Assembly (NCBI GenBank): GCA_964187785.1 | Contig: OZ076415.1 | Location: forward strand, 54,126,001-54,190,000 | Source of the DNA: Amphiscolops sp. MND2022 | Taxonomy: Eukaryota | DNA length: 64,000 bases | Direction: 5' to 3' | In this document: piece after piece, positions 1-64,000 of the stretch | How the letters are laid out: every line of letters begins with the position of its first letter | Position numbering within the stretch: position 1 is the first letter of the stretch | Notes under the pieces: generated by a model | Database searches by the model: none | What the model saw: the letters and a program-made list of their open reading frames with translations, nothing else | Told to the model about the DNA's origin: nothing | Made by a program: the position numbers and the translations under genes

Positions 1-3000
1 TGAATCGTTCAACGAGACCATTACTGTGAGGGCAGTACAATGGGCTATACTTCAGGGCAGCACCTTGATGAATGATAAAAGTTTTGAACTCCGCACTGGT
101 AAACGAAGAACGTTCATCACAACGAATTAACTCAGGTACCCCAAAACGAGCAAAATAATCTTTTAAAGATATAACTATTTGTTTCGCGTGCGTGTTATCA
201 AGCGCATAAACTTCAGGCCATCTCGAGTATTCATCAACAACAAGAAGCAAATACTTGAAGTTACTCGGCGCATCGTTGTAAGGACCACTAATATCTATAT
301 TGATCGTTGTAAACTTTTCATCTGCTGTTATGATTTTCCCATGCGGAACATCTCGAACAACTTGTGCTTTATCGGTCTCACAACAAGCTGAACAACTTTT
401 AACCAGCTGTTCCAACATAGCTGAACACTTTGGCCACCAACAAAACTCCGCAACTGATGTTTGGAACGGACAATTCTAAAATGATCTTCATGAGCTAGTT
501 GGAGAGCTTTCGAATAAAGACTTTCAGGCATTACAATAGCTGCACCGCGACCTACACTGTATTTAGACCAACAATAAAGTTCATTCCGAACTGCAAAGTA
601 AGGTAGTAATTTTTCATCCATAACGTTTCGTCTGGGCCAACCATTAATAATGAAACCGCGCACTTTGATCAAAACTTGATCCTGTTTGGAAGCATTGTCA
701 ACTTCATCAACAGTGAAAGCAGACAAGTTATCAAAAAGAGCATTTACAACATACGAATCATCATCAGTAAATGAACAATCAACTGGTAATCGTGAAAGCG
801 CATCAGCCACAGCATTACTTTTTCCAGGTTTGTGTACTACAGTAAAATCATAGCGTAGTAACCTGGCAGACCAACGTGCAAGTCTCAGTGGACGGACACC
901 GTCCCCAATTTCACCATTTATAAGTTGCAGTAAGAATTTATGGTCAGTCTTTAATGTGAAGTGTTTACCCCACAGGAATCTTTCGAATCTCTCGCAAGTA
1001 CAAATACAAGCTACTAGTTCCAATTCAGGAAAACTATATTTTTTTTCAAATTCTTGTAATGAACGAGAGAAAAATGAAACTGTTTTGTATTCCCCATTAT
1101 CTTGCAACTGTGATAATTCACCACCGATTCCAATTTTGGAAGCATCACATGTAACAATCGTTTCTGCTAGAGGATTATACATTGCCAAAGGTTTAGCACG
1201 AAGTAACATTTTTTGAAGGCATTTGAACTGTTCGGTAAGACCCTCTGTCCACTTGAAGGCAACATTTTTATGAAGTAGTTTATAGAAATCGGCAGCTTTT
1301 GAAGAATAATCACTCGGTAAAAATTTTTGATAGTGACTGAATAAACCTAGAGCAGAAGCTAAGGATTGTTTATCGTAAGGAACTTTCATTTCAGCGATTG
1401 AAGTCAAATTGTTCTCAAGAATAGCAAATTCGTTCAGACCCAGTTTAAAGCCTAGCCATTCAATGTTCGTTTTCTCAAACTCACATTTGTCAAAGTTAGC
1501 TACCAATCCATTGGATTGCAATCTATTCAATACAGCAATTAATCTTTCATCATGTTCTTCCTTTGTAGAACCATAAACTATGATGTCGTCAAGAAAACTG
1601 AAACAACCTTTTAAGTCAGCTAGGATTATATCCATCATTTTTTGAAACTTCGGAGGAACGTCCCGTAACCCAAATGGAGCTCTCAGAAATTTGTATTGTC
1701 CACAGGGTAAAATAAACCAAGCATACGTTGAGTTTTCGAATCGACTGGAAGTTGATGGTAAGCGTTAGATAAGTCTATTTTTGAATAAACTTTTGCATTA
1801 GTTATCGAATTTATAGTGGACTCAATGTTAGGTAAGGGGTAGGGATCTTTCTTTATCGCTTTGTTTACTTCTCGCAAGTCACAGCAAAGCCGAATTTTTC
1901 CATTTTTTCTCCAAGAATCAACATGAGGACTAGCCCAATCGATATCAGCATTGGTACAGGGTTCAAGAACACCCAATGAACAAAGTTTTTTAACTTCCTT
2001 CTCGACATGGTCTTTCATTGCAAAAGGAAGAGGACGAGCTTTCGAAATGACGGGAGTAATTGTTGCATCGATTGCTGAAGACAAAACAAAGTTCTTTGCA
2101 TGACCTAGAGTGTCGGAGTCAAACGATTTTTGAAATTTCTGCTTGAGGATACTTCCTGGACTTGTTTCTGGTATGCAAGTATGTACACGATTCAATTGTG
2201 TATCGTTTATCGATATTGCAAAATGCAGTTTATCTAGAATATCGAGGCCAATCAAAGAAATGCCATGAGCTACATAATAGTCTTGTCTGAATGACAAAGA
2301 ACCACTCATGATTTCGAAGTTAGAAATTCCATGAGCCTCAATAGCAGAACCACCATAACCAGTAATTTTTGAATGGTTTTTGATGCACTTTTTGTTTGGG
2401 AATAATTTGTCGAACGTATCTTTAGAAATAATTGATGCCTTGGCACCACTGTCAACAACAAATACAACATTTTTGTTGTCCAACTGTAAGGAATATTTGA
2501 AGAACTCAGAAAGAATCGAATTGAAAGGACTATTTACAGTAAGGGTAACGGGTGTAGAAGAATTTTCTTCCAGAGTGTTTGTGACAACAACATTTGAACT
2601 CGCACTACGGCACACTTTTGCAAAATGACCAGTTTTGTTGCAGTTTTTGCATTTCTTGTCCGCAGCCGGACAATCTTTACTGTTAGCGAAATGTAATTTG
2701 GATCCACAACGAAAACAAGAATGGATAATTTTAAAAGTAGATTTCAATTTTTGTTGATTGATTTTCGAATTGAACCGCTGTACAGTGTGAGTATTACTAT
2801 GAGCAGTGTCAGTGTAATTTGTATTTTTGAGTAAAACAGATGTAGCAATTCCCGCTTCGATTCGTGTAGCAATTTTTAGACATTCTTCCAGAGAAGGGTT
2901 ATCTTGAAGTAAGCGATCTCTTATGCGAATTTCTCTAACTCCTTTGATTAACTGATCTCGCAGAGATGTATCCAGAAACGCACCAAAATCGCATTTTTGA

Positions 3001-3370
3001 GCAAGTCGTCGTAAAGCAACAACAAATTCATCAATGCTTTCACCTGATTTTTGAATACGACACCCAAATGAATAACGCTCGGAAACTACGTTGACTTTAT
3101 CAGCAAAATGATTTTCAAGGCATTGTAAAACTTCTTCATAAGTATCATTAGCTATTTGCGTATCATCTCGTAAAGAATAATAAACGGTCTGACCTTCAAG
3201 TCCAATTAAATGGAGCAAAATAGCTTTTTTCTGTTACTAGCCAACTCTGCGTAGTTTGTAGCCGTCATGTAATTATTGAAGAGGCGAATCCAGTCCTTCC
3301 ATGGAACTCTTGGTTTCCCGGGATCAGGTAAAAAAGGTTGGGGCGCAGGTAGGTTGAAAGTTTCAGACAT
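1..3370 (-). pseudogene. Gag-Pol polyprotein, frameshifted at about 3225, 1710 and 400
   Basis: Starts MSETFNLPAPQPFLPDPG at 3370. Zinc knuckles CFRCGSKLH and CKNCNKTGHFAKVC; protease VVDSGAK; RT KIDLSNAYHQ...FGL...FLDD; RNase H TCDASKIGIG, LKTDHK, NAVADALSRL; integrase core IDISGPY...VVDEYSRWPE...SNGLVERF at 1-290. Confidence 0.9.
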
Positions 3371-3393
3371 TGGTTGCACTAGTTTTAGTTTAT

Positions 3394-3515
3394 CTCTGTC
3401 GCCATTTCATATTCTTGACTGCGGGAAAACCTTCGTTACTTATTCAGTCAATTACGAATCAAAATTATGTGATAATCAATCATGTATGAATCATTCATTC
3501 AGAATATATACCACA
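3394..3515 (-). repeat. Putative ~110-bp 5' LTR (3405-3515) plus primer-binding site TGGCGACAGAG (3394-3404)
   Basis: Minus strand begins TGTGG at 3515, exactly where homology with the duplicate block at 9251 starts. A TGG-initiated PBS precedes gag. The partner LTR is outside the window. Confidence 0.6.
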
Positions 3516-4387
3516 TTTCCATTGAATTGATTTATACGAAGATGATGCAGTTAAGTAGCGCTTTGAATACTGCCATTATACTGCATGGAATCATCAATCT
3601 TGTCTAGGTGCGATCTATTCAGATAATTATTTACACACTCAACCGCTCAGTTGTGGTCACAATAATTAAATTTTCGAAAACTTTGTTTTCACAGTAAATC
3701 TGTTTGCCCAAAACTTAGAAACATACTTGACGCTTTCCGTGCATTTCAGATTTTTTGCAGTGTTTCTTGCAACGTTGAGACATTGATTTGCAATATCTTT
3801 CCAGGGATCTGACGAGAAATGCATGGAACAGCATGAATCTTACAAGGAATGTCTCAGTCTGGAAGAAATGTCTGATCTGCATGAATCTGACAGGTTTGCT
3901 CTGGAATGTCATACACTAGCAAGATTGTTGCAGATAATGACTGATATGTTCGACTTCTGCATGCAACATTCTGTTGCAACATTGTTGCAACATTCTTGCA
4001 AAAATTGTATTGCAGTTTGACAAGGGTTGGGTCAGCACTAGCTTCCATCCACTTATTATCAACTTAGGTCCAATTACCGTTCTTGAACTTGTAGATCACC
4101 CCTTGGACTTGTGGATCAATCACCCCTGGCTCAGTGATAGTTGTTGCCTGAACCGAGTCTTTTTGAACCAACAGCTTTAATTCAAGCCAGGCATTTCTTG
4201 ATCACTTAGGTGCAAATCTTGATCACATATATCTCGAGTGTTTTCACCTTCCTTTTTCTCCATAATTTAGTTGATTAAGAACGTGTGGATGAGCCATCAA
4301 ACAACAATATATTTCAAAGTAACAATAGGTAATACTGTGTGAAAAGTTTTAATGATTTTTGACCGATGCGGTTGGCGAATGGTCTAG

Positions 4388-4612
4388 TTGGCAGAAAGCA
4401 TCTCTTGGATAAATCGAAGTGTGATTGAGGACCACTTGCTCGGGAGTAGAGAGGCCGCTGTTCGTTTGGCGGTGCCCCCTTCAAAGCTGTTGTTAATTAG
4501 CAGAAGGGTTCTCGAGACATTCAAGGTGGACTTGGACCAGTTTATGATCGGCTGCACCGAAAGCGGAAACTACGTGAGTTGTCATGACGTCTTCAACTGG
4601 AGCTTGCAATGC
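4388..4612 (+). CDS. DEG/ENaC channel extracellular exon ('exon 2'); 3' boundary uncertain
   Basis: Acceptor ctag|TTG in phase 0. Encodes LAESISWINR...FKVDLDQFMIGCTESGNYVSCHDVFNWS, resembling the DEG/ENaC 'DM(L/I)xSC.F....C...F' segment that lies between TM1 and the GxCYTFN motif. Confidence 0.6.
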
Positions 4613-4691
4613 AGGGCTGTGCTGTTCATGCTACTTTTTGTTGCCAAGATTGCTTCTTTTCTCAGAAAACGTTCACGTGCGTCCATGCATT

Positions 4692-5464
4692 CCCAGCGAT
4701 CGAAGACACGCTACGCTTGCCAAGATCATGATTAATCTTGCTACATCATGGTTAACCATGGTACCCTTGTCAAGATCATAGCTAATCATGATACATGGAA
4801 CGCTTGTCAAGATCATGGCAAGATAACCATGGTAAGACATGTGAGCTGTATAATTGTATAATTTATTCTTTTCATAAAAATTTCTTGCCGTCTCCAATTT
4901 CTGAATAAGCCGTTGTAATAACTTCGGACATAACCTTTATTTATCGAAAAAAGTTTTTTAAACTGAAAACGATACAACACTTCTCAATAATTTGCTCCAC
5001 CTATTGACTGAGTTTTGTTACTTGAGAGCACGGCATCTTTTCTACTATCGTAACCTATCTTACAACGCAAACTCCGAATCAAGTTATTGCAACTTGCGGG
5101 TTTGCGATATCGGTGTGAAAACCTTCTTTTCTAGCTATGATTTTTAAATCTTGCTAATACCTCACCTATTGAGGTAACGTGTTGAAATTAGTGAAGTTCG
5201 AGAATGCAATAGAAACCGGTGCAATAAAAATAAACATGATAAGAAAATAAGAGTTGCCAAAAAAACGGATTTGTTACCTTGGAATCCTTGTCAAGAATAT
5301 GGTTAATCTTGGCATCCTTGCCAACATCATGGTAAAACACGGTACGCTTGGCACGATCTTGCATAATCATGGTATTCTCGGGAAGGTCATTGTAAGATCT
5401 TGGCAAGGCTAGCTAGCGATTTACCATGGTTAATGGCAAGCGTACCATGTCTTCGATCGCTGGG
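4692..5464. mobile_element. MITE-like element with CCCAG termini and arms built from CATG/GATC palindromic motifs
   Basis: Left cccagcgatcgaagacacgctacgcttgcc is the near-perfect inverse of right ggcaagcgtaccatgtcttcgatcgctggg. Confidence 0.8.
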
Positions 5465-5759
5465 AGAATCAGAAATGAAAACAACTCGAGAGTATGTCAG
5501 CCATCTAATCAGAGTTGTTTTCATGAGAAATCATCACAATTCTTCACTCTTTTTTGATGTTTATACCGTGTTTGTTATTTTCCACCCAAATATAATTGGA
5601 GAGGTAAATCATAATCTGTGTTGCGTTTTTTTTTCCAAATTCTGCCAAATCTCTTCCCACTTTCGCCATCGACCTCACTTAGAGTTATTGACTATTTTAG
5701 TTACTTGACTGTTCTAGTTGCTTAGTAAAATCTAGTTACTTAGTAAAATCTAGTAACCA

Positions 5760-5820
5760 TGGCGCAGTTGGTAGTGCGTCTGCCTGGGAGACACGAGGTC
5801 GTGGGTTCGAACCCGCGCTG
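5760..5820 (+). repeat. tRNA-derived (SINE-head-like) sequence with Pol III A and B boxes
   Basis: A box TGGCGCAGTTGG and B box GGTTCGAACCC; no proper acceptor stem or anticodon stem, so not called a tRNA gene. Confidence 0.7.
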
Positions 5821-5928
5821 ATGCGTTACGTTTTTAGCTTAGTGGGGGTTTTGTTCTTATTATGACCCATGTCTGTCTTGTGCATCGTGCTACATTACAA
5901 CTAGTGAACGACAACGTTTTGAATTCGG

Positions 5929-6262
5929 CACTACAATACATATGCCGCCAAAGTGAACTTTATCATCCAGTGTAAAGTGTATTTTCCGTGAAACGAGAGC
6001 GAACCGTATTCTCGTCAAATAGTGCACAGTGTTCATCGCGGATTGTGATGCACGGTGTAATAAAAAATTTCGAATGTTTAACATATACCGTGATTGTGTA
6101 AAGCAGTCAATTATTGTATTCTCATCACTACGCGTAACGCCAAATCACACAGTGTAACGAGCAAAACACGTAACGCGTATCTGAAATAATAACGAGTTTG
6201 GATTGGCTGTTAATCGAACTAGCAAGAACTTGCTAGTTCGTTGCAGTATATGTATCGTAATG
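5929..6262. mobile_element. MITE, ~20-bp TIR (CATTACRATACATATGCCGC family), GG flanks
   Basis: Homologous to copies at 10761-11093 and 48857-49309; TIRs slightly decayed in this copy. Confidence 0.75.
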
Positions 6263-6559
6263 GGGTTTCTTGCACACATTACTGTGCACAGGCAAGCTAT
6301 TTTGCTGTTTTCGTGGAATCCGGGACTTAGGATACTTGAGGCATGTCATCAAGTATTTTGAGGTTTTGACATTACTAGCATTGTCGACTAATGAGTGTTG
6401 TTGTTCCATTGAGCAGGCAACTTGTCTCTTTTGACATTTTGTTCTGAGATTATAAATGCACTGTCTTTTTCCGTCATCATTTCAACCAGTTCTCACATTT
6501 TTACCCAAGTTGAACCGTTAACTTTTCCTTCCATTTTCATTTTTTATCTGAGAGGGACC

Positions 6560-6795
6560 ATGGAGAAGAAAAACATATTTTGGAAATCTTTGTACACAGT
6601 TGTTTGGGCTATTTGCACGGCCATCACGATTAAGTATTCATACGAGTTGATAAGAGATTACCAGGAGATGAATCCGATTTCACTGACAACTTACATGGAC
6701 ACACAAAATGTCGACAGACCCGGCTACGAAATAGTGAACAACGCATACCTGGATCCTCAAAAATTCTGAACTTTAACAGATCAACTGACGCTTCG
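6560..6795 (+). pseudogene. DEG/ENaC TM1 exon ('exon 1-prime') with a 1-bp frameshift at about 6760
   Basis: KNIFWKSLYTVVWAICTAITIKYSYELIRDY...RPGYEIVNN resembles TM1 plus the FPAVTICN-equivalent. Adding one A to cctcaaaaattc continues KILNFNRSTDAS to the donor tcg|GTCAGT (phase 0). Confidence 0.65.
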
Positions 6796-7678
6796 GTCAG
6801 TTATTCTTATATTTTATTATTCGATGGAAACCTAAGTAAACATATAACTGGTTGGAAACTAAAGACAATGTGAGCACTTTTGAAAATGATCTCGAAAACG
6901 TTTTTTTATGACGCAAGACTTATGAAAAACGAATGATAACTTCGTTTCTTTTTCAGAATGATAATCAAACTCGACAAAAACCCTTCGTGAATCAAACGTT
7001 GAAACGGATAACAATTCACAGCAGCACATCTGTGAGAATTTGTACTGTAATAGCAAAAATTAGACACACGGGACTGCTAAATATTTGCTGGATAAAATTG
7101 GGCAATGACTTGTTTTGAATTAATTTACAACATGTGCCACAGTCTGCAGACCTGAATCACTGAGGATACGCTGCTTAATCTTCTCACTTGATACATCGAG
7201 TATTCATTACTTGTGTAAATTTGTAGTGTAGGGGAGATAGTGTTGTGGCTAGAGTATTCGTCTTGTATTCCCCAGTCTAACGTCCATACATTTTCTGCAA
7301 AAATCTGTCAAATTTCACTTCTAAGATCTTGAAAGACAATGCATTATTCTTGCAGGTAACATTGCAAGAAATGTAGCTGGAAACTAATGACCGAATCTTG
7401 GGAGCAAACGAGTGTGAAGTATTTCATTTAAAAAATATTGCAGCGTCAGGAAAACAAATATACACATAAATACAGTTTTACAGTAAAATTAATTTCTGCC
7501 CACATTTACTGGGAAAGGAAAATCATAATCTGTGTTGCGTTTCGTTCCAAGTTGTGCCAAATTACCACTATCTCCATCCACTTCACTTCGTTGACTATTT
7601 CAGTTACTTGACTCTTTTAATTAATATTGGCCCAGTTGGTAGTTGACTATTTTCGTAACTTGACTATTTTAGTTACTA

Positions 7679-7740
7679 TGGCTCAGTTGATAGTGCATCC
7701 GCCCCTTCGACAGTAGTAAGTGGGTTCGAATCTCGCCTTC
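7679..7740 (+). repeat. Diverged tRNA-like/SINE-head copy
   Basis: TGGCTCAGTTGA...GGTTCGAATC; preceded by the same ttgactattttagttac-rich leader as the 5760 copy. Confidence 0.6.
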
Positions 7741-7875
7741 GCCAGACGTTTCTGAGAAGGTGGAAAATATCCCGGTGCTTAGCGGGCGTCCTGTATATAA
7801 TATAGTTTATCATATCTATCATATTGTATCTAATACACTTGTAGCAAGGATAATGTTAAAAACTCTCCAGTAAGT

Positions 7876-8725
7876 ACAGTGCTGTGATAAAGAAACTGAT
7901 CATAAGGATGTGATAATAAATTGGGACTCTCCATTTTCACGTCTAAAGCTTCCTAAATAAACAAAATGTCGAGGGTTTATTTGACACGGCCTCTCGTTGT
8001 TTGATTAATTAGATGCTGATAATCATTTAGGTTACAAAATGCCTCAAACCACAGTAGTGAACCACTGGACAAAAAATTCCTAGAACAACCATAAATTATA
8101 CAACGATTCCAAAAGGACCCAACAACCCTGGAAAATTGACCAAAAAAAAACCGGAAGACCACAAATATTCGACAAACTTGAGCAGAAATAATTTATCAGA
8201 ATGTGTTTGGCTCTGCCAAAATTGAGTTCTAGTCCTTTTTTGGCGTCCCTAGAGTTATCAAAAAAGTTTCTACAAGTTACGTCCGGACGCTGATATCGTC
8301 GGATGAACTTTTATAGCAAGGCAATGCTCAAGCTCATAAATCTTCGGAAACTTCTACATGGTTTTTCGAAAACGGTGTTGGCGTTCTTGAAAACTGGCTC
8401 CCAAACTCTCACCAAGATCTCAATATTATCAAAAATTTGTGGTCTATTCGAAAAGGCAGAGTTGCGAAGAAACACCCCTAAATTTTGGAGGAGTCTTGCC
8501 TCTGAAGAAATTTACGCAATTCCTGACGAATATGTACAAACACTTTTCACATCGATAAAAAACTTGTTGATACTTACAAAATATAACCCTTGAGGTTTCA
8601 CCCGAAATTGAAAGCTTCAATGTTTTACCTAGTTTGATAATATCATTTCAATATTATCATGAGGTTATTCAATTTATTATTTTTAATTCAGTCCCATTTC
8701 TTTTCCACAGCCATATGTTCTATTT
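7876..8725 (+). mobile_element. Tc1/mariner transposon remnant, internally deleted
   Basis: KKTGRPQIF (HTH region) at ~8150 and QGNAQAHKSSETSTWF...VLENWLPNSHQDLNIIKNLW at ~8320-8440, matching Tc1 QDNAPxH...WPPxSPDLNPIENLW. Degenerate TIRs; ends approximate. Confidence 0.8.
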
Positions 8726-10591
8726 CTCAATCACATTACAGTAGTTCTTTTGTTTTTCCCGGTTGCACTGGCCTTCATGTAATCTCAGTGTACTGGAGTA
8801 CTTCCTTTATCATGTGCCTCGCAAACTAGGACGCAGCTAACCATCGTGGCAAAAATGCAGCTCCATTAGTCCTAGTTCTAAAATATTAAATTCATTCCAT
8901 TATGATGAGCTCAAAAATTCCATAGTCTAGAGTCCAAATGAACATCCTTAAAATATTTGCAATACCACGCAGACTTGTTGTGGACGCCAAGAAGGGAATG
9001 ATCGAACATTAATTTATGAAGTTGGATGGCAGAACGTTAGAAAAACCCCCACTACGGAAATAAATCCAAACAGCCTCTAAAACAGTCTGAAATAGATTGT
9101 TTTGCTTGTGTCGGATCAATGAAATTCAATTTGCGCGAGAGCGTCGAACTTGCGATGTTTCAAGTTCCTCGTTTGCAATCATTAGGGCGATTTTGTGGTT
9201 TTGAAACACGAAGCCTATTATAACCAATGTAAATTGAGGAAAACTAATGTATTTCCATTGAATTGATTTATAAGAAGATGATGCAGTTAAGTAGCGCTTT
9301 GAATACTGCCATTATACTACATGGAATCATCAATCTTGTCTAGGTGCAAATTATTCAAATAATTATTTACACACTCAAGCGCTCAGTTGTGGTCACAATA
9401 TTTAAATTTTTGAAAATTTTGTTTTCACAGTAAATCTGTTTGCTCAAAACTTAGAAACGATCTTGACGCTTTCCGTGCATTCCAGATTTTTTGCAGTATT
9501 TCTAGCCGATTTGCAATATCTTTCCAGGGATCTGACGAGAAATGCATGGAACAGCATTAATCTTACAAGGAATGTCTCAGTCTGGAAGAAATGTCTGATC
9601 TGCATGAATCTGACATGTTTGCTCTGGAATGTCTTGCTCATACACTAGCAAGATTGTTGCAGATAATGACTGATATGTTCGACTTCTGCATGCAACATTC
9701 TGTTGCAACATTGTTGCAACATTCTTGCAAACATTTTATTGCAGTTTGACAAGGGTTGGGTCAGCACTAGCTTCCATCCCCTTATTATCAACTTAGGTCC
9801 AATTACCGTTCTTGAACTTGTAGATCACCCCTTGGACTTGTGGATCAATCACCCCTGGCTCAGTGATAGTTGTTGCCTGAACCGAGTCACTTTGAAACAA
9901 CAGCTTTAATTCAAGCCAGGCATTTCTTGATCACTTAGGTGCAAATCTTGATCACATATATCTCGAGTGTTTTCACCTTCCTTTTTCTCCATAATTTAGT
10001 TAAGTTTAGTTTTCTCCACAAATTAGTGAAGTTCGAGAATGCAATAGAAACCGATGCAATAAAAATAAACATAATAAGAAAATAAGAGTTGCCAAAAAAC
10101 GGATTTGTTACCTTGGAATCCTTGTCAAGAATATGGTTAATCTTGGCATCCTTGCCAACATCATGGTAAAACACGGTACGCTTGGCACGATCTTGCATAA
10201 TCATGGTATTCTCGGGAAGGTCATTGTAAGATCTTGGCAAGGCTAGCTAGCGATTTACCATGGTTAATGGCAAGCGTACCATGTCTTCGATCGCTGGGAG
10301 AATGAGAAATGAAAACAAATCGAGAGTATGTCAGCCATCTAATCAGAGTTGTTTTCATGAGAAATCATCACAATTCTTCACTCTTTTTTGATGTTTATAC
10401 CGTGTTTGTTATTTTCCACCCAAATATAATTGGAGAGGTAAATCATAATCTGTGTTGCGTTTTTTTCCAAATTCTGCCAAATCTCTTCCCACTTTCGCCA
10501 TCGACCTCACTTAGAGTTATTGACTATTTTAGTTACTTGACTGTTCTAGTTGCTTAGTAAAATCTAGTTACTTAGTAAAATCTAGTAACCA

Positions 10592-10652
10592 TGGCGCAGT
10601 TGGTAGTGCGTCTGCCTGGGAGACACGAGGTCGTGGGTTCGAACCCGCGCTG
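10592..10652 (+). repeat. tRNA-like/SINE-head copy within the duplication
   Basis: Same sequence as 5760-5820. Confidence 0.7.
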
Positions 10653-10760
10653 ATGCGTTACGTTTTTAGCTTAGTGGGGGTTTTGTTCTTATTATGACCC
10701 ATGTCTGTCTTGTGCATCGTGCTACATTACAACTAGTAAACGACAACGTTTTGAATTCGG

Positions 10761-11093
10761 CATTACAATACATATGCCGCCAAAGTGAACTTTATCATCC
10801 AGTGTAAAGTGTATTTTCCGTGAAACGAGAGCGAACCGTATTCTCGTCAAATAGTGCACAGTGTTCATCGCGGATTGTGATGCACGGTGTAATAAAAAAT
10901 TGGAATGTTTAAAATACACCGTGATTGTGTAAAGCAGTCAATTATTGTATTCTCATCACTACGCGTAACGCCAAATCACACAGTGTAACGAGCAAAACAC
11001 GTAACGCGTATCTGAAATAATAACGAGTTTGTATTGGCTGTTAATCGAACTAGCAAGAACTTGCTAGTTCGTTGCGGCATATGTATCGTAATG
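10761..11093. mobile_element. MITE, 20-bp TIR cattacaatacatatgccgc / gcggcatatgtatcgtaatg, 2-bp TSD GG
   Basis: TIR with one mismatch; gg flanks on both sides; subterminal hairpin cgaactagcaagaacttgctagttcg. Confidence 0.85.
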
Positions 11094-11112
11094 GGGTTTC
11101 TTGCATACATTA

Positions 11113-12135
11113 CAGTGCACAGGCAAGCTATTTTGCTGTTTTCGTGGAATCCGGGACACGAAAACTGAGAAAAGTCGTGGAATCCAGGACAAAATTTCTC
11201 TTTGATGTTAAGCGTGTCTTGGATTCCACGACAGTGCTTGTCCTGGATTCCACGCCAATACTACTGCCATAATGACACGTTTGCCGCTGCTCTCTGATTG
11301 GTCCGCTGATTTTGACTAATCATTTTAAATTAATTCAATTTTATATCAAAGGAAACTGTTTCGATCGACACGAAAAATCCAAGAAGTACGAATAGAGATA
11401 CTCGTGACTGGTACCAAAAATGAAGCATGTCATTTAAAAATGGCAGATTGTGATGATCTGGCAGTTTGTTCAAAACTGGTACTTAACTGAAAAATACGAA
11501 TATTTGTGTAGTATAATCTTCATTTTGCATGATCATTATTAGAAAGGCAGAAGAACTTGAATTAAATCAATCTTATATCAAAGGAAATTGTTTTGATTGA
11601 CACGAAAAGTCCCAAAGTACGAATAGAGATACTCATGACTGGTACCAAAACTAAAGCATGTCATCAAATAATGGCAGATTGTGATGATCTTGCAGTTTGT
11701 TCAAAACTGGTACTGAACCGAAAAATCTAAAAATTTTGCGTGATATTGGTGTGATTGTCTGAATCATTTTGAACTAATATACGAAAAGTAGTGCATAATA
11801 TTATGTTTGTTCTGTCTTCCAATTGAACTTAATTCAAGAAGAGATGCCGCGTATCGCGTCAAGCATAAAGTCGTGGAATCCAGGAAATTTATGATTTCTG
11901 CAATCTGATTGGTTCATTTTGCAAAACTTACGTTTTTGTGGAATCTGGGACACCGCTGCATGCCGACAGTTCGTACAGCTAAGCATTTGTTACTGGAATC
12001 CACGACTAAATCCGTGGAATCCGGGACAAATGACGTAATTTGCCAATTTTGCACGGTTAAAGGTATGGTCGTGGAATCCGAGATATTGAAAGCACTATGT
12101 TGCGCTTTGAGCAAATAAGGCTTGCCTGTGCACTC
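11113..12135. mobile_element. Non-autonomous Tc1/mariner-type element (TA TSD, TIR cagtgcacaggcaagc)
   Basis: ta|cagtgcacaggcaagc ... gcttgcctgtgcactc|ta. Multiple GTGGAATCC subterminal motifs in both orientations; internal duplication with ~235-bp period (about 11335 and 11570). Confidence 0.85.
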
Positions 12136-12774
12136 TAATGTATCCCAATTCAGGAAACTCGTTCGCAAGTTTTCATTTTTACCAAATAGATTCAACATTC
12201 AATAACTAAAAAACTATAGGAAGTATTTTTCTGGAACAAAATATCAATCGAAAATCAAGATGTTACTTTTGACTCAGCTGTTTCTTCCACAAGCCGTGAC
12301 CTTTTTGGCTGTGTAAAAAGGGAGGGAGGTTGTGTCTTCCCAGTGTTCGAAACCATGGTATCCTTGCCAAGATCCATTGGCAAATTACTTGGTAGCCTTG
12401 CCAAGATCTGCCAAGATCAGCCATGATCTTGCCATGATCTTGGCAAGGATGCCATGGCCATGCAAGATCGTGCAAAGGCAAACCATGATCTTGGCAAGGA
12501 TGCCATGATTAACCATGTTCTTGCCAAGGGTTCCATGGTTTCGAAGGGTTCCAACGTTTTTCCCGGTTTGCGTTTCGATGATTTTCCTTAGTCACTATTC
12601 CTGACGCTCGCCGCTTAAGACGTTATTCCCGTTTTGCATTTAGATATTATTCCTTAGTTGTTAATTCCCGGTCCCCATGGTATTCTCGGCTTCCACACAT
12701 TCATAGACAGGCCTTCCAACTAGGGACACGGTCAATAACTAAAAATGGTTTATTCGAATTTTTGACTTGATATC

Positions 12775-15700
12775 TGTGTTGATTCTCATGATTTTTAAAC
12801 AAAATTTCGATCAACGGACCTACCTAAAGAAGATGTGGACGAATCACGACACTCGACCAATCAGAGAAGGCCAGCAAATGATAAGAAATTCGTAACCAGG
12901 CGACCGAGACACATAAGTGAACACAGAGACAATAAAACCTCTAAAATTAGGCTAATCGCTCGCCAACCAAAATCATCACATGGTGACAGGAGTCTTTATC
13001 TCTCCAACTCCAGAATAACCCATTCACCGGTGAATTGGAAATATTGCACACTTCAACTCGACCTCTCTATCTCTAAATATAAATGACAAAACTGAATCAC
13101 ACAAAATATCTGCTCAACTGTCAGATTAAATAAAATCCTGCAATATTTCAATTTTTACTCTCAAAACACGTACACTTGAACCTCATAAACTCTCGATGTC
13201 CTTTCAAATGGCAGCAATACAACCATTTGTTATCCTACAGTCTTTTAAAGGCACAGAAACTGAAAACATCGAAGAATTCTTCAGACAGTTGACTAGCTGT
13301 ATCCAAGCGCCAGCAATTCCAGACGCAAATCCACATACCTACCTACATACACCTTTGAAAGGTGGCGAACTAGCTTTTTTCGATCAACTTCTTCAAACTA
13401 GAGTTCCAAGCACGAAATCGACAATACTCTGAATAAAGTGTACAAGACTTTCCAACAGAATTTCAGAGACTGGCACTTGAAGCATACCCTGACATACAAG
13501 CCGTTGCTACCGCTGGTGGACGTCCTGCAAAATTAGCAGAAAACCGCCGTGCGAATGAAAGAACACGATGAGTAAAACAAAATTTCATCAAACGCATGCC
13601 AAAAAAGATAAGACGCTTTCTGCTAACTCAACCAGACGACTCAGCGGTAGACGAATTTTGCGCGAAAGCAGCAAGCCGTATGATCGTAGACAGGCTTTAC
13701 CAGGAAGAAGACGACTGCGCCTTTAACGAACTCAGAGGCACATCCTCCAAGGACTTCGCAGGCATAGAAGAATTAGCGAAAGCCCAAACAAAATTCGAGG
13801 CAGACACTGAGCAAATCCCAGGTGAACTTAAAGAATTGAGCAAGAACCTCACGTCAGCCTCCTTGAACGAAATGGAAAACAGACAACCATAACAACACGG
13901 GCCAAAACACGTCCAACAACACAGGAAACAATCCAGGGAACTATAGAAGTAACTACAGAGGAAATAACCGTGGAAAGTACCGTGGTAATTCTGGTAATTC
14001 TCAAGGGAATTACAGAGGCAATAACCCTCGATACCAAAACCCCATACAAAAAAATGGACAAAAATGGCGTGTGGGACAAAGCCTTTGGAACAATCAATAT
14101 CAGCCATTTCTTTGGTCCAATCTGGTCGTGTACATTGTAATATTTGCAACAAATTCTGGGTTCGAGAACAATATCGTGGACCACCTGCGTTGCCCTACTA
14201 ACAGGTGAATGCACAGACGTATGCACCCCTGCCAGAGGTCAACAATCTGTACACGCTACCACCTCTGCCGCCACAACAACGTTGGCCTTCAACTAATGAC
14301 GCCAACTACTACTATACGGCAGACAATTTCACGAGTCAACAAAAAACTAGGTGAGGGATACCGAACCCCTTCTATTTCTCTTTTTTCTTCTACTTATAAA
14401 TACTCTCTATTAGTAAAGCCTCGCACTTCACTTTTTTCCATTTTAATTAACTTTTCATTGTCCGTTAAAACCCTCATAGCACTGGTGCTGTTTCTAGTGC
14501 TATGCCCCTTCAATTTCTAAAAAAACTCAAAACGACTTGTCCTCATCCCACGTCTACTATAACCTTACTAGTACTACCGTAAGAGTCGCTAGTGGTACTG
14601 CAATTTCCACTTGTGGAGATTTTACAGCTACCTTTGAAACGGCGAACTAATCTTTTCCTGAACCTTACAGTACACGAATTCGTTTGAAACCAGCTCTATC
14701 TGCCGATGAGTGCGATTACAAAGACATCGAAAATGACCCTAAACTCTTTAAAAAACTCACCTCTTGTCGCGTTCAGTTATCGCTCAAAACTTGGGCTCCT
14801 AGGCCCCGAAAAATCCTTACACTGAGCCACATTAAACCACACCCACCGTCACCCACGCTTAAGGTTTTCTCGGTTAAAGCTTTTTTCACCCCTTTTGGGA
14901 CACCATTTTTTACATGCATAACTTTTACTTTTTTTATCTGGTGCTTTGTTCTCTCTTGAGATCTTTGTTCGCTTGTGAACTTCATGTAAATACCTCCACT
15001 GACTCAACTTGAGACCTCTGGTACGCCCATCTTTGTTGACTTCCTGTCATGATAAGTTCTACTTTTCAACACCGTCGCTCTAAGCATATTTACCCCGTTT
15101 TAACATTTCTTTCTCTTGCCCCTTCTAATGCTGTGTCAATCTTTGATTTCCATCAGGCAAAACCCACTTTTGTTGCTTCATAATTCAGCCTCCATGAGCC
15201 CCCTTGTCTGCACACTCGTGTCAACTTCCTCCTTCCTCTTGCCAAAATTTCTTGTTTATACTGCTTGTTCATGGTACACTCCTTTTTTACTCATACATAA
15301 CCATATTTACCGCCGTTTTTTCATGGCACACCTCCTTCTCTTCTCTTTGCCCCCTTTTCGCTCCCTCTTTCTCTTCAATTCATGCTCCACATTTACGCAC
15401 ACCTTTGTTTTATTTTATCTCCTCCTTCATCTTTCTTTTCTCCGGGTTCTTGTGTGCGTTCTTCCTTTTGTTTTGTATGCATGCTTACTCGCCACTTCTG
15501 CTTCTGTGTTGATTTGCAGACTGGTCCGGCTCTGCTTTCTTCCATCTAGACCTGGATTCGCCCTTCTTCTGCGGGTAGAGTCATAATTCTCATGATTCTA
15601 TAAAAAATTTCGATTTCGGTCAACGGACCTACCAAAAGAACATGTGAACGAATCACAACACTCGACCAATCAGAGAAGGCCAGCAATTGATAAGAATTTC

Positions 15701-15968
15701 ATAACCAAAAGAACGATACACAGAAGTGAACAGAGAGACAATAAAACCAGTTGTTGAGTACTTGTGCTCTTAAATTACTCTAATAACGCTATTCTCAATA
15801 CTTCATCTTAACCTCTTGCAAACACTTGAGGTTTAAATCCACTTATAATATATCTTTGCTCTCTTTCTTTTCAATTTGAAGTAACACAGTTGAGACCTAA
15901 GAACGCATCTTAGAAATTGAACCAAGATCTAAAATGAAGCTAACCGCTGGCCAACCAAGATAATCACA
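12775..15968 (+). mobile_element. Non-autonomous gag-only LTR retroelement, TSD ATATC
   Basis: TG...CA ends. 5' LTR 12775-12980 followed by PBS-like TGGTGACAGGAG; 3' LTR ~15581-15968. ATATC at 12770-12774 and 15969-15973. Gag-like remnants (FKGTETENIEEFFRQL...LKGGELAFFDQL); no RT recognised. Confidence 0.85.
15752..15886. mobile_element. 135-bp solo LTR inserted in the 3' LTR, TSD CAGT
   Basis: cagt|TGTTGAG...GTAACA|cagt; homology to the 5' LTR of the host element resumes after it. Confidence 0.75.
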
Positions 15969-16412
15969 ATATCCTTGGTAAGAATCATGACAAACCATGG
16001 TTATCTTGTCAAGAACTTGCCAGGATCTTGCCATGATCTTGCCATGATCTTGACAAGCGTTCCATGTATCATGATTTGCTATGATTTTGACAAGGGTACC
16101 ATGGTTAACCATGATTAAGCAAGATTAACCATGATCATGGCAGGCGTTCTTGGCTTCGAACACTGGGTTGTAGTAGAGCCAGCGATAAAAGGTATTTTGC
16201 ATTCGAAATATGGTCTCTTACATCAAAATATGAGAATAACGGTAAAATCAAATTGCCCTCATTTTCCGAAGCATTCAGGTTGAATATTTTTGTTCGGTGT
16301 GTCGTCATTTTTCCTCAAGGATTCAATCAATATATTTGGCCAATTTTCCTCATAATTTGCCTAAACACTTTCGTGCATAAACCTCACGGCGCCTGCTTCG
16401 ATTGGGCTACAG

Positions 16413-16626
16413 TGGTGGCTGTTTCAAAAGTGCCAATAGAGCTGTTCCTCATTGTGGAACATTCTTCTCCCATTCGGCCTACCTGTACTTTGACCCCGAC
16501 CTGCACATGGGCAAGTACACTTCCTCTATAGGGGCCAGCGTCACCATCAATGGTGCCATCCAGGTCATCAGAGTGAACCCCAACGAACTGGTAGAAGTAG
16601 CTACAGAGTCCGTCAAAATATCTCAG
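16413..16626 (+). CDS. DEG/ENaC exon 3 (5' boundary uncertain)
   Basis: GGCFKSAN...YLYFDPDLHMGKYTSSIGASVTING...VNPNELVEVATESVKISQ matches the GxCYTFN / G-V-IH / V-PG pattern of the palm domain. Confidence 0.7.
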
Positions 16627-17064
16627 GCAGGGTTGTTACTGCAAACATGTCACCATTGCTCACCATTGCCGAGTTTTACGGGAAAATATTCAAGAAAATT
16701 CATTGTTTCCACTTTTTCGGCAACAAATTCGAACTGGGTATGTTTGCATCCATTTCAGTTTCATTCATACCAGATCCGTTCAGTTGATATTCCATTCGCA
16801 CCCTATTGGTTTTACCTTCTAGTCGGATCTATTATGAGGCCAAGTGATAGTAGAAATAACAGCTGCGTTTTTACCGTTTCTGGACATGAAATAAGAACCT
16901 CGGACTGAACCTGAACCCATCGAAAGAAATTTGAATCATTGCCCTTGCTTATTTCAGAGTAAATTTTCGAGAAATGGTATGGCATCAGAAAAAAGTTCAC
17001 TTTTTTCAAGATAATTTCAGAATCACTTCAAATTTCCTATTTTTAAATAACCACCCTTGTCCAG

Positions 17065-17324
17065 GAAGAGTCCCTACCTAAGCTGAGATGCACCAACAAA
17101 AAGGGTCCCCAGCCACACCATTTCACGGGCAAAACTTTCGAGATTCCTTACAGCCCCCAGAGTTGCACGGAGTTGTGCGTGGCCGAGTTCAGCTACACAA
17201 GATGCAACTGCTCTTCTGTGATTGGCTGGAACATCACCAACTCTGAGTGTCTAGAATTGGAAAGAAATCGCCAATGTCTGCATAACCTGTTCAATCGGAG
17301 ATTCGTTGAACCCGACAGCAAAGA
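17065..17324 (+). CDS. DEG/ENaC exon 4 (Cys-rich thumb domain)
   Basis: Acceptor ttgtccag|; encodes YSPQSCTELCVAEFSYTRCNC...C...C; donor GTATGT in phase 2. Confidence 0.85.
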
Positions 17325-17826
17325 GTATGTACAAGTTTTAGTTCACAGTTCGTATAGAAGGTTCTTATTCAAAAAAATGAACTAATATCTGAAAAAGATG
17401 GACGCGGTGTACCTGGTAAGACATCGTTAGAATGTTTTTGTATCTCATGCTTTCAGCAATGCGCTCCGCCAACAGCGGTATCATGACCTGATGTGCTTTT
17501 AATCTGAAGTGAAAAATTCAACGGCTTTCTTATGCAATGTACTAGGAAATATAGTCTTTTTTCAAAGGAAAATGCTTATGCAAAGGAAAATGTTCAACTT
17601 CGTTTGTGAAGTTAAAATGGAACGTTTGAAAATGGCTGATGTTTTCATATCACCTTGAGATTTTGATACGCATGGTCCTTTTTGAAGCAAAAAAGAGAAA
17701 ATGAAAAAAAGAACAAAACGGCTATTGACAACGCTGAAACATTTCAAAATGGGAAATTTATGAGTCGCTTTTTAAGTTACATCATTGTCAAAGTGTTGTT
17801 ACTACAGTGCCATCTGTTGATTTCAG

Positions 17827-18055
17827 TGACCCAACTGCTTTCCAAGATTTCATCAAGCTGAGAGACTGTGGCACTCATTGTTTCGATAAGTGCGAGAACC
17901 ACTACTTTGCGTACACTGTGAGCAAAGCCTTTAACTACCCGACTCCCTTCTATCTCATCCAAGAGCTGAACAACATGCGGTCTAGTGGCATTAAGTCACC
18001 ACTTCTCACCCAACTGCTAGCCAAGATAGAACAGAGTGACAATAAGCGTTATCAG
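17827..18055 (+). CDS. DEG/ENaC exon 5
   Basis: Acceptor tttcag|T in phase 2, compatible with exon 4; encodes DCGTHCFDKCENHYFAYTVS...YP. Confidence 0.8.
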
Positions 18056-19059
18056 GCACGCAATTCCGTGAATTTTGAACAGTTCACTTCAAGCTTAAAT
18101 GTCAAAATATTTCTAGAGACATTCTTCGAGTTTTTGTAGTTCTTGTTCATCTGTCATTCAATTGCCATGACAAAGCGGAACAAGTCCCGTGTATGGCTGA
18201 AAAAGCACAAAGTTGTTTTCAAAAAGGCTGGAAATTTCTGTCGAAAAAGGCAGTTTCGAAAAAAACCTGAACGGGGGAATTTTCAGGCTAATAAAAGTTT
18301 CTTTAACTGAAAACAACATGAAAAGTTCAAAAAATAATTGCACAAGGAGCTTTTGGTTCCGTTTGCCTTGCAACCAGTATTTATGCATACTATGCATAAA
18401 TACTGGTTGCAAGGCAAACGGTACCAAAAGCTCCTTGTGCAATTATTTTATGAACTTTTCATGTTGTTTTCAGTTAAAGAAACTTTTATTATTCTTTCTT
18501 AAAAGAAACTTTTATTATAATAGTATTAGATGCGCTATAGACTTGCTCAAGGAATGTAAGTCGGATATAAAATTGAACCATTCGCAAATAAATGAACCAT
18601 TCATTGGGAGTCGGGAGAAAAATCTGAACACTGTAATATTTGTGTCAAAAATTCCCGAAAAAAAACCCTTATGCACAACCTACGGTAGAACAGGCCCAAC
18701 ATCTTGCCTTGGGGATTTGTCGTTGATGAAATTCGAAGAGACAACATCTATTAGTACAAAAAACACCGTGTGCAAAAATTATTTGAACAAAAACTATCAT
18801 AAAAACGTAGTTTAATTCACTAAAAAGGTTTGCAACTTAGAGAGTCATATTTATGTATGACAAAACTTTCTAGTAGCGTCCTGGACATTTACGCAATTGT
18901 CGGCTAAGATTAAAGAGGGGGGTGTGTTCTTCAGAAGGTGCAGCTTTGGGGCCCTGTGCTTCATGAGGGTATAGTGGAGGGCCTTTCGTTCACAAGATCC
19001 AAAATTTACAGTAAGTATTTGAAGTGTGAAATAAATGTTCCATGCCTGAGCGTGATCAG

Positions 19060-19350
19060 CTGGATACGGCGCGTGAAATTGTGAAGAGGGTGTCCAAGAT
19101 AGTGGTGTACTCGTCGCAATGCAGTTCGCAGATGGTGACAAGGAGTGAGAAAATGATCTCTATTCCCACTCTTCTAAGTAATTTGGGTGGTACTATGGGC
19201 ATGTGGCTCGGTCTCAGTGTACTCTCATTGGTGGGATTGCTCGAAAAGGTGTCTAACTGGGTGTGGGATCGCTATCACACAAAACAAGAACAAAAGCAAA
19301 AATTGTTTCATGACAATGGAAACAAAAACAGTGTAGATCCTAATCTATAA
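19060..19350 (+). CDS. DEG/ENaC terminal exon (TM2 and GxS filter); acceptor position tentative
   Basis: LLSNLGGTMGMWLGLSVLSLVGLLE is the canonical TM2 pattern with selectivity filter GLS; stop at 19348-19350. Confidence 0.9.
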   Translation: MDTAREIVKRVSKIVVYSSQCSSQMVTRSEKMISIPTLLSNLGGTMGMWLGLSVLSLVGLLEKVSNWVWDRYHTKQEQKQKLFHDNGNKNSVDPNL

Positions 19351-20024
19351 GCTTGGAGAATATTCTGATGAAAAGTTGCATCATTACGAGCAGTATTGAA
19401 TTAAAAACAGTGTTGTATCTAATTCACTAATCAACCCATAAAAGTGTATATGTGCCCTTTTTCATTTTATTTAAACGTATATTCTAGGGCATGGCATGAG
19501 ATTTCCCATTGTTGCATTTTGGCTGAAAAAGCCAATAACTAGCATCAAATTCTCGTCATATCTTCTGGCCATGGATCCCTTTGCAAAATGATTACTAAAA
19601 CAATCCAATCTTCCAACAATAAACCTTGTCAAGACGAACAAGATTCTAAGAATTTACAATTTCGCTAACGATATCTTGAAAACAGGTCCCATTTAGTTTA
19701 ATTTTTTTTCCGTGCATTCATCCTAATTTGGAAGAAATTAAAATCTTGCACAGACGTGTTATCCGTCGGTGTGAGAGTGTTTCGACAGCCAAAATTTTGC
19801 CTTCGAATAAATCAAATAAATTCTAAAGAATTTAAGGGGCACCAACATTTAATTTTAAATTACTGTTGTACTACAGTGATTTGGGAGATTTCAGAAGTGA
19901 CGCCTGTGATTTTAGATCTTAGTTCATGTTCAAGACACAGTATTTTGGATCTTATGCCGTAATTTAGGAAACAAAAAATCTTACTTATAGCCGGGGAACT
20001 GTTTTTTCTCCAGTTGTATCGAGG

Positions 20025-20588
20025 TGTCATGAGTGTTCTCCCCGTCCTCGTCACAAAATCGTTTTCAGGGGAGTTCACTTCTAGAGCTACTCCTAACTTT
20101 CTGACTATAAGTTTCTTCGGATCTTCGTTTCGGTCTCCCTTCTGAGTCGTTCGTCCTGAACCGGTTGTTAATGAAGCCTGAATCTGTGGTAAAACCTGTT
20201 CATTGATGGCTTCACTTATAGCTCTTTGGATCTGAACGCTTACATTTTTCAAAAGTCCATTCATTTCTTGTGTGATCCTCTGGTTCAACTCTACCGATAA
20301 CCTCTTAAATTCACCACTAGATTCGGTTCCTCCTGAGTTATGGCCATGACTAGCAAAACCCCTGATCTCGTTTTCTCTAGAGTTGGAATGCGAATTTGAT
20401 TCATTATTGACCAAGGCATTGTAACTAGGACTTTCAGGGTTCTGACTGAATTACTAAGTTCACTTTCTTCCCTTTCGAAGTGATTGGAAACTAACATTAT
20501 GACCATGTTTTTAATGTATGATAACTTATCAGCCTCTCTTGATTTTTTGACTTTGCTTTTCTGTTTTCTGTTTTCATGTGGTAGGCAT
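20025..20588 (-). pseudogene. Gag N-terminal fragment of a Gypsy family related to the element at 21834
   Basis: MPTT(*)KQK...ADKLS..NMVIMLVSNHFERE and LSVELNQRITQEMNGLL...ISEAINEQVLPQIQASL parallel MPSTRKRRAK...DVILGS and ...INSEINEKILPGIQ at 21834. Confidence 0.7.
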
Positions 20589-21833
20589 TGAGTTATTTTT
20601 TCGGAAACTGAGTGTTTATAAACGTCTTGAACACTAACAAGTTCGGAAAATTTGCGTCCGACGTAAAGGGCTGGTGGTGTATATACCCCTCAAGGCATGA
20701 CACTCGCATTTTTTACATATCAATTATTTAATAATTTCACCAACTAAGGAAAATCACATGAATCCTGTTTAATACAATCCTGAAAAGTCACCAGACCGTC
20801 AACGGTTACGAACATCAGAGCAACGGAGAATTCTAAAAATTGCCACATTGCATTTGGAATGCAACTTCAAACAAAACAACGTGTGACTATTGACCAAAAC
20901 AACCTCTGCAGATGTCATCAAATAGTAAAAGGTATTACAAATTTTCATCATCAGTTTCAGCCACGCGCTGACGCGCGAGACATAATAGGCTACAAGAACA
21001 GAGTGAACTCCCAATTACATGTGTGGGGATTAATTATTGTTGTAGCCTAAAACGGCCAGTAGGCACAACAATGCATTTCAAATAAAAGGTCCCGGGACTG
21101 GTACTTACAACTTCACACAATTCAAGTAATCACTCTAAATTGATCCCTCCAAACATTAATACTAATTGTTTTTAGCCATAACAATAACAATTAACGCTTT
21201 TAACAAATAAAATAAGAGCATCATAAGCAAATTATTGACATCAAGTCATTACTTGGCCGGAACCGGGTAATTCCCTAATTCCAACCAAGCAACATTAAGG
21301 TACAGTCAAATGGTACAGTCATCCATTCTTATGCTAGTCTGCTAAGTTATATGTAGTCTTTCGGACCATCAGTCCGCAACACGTATTTAGTGTTTCCTAT
21401 AGCTGACGAGTATGTGAACAAAAGTAGTTGAAAGTACTGTTAATGAAATTGTAGACTTAAAGGACGTGACACCTTTACGCTCCCTATTTATTTTCACCTG
21501 TCAGTTCCATAAACGATAAATTTTTTTTAGCATGAAATCATCATTACGTAATAGTGACGAAAGGCCCAAGGGGTTTTTTGACCATATTTGTTGCTATTTT
21601 TAGAAACATGACGGTAGCTTTTGTGCGTGTCATGCTCTTCTTACAATAAATGGGCAGGACGTGATGTCCAGAGGACACAATTGCTCAATTGACAACACAA
21701 ATCAATACGATCAACATACCATTGCTATTATTCACTGATACTCATTTATACATTTTGACCTTTGTTGATTGTTTCCGCAAGTTGATAAAATGGAAAACTC
21801 AACAAAAAAGTATTGACCTAGCAATCATTTTCA

Positions 21834-24800
21834 ATGCCTTCGACTAGAAAGCGAAGAGCAAAGGAAAGACAAGCAGACATGATGTCAGATGTAGACAAAC
21901 TGGACGTAATTCTAGGTTCTTACTCAAGAAATGTACAAGAAAGCAATTCAGAAGACAGAAACATAGAAGTACACCTTGGGTCGGATAGACCCAGAGAGGA
22001 CGTAAATTATAACGTTGAAGATTTCAGGTCACTTCTAAATTCGAACAGAAGAGTAAACAGTGAAATAACTTTGGAAACTGTTAGACTAGTGATTACGGAG
22101 ATATCTAAGAGACTTGACGAGTTAAAAAGAGACCTAAATACTCAAATCATGGATGCGATAAACTCAGAAATTAATGAGAAAATACTTCCAGGCATTCAGA
22201 ACACTTCGGAGAGTCAGTGATCAGCAGTTCGGGAAGATATGGAACACAGGTCCAGTAGATTCAGGAGGACCATCGAACTTGAAAATTTTAAACGAGCATG
22301 GGCAAGCCATTCTAGAATAAGTTTTAATTCCGACTCACGACCGTAGGGACAGTTCAATCGACTCAAAACGGAGTGAGAATGACCACGACATAGTAACAGG
22401 AGCCAACCCTCGTACGGTACCTGAAGTTCTTACTGGACGCCCAATGCAATTCCGAGAAAATCTGCTCAGTCAAGGTTTTCCAAAGAGAGACCTCATTCAT
22501 GAAACTTCCCCATCGGTTCAGGAGAACGCAAACAACTCTACCCCTGCAGACCCCATTAACAGGCGTGCTGAAGTCATAGTCGGCATGAAGAACCGTCCCT
22601 CATTACAAACTTTCGTGGTACGCCCGGTCAGCACGAATACACTGACGTTTGACGGCAAATCAGAGAATTTGAACTTTTCGAAGACCTTTTCCATACAATG
22701 ATTAAGATGCAGCTCTATATGACTAAGGCAATGAAAGCATACCATTTCCACTCGGTCCTACGCAAAAATGCCGTACAAACCTAAACTTTTCCTAATATTA
22801 TTTCTGCAAACAGGCAAACTTTGGAGACATTTTGGCGGTATTTCGCAGGAAATACGTCAAACCAGAGTCCCAGTCAATCGCTAAACACAAATGACATAAA
22901 TTGGTGTTTCACCCAAACACCATGAAACTGTCAGAGTTCCTTGAGAAAATCAAGCAAGGAGCCGAAACAACGTTTGACGAGAACGCCCGGACAAAAATAG
23001 ATAGCTTCCTCTACGCCAAATTGCCACCAAAACTGAAACGTTCAATTAATATGGCCTGCCCAGAAAATGCCACAGATGAAGAAATTTTCACGCACATAGG
23101 TGACGACAGTACCGTACCCACAATGTCTACAGCCCCAACAGCAACACGTCCGGAACAAGGCCTCCTTTCATCAGGAGTAGACCCGGGAATCACTAGCAAA
23201 TTTTGCAAAAAACCAAGTCATACAAACGAGCTGTGCAAAAAACTCAAAAGAAAGGAGGAGGATACGTAATGATGGTCAAACCATCAAAAAAGAATACCCG
23301 CATTGCCCCCACTTGTGGCAAAACCAACCACCCGGTTGAACGGTGCTGGAAAGGTGCAGGTGCACAACTCACGCCCAAGAATCTTAAGCTGGACGAATCA
23401 ATCATGGACAATGCGCCTACAAGCCAAAGTGAAACTATCAATAAATCCAATGCTTCAATTCTGAAAAATCTAAAAAACTAGTATTGTCACGACTCCAAAT
23501 GAATGAAAAAATGCGCGTCGGACAGTATATAATCTCTGACCTAACGTCTTTATATTATACTGAACACTATTTACCTAATGAAGGAATTTCAATCGAGTGA
23601 CTGGCAGCAGCAGATGACGACTACACCTAATACTCTACCTAGTTTGGACCACAGTCCACTCAAGTAACATCGGCCACGCCAAATACTCGTCCCCTTCCCG
23701 TCATAGACAACTTTAACCCCTATTTACATGACCCACCTTATTGTTTCGACCCTTACTCGGACATTCACATCTATAACCAACATCATCTATGCTTTTAAAC
23801 CAATTTTTACAAATCACTGCATGAGCTTGTTGATGATCCTGAAAATGATCAGATTTTGAACACTGGTCTGATTAACGCCCTAGTCGACCCATGGCAAGCT
23901 CGCAATGTCACCAATGACCAACAGGTTCATAATGCGCGAACACACGAAATTGACAACACTGGCTTTCAAGTCTCTTTGACCAGCGCAGTCGAAGCACAAT
24001 TTGTCAATACCCTAGTTGCACGGAATAGCGCACCTGACGATGTGCCGCTGACAACCTTGGACTCAAATACAAGAGAGGAATGCTCGATTTACCTGTAGAA
24101 TTTGGAGAACAAACATTAGATGGCCTTGTAGACACGTGAGCTTTATCTAGAGCAATCCCAGACGCTGATCGGCGTAAAATCCGTGTACTAGCCCTCAACC
24201 AATTGTAAAAGAGGGCCAAGCACCCTACTTTCAAAAAATGGTCCCAAAATGGGCAGCTGGAAACTCCTAAGAGCACTGTCGAATTAAAATTTGAGGTCGG
24301 TGACAGAGAGTTTCATGAGATATTTATGGTCATGGAAAATCTCAACAGCCCCCTAATAGGCCTTTTATTCCTTCAACTGAATAATACCAGTTTGGACATG
24401 CGCCAAAGGATCCTCAACTTTTTTTTCTCCCTGCAACTGAAAACTGCGGACCACAAGTTTACAAATGTCATGGAACTTATCTACATCAGTGAGGACAGAA
24501 CAATTTCTCCCAATGACAGACAGTTAGTCCCCATGACTTCCCAAATGTACAGTGAGAGAACAGTCACTGGGATTCTTCAACCGAGCAATGACGCTCGATG
24601 ACGGCAATGTTACATTTTGCGCTGCTCTAGTCACTTTGACCCAAGGTCAAAGCACGATTCATGTGAATAACTTCAACGACCACCCTCACACCATCAAACG
24701 AGGTTGACACGTGCCTCCATCTCTGGCCTGACCCCAGAGCAGATGAAGTACGTCAAACCTATCGATCCGGTGACCACATGGCACCTGCTTCAAGTTTATC

Positions 24801-27800
24801 CAGGAAATGTTGCCCTTTATGCAAGTAATCTAATCAAATATACAAAACATGAGGACATTAAGGAAAAAAACTGGTTTCCACCTTCATAAGACCCTGGAGA
24901 TCCTCAGTATCACACTCCAATTCAGAGACGTATCTTGACAGACCTACTCAACCTTCTAGAACTACAGAAACTCAATCCACAAAAGGACCTTGAGTCCAGA
25001 CGGTAACTCCTGACTATCTTTGACTGGACAGACTCCCTGCTCCAGCCACACGAAATTGAGCGCATAGAGGACCTTCTCGTCAAATTTTATGATCTATTTG
25101 CGAGACATCGCTTTGACATAGGCATGAACGAGGAATTTAAGGTCAAACTAACTCCAAAATTTTAATTGCCCAGCCTATGGCCAAAATCTACCAACTCCAA
25201 TCAACCTCAAAGAAGACCTTCTAGTGGAAGTAGCACTTCTACGCCGTGGTAAATACTATCCTTTTTTCTAAATACGCAAGTCCCATTTTCGCCCAAAAGA
25301 AGCCCAATGGCAAGTTCCGCCTTTCAATACTAACAGACAACAAATCGGTTACACTATTTTTCCAAACCAAAATATTTCCGCCCACTCTCTGGAATGCGTT
25401 TGAATATGTCATTCAATGTAGCTTCTCAATCGCTCACATTCCGGGCGAAAACAACACCGCAGCGGATTACATAACACGTTTAGAAGTATCACCGAAGGAG
25501 AAGTTAATTCTCCGGATCGGAGAAGATATTCCAACAAAGCCCAATGAACTCTACGTCCAACTGCCAGGAGTCCAACAAACAACAAACGCGAGATCACCTT
25601 ACCCACCAAATGCCAGCCACTTCGACAATTTCAACACTCACACTAGTAACCAAAATACACTCTCAGTACACCAAAAATTGTCAAACAAAAACACAGTAGC
25701 AATTGAGCAAAACAATGACGTCTTCCCAAAAAAACTTCGGCTCAAACTATAAAAAAAGAATACTCGGAAACAGTCCTGATTCAAGATACGCGATACCGAC
25801 ACCACCCAAGGCCAAAGAACGCAAATATTGATTGACTCCACGAAGAGGAATTTTATGCAATCATACTTAAAATATGAAGAACATTATGAATGTAAGGCCA
25901 AACCAGCTCCTCTGAAGATCAATGACTATTGCTTCATATTACAACCTGTCACAGACCACCAAAGGTCCAAATGTCCGTTTCGCGAATTTCGCTGCATAGG
26001 TCCTTACAGTGTTGAAAAGGTTTTACCGAACGGAAAGTTTATCGTCCGAAAACTCACCTCAAACAAAACGCAAACGTTTTAAAGGATTCGGTTTTGCAAA
26101 TAAGAGCCAGAGACGCACCTATCAGAAGTTTGCCCTGAAGGGAATGTACAGCCTGATGACGAAATAGTTATTCCGCTAGATGATTTATTTGTTATTACTT
26201 GGGAAACTGATTTTGGAGAACTGACAGATCTTAGCTCAGCAGAAACTCCTCTGCGAACGATTACAGATACCCAGGAGATACTATTACTACTCCAAATAGT
26301 CAGGATCAAATTTTCACCGATGCGGACCTACGGTCCACCGGACCACGTCTGACTAATGACTCGGATCCTCACACGTCAACCTCACCTGATTCAAATGCCA
26401 TCCTGATGATCAAATTACTTCAGGACGGAGCGATACTATCGTGCCCGAGGTATTGGACACCGAAAATGATGATGATTGTGGTATAGAAAATAAGGAGCCG
26501 TAGGGGAGGAAAACATAACCTTCGACCTAACCCCACCCCAAATTTCACTGATGAATTTAGATACTAGTCGAATAACTAGTCAAATACGTCTATTACAGGT
26601 TCCTCAACTGGTAATAATATCTTTCAGGGGACTAATCCGACTTTTGTATGAGGAGAGACAACCATCGCAAACATAGCGAGAGAAATAACATTCTCCAAAT
26701 GAAACAAAAGAAATAATTACAATACTACGGCAAAAGTTTACAATTGTCCACTAGGTACTATTAGTCTTTACTGCTGCATTGGCGCAAGTTCTCGGCTGAC
26801 TGGGTTTTCTCAGCATCTGATAACAACTCAGTTGTCCTGACATTATTCTTTGAGCACTGGAGTGTGGATAAGGGTTGCAGTCCTTCATCGGGATTGTAAA
26901 TAATTTCCTTAGTAGGCAACCCTTGAAAACTGCAGGAAGGTTCTTGTTTTTCTAAGATTGCAGCTCACCCAAAATAGTCTAGCCCCTGGCAAGGATTGTT
27001 GGTATCACTCAAAGCAGTACGTCCAAAAGTAGATCCTAGCTCCAAAACTTCCGCGATAGACGACTTGGACATAACGCACTCAAAAGCCCCTGGGATTTTA
27101 TGGATGAATGACTGGACAGAATAGAAGCTTGCTCGAAGGATCGTCACTATTCACGGACTTGAATTTGATTACGGTGGACGACCGGAAGGGTTCGTCCAAT
27201 TCAGAGACATGCGAGTTTGAAACAACGCAATCGCAACGGACGTGAGGGCAAAGTGTTCAAGTGAAAGCCAATAGTGTCTGTGATTAGCAGTGTAGGCTGG
27301 TCAAACGCAGCGTAACTGATTCTGATCTCAACCACGAAGGACCAATACTCCTTCAGGGCGGGCTTACGATTTCTGTTCCAAAATGAGATAACCATGGAGC
27401 CGGGAGGTTTTAAACAACTTGCTGAAGCACATAGATGCAAGTGTAACTGGGAATAAAGCAGAATCTCCAGGTCGAAACTACCAAGACCCAGAGCAATGAC
27501 AGTGGTGAAGTCGAAATTACCTCTGGTCTCCCTGAGTAAATGCGTTACGTAGATTCGTGAGAGCCTTTCGAAATCGTCTTTTTTGTATTGGCTGTGAGTT
27601 TCTTCATGGTGAATTTCTCACTCTTCTTCTTCTTCTTCTTTTTCTCATGGTACTCTCTTTCTGCTTTGATTTTGCAAGCTTGATCCAACTCCTTCCCCAA
27701 CCGAATCTGACAAAGAAATTCTGGTACACTGAGGGCTGCGGACCTGGCCAAATCTAGATCAAGTATGTCTTTGAAATTGTTCTCTGACGGTAGGTCAGCA

Positions 27801-27900
27801 GAATCAACACATCTCCTGCCCAACTTTAGAAGGAACTGACAAAGTTGTCGGAAGGAAGAAAAGGCGCGGTCCCTTCAGCCATCTAAACTGAGGACGAAAA
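21834..27900 (+). mobile_element. Degenerate Gypsy element with internal deletions of most of RT/RNase H and of the integrase core
   Basis: Gag with two knuckle remnants (CKKPSHTNELC, CGKTNHPVERC); protease LVDT at ~24125. RT start FSKYASPIFAQKKPNGKFRL is fused directly to the RNH end (LTDNKSV...HIPGENNTAADYITR). Integrase C-terminal GPY motif at ~25990; purine tract at ~26490. LTRs not identified. Confidence 0.85.
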
Positions 27901-28239
27901 TAGTTGTGTCTGAAGCAAAAAGGTAAATGCACGTGGTATCCCGAACAAGCTCTAATCATTTGAAGAAATCATCATGAATTATCAACCACTCCAGACTGTG
28001 CGGCCTAAATAAAATTGCAGTCAAAAATCGTATTATGCTTAAGAACCAGTGGTCCTCGGGACAAGTGAGACCTACCTAATTTTTGACGCCCATCATTTCC
28101 TGCGTGACAGTATTTGAGGAGTGATACTCAATGACCGATTTACAGTGTGAAAGCAACTCATGGCACAAAGTGGGCAATGTTGCAACTGTTATCTTGCTAG
28201 TTTTGAAAGCCTAAACGATCATAAAACTTCCTATCACTC

Positions 28240-30249
28240 TGATCTAGGCTGTGAGCCCACGAGGATCTCTCTGGATATACTGGATCACAAATTAGGACTT
28301 TATCCTAACCCTAAAATTTTTACCAACGACGAATTTTGCCCAAGAATTTCTACGAAGAACGCAAATATTGATTGACTCCACGAAGTGGAATATTATGCAA
28401 TCATACCTAAAATATGAAGAACATTATGAATGTAGGGCCAAAGCAGCTCCTCTGAAGATCAATGACTATTGCTTCATATTACAACCTATCACAGACCACC
28501 AAGAGACCAAACTTCCGTTTCGCGAAATTCGCTGTTTAGGTCCTTTCAGTGTTGAAAAAGTTTTACCAAACGAAAATTTTATCGTCCGAAAACTCACCTC
28601 AAACAAAACGCAAACGTTTTATAGGATTCGGTTTTGCAAATATGAGCCAAATACGCCCCTATCAGAAGTTCGCCCTGAAAGGAATGTACAGCCTGATGAC
28701 GAAATAGTTATTCCGCTAGATGATTTATATGTTATTACTTGGGAAACTGATTTTGGAGAACTGACAGATCTTAGCTCAGCGGAAACTCCTCTGCGAACGA
28801 TTACAGATACCCAGGAGATACTATTACTACTCCATATAGTCAGGATCAAATTTTCACCGATGCGGACCTACGGTCCACCGGACCACGTCTGACTAATGAC
28901 TCGGATCCTCACACGTCAACTTCACCTGATTCAAATGCCATCCTGATGATCAAATTACTTCAGGACGGAGCGATACTATCGTGCCCGAGGTTTTGGACAA
29001 CGAAAATGATGATGATTGTGGTATAGAAAATAGGAGCCCTAGGGGAGGAAAACATAACCTTTGACCTAACCCCACCCCAAATTTCACTGATGAATTTAGA
29101 TACTAGTCAAATAACTAGTCAAATACATTATTTACAGGTCCCTTAACTGGTAATAATATCTTTCAGGAGACTAATCCGACTTTTGTATGAGGAGAGACAA
29201 CCATCGCAAACATAGGGAGAGAAATAACATTCTCCAAATGAAACAAAAGAAATAAATACAATAGTACGGCAAAAGTTTACAATTGTACACTAGGTACTAT
29301 TAGTCTTTACTGCTGCATTGGCGCAAGTTCTTGGCTGACTGGTTTATCTCAGCATCTAATAACAACTCAGTTGTCCTGACATTCTTCTTTGAGTACTGGA
29401 GGGTGGATAAGGGTTGCAGTCCTTCATCGGGATTGTGAATAATTTCCTCAGTAGACAACCCTTGAAAACTGCAGGAAGGATCTTGTTTATCTAAGATTGC
29501 AGCTCACCCAAATAGTCTAGCCCCTGCCAAGGATTGTTGGTATCACTCAAAGCAGTACGTCCAAAAGTAGATCCTAGCTCCAAAACTTCCGCGATAGACG
29601 AATTGGACATAACGCACTCAAAAACCCCTGGGATGAATGACTGCACAGAATAAAGGCTTGCTCGAAGGATCGTCACTATTCACGGACTTGAATTTGATTA
29701 CGGTGGACGGCCGGAAGGGTTCGTCCAATTCAAAGACATGCGAGTTTGAAACAACGCAATCGCAAAGGACGTAAGGGCAAAGTGGTCAAGTGAAAGCCTA
29801 TAGTGTCTGTGATTAGCAGGCAGTGTAGGCTGGTCAAACACAGCGTAGCTGATTCTGATCTCAACCACGAAGGACAAACACTCCTTCGAGGCGGGCTTGC
29901 GATTTCTGTTCCAAGATGAGATAACCATTGAGCCGGAAGGTTTTAAACAACTTGTTGAAGCACATAGATGCAAGTGTAACTGGGAATAAAGCAGAATCTC
30001 CAGGTCGAAACTACCAAGACCCAGAGCAATGACAGTGGTGAAGTCGAAATTACCTCTGGTCTCCCTGAGTAAATGCGTTACGTAGATTCGTCAGAGCCTT
30101 CCGGTATCGTCTTTTTTGTCTTCGCTGTGAGTTTTTTCATGGTAAATTTCTCACTCTTCTTCTTTTTCTCATGGTACTCTCTTTCTGCTTTGATTTTGCA
30201 AGCTTGATCCAACTCCTTCCCCAACCGAATGTGACAAAGAAAATCTGGT
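28240..30249 (+). mobile_element. Second copy of the Gypsy 3' region (integrase C-terminus plus downstream region)
   Basis: 28356-30249 aligns closely with 25816-27729 and has extra integrase sequence (LDHKLG..PNPKI) upstream. Confidence 0.9.
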
Positions 30250-31909
30250 AGGTGTCATAAAACCGGGTTTGTTCACCAAAAAGCCCTAATGACTCAAATC
30301 ATTTCAGTGGCGCGTCGTAGAACAAGGTATCAAAATTCCTACTTACATCGCTCATTCGTCACTTTTGTTGAAACCATACTTTGTTCAGTTTAGTACCTTT
30401 CCTATTTGAGCGTCAAAATGGCGGCAAAATAAGAGTCGCTCAACAACGAAGTTGGAAATTTTGAAGATCGAAATAAAAGTTTGACACGCAGAAATGGTGA
30501 CTCAACTGAAACAGAATTGCTAGTTTTGAGAGCGGAGAATCTAAGCACTAATAACAGGAACAATCAATCCAGGATAACACAAGCTAGATACTTTCATCAA
30601 AAAGAACACAAAACGACACACTTCTAACTAAATACACTATACATAAGTAGCATGAGGGAAACCTTCCTTTCGACAAAATTTAGTTGAATACAACAAATTA
30701 CATATTTCAATGACCACTAGATGTTACGAACAAATTCGGATTAATCAATTCAAGTATCACAACATTATAAGCCATATAGGTTAGCAACAAAAATGAATTG
30801 AACAGTGGCTTTTCAGTCAAAAAACTCCATATCAGAACAACCTAATTCATTGCAACATTCATTGTTTCCAATTTCTGGCGTTACCTTCGCGTAGTGTTTC
30901 AAATTGTCTAATGTACTAGTCCTGAATTGCCGTTTAGAGTTTTGAAATAATAGTTCAGGAGAAAATAGTTTAAACAACTTAAGAATAACAATTTCACTGG
31001 TTGATTACAGCACATCATTTGGGACTAATCATTAGTTTCACAATTCACATTACATTACAGCCTTCCCTTTTGATTATACTGGACTTAAAACCGTAAGAAA
31101 TGTTTTAATTTTGCTAACAACTTCTCCTAAATTGCACCTAAATTTCCTTCCATCGCTCTACATTTTACCAATTGCAACGTAGTAGCAACGTACGTTAAAA
31201 AATTAGTTATGGTGGACCAGCAGCGTGACGTGATAGCTACGTCAACAATTGGTGGAGCCCGTTCTAATTAGCTTAGTAGTGACGTCACACATTGTTCTTA
31301 CTTATTTGAGCGCAATTGTACTGAGCTTCTAGCGTTCTTTTGGCCCTTTAAGAATATAGAGTAGCCACCCTATTGAGCGACGTTTCCATTACGTTGTTAT
31401 TACATGTTTAAATTGATCGACTGTATTTTAAGTGGATTTTGACAACTACTTTGGTACTGAAAGTCATCTACTGTACTGTTTTGTATGTTTGCTTCGGTTT
31501 AGATTGTTTGAGCTTCGTTGAGATTACGGTAACAAATATTAAATCATACCATTATATCAAACATATTCATTATCATAACACAATATTATATCAAACCTTT
31601 ATCGGTCCAGGGAGAAAAAAAGAGTTGAAAATATTTTGGGTTTTGTTACCGATTTTGATACTCAGCTTAGTATGGAAATTCAAGAAGATGAAACCGGAAG
31701 TAAAATATAAAAATTTTACTAAAACACCACTGTTCTCTTACCTCTTACGTTGACTTCTAAAATTTGGAAATTCCTTGCAACGTATTCAACTGTACTGTAA
31801 GTAGAATTAGATTAACTAAAAAAAATTTTGTCGTTCTTGCTGTAGCCGTGTCCAAGCCCTTTTACACTACGGTGGATTCCATCGTGACGAGTGAAACACC
31901 GACTGGGAG

Positions 31910-32800
31910 CGGGTCGTGACAACATGAATGACATCGACCTAAGAGGGAGTGATTGTAACTTAGTCATCTCTGCCGATGATACTACAATCATCAAAGCCAA
32001 CCGTGAAGGCTGTTGCTCAATCCAACATACAATCGATTATCTGAAAACGTTTTGTGCCAGAAATCTGAGTTTTAGTGAAGTCAATTGTGAATCATTATCT
32101 TTGGAAAGAGACACCCGAGGAAACTCCGTATTTTGGACAAAATTTTGAGCTATAAAAGTGCATTCAAATATCTAGGTGTTTTTGTAGACAGATACCTAGG
32201 ATTCAGTGAACCTATCGAGCATGTAGTGAAGAAACTCGAACAATTTTGTGGTCTTAGTTATAAAATACGGCATATGTACCCGCAGAATTGTTTATAGATG
32301 TTTTATACCTCATTTGTGACGTCTGTAATAAGTTAGATAGGTCTTCTGATTTATGGATCGTCAAATGAATCGAACTTGGACAAAAATCGAATCTGCTCAA
32401 CGGAGACATTTTTGAGGTATCTTTTGTCAAACAAAATTGACTCCCAGCATGGGGTTTTACAAAGTCACAAGATTCTAACTGTTTTGGAACTCTTCTTTGT
32501 AGAGAAGGTAAAAGAACTTTTGGACAACTACCGCAAAATGACGAAATATAAAAAATGGATTTGAAATGCCTTCTTAAAACGCGTACACTCCCAGGCTGCA
32601 CAACAAAGTTCTCTTCGCAATTGTGTATAGTAGAACAACTATCCAATGAAACTCTTTGAGTAATTGTCTAAAGAAAACTTCCATTTGGCTTACAGTTTGC
32701 TGCCATGCAACTTGAAGGAACTCAGTCGATTTCAAATTAAAGGTTTGAAATCAAAAATACATAACGTTTTTTTATTGCTGATAATAGGGTTCTGTCGTCC
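31910..32800 (+). mobile_element. 5'-truncated non-LTR retrotransposon (L2/CR1-like RT C-terminus)
   Basis: MNDIDL...VISADDTTI (FADD motif), FKYLGVFVDRYLGFSEPIEHVVKKL, and GLLIYGS, in broken frames. Confidence 0.8.
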
Positions 32801-33794
32801 CTTTATTTAAAAAATATGAAACATAATTTTCACATAAGTTCAAATTTTTCACAATAATAGTTATGGATATTGGTCGACGAATCTTAAGTAATGGGTTAGT
32901 ACATATTTGATTATCCCTAATTGGTTTTCTTGGGGCGGGACTCGACGAGTTTTGATAATTCTTTTCCCGTCCAGATTATGATTGTTATTTCCTCTTAACG
33001 TCAAAATTGTTATTCATCTTTCCATTCAAATAAACTTTTCTTTTCTTTCTAATTAGTTGGATGACATCAGTTTGCAGAGATGTTTAAGTTTGAATGTTGA
33101 ATGGTTCACACTTCCGCCCATGAGAATGATTGCAACAGAGGGAACTTTGAGACGCATCAAGTACTTCTACTGTTGTGGAGTGAAACGTTCTCAAACAATT
33201 CCTACCCAATTTATATAAATTGACATTCCTCTTCAGACAGTAAAACCTTTGCTGACATATCTAACAAGAACACTCTTTCAAATATTGAACTCTTTTAGTT
33301 TGAGAAACCCGATTTATTAACAAAGCATTTCTTTCATCACGGCGAATTGTTTTAGGCGAATTTAGTGCATGAATATTTTGGGCATGAGTCGATTGATTCA
33401 TTCATCCACTGAAACCAAGAAATTTTGACTTGTTCATGACTGCAGCAGTAAAGATAGTTTAGGATTTTTAATTTCGCTTCGTGTTCTCTGTTTGACCGAA
33501 CAATTGAAGCGTCTTTCAGAAGCAGAGTTAATTTTGAGTCATTATGTATATATCATAAATTGCATCAAAGGCTTTCTCAAGAACGTCGCAGTGCTTCAAA
33601 TAGACATGAAATCATTACGTCATCTGACTAACAATGCAGCTACCATGTATGTACGAACACATTCAACTCGAGTGACACGACTTTGAACGCTTATACATGA
33701 TCCTTCAGAACTTTATAGTTTCTGCCATTTTCAAAATCTAACTTGTTCGGTCCAAATTTCCGTTGTCTCCATTTTACTGGGTTTTCTTTTTACA

Positions 33795-34277
33795 ATGGTT
33801 TCTCATCCTATGACAAAGTTACCCTTGAGTCAATCCTCAGAAGTTTATGGCAATTCTGTTTTTTACAGGAAGCAGCAGATATCGGTGGATTCTTCTGAAG
33901 ATAGCTTCTATGATTACTTTCATGTCGCCAATCCTGACTTACACAAGCAGGTTAACCACTTGTCATTTGAGTCTTTTTTCCAGCCCCAGGACTCACAACA
34001 GGTTTCAGATAGACCGCAATTACTAGAAGAGGCATGCTCAGTTTCTCTGGAGTACCACAATTTCATAATTACCAAATTAAACGAGCAAATGAGAGTGTAC
34101 AAAAAAGAAATTGAGACGCTCACCCAAACTTTGAAGGAGACGCTCACTGAACATGCCATGTTGTCAGACTTTGTGTTTCAAGTTGACGAGCTGATGGAGA
34201 GAAAAGATTCTAACAGGTGGCTCACAAATAACTCTTTTGACGTTATTTTGAAAGAGCTCCAATTGAAAGAGCAATAG
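33795..34277 (+). CDS. Coiled-coil-containing ORF, probably an upstream part of the TBC1D2-like gene
   Basis: 160-aa ORF with a heptad-like stretch KLNEQMRVYKKEIETLTQTLKE; same strand and upstream of the TBC domain, as in the PH-CC-TBC architecture. Linkage is inferred. Confidence 0.4.
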   Translation: MVSHPMTKLPLSQSSEVYGNSVFYRKQQISVDSSEDSFYDYFHVANPDLHKQVNHLSFESFFQPQDSQQVSDRPQLLEEACSVSLEYHNFIITKLNEQMRVYKKEIETLTQTLKETLTEHAMLSDFVFQVDELMERKDSNRWLTNNSFDVILKELQLKEQ

Positions 34278-35100
34278 TTTTCAAGAGCAATAGTTCACGT
34301 GAAAACAAGCCAATATTCAAGTTCTCCCAATTCATTAAATGTAACAAAACGATATTTTTGACATTTTTACAAACTATTTTCGCTTAGGCCTCTCGGAAGG
34401 TTCAAAGTTGGCTCAAACCAAAAATCAGTTGAAATTTTAAGAGAGGCTGTTAGTTTTCGAAGTTAGGTAAATTTTCCCTCGAAAAGCGGATTGCATAAAT
34501 GGTATGTAGTGTCATTGGAACGAAATTTTTCTGACATATCCTAATTCAGCTCATCCATAAATCCAGGGACATCTTAGGTCCTCTTGGAGTCAAAGACAAA
34601 GTATAGTAAGCGGTACTGTATATATAAAGACAGGAATGCAAGCAAGTTCGATATTTACGCTGTTCTTGTGGTTCAAAATACAAAAATCGTTTCTAAAAAC
34701 TTTTTTTTTGGAATTGAAAATCGAACTTTTAAAGATGCTTTAATTTTCAAAAACAAGCCGCATGTAGTTTGCCAAAGTAGCATAGACGGAACGACGTTTT
34801 ACATTTTTTTCACAGTGATGAATACTTTTGGCATTGAAAATCATTTCGAGTTTTCAAAAATTATTTTCAATGCTCGAAATGATTTTCAGTTGCAAGCCAC
34901 TTCTTGGGTTTCAGAAACAGTTGTTTACAAACTTCTGCTGTTATTGTGCAGAAAAAGATTGCTAGCTTTTGTCTCAGTTATAAACAACGTCGTAATAAGG
35001 AAATTGAGATCTCAGAGGATATAATGCGAAATTCCATCGGAGTTGCCAAGTTGATGCCTCAGTGATTTCTTTTTAATTCTTACCGGTTTTTATTGTTCAG

Positions 35101-35189
35101 AGGACTCGAACTCAAAAACCTGCCACATAAACAACGACGACATCAATGTCCATTATATTCCATCTAGTTGTTTCATAAATTTACGAGTG
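35101..35189 (+). CDS. 5' part of the TBC exon, left of the Gypsy insertion
   Basis: Pyrimidine-rich acceptor ...tttttattgttcag|AG. Frame DSNSKTCHINNDDINVHYIPSSCFINLRV runs in frame across the TSD into the 41076 ORF. Confidence 0.65.
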
Positions 35190-38100
35190 TGTTGTAGACT
35201 CGATAAAATAATAAGGTTGGATGCTCAAGTTAAGATTAAGATGTAGCAGTATAACGTAGAGATCAACTGTATACAAACTAAAAGGTAGCATCAACTAAAC
35301 AGTACAGACTAGTGTCCTTTAAAGTTCATGACAGGTATTTGGCAACACTGTCTAGACTAATAGGAGCACTCTCTTCTACACTCCCCCCTCTCCGGGTTTG
35401 AGGGTTTTTTTCTGACCATCGGGCTTCGGGGTGTCGGATCGTTGTGGGCTGTTTCGGGTGAAGTGGATCACTTTTTTTTCTGGTGTTGTTGCTTTGAATC
35501 TGGAATTACTTTAAGTTTGTTAAAAGTATTCGATACCGCCCATTTTTACGACCCTCTTAGCTGTTTTAATTCTGCTTGATCTACGGATCCCCCCATCTCC
35601 CTCTATATTCTCTATGTTTCCCCCCCTTCTAAGCCAAAATCTACTAAACCTCTCTTGGCTGGGCTGTTTGTTTTGTTGGGTTACCCGGTGGGGGTACCAT
35701 CGCGTCCTGCTGTTGGCCGTTTCGGAATTCGCTCGGTGCTTCATCCGATCGGCGAAGAAATTGCAGGGGTATCCATGGCCTTCTGTTCTTCCGGCTGTCC
35801 GTTGTCATACCTTATGTCCGCGGTTACGGTCAGCTCGGGATCGATATTTGCCGTGGACGGTAGCTCTTCGGTATGATCTGACTGGCTGTCGGTTGATATC
35901 GTGGTGATGTCTGGTGTCACCTTCGGTCGTTCAGCCGGCATCGTGGGAAAAGTCATGCCCGATGTTGACTTTTTCTGGTCGTCTTGTTTGTTGTATAGCC
36001 GTTTGTGCGTGTCACATAGGTTTCCATTGCTGAAGCGGCCGCACCTTTTACATCTCATTGTCGGCTTTCGTGTTTCGTCTGGCTTCTTTGATGGCTGAAA
36101 TTTCAGAGGTTTAGATGCCAGTTTCTAATGAATTAGTTTTCCCTCAGTTGTTGTTATGGTGTGCTTAGTTTCCTTGGCTGCGGTTAAAATTTTATCGGTT
36201 TTGAACCGACATTTCATTGCATTAGGCTTGGTTTCTTTTTCAATAAATTTGTAACTTTTAAAATCACCGCTTACCGATCTACCCCTCTTCCTCGACTCGT
36301 TTAAAACCAGGTAATCGGCCAATTGCCCGTCTGAGTCTTTTATGGTGTAGACTTGTAATTCTGCAGGTTGAGCTAAAACGTAGTTGGTTTTTGTTTTGTT
36401 CCAGTCAGTTAATAGGCAGGCGGGCTGCCCAATTAGATTTGCTTTGGCGTGCGCGGTTTACGGCCGTAATGTAATTGGAAAGGCGTCATTTTAAGTGTGT
36501 TATGCATGGTTTGTCTAATTGTTTTAATTGCTCTTGTGACGCTTTCTTCAACAGTTAAACCGTCTTCCAAATTGGCTCTGGTCAGTGATTTGATTGTGCG
36601 TATGGTCCTTTCAAGCAACCCGGTTCCTGTGTGTAAATTCGGGGTACTACGTATCCTTTTTATGTTTTCGCCTTTGCAGTAATTTTTAAATTCTTGGCTT
36701 TTAAAACAACTGCCGTTATCGGTGCGTATTGTTTTCGGTGTTCCGTTATCGGTACAATATTTTGTTAAAAACTTTATCACGGTCCGGGAATCCGTACTTG
36801 TACAAATTTGGGCCGTTGGCCATTTGCTAAAACGGTCGACCGCGACTAAAATGTAAACATCTCCGCGTGATTTCGATTTTGTCGGGCCTGCAAAATCTAA
36901 TTGAATTTCCTGACCCGGTTCGGTTAAAATTTCGAGTGTATTTACCTCCGTTTGTGGAATTTGTGTTTTTAGGTTCTTACCAGCTGTTCGGCAACTAGGA
37001 CAGGTCTCCGCTTTTTCTCGGATTTCTCGGTGTTATCCGGGCCACCAGAACGCCTCTGCCGATTTGTCCATCTTTGTGACGGATACGTGGCCGCTGTGTA
37101 ACATCGCTATAATTGTTGAGCGCATTGTTTCCGGGATAACGATCCGGTCGTTGTAAAAGAGCAGCCCAAATCGTGTCTCTAGATGCTCTCGGTGGGGACG
37201 ATTAGGAAAGAATCAATCTTCCGCTCTGCCGGCCTCCAGTGCGATTATGGCGTCCAATATCTTTGTGTCTTGCGCCGTTTCCTCCACCAGCAATGGCAAA
37301 TCCAATGCAAAGTCCTTTTCTGCTCTCCGAATTGTTTCGGCTGTCTTTTGGTTCCTGTCTTCGGGTAATGTATTCAACTTGGCGGTCTGCTTTAGTCGAA
37401 TCAAGTTTACACTTTCATGTCTTTTAAGCTTTTTCGGGACGCTGATCGGGCATTTCTCGGTTTTCAGATGGCTAACTTGGCTCTCGTTGTCTGAGGGGTT
37501 GCTGATCCAGGACTCGTGTACATTTTCATTGAATTCCTTCAGTGGTGTTGTCCCAATAGTTTCGCAGTAGTTAAAAAATCGATTGTAAATCAGGCTGTTA
37601 ATCCTCTCGATTTCTTTTCTTTCTTGCTGTGTCGGGCGGTAGTCTAGGATCCGTTCGTTCTCACCACCTTTGCCTACGATCCGAGTTTTGTTTGGATGCA
37701 ATAATTTAAATCTCTCCGTTCTCAGTCTGCTGGTTTCCGGGGAATACCTGCGTTTTTTGAAGATGAACTGTAAAACAATTCCATTAACTTTGTCCATTTT
37801 AGATATTGTAATTGATTTGGATATGTGTTTGGGATTGTCAATTAATTCGGTGTTATTTGACGGTGAGAAAGTTTGATCTGATCGTTCGCGGCTGTTCTGT
37901 TCACGTGTCCGCGTGCGGCATTGTGATTGGCTGGAATTCGTTGCCGAGTACGGTCGTTTGATGTGTTGCGTAATACTGCCGCTTGTTCGGTTAAACTCAA
38001 ATAAGCCGTATATCTGATTAATTACGAACTCCTCTTCGGCTTCTTTTTCTTCGTTTGCGTTTAGTTCTTCGGTTCTGAGTTCGTTGACGATCGGATGTCG

Positions 38101-41073
38101 GCTCAGATAATCCGTTAATGGGATGTTTTTGCCGGCTGTATACTGCACATTCACATCGAAATGGCCTAGTCGGTCTAACCACCTAGTGAGTCTTGCGCTG
38201 TATTGTTTGTGCGCTCTATTGCGTTTCAATAGTGGTTGTAGTGCGTGCTTGGTGGTCGGTCAAGAGGTTTATCCGTTTGCCATATACGTAATATCGGAAG
38301 TACTGGAGGCCCCAGAGTACGCCTAGTAATTCTAGCTCATTTAAGGCGTACTTTCTCTCACAATCAGTGAGAAATCGACTTGCAAACGCGACCGGTCTAA
38401 ACGCCCCGTTTTCTTTTTGCCATAGGGTTGCCCCTAATCCGGTGTTACAGGCATCTGTTGTTATAAAATTATCCTTCTTCGGATCGAAATGTGCTAAACA
38501 CGGTGCTTCGGTTATTTCTTTCTTTAGCTGTTCGAAGTCGTCATTTATCTCTTTTGTCCATTCCCATTTTACGTCTTTCTTGAGTAGTTTCCGCATTCGA
38601 TCAGTCTTTTTGGATAAATTATTTACAAATTTTGACAGATGTTGTATTGAGCCAAGGACTGATTTCAAATCTTTCGTGTTCGTGGGAGCTTTTAACTTTG
38701 TTGGTTTTGTTAACTTTGTTGGTTTTGTTAACTTTGATGCAATCAGTTTTATCCTGAATTGGTTTTACTCCGTTCTGATTTATCAAGTATCCCAACCAGG
38801 TTAGTTCTTTTTTGAACAATGCTGTCTTTCTGTCGCTCGCTCGGTAGCCGGCTTCTTGTAATTTTGTTAACACTTCGCGCAATTCCCGTTCGTGTTCTTC
38901 TATTGTTCCGTTTGTGACGCAAATGATGTCATCTAACCATACCGGTGTTTTAAACTCTAAGACTTTATCTATGTGCTCTTGAAACACCGTTGGAATGTCC
39001 GCAAGTCCGTAAAAACCTTTCTTGAACCGGTAGTGTCCGGTGAATTCGCCACCGATGATGGAGAATACGCAGTGTCTCGATGCTTCAGCGGATAACTTAG
39101 CTTGTCCGTACGCATAGTCTAAATCGATCTTGGACATACAAATTTCGCCGTCGCTTTGTGTGATTTTCGCGGAAATTTGACTGATTAATTCCTCCATGTT
39201 GGGCATGGTCGCTTTCCGTTTTATACACGATTCGTTCAATTTTCTGGAGTCTAACGCAATTTTCACTGATTTATCTTTTTTAAATGTTATAACCGCCGGT
39301 GAAACGAAGCCACTTTCGGTTGTCTTGTCTGCTTTTTCTAAGTGCCCTTTTTCAATGAGTTTGTCTAGTTCATTTTTCACTATTCTTTGGAAATGAATTG
39401 GCACTGGTCTTCCCTTTTGTTGTATCGGTTTTGCGTCTTTTTTCAATTGAATTTCTATAGTTAGATCTTTTATCGTGTGATTTGTTTTGAAAAGTTTTTC
39501 GAAATCTTCAAAGATTCTCTCACCTTTACCGTTTGTGGATATGTTTCTGATGATGTTTGTTTCTCGTCTCCCCTGTAACCCAATTTCCAGTTTGTCGAGC
39601 CAGTCCAATCCCAATAGGGGTTGTGTCTTTTTCTTCTCCGTAATTAGTATGGGCAGTGTCACTTGTGTTTTCTCGGTCTTGACCTCAACCATCGCCTCGC
39701 CTTTAAATTTGATGGGATTTTTATTTACATCTATGAAACATTTTGTGGTTGGTTTAATCCCTTCTGGGTTAATAATCGGTGTAATTATCGTCACGGGTGA
39801 GCCAGTATCAATGACAAATTCTATTGGCTGCCCCTCCACCAATAGGATCGCTTTGTAGAAATCTACACGGTTTATTCCGTTCACGGATTGATTTTGATCG
39901 ATTTCTGGCCATGACTCCGTACTGCCGTCCGTTTCCTCTTCGTGTATCAAATTCACGGTCTTTGATCGGCAAACCTTGGCGAAGTGTCCGGATTTCTTGC
40001 AATTGTTACATATAGCTTTCCGTGCCGGGCAAATGTGTTCGGGTGTCCAGTTTGACTTTCCGCAGAAATGGCAGTTTTGTTCTGAATTCTTCTTCTTGCC
40101 GGCAAATGTATTTTTTCGTTTCGCTGCCGGTTTAGTGTACCCGACTTGTTCGTCTTCGGATATATTTTCTGAAGAGTTTTTTCGTTGTCTCTTGGAATGT
40201 GATGGCTTGTCCCCGTATTTACGGTTGTAGTTGTCTAGTTCGATCGTCTCCAATACCAGTTGCAGTTTCAGGGGACCTTTGATGAATTTGTCACGGGCTT
40301 TTTTGTCATTTATGGACGCTGCAAATTTGTAGGTGATTATGTCTTCGGGTGTAATGTTACCAAATTCGCACTTTCTCTCTATGTCTACTAGTTTCTTCCA
40401 ATACTCGTCCAGTGTTTCACCCTCTTCTTGTTTAATGTTGAAGAATTGGGCTCAACTGTGAAATATGTCTCTTGCGGGTAAGAAGGTCTTTTTGAACAAT
40501 TTCAGCAATTCTTGTAGACTAATGTCTTTGGGCTCTTTTCCCCATTGGCCCCTCATGATCTCATGTTTTGCTTTCGGGCCCAAAGCCCAGATGACATCGC
40601 CTTTGATGTGATATGTTGTGTGTGGACCGATGGAATCAGTTCCGTGTTCTAACAATTCCTCCAGTTTCTTTTGGTATGTTAGGTCTATGTATTCTGATAT
40701 TTGTTCCCACCACATCCTGGGATTTGCTTTCGATAGATCGGTCTCTCTATCCGATAGGATTGGGATTTTATACTTGTTTTTCTCAGTCCTCTCGACTGTC
40801 GTTTGATTGACCGCTGTTGGGTCGGATCCACTGGTGTTTTCCATTGTGACTTCTTCTGGTTCTTTCTTCTATGACTGCGCCATATTGTAGACTCGATAAA
40901 AGAATAAGGTTGGATGCTCAAGTTAAGATTAAGATGTAGCAGTATAACGTAGAGATCAACTGTATACAAACTAAAAGGTAGCATCAACTAAACAGTACAG
41001 ACTAGTGTCCTTTAAAGTTCATGACAAGTATTTGGCAACACTGTCTAGACTAATAGGAGCACTCTCCTCTACA
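35190..41073 (-). mobile_element. Complete Ty3/Gypsy LTR retrotransposon, TSD GAGTG
   Basis: 191-bp LTRs at 35190-35380 and 40883-41073 with 4 mismatches. GAGTG at 35185-35189 and 41074-41078. PBS TGGCGCAGTCA (40872-40882, tRNA-Ser-like); polypurine tract at 35381-35393. Confidence 0.97.
36433..40844 (-). pseudogene. Gag-Pol with premature stops (40452, 37213, ~37033) and frameshifts (~38740, ~38230)
   Basis: Zinc knuckles CHFCGK / CNNCKKSGHFAKVC; protease IDTGS; RT KIDLDYAYGQ...WLDD; RNH TTDACNTGLG; integrase HSGH...CPSC, LDFAGP, IRTDNG, LLERTIR. Confidence 0.92.
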
Positions 41074-41075
41074 GA

Positions 41076-42281
41076 GTGATGTCTTTTCAAAAGTATGTAC
41101 TGTATGAGAGAATTCAAGAAAAAACTTCAAGTTTTCAAGCTTCTCCATTAGTTTTTGAGTCACTTAGCACTAACGAAATCGCTGGGAAATCTTCTAGCAT
41201 GCCTGCACAACGTAAAATACGGCAAGTGGGCTCATTGTTGGATGAATTGAAGTCTAGAAGCAAACTTTTTTCCATCCAATACGGTTTTTTGGAGAAAACA
41301 ATATCAGGAAAAATCGAGGATAAGAAAATGGATTTCACCCCAACTGCTATTTCACTTTGGCTATCACCTTTTCTGAGTCGTCGCTCTTCTAAGAAACACT
41401 GGATTGTGGATAACAGTGGATTGCCCACTTTTGAACCTCGGTCGCTGAAACAGTGGATACGCCGTGGAGTGCCTTCTTGTGATCGAAAAACGTTATGGAG
41501 GTTTCTCATTCACAAACAGATCCTCAAAAATGACTGCTCCATTCATACCGAACACGACTATTATAGTTACACTAGGAGAACTGATGTTTTGGACGAAAAA
41601 ACCAAATATCAGATTGACATCGATGTGTGCCGTTGTTTAACAAACAATATTTGTTACCAGTCAGACACAAAAAAGCGCCAACTAGCGGACATTTTGAGCG
41701 TTTTCTCTCTCCTGAATCCCCGTATCAGCTACTGTCAATCTTTCAGCCGAGTAGCGGCGTTTGCGCTTCTCGTTCTCCCGGAGTTCGAAGCATTTTTGGC
41801 GTTCGAGCAAATAATTTGTCACATAATGCCTCAAGATTACTACATTGCTCCTATGGCTTCTGTACAGTCGGATATGTTTGCCCTTAAAAACTTGATAATA
41901 GACAAACTTCCTCAATTAGCGAAACATTTCGCAAAACTGGATATTGAGCCACAATTTTTTGCACTTTCTTGGTTCCACAGTTTGTTCGTAGCAATATTCC
42001 CTGTGGATATAGTTTTACTGATGTGGGACAATTTTTTCAACGAAGGTCCCAAAATTTTATTCAGAATGAGCCTGGCTGTTTTATGGTCGAAACAAAAGCA
42101 ATTACTCGAATTCAAAGAAGCAACAGATTTGTTGTGTTTCCTGTCAAAACTGGACACAGAAACTTTTGATGTTTCACAGATACGCCGATTGGCATTCAAA
42201 GACGTTAACCCTATCTCAGAAGAAACAATAAATTTATATCGCATTCAATACTTCCAGCAGATGGCTTCCAAAGCAGAATGA
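41076..42281 (+). CDS. TBC-domain Rab GTPase-activating protein, TBC1D2/TBC1D2B-like
   Basis: YGF, IRRGVP..DRKTLW, IDIDVCR (Arg finger), NPRISYCQ (Gln finger), MPQDYY, DKLPQL, WDNFFNEGPKILFR and DVNP closely follow the TBC1D2B pattern. Confidence 0.9.
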   Translation: MMSFQKYVLYERIQEKTSSFQASPLVFESLSTNEIAGKSSSMPAQRKIRQVGSLLDELKSRSKLFSIQYGFLEKTISGKIEDKKMDFTPTAISLWLSPFLSRRSSKKHWIVDNSGLPTFEPRSLKQWIRRGVPSCDRKTLWRFLIHKQILKNDCSIHTEHDYYSYTRRTDVLDEKTKYQIDIDVCRCLTNNICYQSDTKKRQLADILSVFSLLNPRISYCQSFSRVAAFALLVLPEFEAFLAFEQIICHIMPQDYYIAPMASVQSDMFALKNLIIDKLPQLAKHFAKLDIEPQFFALSWFHSLFVAIFPVDIVLLMWDNFFNEGPKILFRMSLAVLWSKQKQLLEFKEATDLLCFLSKLDTETFDVSQIRRLAFKDVNPISEETINLYRIQYFQQMASKAE

Positions 42282-43139
42282 ATGGCGGCGAACTTGAATC
42301 AACTTGAAAAACTATTGTGCTTACGGTGTCAACAGAATTGAATAGGGTCAAATAAATAACATTTCCATCCCATAATGCTGCAGCTGAGCGAAGAAGAAGG
42401 GGGGGGAGGTGTTAATCCGAGTCAGCGGCTTGGATAAGCAGCATAATTTGATTTGGGCAAGCACCTTGGGCGCTTTTGTCTGGTAACCTACAATTTTTAG
42501 TTTTCCGCAACTTGAAACTAAAAAATTTTAAATGTAAATTTATTTTCTTGAGGTTACCTGCTATAATATCTGACAAAACACCTTAGCCTAAAACGCGGAC
42601 GTATTCATCGATGCGGGAATTCCCTCATCTGCATGGCATCCTTAGATTGGGTAATTTTCATTCAAGATTGAGTAAATGTGTAAAAGATTGGTTAAATGAC
42701 CAACGTCAATTCCGAGGCGTTTCGCGTCCCTCCAAGTTGACCTTGAACTAACCAATTGTTCAAGAATGGCACTCCGTTCCGCTTCTGTTCGCTCCTGCAT
42801 TCAAGGCACTGAAGAAAGTTCGCTGTACTATGGTGGTTTTTGTTACCGGAGTATTAGCTAGGACATAATTTCTTTAGCTAACTACTTTTTAAAATCAATA
42901 TGAAACTGCTGGCATCCTTAGAAACTATTTTTCGTAATTCAATGAGTTCTAGTCCAGCTGAGCATGATTTTAATGGCGACTTAGAATGACTGCTAAACTG
43001 TTCAAAAATATACCATAGTGTAACATTTAAGCCTGATGAAGGCTAACTTGAAAAAGTTCTGCAGAATATGTTTATGACAAAAAGTTGATTAGAAAAAAAA
43101 CAATAGAAGAGAAAAATTTCAGATCCATTTCACGCAAAG

Positions 43140-45960
43140 ATCAGCCGTCGGAACTATGGTTGTTATTATTAGAAAAATCTCCCAATTTGGGCGTCATGGT
43201 AAAATTGTTATCCATTTTCAGATTACTTTCCAAACAATCATTGGGATGCTTACACGTCATTCGCTGATGACTTTCATGTCTGCGTAGGCCTGCTTCACAC
43301 ATGAAACATCAAGATTAATTTTGCATTCATCAAGATAAATAAGCAAAACAGATCTATAGACACACTGCAAAAAAGCGGTATTCAATTTTCTTGATAACAC
43401 AATGGGTATTCACAATACGAGCAAAACTATGAGATAACCATGCAAAGAAATCATCACTTTCAGGAACGTTCTTCTGAAACTAAAACATTTTTTGCCAGTA
43501 AAGAGTCATTTGAAAACACTCATTTTCATAACTTTTAATCATTAGAAGTTAATGTGAATTCTACACTTAACGCGCCATTCCACACTTTAAAAAATGAAAC
43601 ATCAACACTAATCTTATCATAAGATTCATCATAAGATCATAAGATCATATGATTCATCAAGGCTTTGCAAATTATGATAACTTATTCATAGTTGTTGCCG
43701 ATTCAAGCACAAAACTTGATGTTTTGATCAAGCACAAATGATTACTACTGCCAGACAGAAAAAGTTCGAAAATGCTCCATAGTTATTATATTTTGATATT
43801 TTCTCAATTTTTTTATCCAGAGGGTATACAGTAAACATGAGGGTATACAACAAAAACCTTTATGTGTCAGTGAAATTTAACGTCTTCCGCGAAAACTATA
43901 TCACTCGCGAGATAATTTCCCTGTTGGATTCACCATTTCTGGTTACATTTGAGGGAATTTCAATGTAAGCGACGATGTCACAACTCTGATTTAACCCCAA
44001 TTGACCTGGGCGTTTTTTAAAATTTTCAAAAATTTTGCCAAAAATCAATCAATATCTCCACAACTACGCGTGCCAGAGGAACGAACTATAGCGCGTTTGA
44101 AAGGTCTGATATTGGGCTTTCATTTTGGTCAGGTGAGCCCCTGTCGTCGCGCGCCCCTTCCTTCAGAATTTTAGCCTCTTTTTCCGGTACCGCTTACTCT
44201 CTTTTTCCGGTAGCGCGGGGGCTTGTAGTAACAACAGAATATTATAGGGGTTTGTTCCACCAGGACTTGTTGTGGAAGGGTATGTGGTTGGTTTTTTCTA
44301 TTGATCAAAGACTTTTGAGAAAACTGGATTTCGTCAAAAACTGAATTTTGAGAAAATATAACTTTTTTGTGCAAAAAAACCCATTTTTCTCAGCTTTGGA
44401 GCTATATTCCCTTTTCTAATGCTTGTGCCATTCAAATCAATCTAGGTACCAATTAGTTGTTCAAAAAAAACTGTGCTAGAGAAAATGGGCTATTGGCAAA
44501 AGGTATCAGAATTTGGAAAAAAGGTAGGCTGCTTCAAAGCATCACTAGGTTCATTGGGGTTAAATAGAGCGTTTCCCTCTGAACAAAACCACATGGTTCA
44601 GAGCCTGATCCACACAAATTGCCTACTGTAGACTACAGGGTCTCATTTAAACGTAGTATCTCTCTCTGACATATCTCGGTGTCTCAGGCGCTTTGAGGCC
44701 CTATTTTTAATTCATTTGATGAGTTTGCAAAGTTTTTCCGCGACAACTAACAATTGTTGTCTAGACTGAACTCTCAAACTTCCACTTCATCTGAAATAAC
44801 TGTAGGATCCTTTCTAAACTTCCTCCTCTGAGATTCCACATGTTTGGAAAAGGCAAATAGTGAACTGATTAAGATTTGAATCACAATAACTAGTCCCTTT
44901 TTTCTCTCTATTAACTTCTCCGAAACAGGTTTTTGACACGAAGTTGATGAGTAAACAAATTAATGGAATCAAAAACGTCAAAGCATGAACTTCAAAAACT
45001 TCAACTTGTCGGAACTAAGCTTGTAATTGTTGAAAAGATCATCTGAACTTGGGCGTCATAGTAAGAAATCAATTTCCACAGAACGTTGCGAACAATTACT
45101 GTATTGTTTACACGTCCTTCGTTGGTGATTTGCATGTCTCCGTAGACCGCCTTCACACATGAAACTTCAAAATTAAGTTTGCATTCGTCAAGCTACATAA
45201 ACAAAAAGTATATATAGACACAATGCAAAAAAGAGGCAGTTAATGTTTTTGATTAAAAACACGCTGAAAATTTTCATACCATACAATTGGTATGATTGAT
45301 ATGGTTCATGAAATAACTATCCAAGGAGACAATCTTCGCAGCGAGGAACGTTCCAGTGATGAAATAGCATTTTTCGCGAGTAAAGAGTCATTGAAAAACA
45401 CTCATTTTCATCACATTCACTTATTAGAAGTTTTCGTGAATTTTACACACAACGCGCCATTCCTCACTTGAAAAATTGAAACATCAACACTAATCTTTTG
45501 CTTGGCAACTTATGATAATTTATTCATACTTGTTGCCGAATTGAGCACAAACTTGATGTTTTGATCAAGCCAAAATGATTACTAGTGCTAGAAAGAAAAA
45601 GTTCGTAAATGATCATTAGTTACCAATATTTTGATCTTTCTCATTTTTAATCCAGAGGGTATACAGTAGACATGAGAGTATACAAAAAAACACTCTATAT
45701 ATCAGTGACAATTAATGCTCGCAAGATACTTGCCTTGTTGGAACTACCATTTGTGGTATCATTTGAAGAACGGTCAATGAAGCGACGGTATTGCAACTCT
45801 GATTTAAATTGAGCGTTTCCCTTCCAGCAAAACCATATGGTTCAGAGCCTGACCTCGGCAAACTGTTTACTTTAGACGACAGATACTCATTTAACCTAAG
45901 AATCCCTTTCTGACCCAATGCGGTGCTTCTGAGGCGTTTTGAGACCCGAGTTTAGATTAG
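43140..45960. repeat. Old diverged tandem duplication (about 43140-44720 vs 45005-45960)
   Basis: Shared blocks gtcggaact..., cttcacacatgaaac, tccagagggtatacag and atggttcagagcctga occur in the same order. Confidence 0.75.
43995..44559. mobile_element. piggyBac-type MITE with TTAA TSD
   Basis: ttaa|ccccaattgacct ... aggttcattgggg|ttaa. The paralogous empty site caactctgatTTAAattgagcgtttccc is at ~45795. Confidence 0.88.
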
Positions 45961-46063
45961 TGATGTTTTCAAGTCGCTACCGGACAACTGTGATGCCATG
46001 AAACATGACCTCAAATATTTCTAAAGACTTGACATCCGATATCCAATTCAAGAAGTTGATGTT

Positions 46064-46325
46064 TTATTAGTTTGTAATCGACTAATCTATTTGGCGATGC
46101 TTCTATTCTTCAGATATTTCTTTAGTTTGTAATCTAATATATTTAGCGATGCTCCTTTTATTCACATATTTCATTAGTTTGTATTCTACTAATCTATTTA
46201 GTGATGCTTCTATTCATCAAGTATTTCATTAGTTTTTAATCTACTAATCTATTTGCAGATGCTCCTTTTATTCACATATTTCATTAATTTGTAATCTACT
46301 AATCTATTTAGTGATGCTTCTATAC
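46064..46325. repeat. Minisatellite, ~55-bp unit, ~5 copies, alternating variants
   Basis: attagtttgtaatctactaatctatttagtgatgc repeated with alternating gcttctattc / gctccttttattcac tails. Confidence 0.85.
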
Positions 46326-48856
46326 CCAAGTAGTCTAAACTAATGTAGTTTCCAGATAATCTAAACCATATACCCTGAGGACAATCTAATCTCAGTAAAA
46401 AGACATTTACAGTAATGACATATTTCCTGTAAGTATAAAATCGTAGTTAACTAAGACTTCACGACCGATTGGTTCTTTCTCACTATAGACCGAAGAAAAT
46501 AGAACGTGAGTCCACATCAGTAGTTTTAGACAAACATCTAAATGAAGATCGATCTCATCTTAGACAACGGTTCCTGCTCAAGACTGAATAACTTCTTATG
46601 GAATTTTCAACCTGAAAAGATCAACAACCCAACAAGTTTTGAGCAACATATTTGGTGCGACCACGAAAATTTTTTTTGTCTGTCTTTTTCTCTCTTTTCT
46701 ACTCTTCTTGTACACGTTTTCCCGATTCCTAAGTAGGTAGTCTATTGTTTGACAGACTGTCGATCTTCTTTTTTGCATCATCTACAGATTTAACTTCAAA
46801 AATGCAACCAATTTTCACAAAAAACTGATTCGTGTTGGTACTGCGTACCAACGTAATTCCTGTCAGTTGAAATTCTTCTCCTCTCCAACAACTACAAAGT
46901 GATTCGTGTTGGTAAAATTCTTCTCCGTTCCAACCACTACCAAAGTGATACATGTTGGTCTTCTCTGTTAACGTTCCAACTGCAGACGTGCGATACGTGT
47001 TGGTTTTTTCTCGAAGTGTTATCCAACGATTCCTGATAGTAAATTTGGTTCTAGCTGATCGGATTATCTCCTTTGAGTTGGTACTTCTTCACATGTTTGA
47101 ACCTCTAACATTAGAATATAACTTTGCACTATATCACTTTTTTTGACTCACTATACAACTACTTTCTTTCATAACAGAAACATTTTCTTTTAACAGTTCC
47201 ACGGGTACGCAACATACGTTTCAATACAACTATCTATAAAATACTATTCAATACAACAAACATTACGAAATATCCAGAACGAACAACAGAAAACATTCTA
47301 AATCATTGAATAACATGATATAATACACATTTTTCGATGCCTTCTGGTGATGATTTTGATACGTTTTGTTTTATTCCTTTGGTTTTCATTTGGTCTTCTA
47401 GCAATTCTTGCTCTTGTCTTTGACCACTCTATTCTCCCTCCATCCCAAAGTCTTAAAATTATGATCTCCTATGATTTTTAACACTTTTTTTCTACTTCTT
47501 GGACTTTTTAGTCTATACCATTCATCCCGTTTCTTTATAACATACCTTTACGTTTTTAGTAAATTTTTGACTTTTTCTTTATAAGCCCTTTTTGTTGAAC
47601 ACCTTTTCCCATATAATAAACACTTTAAAATCGAATAAAAACTTGTGTCCTGTTTTCATCAGCTATCCAAAACTTTTGTATAGTAAATATTTTGAACTCC
47701 CATGATACATTTCTGTGTAAAACAAAAATTTGTGTGAGACAATATGCTTCCTACTCCTTTTCGATGCTCTACTTCACAACCTCGTAATGTACCTTCAATT
47801 ATTCAAGATATCCAACCCTTTTGAAAAACGTTTTCTCCAATACAAAAACCACCCACTTCTTTTTGAAACTGAAGCTCATTCTAAAAATACTATCCCACTT
47901 CTTTGAGAACACTTAGACTCTTACCACATTTACGTTTGGTACAAAACATAGGAAACCACTCCTGCTCGAACACCTCTCCAAACCAGTTTTAAACCTGTTA
48001 CAGGAAGTGATACAGACATTTTATTTAGAAGAATCTATCCATAAAATATTATATTATCAAAACAAGATGTTTTCCTCATTTATATGGACAAATTAATAGA
48101 TCACAAGGAAAAGTTAGAAACACCTATGTATCGACCTTGCCTTTCAGAAAGTCTAAAACAAAAGCATGATTATTTTGAAGTTCAAAACATAGATTCTAAG
48201 ATCACTAGACAAAATAATCCCCATTTTCGTTTCAACAAAATAGTTTACAAATAACAATTCCATTCCATCTTTTTCCGGAATATCACACTTATTGAGGACA
48301 CAATACTACCTTTTAAGGTATTTTCACGATTTATCTTGAATTTCGTTGGATTCATTTATCAATCAAATACGTAAAACAAGACCAACCAGCATATAATAAT
48401 TTTCGTCGAACTCTCGATGAAACGGATCTATTACCATTTAATATAGATGACAAGTTTAAACACACCATTAACACAACACTTGATACAACAACAACATAAT
48501 GACAAACAATTTGAGAACCTATCAGTAGAACCAGATAAAACTCTCACCGATAATCTCACTCAAGATGAGTTCCCTCCTCAGAATATCCCAACTACCGATT
48601 CAAGTACAGTTCATACAGTTGGATCGAAGCCTTTAGTAGTTCCCATACTTGTTACAGAACAAAAAGGTCCACACCCAACTCAAGGCTCTTCTATTTTATC
48701 CACAACAAATACAGATATAAAACAATTATCATTACAACCACCGAAACCACCACCTAGAAATTTTGATCCTTCTCCACCACCTGAATCCGGTACATTTTCG
48801 AACATATACATTTGAACACGAACATATACTCCCGCTCACAATACTACTGTTTTAAA

Positions 48857-49309
48857 CATTACGTTACATATGCCGCGAATGTGGGATTTTTCATCAAGTG
48901 TAAAGTGTATTTTCTGTAAAACGAGATCGAACCGTTTTCTAGTCAAAAAGTGCATCGTGTTCATCGCGAATTGTGATGCAAAGTGTAATCAGAACTTGCG
49001 GATTGTGAACATTGAGCGTAGTTAGAGAGAAAAGTGGAAACCAGTAAAGAATCTTGGTATATACCGTGAGTAAGAATGACTCTAAACGATTCTTCCATTC
49101 GTGTGTGAAGTGGAAACCAGTCAAAGTCCGTAATTTTAGAGAGTATAAAGTAGTCATTTACTGCATTTTGATCAATACGCGTAACGCCAAATCACACAGT
49201 GTAACGAGCAAAACACGTAACGCGTATTTGAAATGATAACGCGTTTTTATTGGCTGTTAATCGAACTAGCAAGATCTTGCTAGTTCGTTGCGGCATATGC
49301 ATCGTAATG
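48857..49309. mobile_element. MITE of the CATTAC-TIR family, 2-bp TSD AA, inserted in the Gypsy gag region
   Basis: aa|cattacgttacatatgccgc ... gcggcatatgcatcgtaatg|aa; perfect 26-bp palindrome cgaactagcaagatcttgctagttcg. Confidence 0.85.
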
Positions 49310-52300
49310 AACGTACCACCTAGGCTCACAATTGATACTATAGATGCAGACAGATTACCAACCATTTCAAATTCTAGATCACTTTCTAGACCATCATATT
49401 TCCAATTCCGTCAAACCTTTTTCACTATGACTTAACGAGTACAAATGTTCAAAACACAACAGTCTTTGTATCTTTCACTACAAATCGTTCGAACGACCAC
49501 TACAACAAATCCATAGCAATTCTTTACTATTTTGCGTCAAAATATTATGATCAACTGTAACGTTCACACGTTACGATTTCCTTCAATAAGGACTAATCGT
49601 GTCATACTATTTCTATACCACAAGTTTCAGCTAAGACCCATAATTTACTCTCTAACACCTCACATACTAAGTATGGAACGACCCATCAACCTACATTACC
49701 ATTAAAAACTGTCTCAAATTTTACATTCATAAACTTTTCTGCTTCTATTACAGAACACAACAAACATTTCGATGTTCTCGATAAGAAATATAAACCTGAA
49801 GAATGTTTACAATACATTGAAGCCCGTGTTACATTTTCATTAGAACTCCAACCTACAACTCCACATGAACATAAATTTTGGCACGCTAGACGTAGGACTT
49901 TCATTCAATGTTCACACACTGGAACAGTTCTTAGTTGGTACATTAACCGCAAGGAAACGTATAAACAAGACCGGTCTGCTTCTGTGCAAGCTTTCAAAAA
50001 AACGCTTACTATGCTCCAGTCGAAGTTCTCACATTTCATGAAAGGTCTTCCCAGGAATCTTGAATATTTTGCAAACAAAAGACAAGCAAAACATTTTTCC
50101 TCTGTTTTAGAACCTCCTTTCATACTCTTGTTAAACTAGTAGATGCTGAAGATAGCTTTTGATAAAAGTCGCCCACATGATCGTTCTCTGGAAGTATATT
50201 CCATCACAAAGCAATTGCAATCACAGAAACTAGTTGCTCAACAATCTGAACACAACCATTAGATCCTATTAATAAACAAAAATTTTAAAAAAATGAACAT
50301 ATACATAAAAATCAATGCATTTAAACAATATTGCTCACGCTGTCAGAAAACAAATCTTTCCATTCCAGCATTCCAAACAGAAAGATGATGAAGACAAACG
50401 AGATGACTATACAAGATCCAAATAGCCTCAAAAAGCCTCTGTACATTACTTTCGTCCTCCTTCTCGTGATAGCAATAACTCTTATTTAACTAATAATAGA
50501 CATGCTGAATATTAAGATCGCAATCGCAGCAGGTATATCAAAAGAAAGTCTTCATTACAAAACAAATATAGCCCCCATTTCAGAGACAGATACAAATATG
50601 AAAGAAATACTACTCCTCCACAATATCACCGATCTAGATTTGACAATTATCCACAAAATTCACGCAAAAAATAGTTCAATTTACAGATCTTCCAAATGAT
50701 CACTTCTTAGAGGTGATTCCCGTACTTGATATAAATTACTTGAATTTTCAAGAGTCAAAACATTTCATAATTACACTTCTTTACATAGACCTCCATCAAG
50801 GCCAAGAGACCCTAAGCCATTTAATTCTTGATCGTAATCTGACACAAAAACAAAGTAAAGGACATTGAATCAGGGCCTTCGAACTCACCTATCAACCTTG
50901 AAGTTCATATGTATCACCCTACTGAAAAGGCTAATGCGCTGACACCCACAAGTTTGTTTTGTTCGTTAAATTTACATACTCCTGAAAGACATAAGAACAA
51001 TGATCATCCTTCAAGAATAGAAGTCTCATTCTTTTTAGATAGCAGTGCTTCCTTTTCGGTACACAACTATCCTACCTAACTCACAATTGCAAAACGTCTT
51101 AACATAACCTGTAATGACAAAATATCCCATATATCAAAAACACCAACTGTTGCTAACCAAACAGAGGTTCCTCTCTCACAATATTTGACTGTCGCCTTAA
51201 ACACTTTACTTGAACATAACGCTCGACAATTTATCATTCTTTTTTTCTGTTGCAGACACAAAGTATATCACCCTCTCTCCTGAGGAATTTATATAAAACT
51301 TTATTTTCCAAGACTTTACTTAACATTCAAATAATAATCACAAGATCAAGCAAATGTCACTAAATTTCCCTCTCTACTATCAAAAGACTACCCACGTTTC
51401 TCATACATCTATAGTATTAAGATCCTATTTAAGTCCAGAACACAAATTCATTTGAGCCCAAACTCCTAAATTATTGCTTATTCTCCAACTTCGCAACAAC
51501 AATTCGCAACCAAGTTTTGTTCAACTTTCAACGTTCCTGAAGTTTTCACTAGTAACAGACCTGACACTTGTTCAACTATAATACAAATTTCAACGAACCA
51601 TGTTGCAACACTTCCGACACATTGGTTATATTGAAAAACCTATTACAAATGAAAAACCTAAATACTATCAAGTTAACGATATAAATTTTTTAGTTCATAA
51701 TGTAGCTCACATCTACCACTCTGATCTAACTGAATCTCTTCTACCATCTAACTATGATATAACAATACCCGAGAGGTTTTTGGTTTCATCTTCTGCTTCT
51801 CATTCCTCCCTACATCAGGGTTATTTGACAACTCCAAAACTACTTAACATACCTTATTCACATATTTACAACGTTCAACTTACCTCTGAAACTTCCTAAC
51901 CACGTATTTTCTCTACTCTTCCCTATTCAAAAGTATTCAAAAGACAATTTACGCTTCAATACTGAATTCAACTTTCACTTTTCAGATCTTACAGATACCG
52001 AAAACGTTACTTCATGTAATTTGTTAAGGAAACACAAAAACTGTTGTGCTACACGCAAAAACGGTGTAATAAAAAATTGCTACTTCATTTCGAATACGAT
52101 TAAAACCAAATGCACAGCTCACTAGAAAACGTCCTTCTAAACACTATCCATTACAGACATAAACTCAACAACGTAATCAAAGAATTAGAGAAACGTAATA
52201 ATATTGAACAAATTGGTTCTTCTCCAGAAAACAAACCTAACTCTGGTACTACTTAACTAACTTCTCTTGCTATCATACCCAAAGTGATTCAAAAAATTGT

Positions 52301-55300
52301 GTTCTAGACACAAGACACTCAAGGTCTAAAACAGAACAATCTGACGAATCGTGGCCCATAGAACCACTTGCTTCTCAACTAGCCCATGCAAAAAAACACA
52401 AACGCGCTATAGAATTAATGTACGCTTACGCTCATACTCCCCTTGATGAAAAAACTATAGAGTTGAGCTTAAAAGCTTCTCCTCAGGTGATGAACTATTT
52501 GCTTTAATTAAAGGCGTTTATGGAGTCAAAGGCTGACCAAACAATTGTAGAAAACAAATGTCGTCTTTCTTCAAAACTTTCATAAAAAAAGGTTCTGCTC
52601 TAGTTAATATTATTGATATTCTACTACTTTCAATTTTTAAAAACCGTATGTTTCAACTTCATGTCATACGTACCACGTATCAAACACAATCTAAAATTGG
52701 GTCCAGAGAAATCATTTCTATGTTACTTAAAGTTAAAAACCCCCAACTTGAGATTGGTTACAACACAAATCAACCTGTAGCCTCTAAAGTTGCTGCCATT
52801 CATAAACTTCTTTCTACTACTGGTAAAGTTGCCCTTTTGAGTTTCATAGTTACACTAATCTTTTATACAAAATTCATTGAAAAACGTCACGTTAACATTA
52901 ACCATTTTATGACCTTTTACTCGAAAATACTCCTTGGACTTGGACTTCACAAAATGAAGCCCCATTTCGAAAACCCAAAAAATTGCACTCACTTCAGATA
53001 CAGAACTTACAATACCAAATCAAAAACAACCTTTCTTTATTACATTTGACGATTATTAATTGGGTTAGGCGCTGTCTTCTTTCAATTGAAAGACGAGAAC
53101 AAAATGAAAGTCATTACGTCCATTTTTCGTATACTCAATTCTCCAGAACAGAAATTTCCTACACTAGATTGTAATTCTACACAGTGAATTACTCGGTATA
53201 GCACATGCTCTCCAACAAGTATGAGTTCCTCGTTATAGGATATCCACACCCAATTTTTATATTTAAACCTCTTTCACAAAAAAAGATCATAAACGTCTTT
53301 TACAATGCTTCACAAAAAAGACAACCTTAGTCCACCCTTCTATAGAGCCCAAAAGCAACACAGTCATTCAAACTCTTGCAAATACCTTGTTTGTGCCTGA
53401 CATGCTCAGCGGATATTTTACTTCATTAGAACTCCAACCTAATCAACTCAAACACAAATAACTCCAATCTCAAATAGACTGTGCCATCTTACAAGATAAT
53501 ACTTTATAACCCGTCTCTTACTCAATCAAACACGAAGGAAAAACACATGATTCTCATTTTTCATCAACATGATTCTCATTTTCCTTTGCTGATTATGAAT
53601 CAGATCAATTTTCGATTCGCATTAGTGATAAAAGTAACGACATAATTGTCAAAACTCTAAACTTCTTTTTTTTTCAAATCTATTACATTTTCGAACCAAA
53701 GTCAAACCACTTTTAGGAAAACATAGGAAAGTAAGCCTCTACATCAACAACTATTACTCTTTAAGGACATTGATGTTACAAGTGATGGCCAAGATCAAAT
53801 ACACAGTCGAACTCCTAAACCAATTACAATTCAAAATACCAATCATATAATTGACAAACCTCAAGAATCCAATCTAACCATTTCAGAAAGTTTCTGTACC
53901 ATTACAAAATTACAAACTATTCCCCATCTACTTCTGTAGTTGATACAGCAGGACCTATTAAACTATTCACACATATTTCTCAAGTCATACCCTTTTATGA
54001 CCCTTTTTTTAAAAACAAAACCTAGTTTCAGGTTTTTCCTACCCCTTGATTTCTTTTTAGGATTACAGACCTATAAACACCAATAAACTCAAGACCTTTT
54101 TCTCAAAACAGTTTATCACTGGCTACGCAATAATTCACCACCCCAATTACCTACCTCTCAATAAACGGTTCCCCGTTTTTACAAGCGTATTACAAAACAT
54201 TTCTCAACTTTTTTAGACGATGCTAATAATCTTATCAGTTTATAAACAAATAAAATCTCTCCTGAAACAAACCCTAATACCAATTCAACACTCATTCAGG
54301 GCAATAATAGAATTAATTTACTTTTTCGCTTTTTCAAAACAGCCTTGAACAAAATTCATGTACACAATACTCATGTTTTACAATTTTTTTTATTTCCTTT
54401 TCTTGAAAATTAGTTATCTATTTACATATATGATTGTCTTGAATTCCAACGAAATAAACATTTCAATATGAAAGTAAATACAGTTCCTATTCAATCCCTT
54501 CTCCGAACATGTTCCCTCTTTTAACTATCGTATATCCGTGGAAAACAAAGCCCCTATCAATCCACACTCTCAAAACAAAACTTACATCCATCTCTTTGCA
54601 GATGCTCTGAGTCATTTTGTTGTTACCGTCCCTATCAAATCTAATAATGCAAAAACAGCTGTCAAAAGTCTTTTACATCACTGGATTATCAAATTTGGTC
54701 CTTCAATATACGTTGTCACTAATCGCGGATCAGAATACGAAAATCTTGACATGGCACAACTTTGCACTCTCATGGGTATTACACATTCTTCTAGAACACC
54801 TTACTACCCTTGGACTAATGGACTCGTTGAAGTTCAAAAATAAAAGCCGCGGAACTTTTGTCGTAACTTTCTACGAAACATCCCCAAGGCTTGGGCATAT
54901 CAAGTTCATATGTATGACTATTCACATAAATCACAACGGCTTGCTGCACTGAAGGTTTTACCTCAAGAAGTAGTTTCTCCACCTGATCCCGAATACCTCT
55001 AACTTTCTGTTTAAACGTTGATAGTAATAAAAAATACATAGCTGAGTTCATTCCAGTTTTTACAGAACACTATGCAAACCTCTTCCACATTGGTTTCTTG
55101 CTGTTGGAACCGCAATGTTACAAACTTTTTCTGTAGTACATTATTACACCAGGAATATTTTTTAATTCCCAAGCATACATTACAAAAACATATCACGAAG
55201 GTAAAACCTCTCCCACTCAGTACATTTTTTTAAAACTTAACTTCATTCATGTACATGTTTCTGACAGTCCTAAACTTCTCCGAATTTATCCCTATGAAAT

Positions 55301-55799
55301 ATTCGATCGAATTTCAGATGTAACGTATGAAATTTTCATATTGACAGAAACCATTCAATACCTTAATACCCATAAGAACCACTTTGATATCCTCGTCTCC
55401 GTAATTTTTTTCAGATCCAAATAGTTCTGACATCCCAAAACCCAATAAGTACGCTATCAGTGATTCTCCTCCTTTTCTTCTGTTACTGCCTTATCTGATG
55501 ACGAGTCATCCCAAATATCTGAATCTCAAATCCCCTCAACAACAAGTAATCCAACTAAACCAAACACGTCTATAATTGACAATTTAACTTAATAAACTTT
55601 TATAAAGAACAGTGACACTAATCCTCCTTCCAATCGTCACGCTGCAAAAAACTCTTCTAAATTTCCCATTCCTAATCGGCCAAATGATAGACATTCTAAA
55701 ACCCGTTAACAATTGAGACGAGCAACCACGAAAAGGTTTTTAACGTTTCATTATCACCAAGTTTCCGACCAATGGTCTTTTTTTCCTCAATTGCAAAGA

Positions 55800-58400
55800 A
55801 GTAAGAGTCAAGATAAAGTGAATAAAAAGTACGAATGAAGCTAAAGTGAATAAAAAACCTATAAAAACGTTGAAAACCTAGATTATTTTTCGGATACCTT
55901 CCCATCTGCTCGGCGTTTATCCACGTCAACCTCTCCAACTGTCATAACAACCCAACAACGCAACTTAGCTACACCCTCCTCAAAGAAACCAAACTCTCAC
56001 ATCTTTGACTGTGACAATTCCTGTGAAAAAGTCACCTATTTTTAGTACCTTGTTTCTACAAAACCTTCCACTTCCGACCGACCACCCATAAGTGACCTAC
56101 CAATCACTCCACCCTTTCAATCGCAAGCTTCACCCATCCATACTACTCTTGTCCACATACCACATACCGATTCAGTTGCCAAATTCGTAATCTAAAAACC
56201 ACTAAAACTTGGTACTGCTATAAAAACTTCTGGAATACGTTCCCAACTAGATATTGTACGAATACTTGAATCAACATACCCTCCACTAACTTCCTAATTG
56301 GTATTATCTTCGATATCTGAATTATGCACCTCTTCAAAAACGACAAAAAAACACTCTACAGCCTATCAAATATATTGGACGATTCAACACAGGAACAAAA
56401 ACCATCACAAGACTCTAACAGTACACTTTTAAATCCTCAAACTCGTTGTAATCTTCGCCATTTACGTAATCGACGACAATTTACTGATACGTCTGCTCTA
56501 AATTTCTCTGCACTTTTATGTAACTCAGCTGTGCGCCTTCCACGACAACACGCTCAACCACTTTACTCTGATACACATTCTTCTGAAACAGTTTCACTAT
56601 CTAATTTTACGTCTAGAATAGACACTGCAACCTTAGTTTCCTCAGACCTACAAACTGCCTACCTATCTGGTAAGCTGTTTTTTTTCAGAAGTTCTCGCAC
56701 CTATAGACGTGGTGACAGAACAATTTGAAATCATAACACACTACCTCTTCCTGTAATTTTCGCCCCATTGTAAGGTAATAACCCTACTCTACATCTTAAT
56801 GGTACAGACAAGAACATATTGAACAACTTCAATTACATTCGTGCCTTTACACTTTTAAAACATCATCACTTTCGAAAAAAGTTTGCACATTTTGAAACCC
56901 CCTTTCACGTTTTACATATTTGATACAATATATACTGGTAATTTCACCAACTTGCTGATGAAGAATAGATTTATGACCCTTCAAAAAATCCTCTACATAA
57001 CTGTCCAGCCAATCCAGAATTTGAAGGAAATATACTCAGTCAGAGACTTTCCGTCTCTGAAATCGAAATGAATTATGATGATACAGAAAATGATATGATA
57101 ACAGGCGGACTAAGTTTACTATGCTAGTTTGCAGACGGATTTTGCAATTCCGCAATCAAAACACCTTTCACTCTTGTATTGTTTCGTAAAGATTTTCATC
57201 TAATCTTTTCATCAGTACGATAACTAAAACTGAAGAACGCTATTAGATAGTAAATGATTCTTTTATACAATCTTCACTTCCTAACAAAACCGGATCCACT
57301 TCAGGAATCAAAAGCACTTTCTACCCATATATCCATGCACCCCACATACTCACAAAACCCACAAAATCCTAGTCTTCCATGTTTCGTAGTTCTTCTTCAC
57401 TGCTCAACCATGTTGAGGCAACCTGAACTACCAGTTTCTACGCAATACTCAAATATTTGAGAGTCACATACCACGAAGGTTTCAATTTGCATACAGGACA
57501 ACCAAGTCCTCAGTCTATTGTCAATGAATACATCTCAGCAAAAACAGTATTAGACACTTCAAAAAAGAACAATTTTTTTCCTGCTTTAAACGTATCAAAC
57601 AACAATGCAACCACTGATTATGATGCACAATTGAAAACAAAAACAGATTATACATTTAATGTTCAGGAACCAAATACTCTTCAAACTACACGCGAATTAT
57701 CACGAAACCAACCGCTTACAATACTTTCTATATCTGTCCAAAACCCTAAAGTTGCTTTTTTTCTCACCGGTAATCGAAGTAACTTCCTCTATGTTGAAGG
57801 GTCTACGGCTTGTTTATATGGCTGTCCCCATTACCTTTCACCAACTTATAAAGCAGATAGTTGCTTTGGCAGAATATCTATACATTACAAAGTCACTCTC
57901 ATGTATGTAGATCCTATTACCAGACGAACTCATGATTATGCTATTCCTATACCACGTGACAATAACCCTATACATATCATAGAACTTGATCCTGATTCTG
58001 ATGACCAAGACTGTCTTATTCTCCGCCCAGAACCTATAAAACGAGAACCTCCTATGTTTACCCCTTCCTATATGAAAACCACCTAATACATTCACAGCTC
58101 AAGATGCTGGTATAAACTTTAAGGTAAAACTTTGGAATTGAATCCTTTAATCAAAACAGTCAGATAATACATTTTAATTTTTTGGAAAAGCTCCTAAGCT
58201 CTTAGTCATTTTTTTCTACTACTACTCCGGAACATTCTGAGGCAGATACATTACAAGACACAACTTTCATGAGCGTGAAAAGCTTAATAAAAATCCTCAA
58301 ACGCTCCATAAGGGAATTTTCACTGGCCCCCAATGTAATATTTTTTGTATTAATATTACCTATTTGAATGTTTTAAAAATTCGGGAAGCTTAAGATATTT
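55800..58400 (+). pseudogene. env-like glycoprotein remnant (class III fusion protein-like)
   Basis: LC*FADGFC...TPFTLV at ~57110-57190 and EGSTACLYGC...SCFGRISIHYK..LMYVDPITR in ORF 57457-58086; hydrophobic remnant near 58350. Confidence 0.55.
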
Positions 58401-58636
58401 TAATAATTGAAAAAAACAGAGGTTTTTGTATCTACCTTATCATTGAACCTGATACAAATTATAGAGATTTCTAATAAATAACTCCATTCTCAGGATTCCT
58501 AATACAAGTATTAAGTATTAGTTATACTACTTCCGCAGTTAACTTATATATAAATAGTATCTTATACACAAAAAGGATTTATTGTATACAAATAGCATTT
58601 CTTAAACCAACCGCTAATATTCCTTATAGAAACGCA

Positions 58637-61087
58637 TGATTTTGTAGTTTTGTTGAAATTGCGTTTGCAGTGGCTAGCAGCAGTTCGTCGAGTCTCAGTT
58701 TTTTTGATAAAGTATTTCTAATACACACTTAGAATACTTCAATTCACAAAAATATATACTTTCACCTACACAATTGTTTAAAAAACTCGATGCCGTCTTT
58801 TGATTATCGTGCTCTTCTTTCTTTACGAACTTTAAACTTTCTGTCAGAAGTAGCTTGAAAACTTCCAATACATTAAACATCGATTTTGCAATTTTGTTGA
58901 AATTGCGTTTGCAGTGGCTAGCAGCAGTTCGTCGAGTCTCAGTTTTTTTGATAAAGTATTTCTAATACACACTTAGAATACTTCAATTCACAAAAATATA
59001 TACTTTCACCTACATAATTGTTTAAAAAACTCGATGCCGTCTTTTGATTATCGTGCTCTTCTTTCTTTACGAATTTTAAACTTTCTGTCAGAAGTAGCTT
59101 GAAAACTTCCAATACATTAAACATCGATTTTGCAATTTTGTTGAAATTGCGTTTGCAGTGCCTAGCAGCAGTTCGTCAAGTCTCAGTTTTTTTTAATAAA
59201 GTATTTCTAATACACACTTAGAATACTTCAACTCACAAAAATTTATACTTTAACCTATATAATTATTTAAAAAACTCGATGCCGTCTTTTGACTATCGTA
59301 CTCTTCTTTCTTTACGAACATTAAACTTGCAGTCAGAAGTAGCTTAAAAACTTCCAAGACATTGAACAATGATTTTGTAATTTTGTTGAAATTGCGTTTG
59401 CAGTGGCTAGCAGCAGTTCGTCGAGTCTCAGTTTTTTTGATAAAGTATTTCTAATACACACTTAGAATACTTCAATTCACAAAAATTTATACTTTCACCT
59501 ACATAATTGTTTAAAAAACTCGATGCCGTCTTTTGATTATCGTGCTCTTCTTTCTTTACGAACTTTAAACTTTCCGTCAGAAGTAGCTTGAAAACTTCCA
59601 ATACATTAAACATCGATTTTGCAATTTTGTTGAAATTGCGTTTGCAGTGCCTAGCAGCAGTTCGTCAAGTCTCAGTTTTTTTAATAAAGTAGTTCTAATA
59701 CACACTTAGAATACTTCAACTCACAAAAGTTTATACTTTAACCTATATAATTGTTTAAAAAACTCGATGCCGTCTTTTGACTATTGTACTCTTTTTTCTT
59801 TACGAACATTAAACTTGCAGTCAGAAGTAGCTTAAAAACTTCCAAGACATTGAACAATGATTTTGCAATTTTGTTGAAATTGCGTTTGCAGTGGCTAGCA
59901 GCAGTTCGTCAAGTCTCAGTTTTTTTAAAAAGTATTTTTATTACACACTTAGAATACTTCAATTTGCAAAAAATTATACGTTAACCTATAAAAATGTTTA
60001 AAAAACTCGCAGCCGTCTTTTGACTATCGTGCTCTTCTTTCTTTACGAACAATAAACTTTCCGTCAGAAGTAGCCTAAAAACTTCCAAGACATTGAACAA
60101 TGATTTTGCAATTTTGTTGAAATTGCGTTTGCAGTGTCTAGCAGCAGTTCGTCGAGTCTCAGTTTTTTTTAAAAAGTATTTTTTCACACACTTAGAATAC
60201 TTCAATTCGCAAAAAATTATACTCTAACCTATAAAATTGTTTAAAAAACTCGAAGCCGTCTTTTGACTATCGTGCTCTTCTTTCTTTACGAACATTAAAC
60301 TTTCCATCAGAATTAACCTAAAAACTTCCAAGACATTGAACAAACCAATTCCTCAAATTTCTAGTTGGTAATCAATAACCAAGAAACAATCACAAGATTA
60401 CAGCATGAAAGCAATCACAAGATTACAGCATGTTTAAAAAACTCGATGCCGTCTTTTGACTATCGTACTCTTTTTTCTTTACGAACATTAAACTTGCAGT
60501 CAGAAGTAGCTTAAAAACTTCCAAGACATTGAACAATGATTTTGCAATTTTGTTGAAATTGCGTTTGCAGTGGCTAGCAGCAGTTCGTCAAGTCTCAGTT
60601 TTTTTTAAAAAGTATTTTTATTACACACTTAGAATACTTCAATTTGCAAAAAATTATACGTTAACCTATAAAAATGTTTAAAAAACTCGCAGCCGTCTTT
60701 TGACTATCGTGCTCTTCTTTCTTTACGAACAATAAACTTTCCGTCAGAAGTAGCCTAAAAACTTCCAAGACAGTGAACAATGATTTTGCAATTTTGTTGA
60801 AATTGCGTTTGCAGTGTCTAGCAGCAGTTCGTCGAGTCTCAGTTTTTTTTAAAAAGTATTTTTTTACACACTTAGAATACTTCAATCCGCAAAAAATTAT
60901 ACTCTAACCTATAAAATTGTTTAAAAAACTCGAAGCCGTCTTTTGACTATCGTGCTCTTCTTTCTTTACGAACATTAAACTTTCCATCAGAAGTAGCCTA
61001 AAAACTTCCAAGACATTGAACAAACCAATTCCTCAAATTTCTAGTTGGTAATCAATAACCAAGAAACAATCACAAGATTACAGCATG
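58637..61087. repeat. 244-bp tandem satellite, ~9.5 units, with a twice-occurring ~65-90 bp spacer
   Basis: Units start at about 58637, 58881, 59125, 59369, 59613, 59857 and 60101; block 59752-60430 is repeated at 60431-61087. Confidence 0.95.
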
Positions 61088-61121
61088 AAACAGAAGCAAG
61101 TCATTCAAAATGATTCAGTTG

Positions 61122-62502
61122 TTAGGCTGCCAAGGAAGACTTTGTGTCTTTTGCGATTAGTTCCCGATAATTTGCATAGTCCTCGTAGTTTCCTCGGTGT
61201 CCTTGAACTTGAATTTTGAGGGTTTCGAAAGCGAGACTTGTTTTTATTTTGAAACTCACCCCCAAGATGACATAGTTGAAAAATTTCTCTGCATCCGGCC
61301 TGGCTTCGAGAACATTCCATCTTTCGCCAAGAAACTCATCAAGCATTTTGTTTCCACGTGAACCCCGGTCCTCGTTGATGGTGAACTTCTGTCAATGGAA
61401 GAAAACGAAAAAAAATACAATTGTAAAACAAAGATTTTCAAGGCTCTGGAATGTGTAATTTTGAGATAAAACTTGTTTCTCATTTTGAAACCCCTCGGAG
61501 TTAAAATGTTGAATAACAAAATTGTTTGAACGTTTCAATGTCCTGGGAAGTTTAAAACATACGTTCAAGTGTTTCCAAAACATTGTTGCTAACGATGCTA
61601 ATACCGATGTTGATGGGAAGCATATGCTCACCGAGTCTCTAGATGCGTCACGGCCCAAAACTTGCTTGATGTAGAACGGCACAGGACTGTATATAATTTC
61701 GTTGTGGCTGATTGTGTCGTAAGAGAGCAAAAGTTCCTGTTTGATGGCTGAAAGCACAATGAAAACTTCATCAATTGGGTGCATGTTAGGTTTTCTCTCT
61801 GTGGGTTCTGGGGATTTCATATAGTTCATTTCATGTTGCTGCTTAAATGATTGATTGGGGTCTTCTGCCAGTCTAACTTCTGTAGCAGGGAGTCCAATGT
61901 ATCTTTTACTACCGTGTAAGGTTGCTTCTGCCATCGCTGTCGCCTCTTTGCAATAAAAAAAGCCTTCGCACAACCCCTGCCTGTGACACGTCTATTAAAA
62001 CACGTGATCCTTTTGCTAGAATTCCGTTCGTAGTAGGAACAAGAGTCAGTCTGACGGTTGCTTCAGATCCACACAATGTCCAAAAAGTTTCACGATTGTT
62101 GATCCTTGACGTTTTTTCTTTTTATTCTGCTTTTACTTCAGTTTTTACATTTTTGTCAACTGGGATGAGTATCTTTTCCTCTTCTGCCATTACTTCTTTT
62201 TGCCAGTCCGAATTTTTCAACTGGTTGTATGAAATATAAAACTTCCCCTCACTGGAGCAAATCAGCAAGGTTTTCCTAAACCTATCATTGATTAGCACAG
62301 TCCCAGATTTCAAAACTGATGCTTCTTGGATCATTTGTTTCATCTCTCTAGGCTCCATAATATCACCAACAGATGGGGCAGTTGATCCAACGTAATGTAC
62401 TACATCGCCTTTCTCGAACTTTTTTTGTTGTAATCCAGTTTGTAGTCGATATAGTAGCGTCTGGGAAGTAGAACTTCTTTGAGAGCTTTCCTGACTGGCC
62501 AT
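61122..62502 (-). pseudogene. Unknown ~400-aa spliced gene with one stop (62122) and one homopolymer frameshift (~61955)
   Basis: ORFs 62122-62502, 61392-61973 and 61122-61346 join into one reading. Phase-0 intron candidate AAC|GTATGT ... ttttcttccattgacag|AAG. No family recognised. Confidence 0.5.
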
Positions 62503-62928
62503 AACTCAAGATCAACTTGGGGGTCAAAAAAGAGCACACGAACAGGGTTTTTGTTTTTTCCCCAGCGAATAAAAGTGACACAAACATGATTGGTGCCCTC
62601 AAAGCCTTCGATTTTAGATTCCTCCTAAATCTGAGTGTCAGGATCCAAAGCTTGAATGACTGGTTTAGTCTGGAAAAACAAATTGGCAAAAAGCATTACT
62701 GATTGATTCACAATTCGAACGTCGGACCTCTGTGTCTGAAACCTATTACTCTGCCGAATTCACCAAAACTCTTTTACGCAACATCTAGGGCAGTTAACTT
62801 TTGCATATTTGTTTATGGAAATTAGTGACATTTGGAACATAACAAATCATACTATAATTTTGATCTATTTTTCTATAGGTGTATTTTTGTTCATGGTTTG
62901 CTTGTTATAGCTGAGACAGAACTGCTGA

Positions 62929-63846
62929 GATGAGAATTTTGTTCTCAAAAGAATCGTCAGGCTGAAAACGCCTTCAACTTACAAGCCTGATGAACTCTTT
63001 CCGTCAGTGCAACATGTCTCCAATCTGTTGTGCAGTTCAATTGGAAGAGCTGTCAATTTCGAAGATTTGACTTCCCTTGTCACTAAACGGTTGCAAACGC
63101 TAAGGACCGAACGCTTGTACACACAGGTTGAAGCCTTTGCCGATGAGTTTCGTGTGAAAGCAAGTGCAGAAACGGACTATGCCAATTTCTTTGACAATGC
63201 ATTCCGACAAGGGTGGAACACGTGCAAAGTTGGGTCATGGCAAGACGGGAAAATCAAATCCAAGCTTCATAAAGTTTTATTTGACTACCGGGAAAGGAAA
63301 AGCGCCCTGAAACTTCGAGGTGCACCCTTCAATCCGAACGTGGAGTACAAGAGCAGTGTCTCAAACAATGAGGGTTGGCAATTCGACTTTTTACACCGTG
63401 AGGAGACACAGACCTGGGACGGGATCACCTGTGTCACATAACCTGACATGGGTCGTGGCGTAATGACACTGAAGCCATTTAAAAAGGGCGATGTCATTTG
63501 CGACTACCACGGTTGTCTCGTTGACGAAAAGGATGCAGCATCGTACGCTGCAAGAACAGGCCGTGATATGTCCTACTTCATAGAAGTTACAACAGACATT
63601 AGGCGTCTTGTCGATGCATCCAATGAGGACTGTCCTCACCATCTCCGAAATTTGTGCCTTGGAAGACTATGCAATCACTCAAGGCCCAGGAACAAGCAAT
63701 GCACAGCCCGCTTGGGGGAAGTGGTTTGCATAAAACTCCCTCAAAAGCCTAGAAAAGTGGCACTGGTTGCACTCAGAGACCTTCCCCCTTTCACCCAGGT
63801 TCTGTTCGACTATGGTGATCCTGCAGCATGGAAAATGTTCATCTGA
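62929..63846 (+). CDS. SET-domain lysine methyltransferase, SETD8/PR-Set7-like; in-frame TAA at 63439-63441
   Basis: GRGV..KPFKKGDVICDYHG, VDAS, LGRLCNHS, LVALRDL and QVLFDYGD match SETD8 GRGV..KQFSRGDFVVEYHG, LGRLINHS and ELLYDYGD. Confidence 0.82.
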
Positions 63847-64000
63847 AAGAACGGAAAAACACAACTGACGGATGAAAAACAATGAACTTTTGTTAAATAT
63901 TGCTTATTGTTGAAATCTGTTGTCTTTGCTCACTTGTTGAAAAATCTTTTGTCTTTGTTCTTTGTACTTTTCAGTTGTCTAGGATTGTTCAATTGAATAG

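Follow-up and report, generated by a model that had tools for sequence, protein, structure and literature searches.

The window analysed was a stretch of 64,000 nucleotides of Amphiscolops sp. MND2022 DNA (contig OZ076415.1, positions 54,126,001 to 54,190,000). The gene mapped across its left border is, as judged from its sequence, a DEG/ENaC (Pfam ASC) channel gene, and its product is predicted to be a cation channel. Six coding exons were mapped, all collinear with full-length ASC-family proteins, and the first two are spanned by a direct tandem, intragenic duplication of 5.7 kb (table 1). Unit 1 consists of U1, an inserted Gypsy-like element and X1, and is followed directly by unit 2, consisting of U2 and X2. 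The sequence features on which the original prediction had been built were all found in place, including exon 2 (E2) lying upstream of the window's TM1 exon (ATG at 6560).

Table 1. Features mapped at the locus. Positions are those of the window; negative positions lie to its left.
Feature	Position	Strand	Details
E1, intact TM1 exon	-3509..-3261 (G000:C7:54122491-54122739)		in U1, left of window
U1, left part of unit 1	-3728..-765 (G000:C7:54122272-54125235)		0.8-3.7 kb left of window
Gypsy-like LTR retrotransposon, part in window	1..3514	-	whole element -764..3514 (G000:C7:54125236-54129514)
X1, right part of unit 1	3515..6326	+	match to X2
E2, exon 2	4388..4614	+	in X1; acceptor TAG|TTG, phase 0
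MITE with CCCAGCGATCGAAGAC inverted ends	4692..5464	.	complete in X1 and in other haplotype
Tc1/mariner-like MITE stub, first 50 bp	6277..6326	+	cut by duplication junction 6326|6327
U2, left part of unit 2	6327..9250	+	match to U1
E1', dead TM1 exon	6548..6795	+	in U2; ATG at 6560
X2, right part of unit 2	9251..11157	+	match to X1; continues into complete Tc1-like MITE
Deletion scar in X2	10002..10019	+	18-bp filler resembling nearby sequence
Complete Tc1/mariner-like element, non-autonomous, 1033 bp	11108..12140	.	in X2
Exon 3	16413..16626	+	acceptor CAG|T, phase 2; donor CAG|GCAGGG (GC) by homology
Exon 4, Cys-rich ectodomain part	17065..17324	+	Pfam ASC E 1.2e-3; collinearity
Exon 5	17827..18067	+	collinearity with ASC-family proteins
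Exon 6, TM2, G-L-S filter motif and stop codon	19060..19350	+	Pfam ASC E 1.2e-9

Concatenation of E1 (from U1), E2 (from X1) and E3–E6 gave 489 codons with neither stop nor frameshift, collinear with residues 77–510 of the ASC-family protein P0006. Alignment of the 489-aa conceptual protein with P0006, P0016 and P0053 (Pfam ASC, E 1e-33 to 1e-35) ran from end to end and showed 14 invariant Cys columns. Its two TM segments, large Cys-rich ectodomain, G-x-S motif and full-length collinearity are those of DEG/ENaC subunits of the subgroup to which these three proteins and intronless paralogues in the same genome belong; its identity to the three proteins is only 29–34%. Against Pfam ASC (PF00858, cut-off 23.6 bits), exon 6 alone scored 38.1 bits and exon 4 alone 18.4 bits, under the cut-off. 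The selectivity filter of the DEG/ENaC family is a G/S-x-S motif in TM2; in exon 6 it is present as G-L-S (in LGLSVLS), the same as in the three relatives. No His-Gly (HG) gating motif was identified in this gene, and its nearest relatives are likewise without a clear HG. Departures from columns invariant in six relatives numbered 7 of 50 in the conceptual protein, compared with 0–12 in the relatives. E1 starts at an acceptor 12 nt ahead of its ATG, and one weak candidate for an upstream N-terminal exon (E about 5) was found at a distance of approximately 5.5 kb to the left. An in-frame GTATGT at 16737|16738 is an alternative donor for exon 3. The start of intron 3 was compared with that of exon 4 as a possible decayed duplicate of it, and the resemblance was not significant in shuffles (protein, 520/2000; nucleotide, 24/1000).

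The original prediction had proposed that the 5' part of the gene was tandemly duplicated and that a homologue of 6327–9250 with an intact TM1 exon lay beyond the Gypsy-like element. Both proposals were borne out: U1 was found there, 95% identical to U2 (2.65% substitutions, 11 indel events). In direct orientation, X1 3515–4272 matched X2 9251–10001 at 94.4% identity and X1 5185–6326 matched X2 10020–11157 at 98.4%. The two direct copies adjoin at a single novel junction, 6326|6327, which was reproduced by a second assembler and lies inside the Tc1/mariner-like MITE, where 50 bp of this element abut unique DNA and no repeat is common to both sides. Position 6326, previously described as the point where the first copy stops, is simply the duplication breakpoint. 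Between the two matching stretches, X2 has a 912-bp deletion of the counterpart of 4273–5184, a stretch containing exon 2 together with the MITE's left arm and still present in both X1 and the other haplotype.

E1 in U1 has an A6 run and an AG acceptor, and its frame, KILNFNRSTDAS, matches homologues. The donor of the TM1 exon (TCG|GT) and the acceptor of exon 2 are both in phase 0, as had been noted. The E1 donor, GTCAAT, is weak. In E1', the acceptor AG is changed to AT (6546–6547), two amino-acid changes precede the ATG, and the run at 6759–6763 is A5, whereas both E1 and the exon on the other haplotype have A6, resulting in a −1 frameshift. Private changes, polarised by the other haplotype, amounted to 7 substitutions and 1 indel in E1' versus 1 in E1 (Fisher p 0.005). 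Exon 2 is single-copy in the genome and, with its flanks, 100% identical in the other haplotype. The only stop-free path is the one originally proposed, namely TM1 exon and exon 2 from upstream, omission of the 6560 exon, then exons 3–6. The proposed reciprocal loss did not hold, since the intact E1 and E2 both lie in unit 1 and their disabled counterparts both in unit 2. Exons 3–6 were never duplicated, and the gene is therefore not assembled from two half-copies.

The Gypsy-like element (4279 bp) has terminal direct repeats of 110 bp, 100% identical, and a target duplication of 5–6 bp, (A)TTTCC. Its protease, reverse transcriptase, RNase H and integrase all lie on the minus strand (Pfam RVP, RVT_1, RT_RNaseH_2 and rve, in three different frames). 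It sits between U1 and X1, in what would be intron 1 of the functional gene, and the left edge of X1/X2 homology, 3515, is exactly where it stops; neither U2/X2 nor the other haplotype has an insertion at this site. The 110 identical LTR bases have no power to date the insertion. The MITE in X1 has inverted ends CCCAGCGATCG at 4691–4722 and 5434–5465. The Tc1-like element has inverted ends CAGTGCACAGG and a TA target duplication, and is missing from the other haplotype, where the empty site is clean. Candidate tRNA-like SINE cores at approximately 5760, 7660 and 10590 were rejected, none being called by ARAGORN.

Haplotypes were compared using the assembly ERZ25074608 (ENA), which probably derives from the same underlying long reads as the reference. 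Between −6177 and 29350, contig ctg182988_83x matched the reference at 100% identity. Contig ctg183726_80x represents the other haplotype and has a single U–X unit in which both E1 and E2 are intact; it lacks the Gypsy-like element and has an empty Tc1 site and ordinary exon order. The duplication is present on one haplotype only, a point new to this analysis, and as the sample's second haplotype is unduplicated, it is a segregating structural variant. U1, U2 and the U of the other haplotype are three distinct versions, differing pairwise by 2.5–2.9%. Letters of short-read contigs were analysed by a majority-of-three test in place of read depth. They agreed with the majority version at 33 of the 39 sites that vary among the three, and every version was also represented by private letters. 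Depth ratios over a 6-kb stretch were compatible with both the duplication and the haplotype readings, because the stretch lies wholly within duplicated sequence and bubbles are popped in Logan contigs. A search of sequencing runs for the stretch yielded four DNA-type runs, all of one sample, and no RNA run.

Between haplotypes, exons differed by 4 substitutions in 1482 positions (0.27%), of which 1 was a replacement and 3 were silent, and had no indels, and introns differed by 179 in 7851 (2.28%) and 23 indels (Fisher p 2e-9). The exons are thus about eight times less diverged than the introns, which indicates purifying selection on the exons of the channel gene.

The donor of exon 2 was examined at the conserved E2/E3 junction, which was placed by the constant spacing in relatives and paralogues of F plus 10 residues to C; the paralogues are intronless at this point, and the position is therefore fixed by spacing only. 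The junction reads CAG|GGCTGT, with GG and not GT, in both haplotypes and in short-read contigs. The closest in-frame GT donor, 4623|4624, is weak, lies 9 nt downstream and would lengthen the product by 3 residues; E2 itself contains a perfect GTGAGT at 4574. Actin introns in the same genome were plain GT-AG in seven of seven cases, and widespread non-canonical splicing behind the GG and GC donors was rejected on this basis. In a related species, searched for an orthologue that might show the ancestral exon 2 donor, contig ctg88335 of ERZ26859043 had E5 and E6 at 53–61% identity, and E1–E4 were not found within approximately 27 kb upstream.

These data bear on a reading in which the duplication is real and the gene has recently died on both haplotypes, the exon 2 donor having changed from GT to GG so that E2 and E3 can no longer be correctly spliced. 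The GG donor shared by both haplotypes in a genome otherwise GT-AG, the weak E1 donor, and a Val in place of the Cys of the CNN motif conserved in relatives would all fit such a loss. However, the low exon divergence with three of four changes silent would be unexpected had death predated the haplotype split, the frame is open throughout, conserved columns are retained as well as in relatives, and an in-frame GT is available 9 nt from the junction. Recent death of the gene was judged unlikely.

An unequal, non-homologous exchange between already diverged haplotypes was judged improbable. It would give the units their 2–3% difference from birth and make the variant young, in keeping with the star-like three-way comparison of U (33, 44 and 39 private changes in the three versions) and with X-left, where the other haplotype has 1 private change versus 14 and 12 in the units. 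In X-right, on the contrary, X1 and X2 group as sisters, with 7 and 5 private changes versus 35, both units have the Tc1/mariner-like MITE absent from the other haplotype, and unit 2 carries three separate disabling changes. Because the genealogies are mosaic, with X1 and X2 sisters on the right and the other haplotype looking ancestral on the left, the history includes recombination or conversion.

An assembly artefact, in which two haplotypes of a single-copy locus were stitched in tandem, as documented for false haplotypic duplications in assemblies (PMC9516828), was considered extremely improbable: adjacent near-identical blocks, apparent exon gain and disorder, and a unit difference (1.2–3.5%) of the same order as allelic divergence (2.3%) resemble such errors, but there are no N letters in the 44 kb around the locus and no gap beside the blocks, the junction lacks a common repeat, the second assembly has the identical structure together with a separate other-haplotype contig whose unit is unlike U1/X1 and U2/X2, and the reads support three versions, not two.

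A real intragenic duplication on one haplotype, with upstream E1 and E2 and unique E3–E6 forming one gene, is the reading held here with good confidence. The analysis establishes how the locus is built, how the haplotypes differ, which lesions are present, that a frame of 489 codons is open and that conservation is exon-specific; the order of events, production of a transcript and a working channel are inferred. The Tc1/mariner-like MITE would first have inserted in intron 2 of the assembled haplotype. A 5.7 kb segment (E1, intron 1, E2 and the start of intron 2) would then have been tandemly duplicated by non-homologous joining at 6326|6327, its right breakpoint falling 50 bp into this MITE. 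The downstream unit would subsequently have lost the E1' acceptor, acquired the −1 frameshift in E1' and dropped E2' by the 912-bp deletion, and the Gypsy-like element would have inserted last, in intron 1 of the upstream unit. Intron 2 would now measure 11.8 kb, with the decayed second unit inside it.

Segregating tandem duplications capturing parts of genes have been catalogued in Drosophila populations (PMC4069613, PMC6380325). Like these, the present duplication is direct, in tandem and a few kb long, has a non-homologous junction, contains part of a gene and is found on some chromosomes only. It differs in being internal to the gene, in comprising two coding exons whose second copies have since been disabled, so that the message can stay unchanged, and in residing on a carrier haplotype old enough for a 1–3% difference between units. 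The locus carries a genuine segregating structural variant of an ordinary sort, not a novel type of gene; it represents one lineage-specific DEG/ENaC paralogue among many, with no sign of a new mechanism. As a worked example, it illustrates how a variant may be told from an assembly error with only assemblies and short-read contigs, and that exons seemingly out of order in a reference genome can have a cause as simple as a haplotype-specific intragenic duplication with a decayed second exon set.

Selection on a GG-AG intron 2, or a role for E1' as a decoy or poison exon, was considered very unlikely. Were the former true, CAG|GG...CAG|T would really be spliced in an animal with otherwise canonical introns; were the latter true, channel dose would differ between the two haplotypes. 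For annotation, the gene model must begin left of the window and omit the 6560 exon. With at least five introns, the gene contrasts with its paralogues in the same genome, which are single open frames of 486–543 codons.

The exons of the DEG/ENaC (Pfam ASC) gene, E1-E6, appeared out of order because the window edge cuts off U1, the left part of the first of two duplication units. In a whole-assembly search, one other full-length copy of U2 (the left part of unit 2) was found: U1, 95% identical and situated 0.8-3.7 kb to the left of the window, which spans C7:54126001-54190000. The right parts, X1 and X2, already recognised in the original prediction as two homologous blocks, were confirmed as direct-orientation matches at 94.4% and 98.4% identity. 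The locus reads U1, LTR retrotransposon, X1, U2, X2, and so is a direct tandem duplication; its unit measures 5736 bp, and the join at 6326/6327 has no repeat common to both sides. X1 ends 50 bp inside the Tc1/mariner-like element. Three broken frames on the minus strand of the retrotransposon contain its protease, RT, RNase H and integrase domains, and U2/X2 show an empty site where it is inserted in unit 1. Positions 4273-5184 are missing from X2, where an 18 bp filler (10002-10019) is found instead; this deleted 912-bp stretch contains exon 2 and the left MITE arm.

Features of the duplicated locus (window positions unless prefixed C7; negative values lie left of the window)
Feature	Position	Part	Remarks
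U1	C7:54122272-54125235	unit 1	
E1 (TM1 exon)	-3509..-3261	U1	intact; AG acceptor 12 nt before ATG; A6 run
LTR retrotransposon (4279-bp)		between U1 and X1	110-bp identical terminal repeats; 5-6 bp target duplication
X1	3515-4272 + 5185-6326	unit 1	
E2	4388-4614		tblastn
MITE	inverted ends 4691-4722 and 5434-5465	X1	
U2	6327-9250	between X1 and X2	contains TM1 exon, ATG at 6560
X2	9251-10001 + 10020-11157	unit 2	
Tc1/mariner-like non-autonomous element (1033-bp)	11108-12140	X2	complete; TA target duplication
E3	16413-16626		tblastn
E4	17065-17324		tblastn
E5	17827-18067		tblastn
E6	19060-19350		tblastn; alone exceeds Pfam ASC cut-off

Exon order was established by tblastn with three full-length relatives (P0006, P0016 and P0053; ASC-family proteins, E 1e-33 to 1e-35). 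Along residues 77-510 of P0006 it is E1 followed by E2-E6, with the U2 TM1 exon (E1') as an additional match. Joined at homology-consistent junctions, E1-E6 give 489 stop-free codons from the ATG, with 29-34% identity to the relatives, 14 invariant Cys columns and a TM2 with the G-L-S motif. The E1 reading frame ends in ...KILNFNRSTDAS, as in the relatives. The 12 nt before its ATG also resemble a paralogue (LTRT versus LTRN), so E1 is probably internal; a weak candidate N-terminal exon lies ~5.5 kb further left. In E1', AT replaces the AG acceptor (6546-6547), the first four codons carry two replacements and an A5 run at 6759-6763 causes a -1 frameshift. The three substitutions in its body (6634, 6649 and 6748) are all silent. 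The original prediction, based on the sequence alone, was mostly correct, and the intact TM1 exon that it placed in a U2 homologue beyond the left edge is E1 in U1. Its reciprocal loss between copies did not hold: E1 and E2 are both live in unit 1, both dead counterparts lie in unit 2, and the entire second exon set has decayed there.

In the ENA assembly ERZ25074608 the locus occupies two contigs. Contig ctg182988_83x equals the reference at 100% identity from -6177 to 29350, covering U1, retrotransposon, X1, U2 and X2. The other haplotype, ctg183726_80x, has a single U-X unit without the retrotransposon, with exon 2 and the MITE present and a clean empty TA site at the position of the Tc1-like element. 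U1, U2 and the other-haplotype U differ pairwise by 2.5-2.9%; with three U versions on two equally covered contigs, one haplotype must have two units. Absence of the Tc1-like element from the other haplotype, together with its first 50 bp at the X1 end, suggests that it entered the carrier lineage ahead of the duplication. Retrotransposon insertion, the 912-bp deletion, acceptor loss and frameshift would have followed duplication. The genealogy of the units appears mosaic, since private changes are distributed differently along them. X-right groups the two units as sisters, with 7 and 5 private changes versus 35 in the other haplotype; across U the counts are 33, 44 and 39, so that all three versions lie equally far apart; and for X-left the other haplotype shows a single private change versus 14 and 12. 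This leaves two histories: an old variant that swapped sequence with non-carrier chromosomes, or one that originated in an exchange between diverged haplotypes.

The gene probably works. Between haplotypes, working-path exons differ at 4/1482 sites (1 replacement, 3 silent; no indels) and introns at 179/7851 sites plus 23 indels (Fisher p 2e-9). When the other haplotype is used to polarise changes, dead E1' shows 7 substitutions of its own plus 1 indel across 267 bp, compared with 1 in E1 (p 0.005), and family-invariant columns are kept in the conceptual protein to the same degree as in relatives. The contrary case, a gene that does not work, draws on the splice sites. F-to-C spacing is constant at 10 residues in three relatives and six paralogues (and presumably in ASIC1), which fixes the E2/E3 junction; the E2 donor there is CAG/GG in the reference, the other haplotype and short-read contigs. 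Seven actin introns of the genome are GT-AG, so its splice sites are not generally relaxed. The closest GT in frame, 9 nt downstream (4623/4624), is weak and adds three residues, and the homology-consistent E3 donor is GC, with an in-frame GTATGT 111 nt further (16737/16738). Past this GC the E3 frame stays open for 93 codons (16627-16905), and the haplotypes differ at two places within 16709-16719, in line with intron sequence. A suspected relic of the exon 4 start in 16627-16905 was not significant. The sole replacement difference between live E1 and the other haplotype is Thr/Arg, at the second codon after the acceptor.

Short-read contigs (Logan; four DNA runs, one sample) carried the letter common to two of the three versions at 33/39 variable sites; 23 sites agree with U1, 24 with U2 and 25 with the other haplotype. 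The mosaic look of these contigs comes from bubble popping in Logan. The A6 allele and exon 2 sequence were confirmed. An assembly artefact is very improbable, given the identical structure in ctg182988_83x, a third U version on a separate contig, letters private to each version in the short-read contigs and no N within 44 kb, the residual doubt being that both assemblies probably share the same long reads. Segregating tandem duplications capturing gene parts are well known (PMC4069613, PMC6380325), as are false haplotypic duplications (PMC9516828); the locus is not of the latter kind and is a tidy example of the former, in a lineage-specific DEG/ENaC paralogue. Its biology is ordinary.

Same-subgroup paralogues elsewhere in the assembly (loci L016, L022, L024 and others) each consist of one uninterrupted frame of 486-543 codons, and the best foreign relatives are likewise called as single ORFs; the window gene is interrupted by five or more introns. 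This points either to retrocopied paralogues or to intron gain in the window gene. In a related species (ERZ26859043 ctg88335, L030-L032), exons 5 and 6 have clear orthologues (61% and 53% identity), with no trace of exons 1-4 in the ~27 kb covered upstream, which contains another LTR retrotransposon; this is either a gene with very long introns or a fragment. Intron 5 holds a near-perfect palindrome (18289-18491; 101-nt arms, 98% complementarity, 1-nt loop) overlapped by a 165-codon ORF call. It is probably a mobile element, since ctg88335 has equally long ORFs close to its exon 5 and 6 orthologues. Intron 2 contains a second LTR-type element (12782-15748; terminal repeats 12782-12939 and 15586-15748, 86-89% similar) with a much broken gag-like interior, and CCCAG-family MITEs on both sides (~12340-12560 and ~15960-16170). 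On the other haplotype (L028:1-6730), a large retroelement containing an ORF of 1529 codons is inserted ~20 bp left of the duplicated-unit start on the reference haplotype, placing two independent rearrangements within 20 bp.

What the first reader, a model, noticed from the sequence alone, without database searches (positions are those of the whole stretch)
55800..58400. Gypsy-type element carrying a class III (chuvirus-G/gB-like) envelope remnant
Downstream of integrase lies ~2.6 kb of decayed same-strand coding sequence. G..L.C*FADGFC....T parallels the chuvirus-like glycoprotein pattern G..C.Y.DG.C....T.W. EGSTACLYGC....P.....SCF.RI.I.Y....YVDPITR parallels GE...I.KC.PV......CY..LPV......F..P.T. 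These patterns are recalled, not computed. Such envelopes are established in BEL/Pao elements (mosquito Anakin, nematode Tas), while insect Gypsy errantiviruses use baculovirus-F-type env. A Gypsy with this env class would indicate an independent envelope capture and a potentially infectious invertebrate retrovirus lineage.
Basis: partly seen in the sequence, partly recalled or inferred. Interest (0 to 1): 0.7.

Follow-up and report, generated by a model that had tools for sequence, protein, structure and literature searches.

The report
Giant enveloped retrotransposon with accessory genes
This is a dead copy of an 18-kb virus-like jumping gene whose young relatives carry a herpes/chuvirus-type membrane-fusion gene, a pairing already published, plus three conserved extra genes, one of which likely starts at CUG instead of AUG.

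Summary
The envelope remnant is real, but it spans only 56684-58247; 55869-56680 belongs to a separate accessory gene (ORF2). The window holds an old, broken copy (LTRs 26% diverged) of a high-copy Ty3/Gypsy clade; its 3' part lies just beyond the window, behind a 6.5-kb DNA-transposon insertion. Natural intact relatives (four subfamilies, 17.7-18.8 kb, LTRs 98-100% identical) read gag-pol, ORF2, env, ORF4, ORF5. Their env hits PF24664 (E 1.6e-23), and its model matches chuvirus G (E 2e-26) and herpes gB (E 1e-12), with no F-type hit. Not found in my searches: the layout. ORF2 and ORF4 are under strong purifying selection (dN/dS 0.07-0.12). ORF2 has no methionine in 5 of 5 representatives and begins at an A-n-n-CUG-G motif in 22 of 23 copies, suggesting CUG initiation with leaky scanning to env (inferred; no RNA data). 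Host lineage not determined. This scan's earlier notes did not hold this family.

The parts
45989..46648 (+). 5' LTR (TG...CA), lengthened by a 52-55-bp tandem repeat; 4-bp target-site duplication shared with the 3' LTR at L120:4907-5397, beyond the window
   Evidence: the two LTRs differ at 26% of 307 gap-free columns
46653..46665 (+). Primer-binding site, same as in subfamily A; resembles the 3' end of tRNA-Arg(UCG) as listed in the eLife supplement, with an offset (host tRNA not checked)
47744..55447 (+). Decayed gag-pol (long N-terminal extension, gag, PR, RT, RNase H, integrase), many stops and frameshifts
   Evidence: tblastn of a natural 2734-aa gag-pol, residues 4-2615; rve E 3.3e-7
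55869..56680 (+). 5' two-thirds of accessory ORF2 (residues 2-266 of 418); this copy does not keep the family's start motif
   Evidence: 58% identity to subfamily A over 111 codons
56680..56684 (+). Deletion junction fusing ORF2 to env; the end of ORF2 and the env N-terminus (signal region) are missing
56684..58247 (+). Class III (chuvirus-G/gB-like) env remnant, about residues 130-666 of 902; 19 indels (13 frame-changing) and 11 stops over 529 codons against one natural copy
   Evidence: class
58247..64000 (.). Unrelated 6.5-kb insertion with 23-bp terminal inverted repeats (ends at L120:755), containing the 244-bp satellite (58636-61142) and a SET-domain frame (63442-63846); it splits env

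Best explanation
The window holds an old, broken copy of an 18-kb Ty3/Gypsy LTR element whose intact relatives encode a class III (chuvirus-G/herpes-gB-like) envelope plus three extra genes, and which likely spreads between cells like an endogenous retrovirus with accessory proteins. Shown: layout, Gypsy-type pol, envelope family, recent copying, purifying selection on env, ORF2, ORF4 and ORF5. Predicted: the env folds as a class III fusogen with an N-terminal hydrophobic stretch and one C-terminal membrane helix. Inferred: a subgenomic RNA beginning in the pol-ORF2 spacer is scanned so that some ribosomes start ORF2 at a CUG in strong context and the rest leak through the AUG-poor ORF2 to the env AUG (about 55% likely); ORF2 may tether to nucleosomes through a conserved Y-N-L-R motif (about 30%); env-bearing particles carry the element from somatic cells to the germ line (about 60%, by analogy with Drosophila errantiviruses).
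For: Env: PF24664 E 1.6e-23 and 7.4e-24 in 2 of 2 copies scanned; model pLDDT 74.9, pTM 0.47; Foldseek top hits HSV gB E 1.1e-12, chuvirus/xinmovirus G E 2.4e-26; VIA ranks 1-5 all gB, Z 8.8 at rmsd 16.1 over 423, domain IV Z 6.2 at rmsd 3.6 over 156. Pol: RT_RNaseH, RT_RNaseH_2, Integrase_H2C2, Retrotrans_gag, no BEL/Pao family; best solved relative Ty3 RT E 1.6e-36; RT tree separates it from two BEL rows at 100/100. Linkage: pol upstream of env in 16 of 16 loci examined, LTR pairs in 14 of 16, 98-100% identical, span 17.7-18.8 kb. Selection, B1 vs B4: dN/dS pol 0.07, ORF2 0.115, env 0.065, ORF4 0.073, ORF5 0.29. CUG: A-n-n-CTG-G at the ORF2 start in 22 of 23 copies (A 6/6, A2 8/8, B 5/5, C 3/4), while CTG is 0.6-3.6% of Leu codons and 0 of 104 three-way conserved Leu columns in pol, env and ORF4 are all-CTG; an in-frame stop lies 6-8 codons upstream in A and A2; no Met in 5 of 5 ORF2 representatives against 3.7-6.1 expected; sense AUGs 0-3 per 1.2-1.4 kb in 13 of 13 copies against 7-10 expected.
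Against: No RNA or protein data. Loci were taken from the top of hit lists, so they are biased to intact copies. MAFFT did not put the three CTG codons of A, B and C in one column (0 of 11 all-Leu columns in ORF2): their equivalence rests on motif and position in a low-complexity region. One C copy lacks the CTG and one has a late Met. Given the protein sequence, out-of-frame AUG depletion is modest (observed/expected 3/6.4, 3/5.8, 1/1.2, 0/3.0, 2/3.5; P 0.03, 0.07, 0.69, 0.008, 0.20), and the low-complexity gag extension is also Met-poor (0, 3, 1 in 350 aa). Up to 3 AUGs remain in ORF2, opening frames of 1-16 codons. No conserved splice donor was found. Global TM-scores to gB are low (0.24) and the hydropathy peaks are weak (1.6-1.8; none above 1.5 at the C-terminus of subfamily B). 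Y-x-L-R is only four residues.
Confidence: 0.75

Rival explanations
1. Same element, but ORF2 is the second exon of a spliced mRNA that gets its AUG from a short upstream exon (as CERV of C. elegans Cer1), and env has its own spliced mRNA as in Drosophila gypsy.
For: Pyrimidine-rich AG sites lie before and inside the 5' part of ORF2 in every subfamily; CERV is made from a spliced mRNA (PMC10309623, abstract); the sense strand is G-poor and low-complexity regions are Met-poor anyway.
Against: Does not explain a rare CTG with A at -3 and G at +4 kept in four subfamilies with dS 0.8-2.7; no acceptor inside ORF2 is shared by A, B and C; no conserved donor found.
Confidence: 0.3
2. The env and extra genes are kept for intracellular or cell-to-cell steps (or host restriction), not for free infectious particles.
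For: No particle or expression data; no R-x-K/R-R furin site in A, A2 or B, although the eLife paper says this site is not always kept in gB-type env.
Against: Env is as constrained as pol (dN/dS 0.065 vs 0.07), keeps its cysteine set across subfamilies and stays inside recently copied elements.
Confidence: 0.3
3. The env was captured recently and independently from a chuvirus by this Gypsy lineage.
For: Best structural hits are chu- and xinmovirus glycoproteins; the 18-kb clade's env forms its own long branch apart from other env families of the genome (SH-aLRT 100, quick tree).
Against: Identity to viral G is only 11-16%; 2196 representatives match at E<=0.001, the best full-length distant ones at 26-35%; the 18-kb clade and the other env-bearing families each group together in both RT and env trees, as long co-descent predicts ('other env' RT group weak, 49/73); PMC13524379 argues for ancient acquisition.
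Confidence: 0.1

Closest known systems
'Ancient errantiviruses' with HSV/gB-type ENV (Chary and Hayashi, eLife 2026, PMC13524379; seen: abstract, sections 5 part 1, 6, 13, 14, passages, supplementary file 1 part 1 of 34 plus a search)
   Same: Ty3/Gypsy pol, gB/chuvirus-like class III env downstream of pol, multicopy intact elements, tRNA-type PBS.
   Different: Here 17.7-18.8 kb with a 1.3-1.6-kb gene between pol and env and two genes after env. Their prefilter allowed up to 1000 nt between POL and ENV and regions up to 10 kb, so this layout could have been missed; the main text has 0 hits for 'accessory' and the supplement 0 for this PBS 12-mer.
Anakin, mosquito BEL/Pao with chuvirus glycoprotein (PMC7642597; abstract only)
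   Same: Same envelope family inside LTRs.
   Different: BEL/Pao pol; here Gypsy pol.
Burro giant Gypsy elements of planarians and foamy-like fish ERVs (review PMC6431247; passages)
   Same: Oversized LTR elements with env homology and accessory ORFs (up to 17 kb in fish foamy-like ERVs); MATH/TRAF cargo in Burro.
   Different: Burro env is in frame between gag and pol and matched gypsy Env; here a separate class III env after pol.
Rice tungro bacilliform virus ORF I-III and MLV glyco-Gag (review PMC3542737; passages)
   Same: Non-AUG start in strong context and an AUG-free stretch of about 0.9 kb that lets ribosomes leak to a downstream ORF; CUG initiation in a retrovirus.
   Different: Plant pararetrovirus genomic RNA, or a Gag extension; here inferred for a pol-env accessory gene of an animal Gypsy element.
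Cer1/CERV of C. elegans (PMC10309623; abstract only)
   Same: Gypsy-type element with an accessory regulatory protein.
   Different: CERV comes from a spliced mRNA; no similarity to ORF2 or ORF4 was tested.

Membership tests
Ty3/Gypsy (Metaviridae) | Order gag-RT-RNase H-integrase with Gypsy-type domains | tested here: met
   Retrotrans_gag, RVT_1, RT_RNaseH(_2), Integrase_H2C2, rve, SH3_Tf2-1 in this order in 3 of 3 full gag-pol frames scanned; the protease has no Pfam hit, only a D-S-G motif seen in the sequence
Ty3/Gypsy (Metaviridae) | LTRs with TG...CA ends, PBS, short target-site duplication | tested here: met
   LTR pairs in 14 of 16 loci; 4-bp duplication read in 5 of 5 subfamily A copies and in the window copy
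Ty3/Gypsy (Metaviridae) | RT groups with curated Gypsy references | tested here: inconclusive
   Ty3 RT is the best solved match and the tree excludes BEL, but only in-genome rows were available; 4 of 6 BEL loci were dropped for lack of an RT motif in the stretch held
BEL/Pao (Belpaoviridae) | Peptidase_A17 and related BEL/Pao domains; BEL-type RT | tested here: not met
   No such family at E<=1 in the gag-pol; separate from 2 BEL rows at 100/100
Class III fusogen (gB / chuvirus G) | Profile match to PF24664 | tested here: met
   Above cut-off in intact copies of A, B, C; not reached by the decayed window pieces
Class III fusogen (gB / chuvirus G) | gB-like fold with long central helix and beta-rich domains | tested here: met
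   Predicted model of a natural copy
Class III fusogen (gB / chuvirus G) | Signal peptide and C-terminal transmembrane helix | tested here: inconclusive
   Hydropathy only: peaks at 29-47 and 716-734 in A, weak; predicted C-terminal helix
Class III fusogen (gB / chuvirus G) | Trimer and membrane-fusion activity | not testable with these tools
   Three ectodomains exceed the complex tool's size limit; no assay
F-type env (baculovirus F / Drosophila gypsy env) | Baculo F or Gypsy env profile match, furin site plus fusion peptide | tested here: not met
   No such Pfam family at E<=1; no R-x-K/R-R site
Errantivirus as used in PMC13524379 | Intact multicopy gag, pol, env in a Gypsy element | tested here: met
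   For the family: 48 of 50 best A2 env matches carry no stop; the window copy itself is broken
Errantivirus as used in PMC13524379 | Placement in clades A1-A11 and cysteine-bridge type | not tested

The most novel reading that the evidence does not exclude
A lineage of complex invertebrate retroviruses: 18-kb Gypsy elements with a gB-type envelope and three accessory genes, making ORF2 from a conserved CUG and env by leaky scanning on one bicistronic RNA, with ORF2 acting as a foamy-virus-like nucleosome-tethering factor; sister families in the same genome swap in TRAF/MATH cargo.
Probability: 0.35. Interest if true: 0.72.

Novelty: new variant of a known kind. Interest (0 to 1): 0.5.

Why it matters
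Gypsy with a gB-type envelope is known, but published surveys treat these as simple gag-pol-env elements. A recently active, high-copy clade that keeps three extra proteins under selection would show that invertebrate endogenous retroviruses reached the complexity of foamy or lentiviruses on their own, and that screens with short pol-env gap limits miss them. A conserved CUG-started gene upstream of env is directly testable by ribosome profiling and would add a translation strategy not found in my searches for animal LTR elements.

Tried and rejected
Sequence searches of env against solved structures found nothing (0 hits at E<=10). ORF4: 319 homologues at E<=0.001, none of the 120 listed with a Pfam domain or name; its model is poor (pLDDT 43.5) and gave no Foldseek match at E<=0.001, only weak Tudor/KOW/Sm-like rows, so no function is assigned. 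ORF2 and ORF5 have no Pfam hit. ORF5 is not conserved between subfamilies (16-22%). The protein atlas held neither query. No RNA holder was listed; contigs of four runs laid on a family copy showed no joint that I could read as a splice and none lay on the window stretch. P0058, a possible fifth subfamily, was not found in this genome at E<=1e-200. A host TBC-domain gene returned no named relatives, so the host lineage is unknown and I cannot say whether it was in the eLife survey's taxon list. The primer tRNA was not checked in the host. No stable hairpin follows the CUG (-2.6 to -7.5 kcal/mol over 70 nt). Frameshift or read-through from pol into ORF2 was rejected for A and A2: in-frame stops separate them. 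AUG scarcity in the gag extension seen in A does not hold in A2 or C. The env tree is the quick version; the careful search did not finish. Supplementary files 2-6 of the eLife paper and most of file 1 were not read and may list related elements.

Full report
What is at the coordinates. The three plus-strand frames of 55600-58650 are full of stops and give no Pfam hit. The one long open piece, 57427-58083, found 7187 candidates in the window's own genome; all 150 scored matched at E<=1.1e-89, many inside open frames of about 920 aa. Natural proteins from such copies, mapped back, divide the region: gag-pol 47744-55447, a separate gene (ORF2) 55869-56680, then env from 56684 (residue 130) with DNA homology to 58247. 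The env remnant shows 19 indels and 11 stops over 529 codons against one natural copy. At 58247 an unrelated repeat begins; it has 23-bp inverted ends and closes at L120:755. Behind it env residues 673-899, ORF4, ORF5 and a 3' LTR follow. Both LTRs are flanked by the same 4 bases and differ at 26% of 307 columns. So this is one old, complete insertion, deleted at the ORF2-env junction and split by a DNA transposon.

The family. I examined 16 loci of four subfamilies, chosen from the top of hit lists (A 6, A2 1, B 5, C 4). All 16 have pol upstream of env with ORF2 between them; 14 show an LTR pair, 98-100% identical, spanning 17.7-18.8 kb. The two without a pair are a copy with a duplicated ORF4 and a copy whose 5' end I did not fetch. 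The order is gag-pol, ORF2 (about 400-450 codons), env (860-920), ORF4 (430-500), ORF5 (150-310). Env identity between A, B and C is 52-60%, ORF2 39-47%, ORF4 36-40%. Between B1 and B4 (dS about 0.8) dN/dS is 0.07 for pol, 0.115 for ORF2, 0.065 for env, 0.073 for ORF4 and 0.29 for ORF5. The window copy is nearest to A (integrase 78%, env C-part 75%). Copy numbers are lower bounds: 150, 50, 63 and 50 scored matches.

Envelope class. Intact env hits PF24664 Monjiviricetes_fusion (E 1.6e-23; B and C) and no F-type family. A model of one natural ectodomain (45-row alignment; pLDDT 74.9) matches herpes gB in every PDB row shown (best E 1.1e-12), chuvirus and xinmovirus glycoproteins in BFVD (best E 2.4e-26), and gB at ranks 1-5 in the independent aligner, followed by rhabdovirus G. 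Global TM-scores are low (0.24-0.44), as expected if domain arrangement in a monomer model is uncertain (inference). Hydropathy gives weak peaks at both ends and there is no furin consensus.

Carrier. Pol has the Ty3/Gypsy domain set and no BEL/Pao family; Ty3 RT is the best solved relative. An 11-row RT tree separates it from two BEL rows at 100/100; four of six BEL loci were dropped because the stretch held no RT motif, and no curated references were available.

Is it known? Yes for the headline. Chary and Hayashi (PMC13524379) state that F-type and gB-type env are equally abundant in metazoan Gypsy elements (abstract), describe the gB-type folds, and found 114 Gypsy elements with chuvirus-like BEL/Pao baits. 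Their prefilter allowed at most 1000 nt between POL and ENV and 10 kb per region, with later manual extension for some groups; here the gap is 1.3-1.6 kb and gag-pol to env is about 12 kb. Extra ORFs between pol and env or after env are known in general (PMC6431247). Searches showed no paper on this layout or on a CUG-started gene before env in an LTR retrotransposon; the library lacks most subscription papers.

How ORF2 and env are likely made. ORF2 has no Met in 5 of 5 representatives (3.7-6.1 expected each). Its similarity between A and A2 begins at a Leu-Asp pair 6-8 codons after an in-frame stop, and that Leu is CTG with A at -3 and G at +4 in 22 of 23 copies, though the preceding residue varies. 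CTG is 0.6-3.6% of Leu codons here; in 104 Leu columns shared by A, B and C in pol, env and ORF4 only 4 of 312 codons are CTG and no column is all-CTG. That context is the one required for non-AUG initiation (PMC3542737). Sense AUGs in ORF2 number 0-3 in 13 of 13 copies against 7-10 expected and 13-22 per kb in the other genes; spacer AUGs lie upstream of a candidate acceptor in the 5 copies that show both. This fits one subgenomic RNA giving ORF2 from CUG and env by leaky scanning, as in rice tungro bacilliform virus. Against it: the alignment program did not put the CTGs of A, B and C in one column; AUG depletion is modest once the protein sequence is fixed (P 0.008-0.69) although every control region was at or above expectation; low-complexity gag is Met-poor too; no donor is conserved; and there is no RNA evidence. 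I put this step at 55%.

What the extra proteins do is open. ORF2 carries Y-N-L-R in 5 of 5 representatives, the spacing of the foamy Gag nucleosome anchor; I take chromatin tethering as the leading guess (30%). ORF4 has no family and a poor model with weak Tudor/KOW-like rows.

Verdict. The 18-kb, five-gene layout and the probable CUG start make it a new variant of a known kind. Interest 0.5.

Noticed in passing
L108:2636-3406, L110:2518-3564, L114:2798-3820: Three other env-bearing Gypsy families of this genome carry, after env, a gene with a TRAF/MATH domain (E 1e-21, 8e-23, 4e-10; two with coiled-coil-like N-parts), a possible mimic of host signalling adaptors. MATH cargo is known in Burro.
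   Followed up: partly
L105-L114, L118, L119: At least five further PF24664 env families (frames of 712-821 aa) occur; all 7 loci fetched have a pol upstream, Gypsy-type in the 3 scanned; one is 12.2 kb with a 524-aa gene after env, the others have 3-4-kb pol-env spacers.
   Followed up: partly
L021:3752-5005 and pol C-termini (L023, L115, L055): Y-N/K-L-R occurs once in ORF2 of 5 of 5 representatives and near the Pol C-terminus in 3 of 5, matching the Y537-L539-R540 spacing of the foamy virus Gag acidic-patch anchor (PMC9040877, passages).
   Followed up: partly
window 58247-64000 and L120:1-755: 6.5-kb element with 23-bp terminal inverted repeats holding a 244-bp satellite and a SET-domain frame (E 6e-12); its left end has at least 40 relatives; another SET frame lies in L057:190-2229.
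   Followed up: partly
L023:503-2560: Gag-pol of the 18-kb clade has a 520-690-aa extension before the gag domain, with a conserved N-terminal ~250 aa of unknown family.
   Followed up: no
window 41049-42281: Intronless Rab-GAP TBC-domain frame of 410 aa (E 9e-43).
   Followed up: partly
window 328-3233 and 35192-41073 (minus strand): Two other Gypsy-like elements; the second has a 189-bp direct repeat pair 5.7 kb apart.
   Followed up: no
L023:8705-8810; window 55815-55860: AATAAA hexamers lie just after the pol stop in A, B, C and the window copy, a possible internal polyadenylation site or just A-richness.
   Followed up: no
L033:1949-4000: One subfamily A copy carries a tandem duplication of ORF4.
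   Followed up: no
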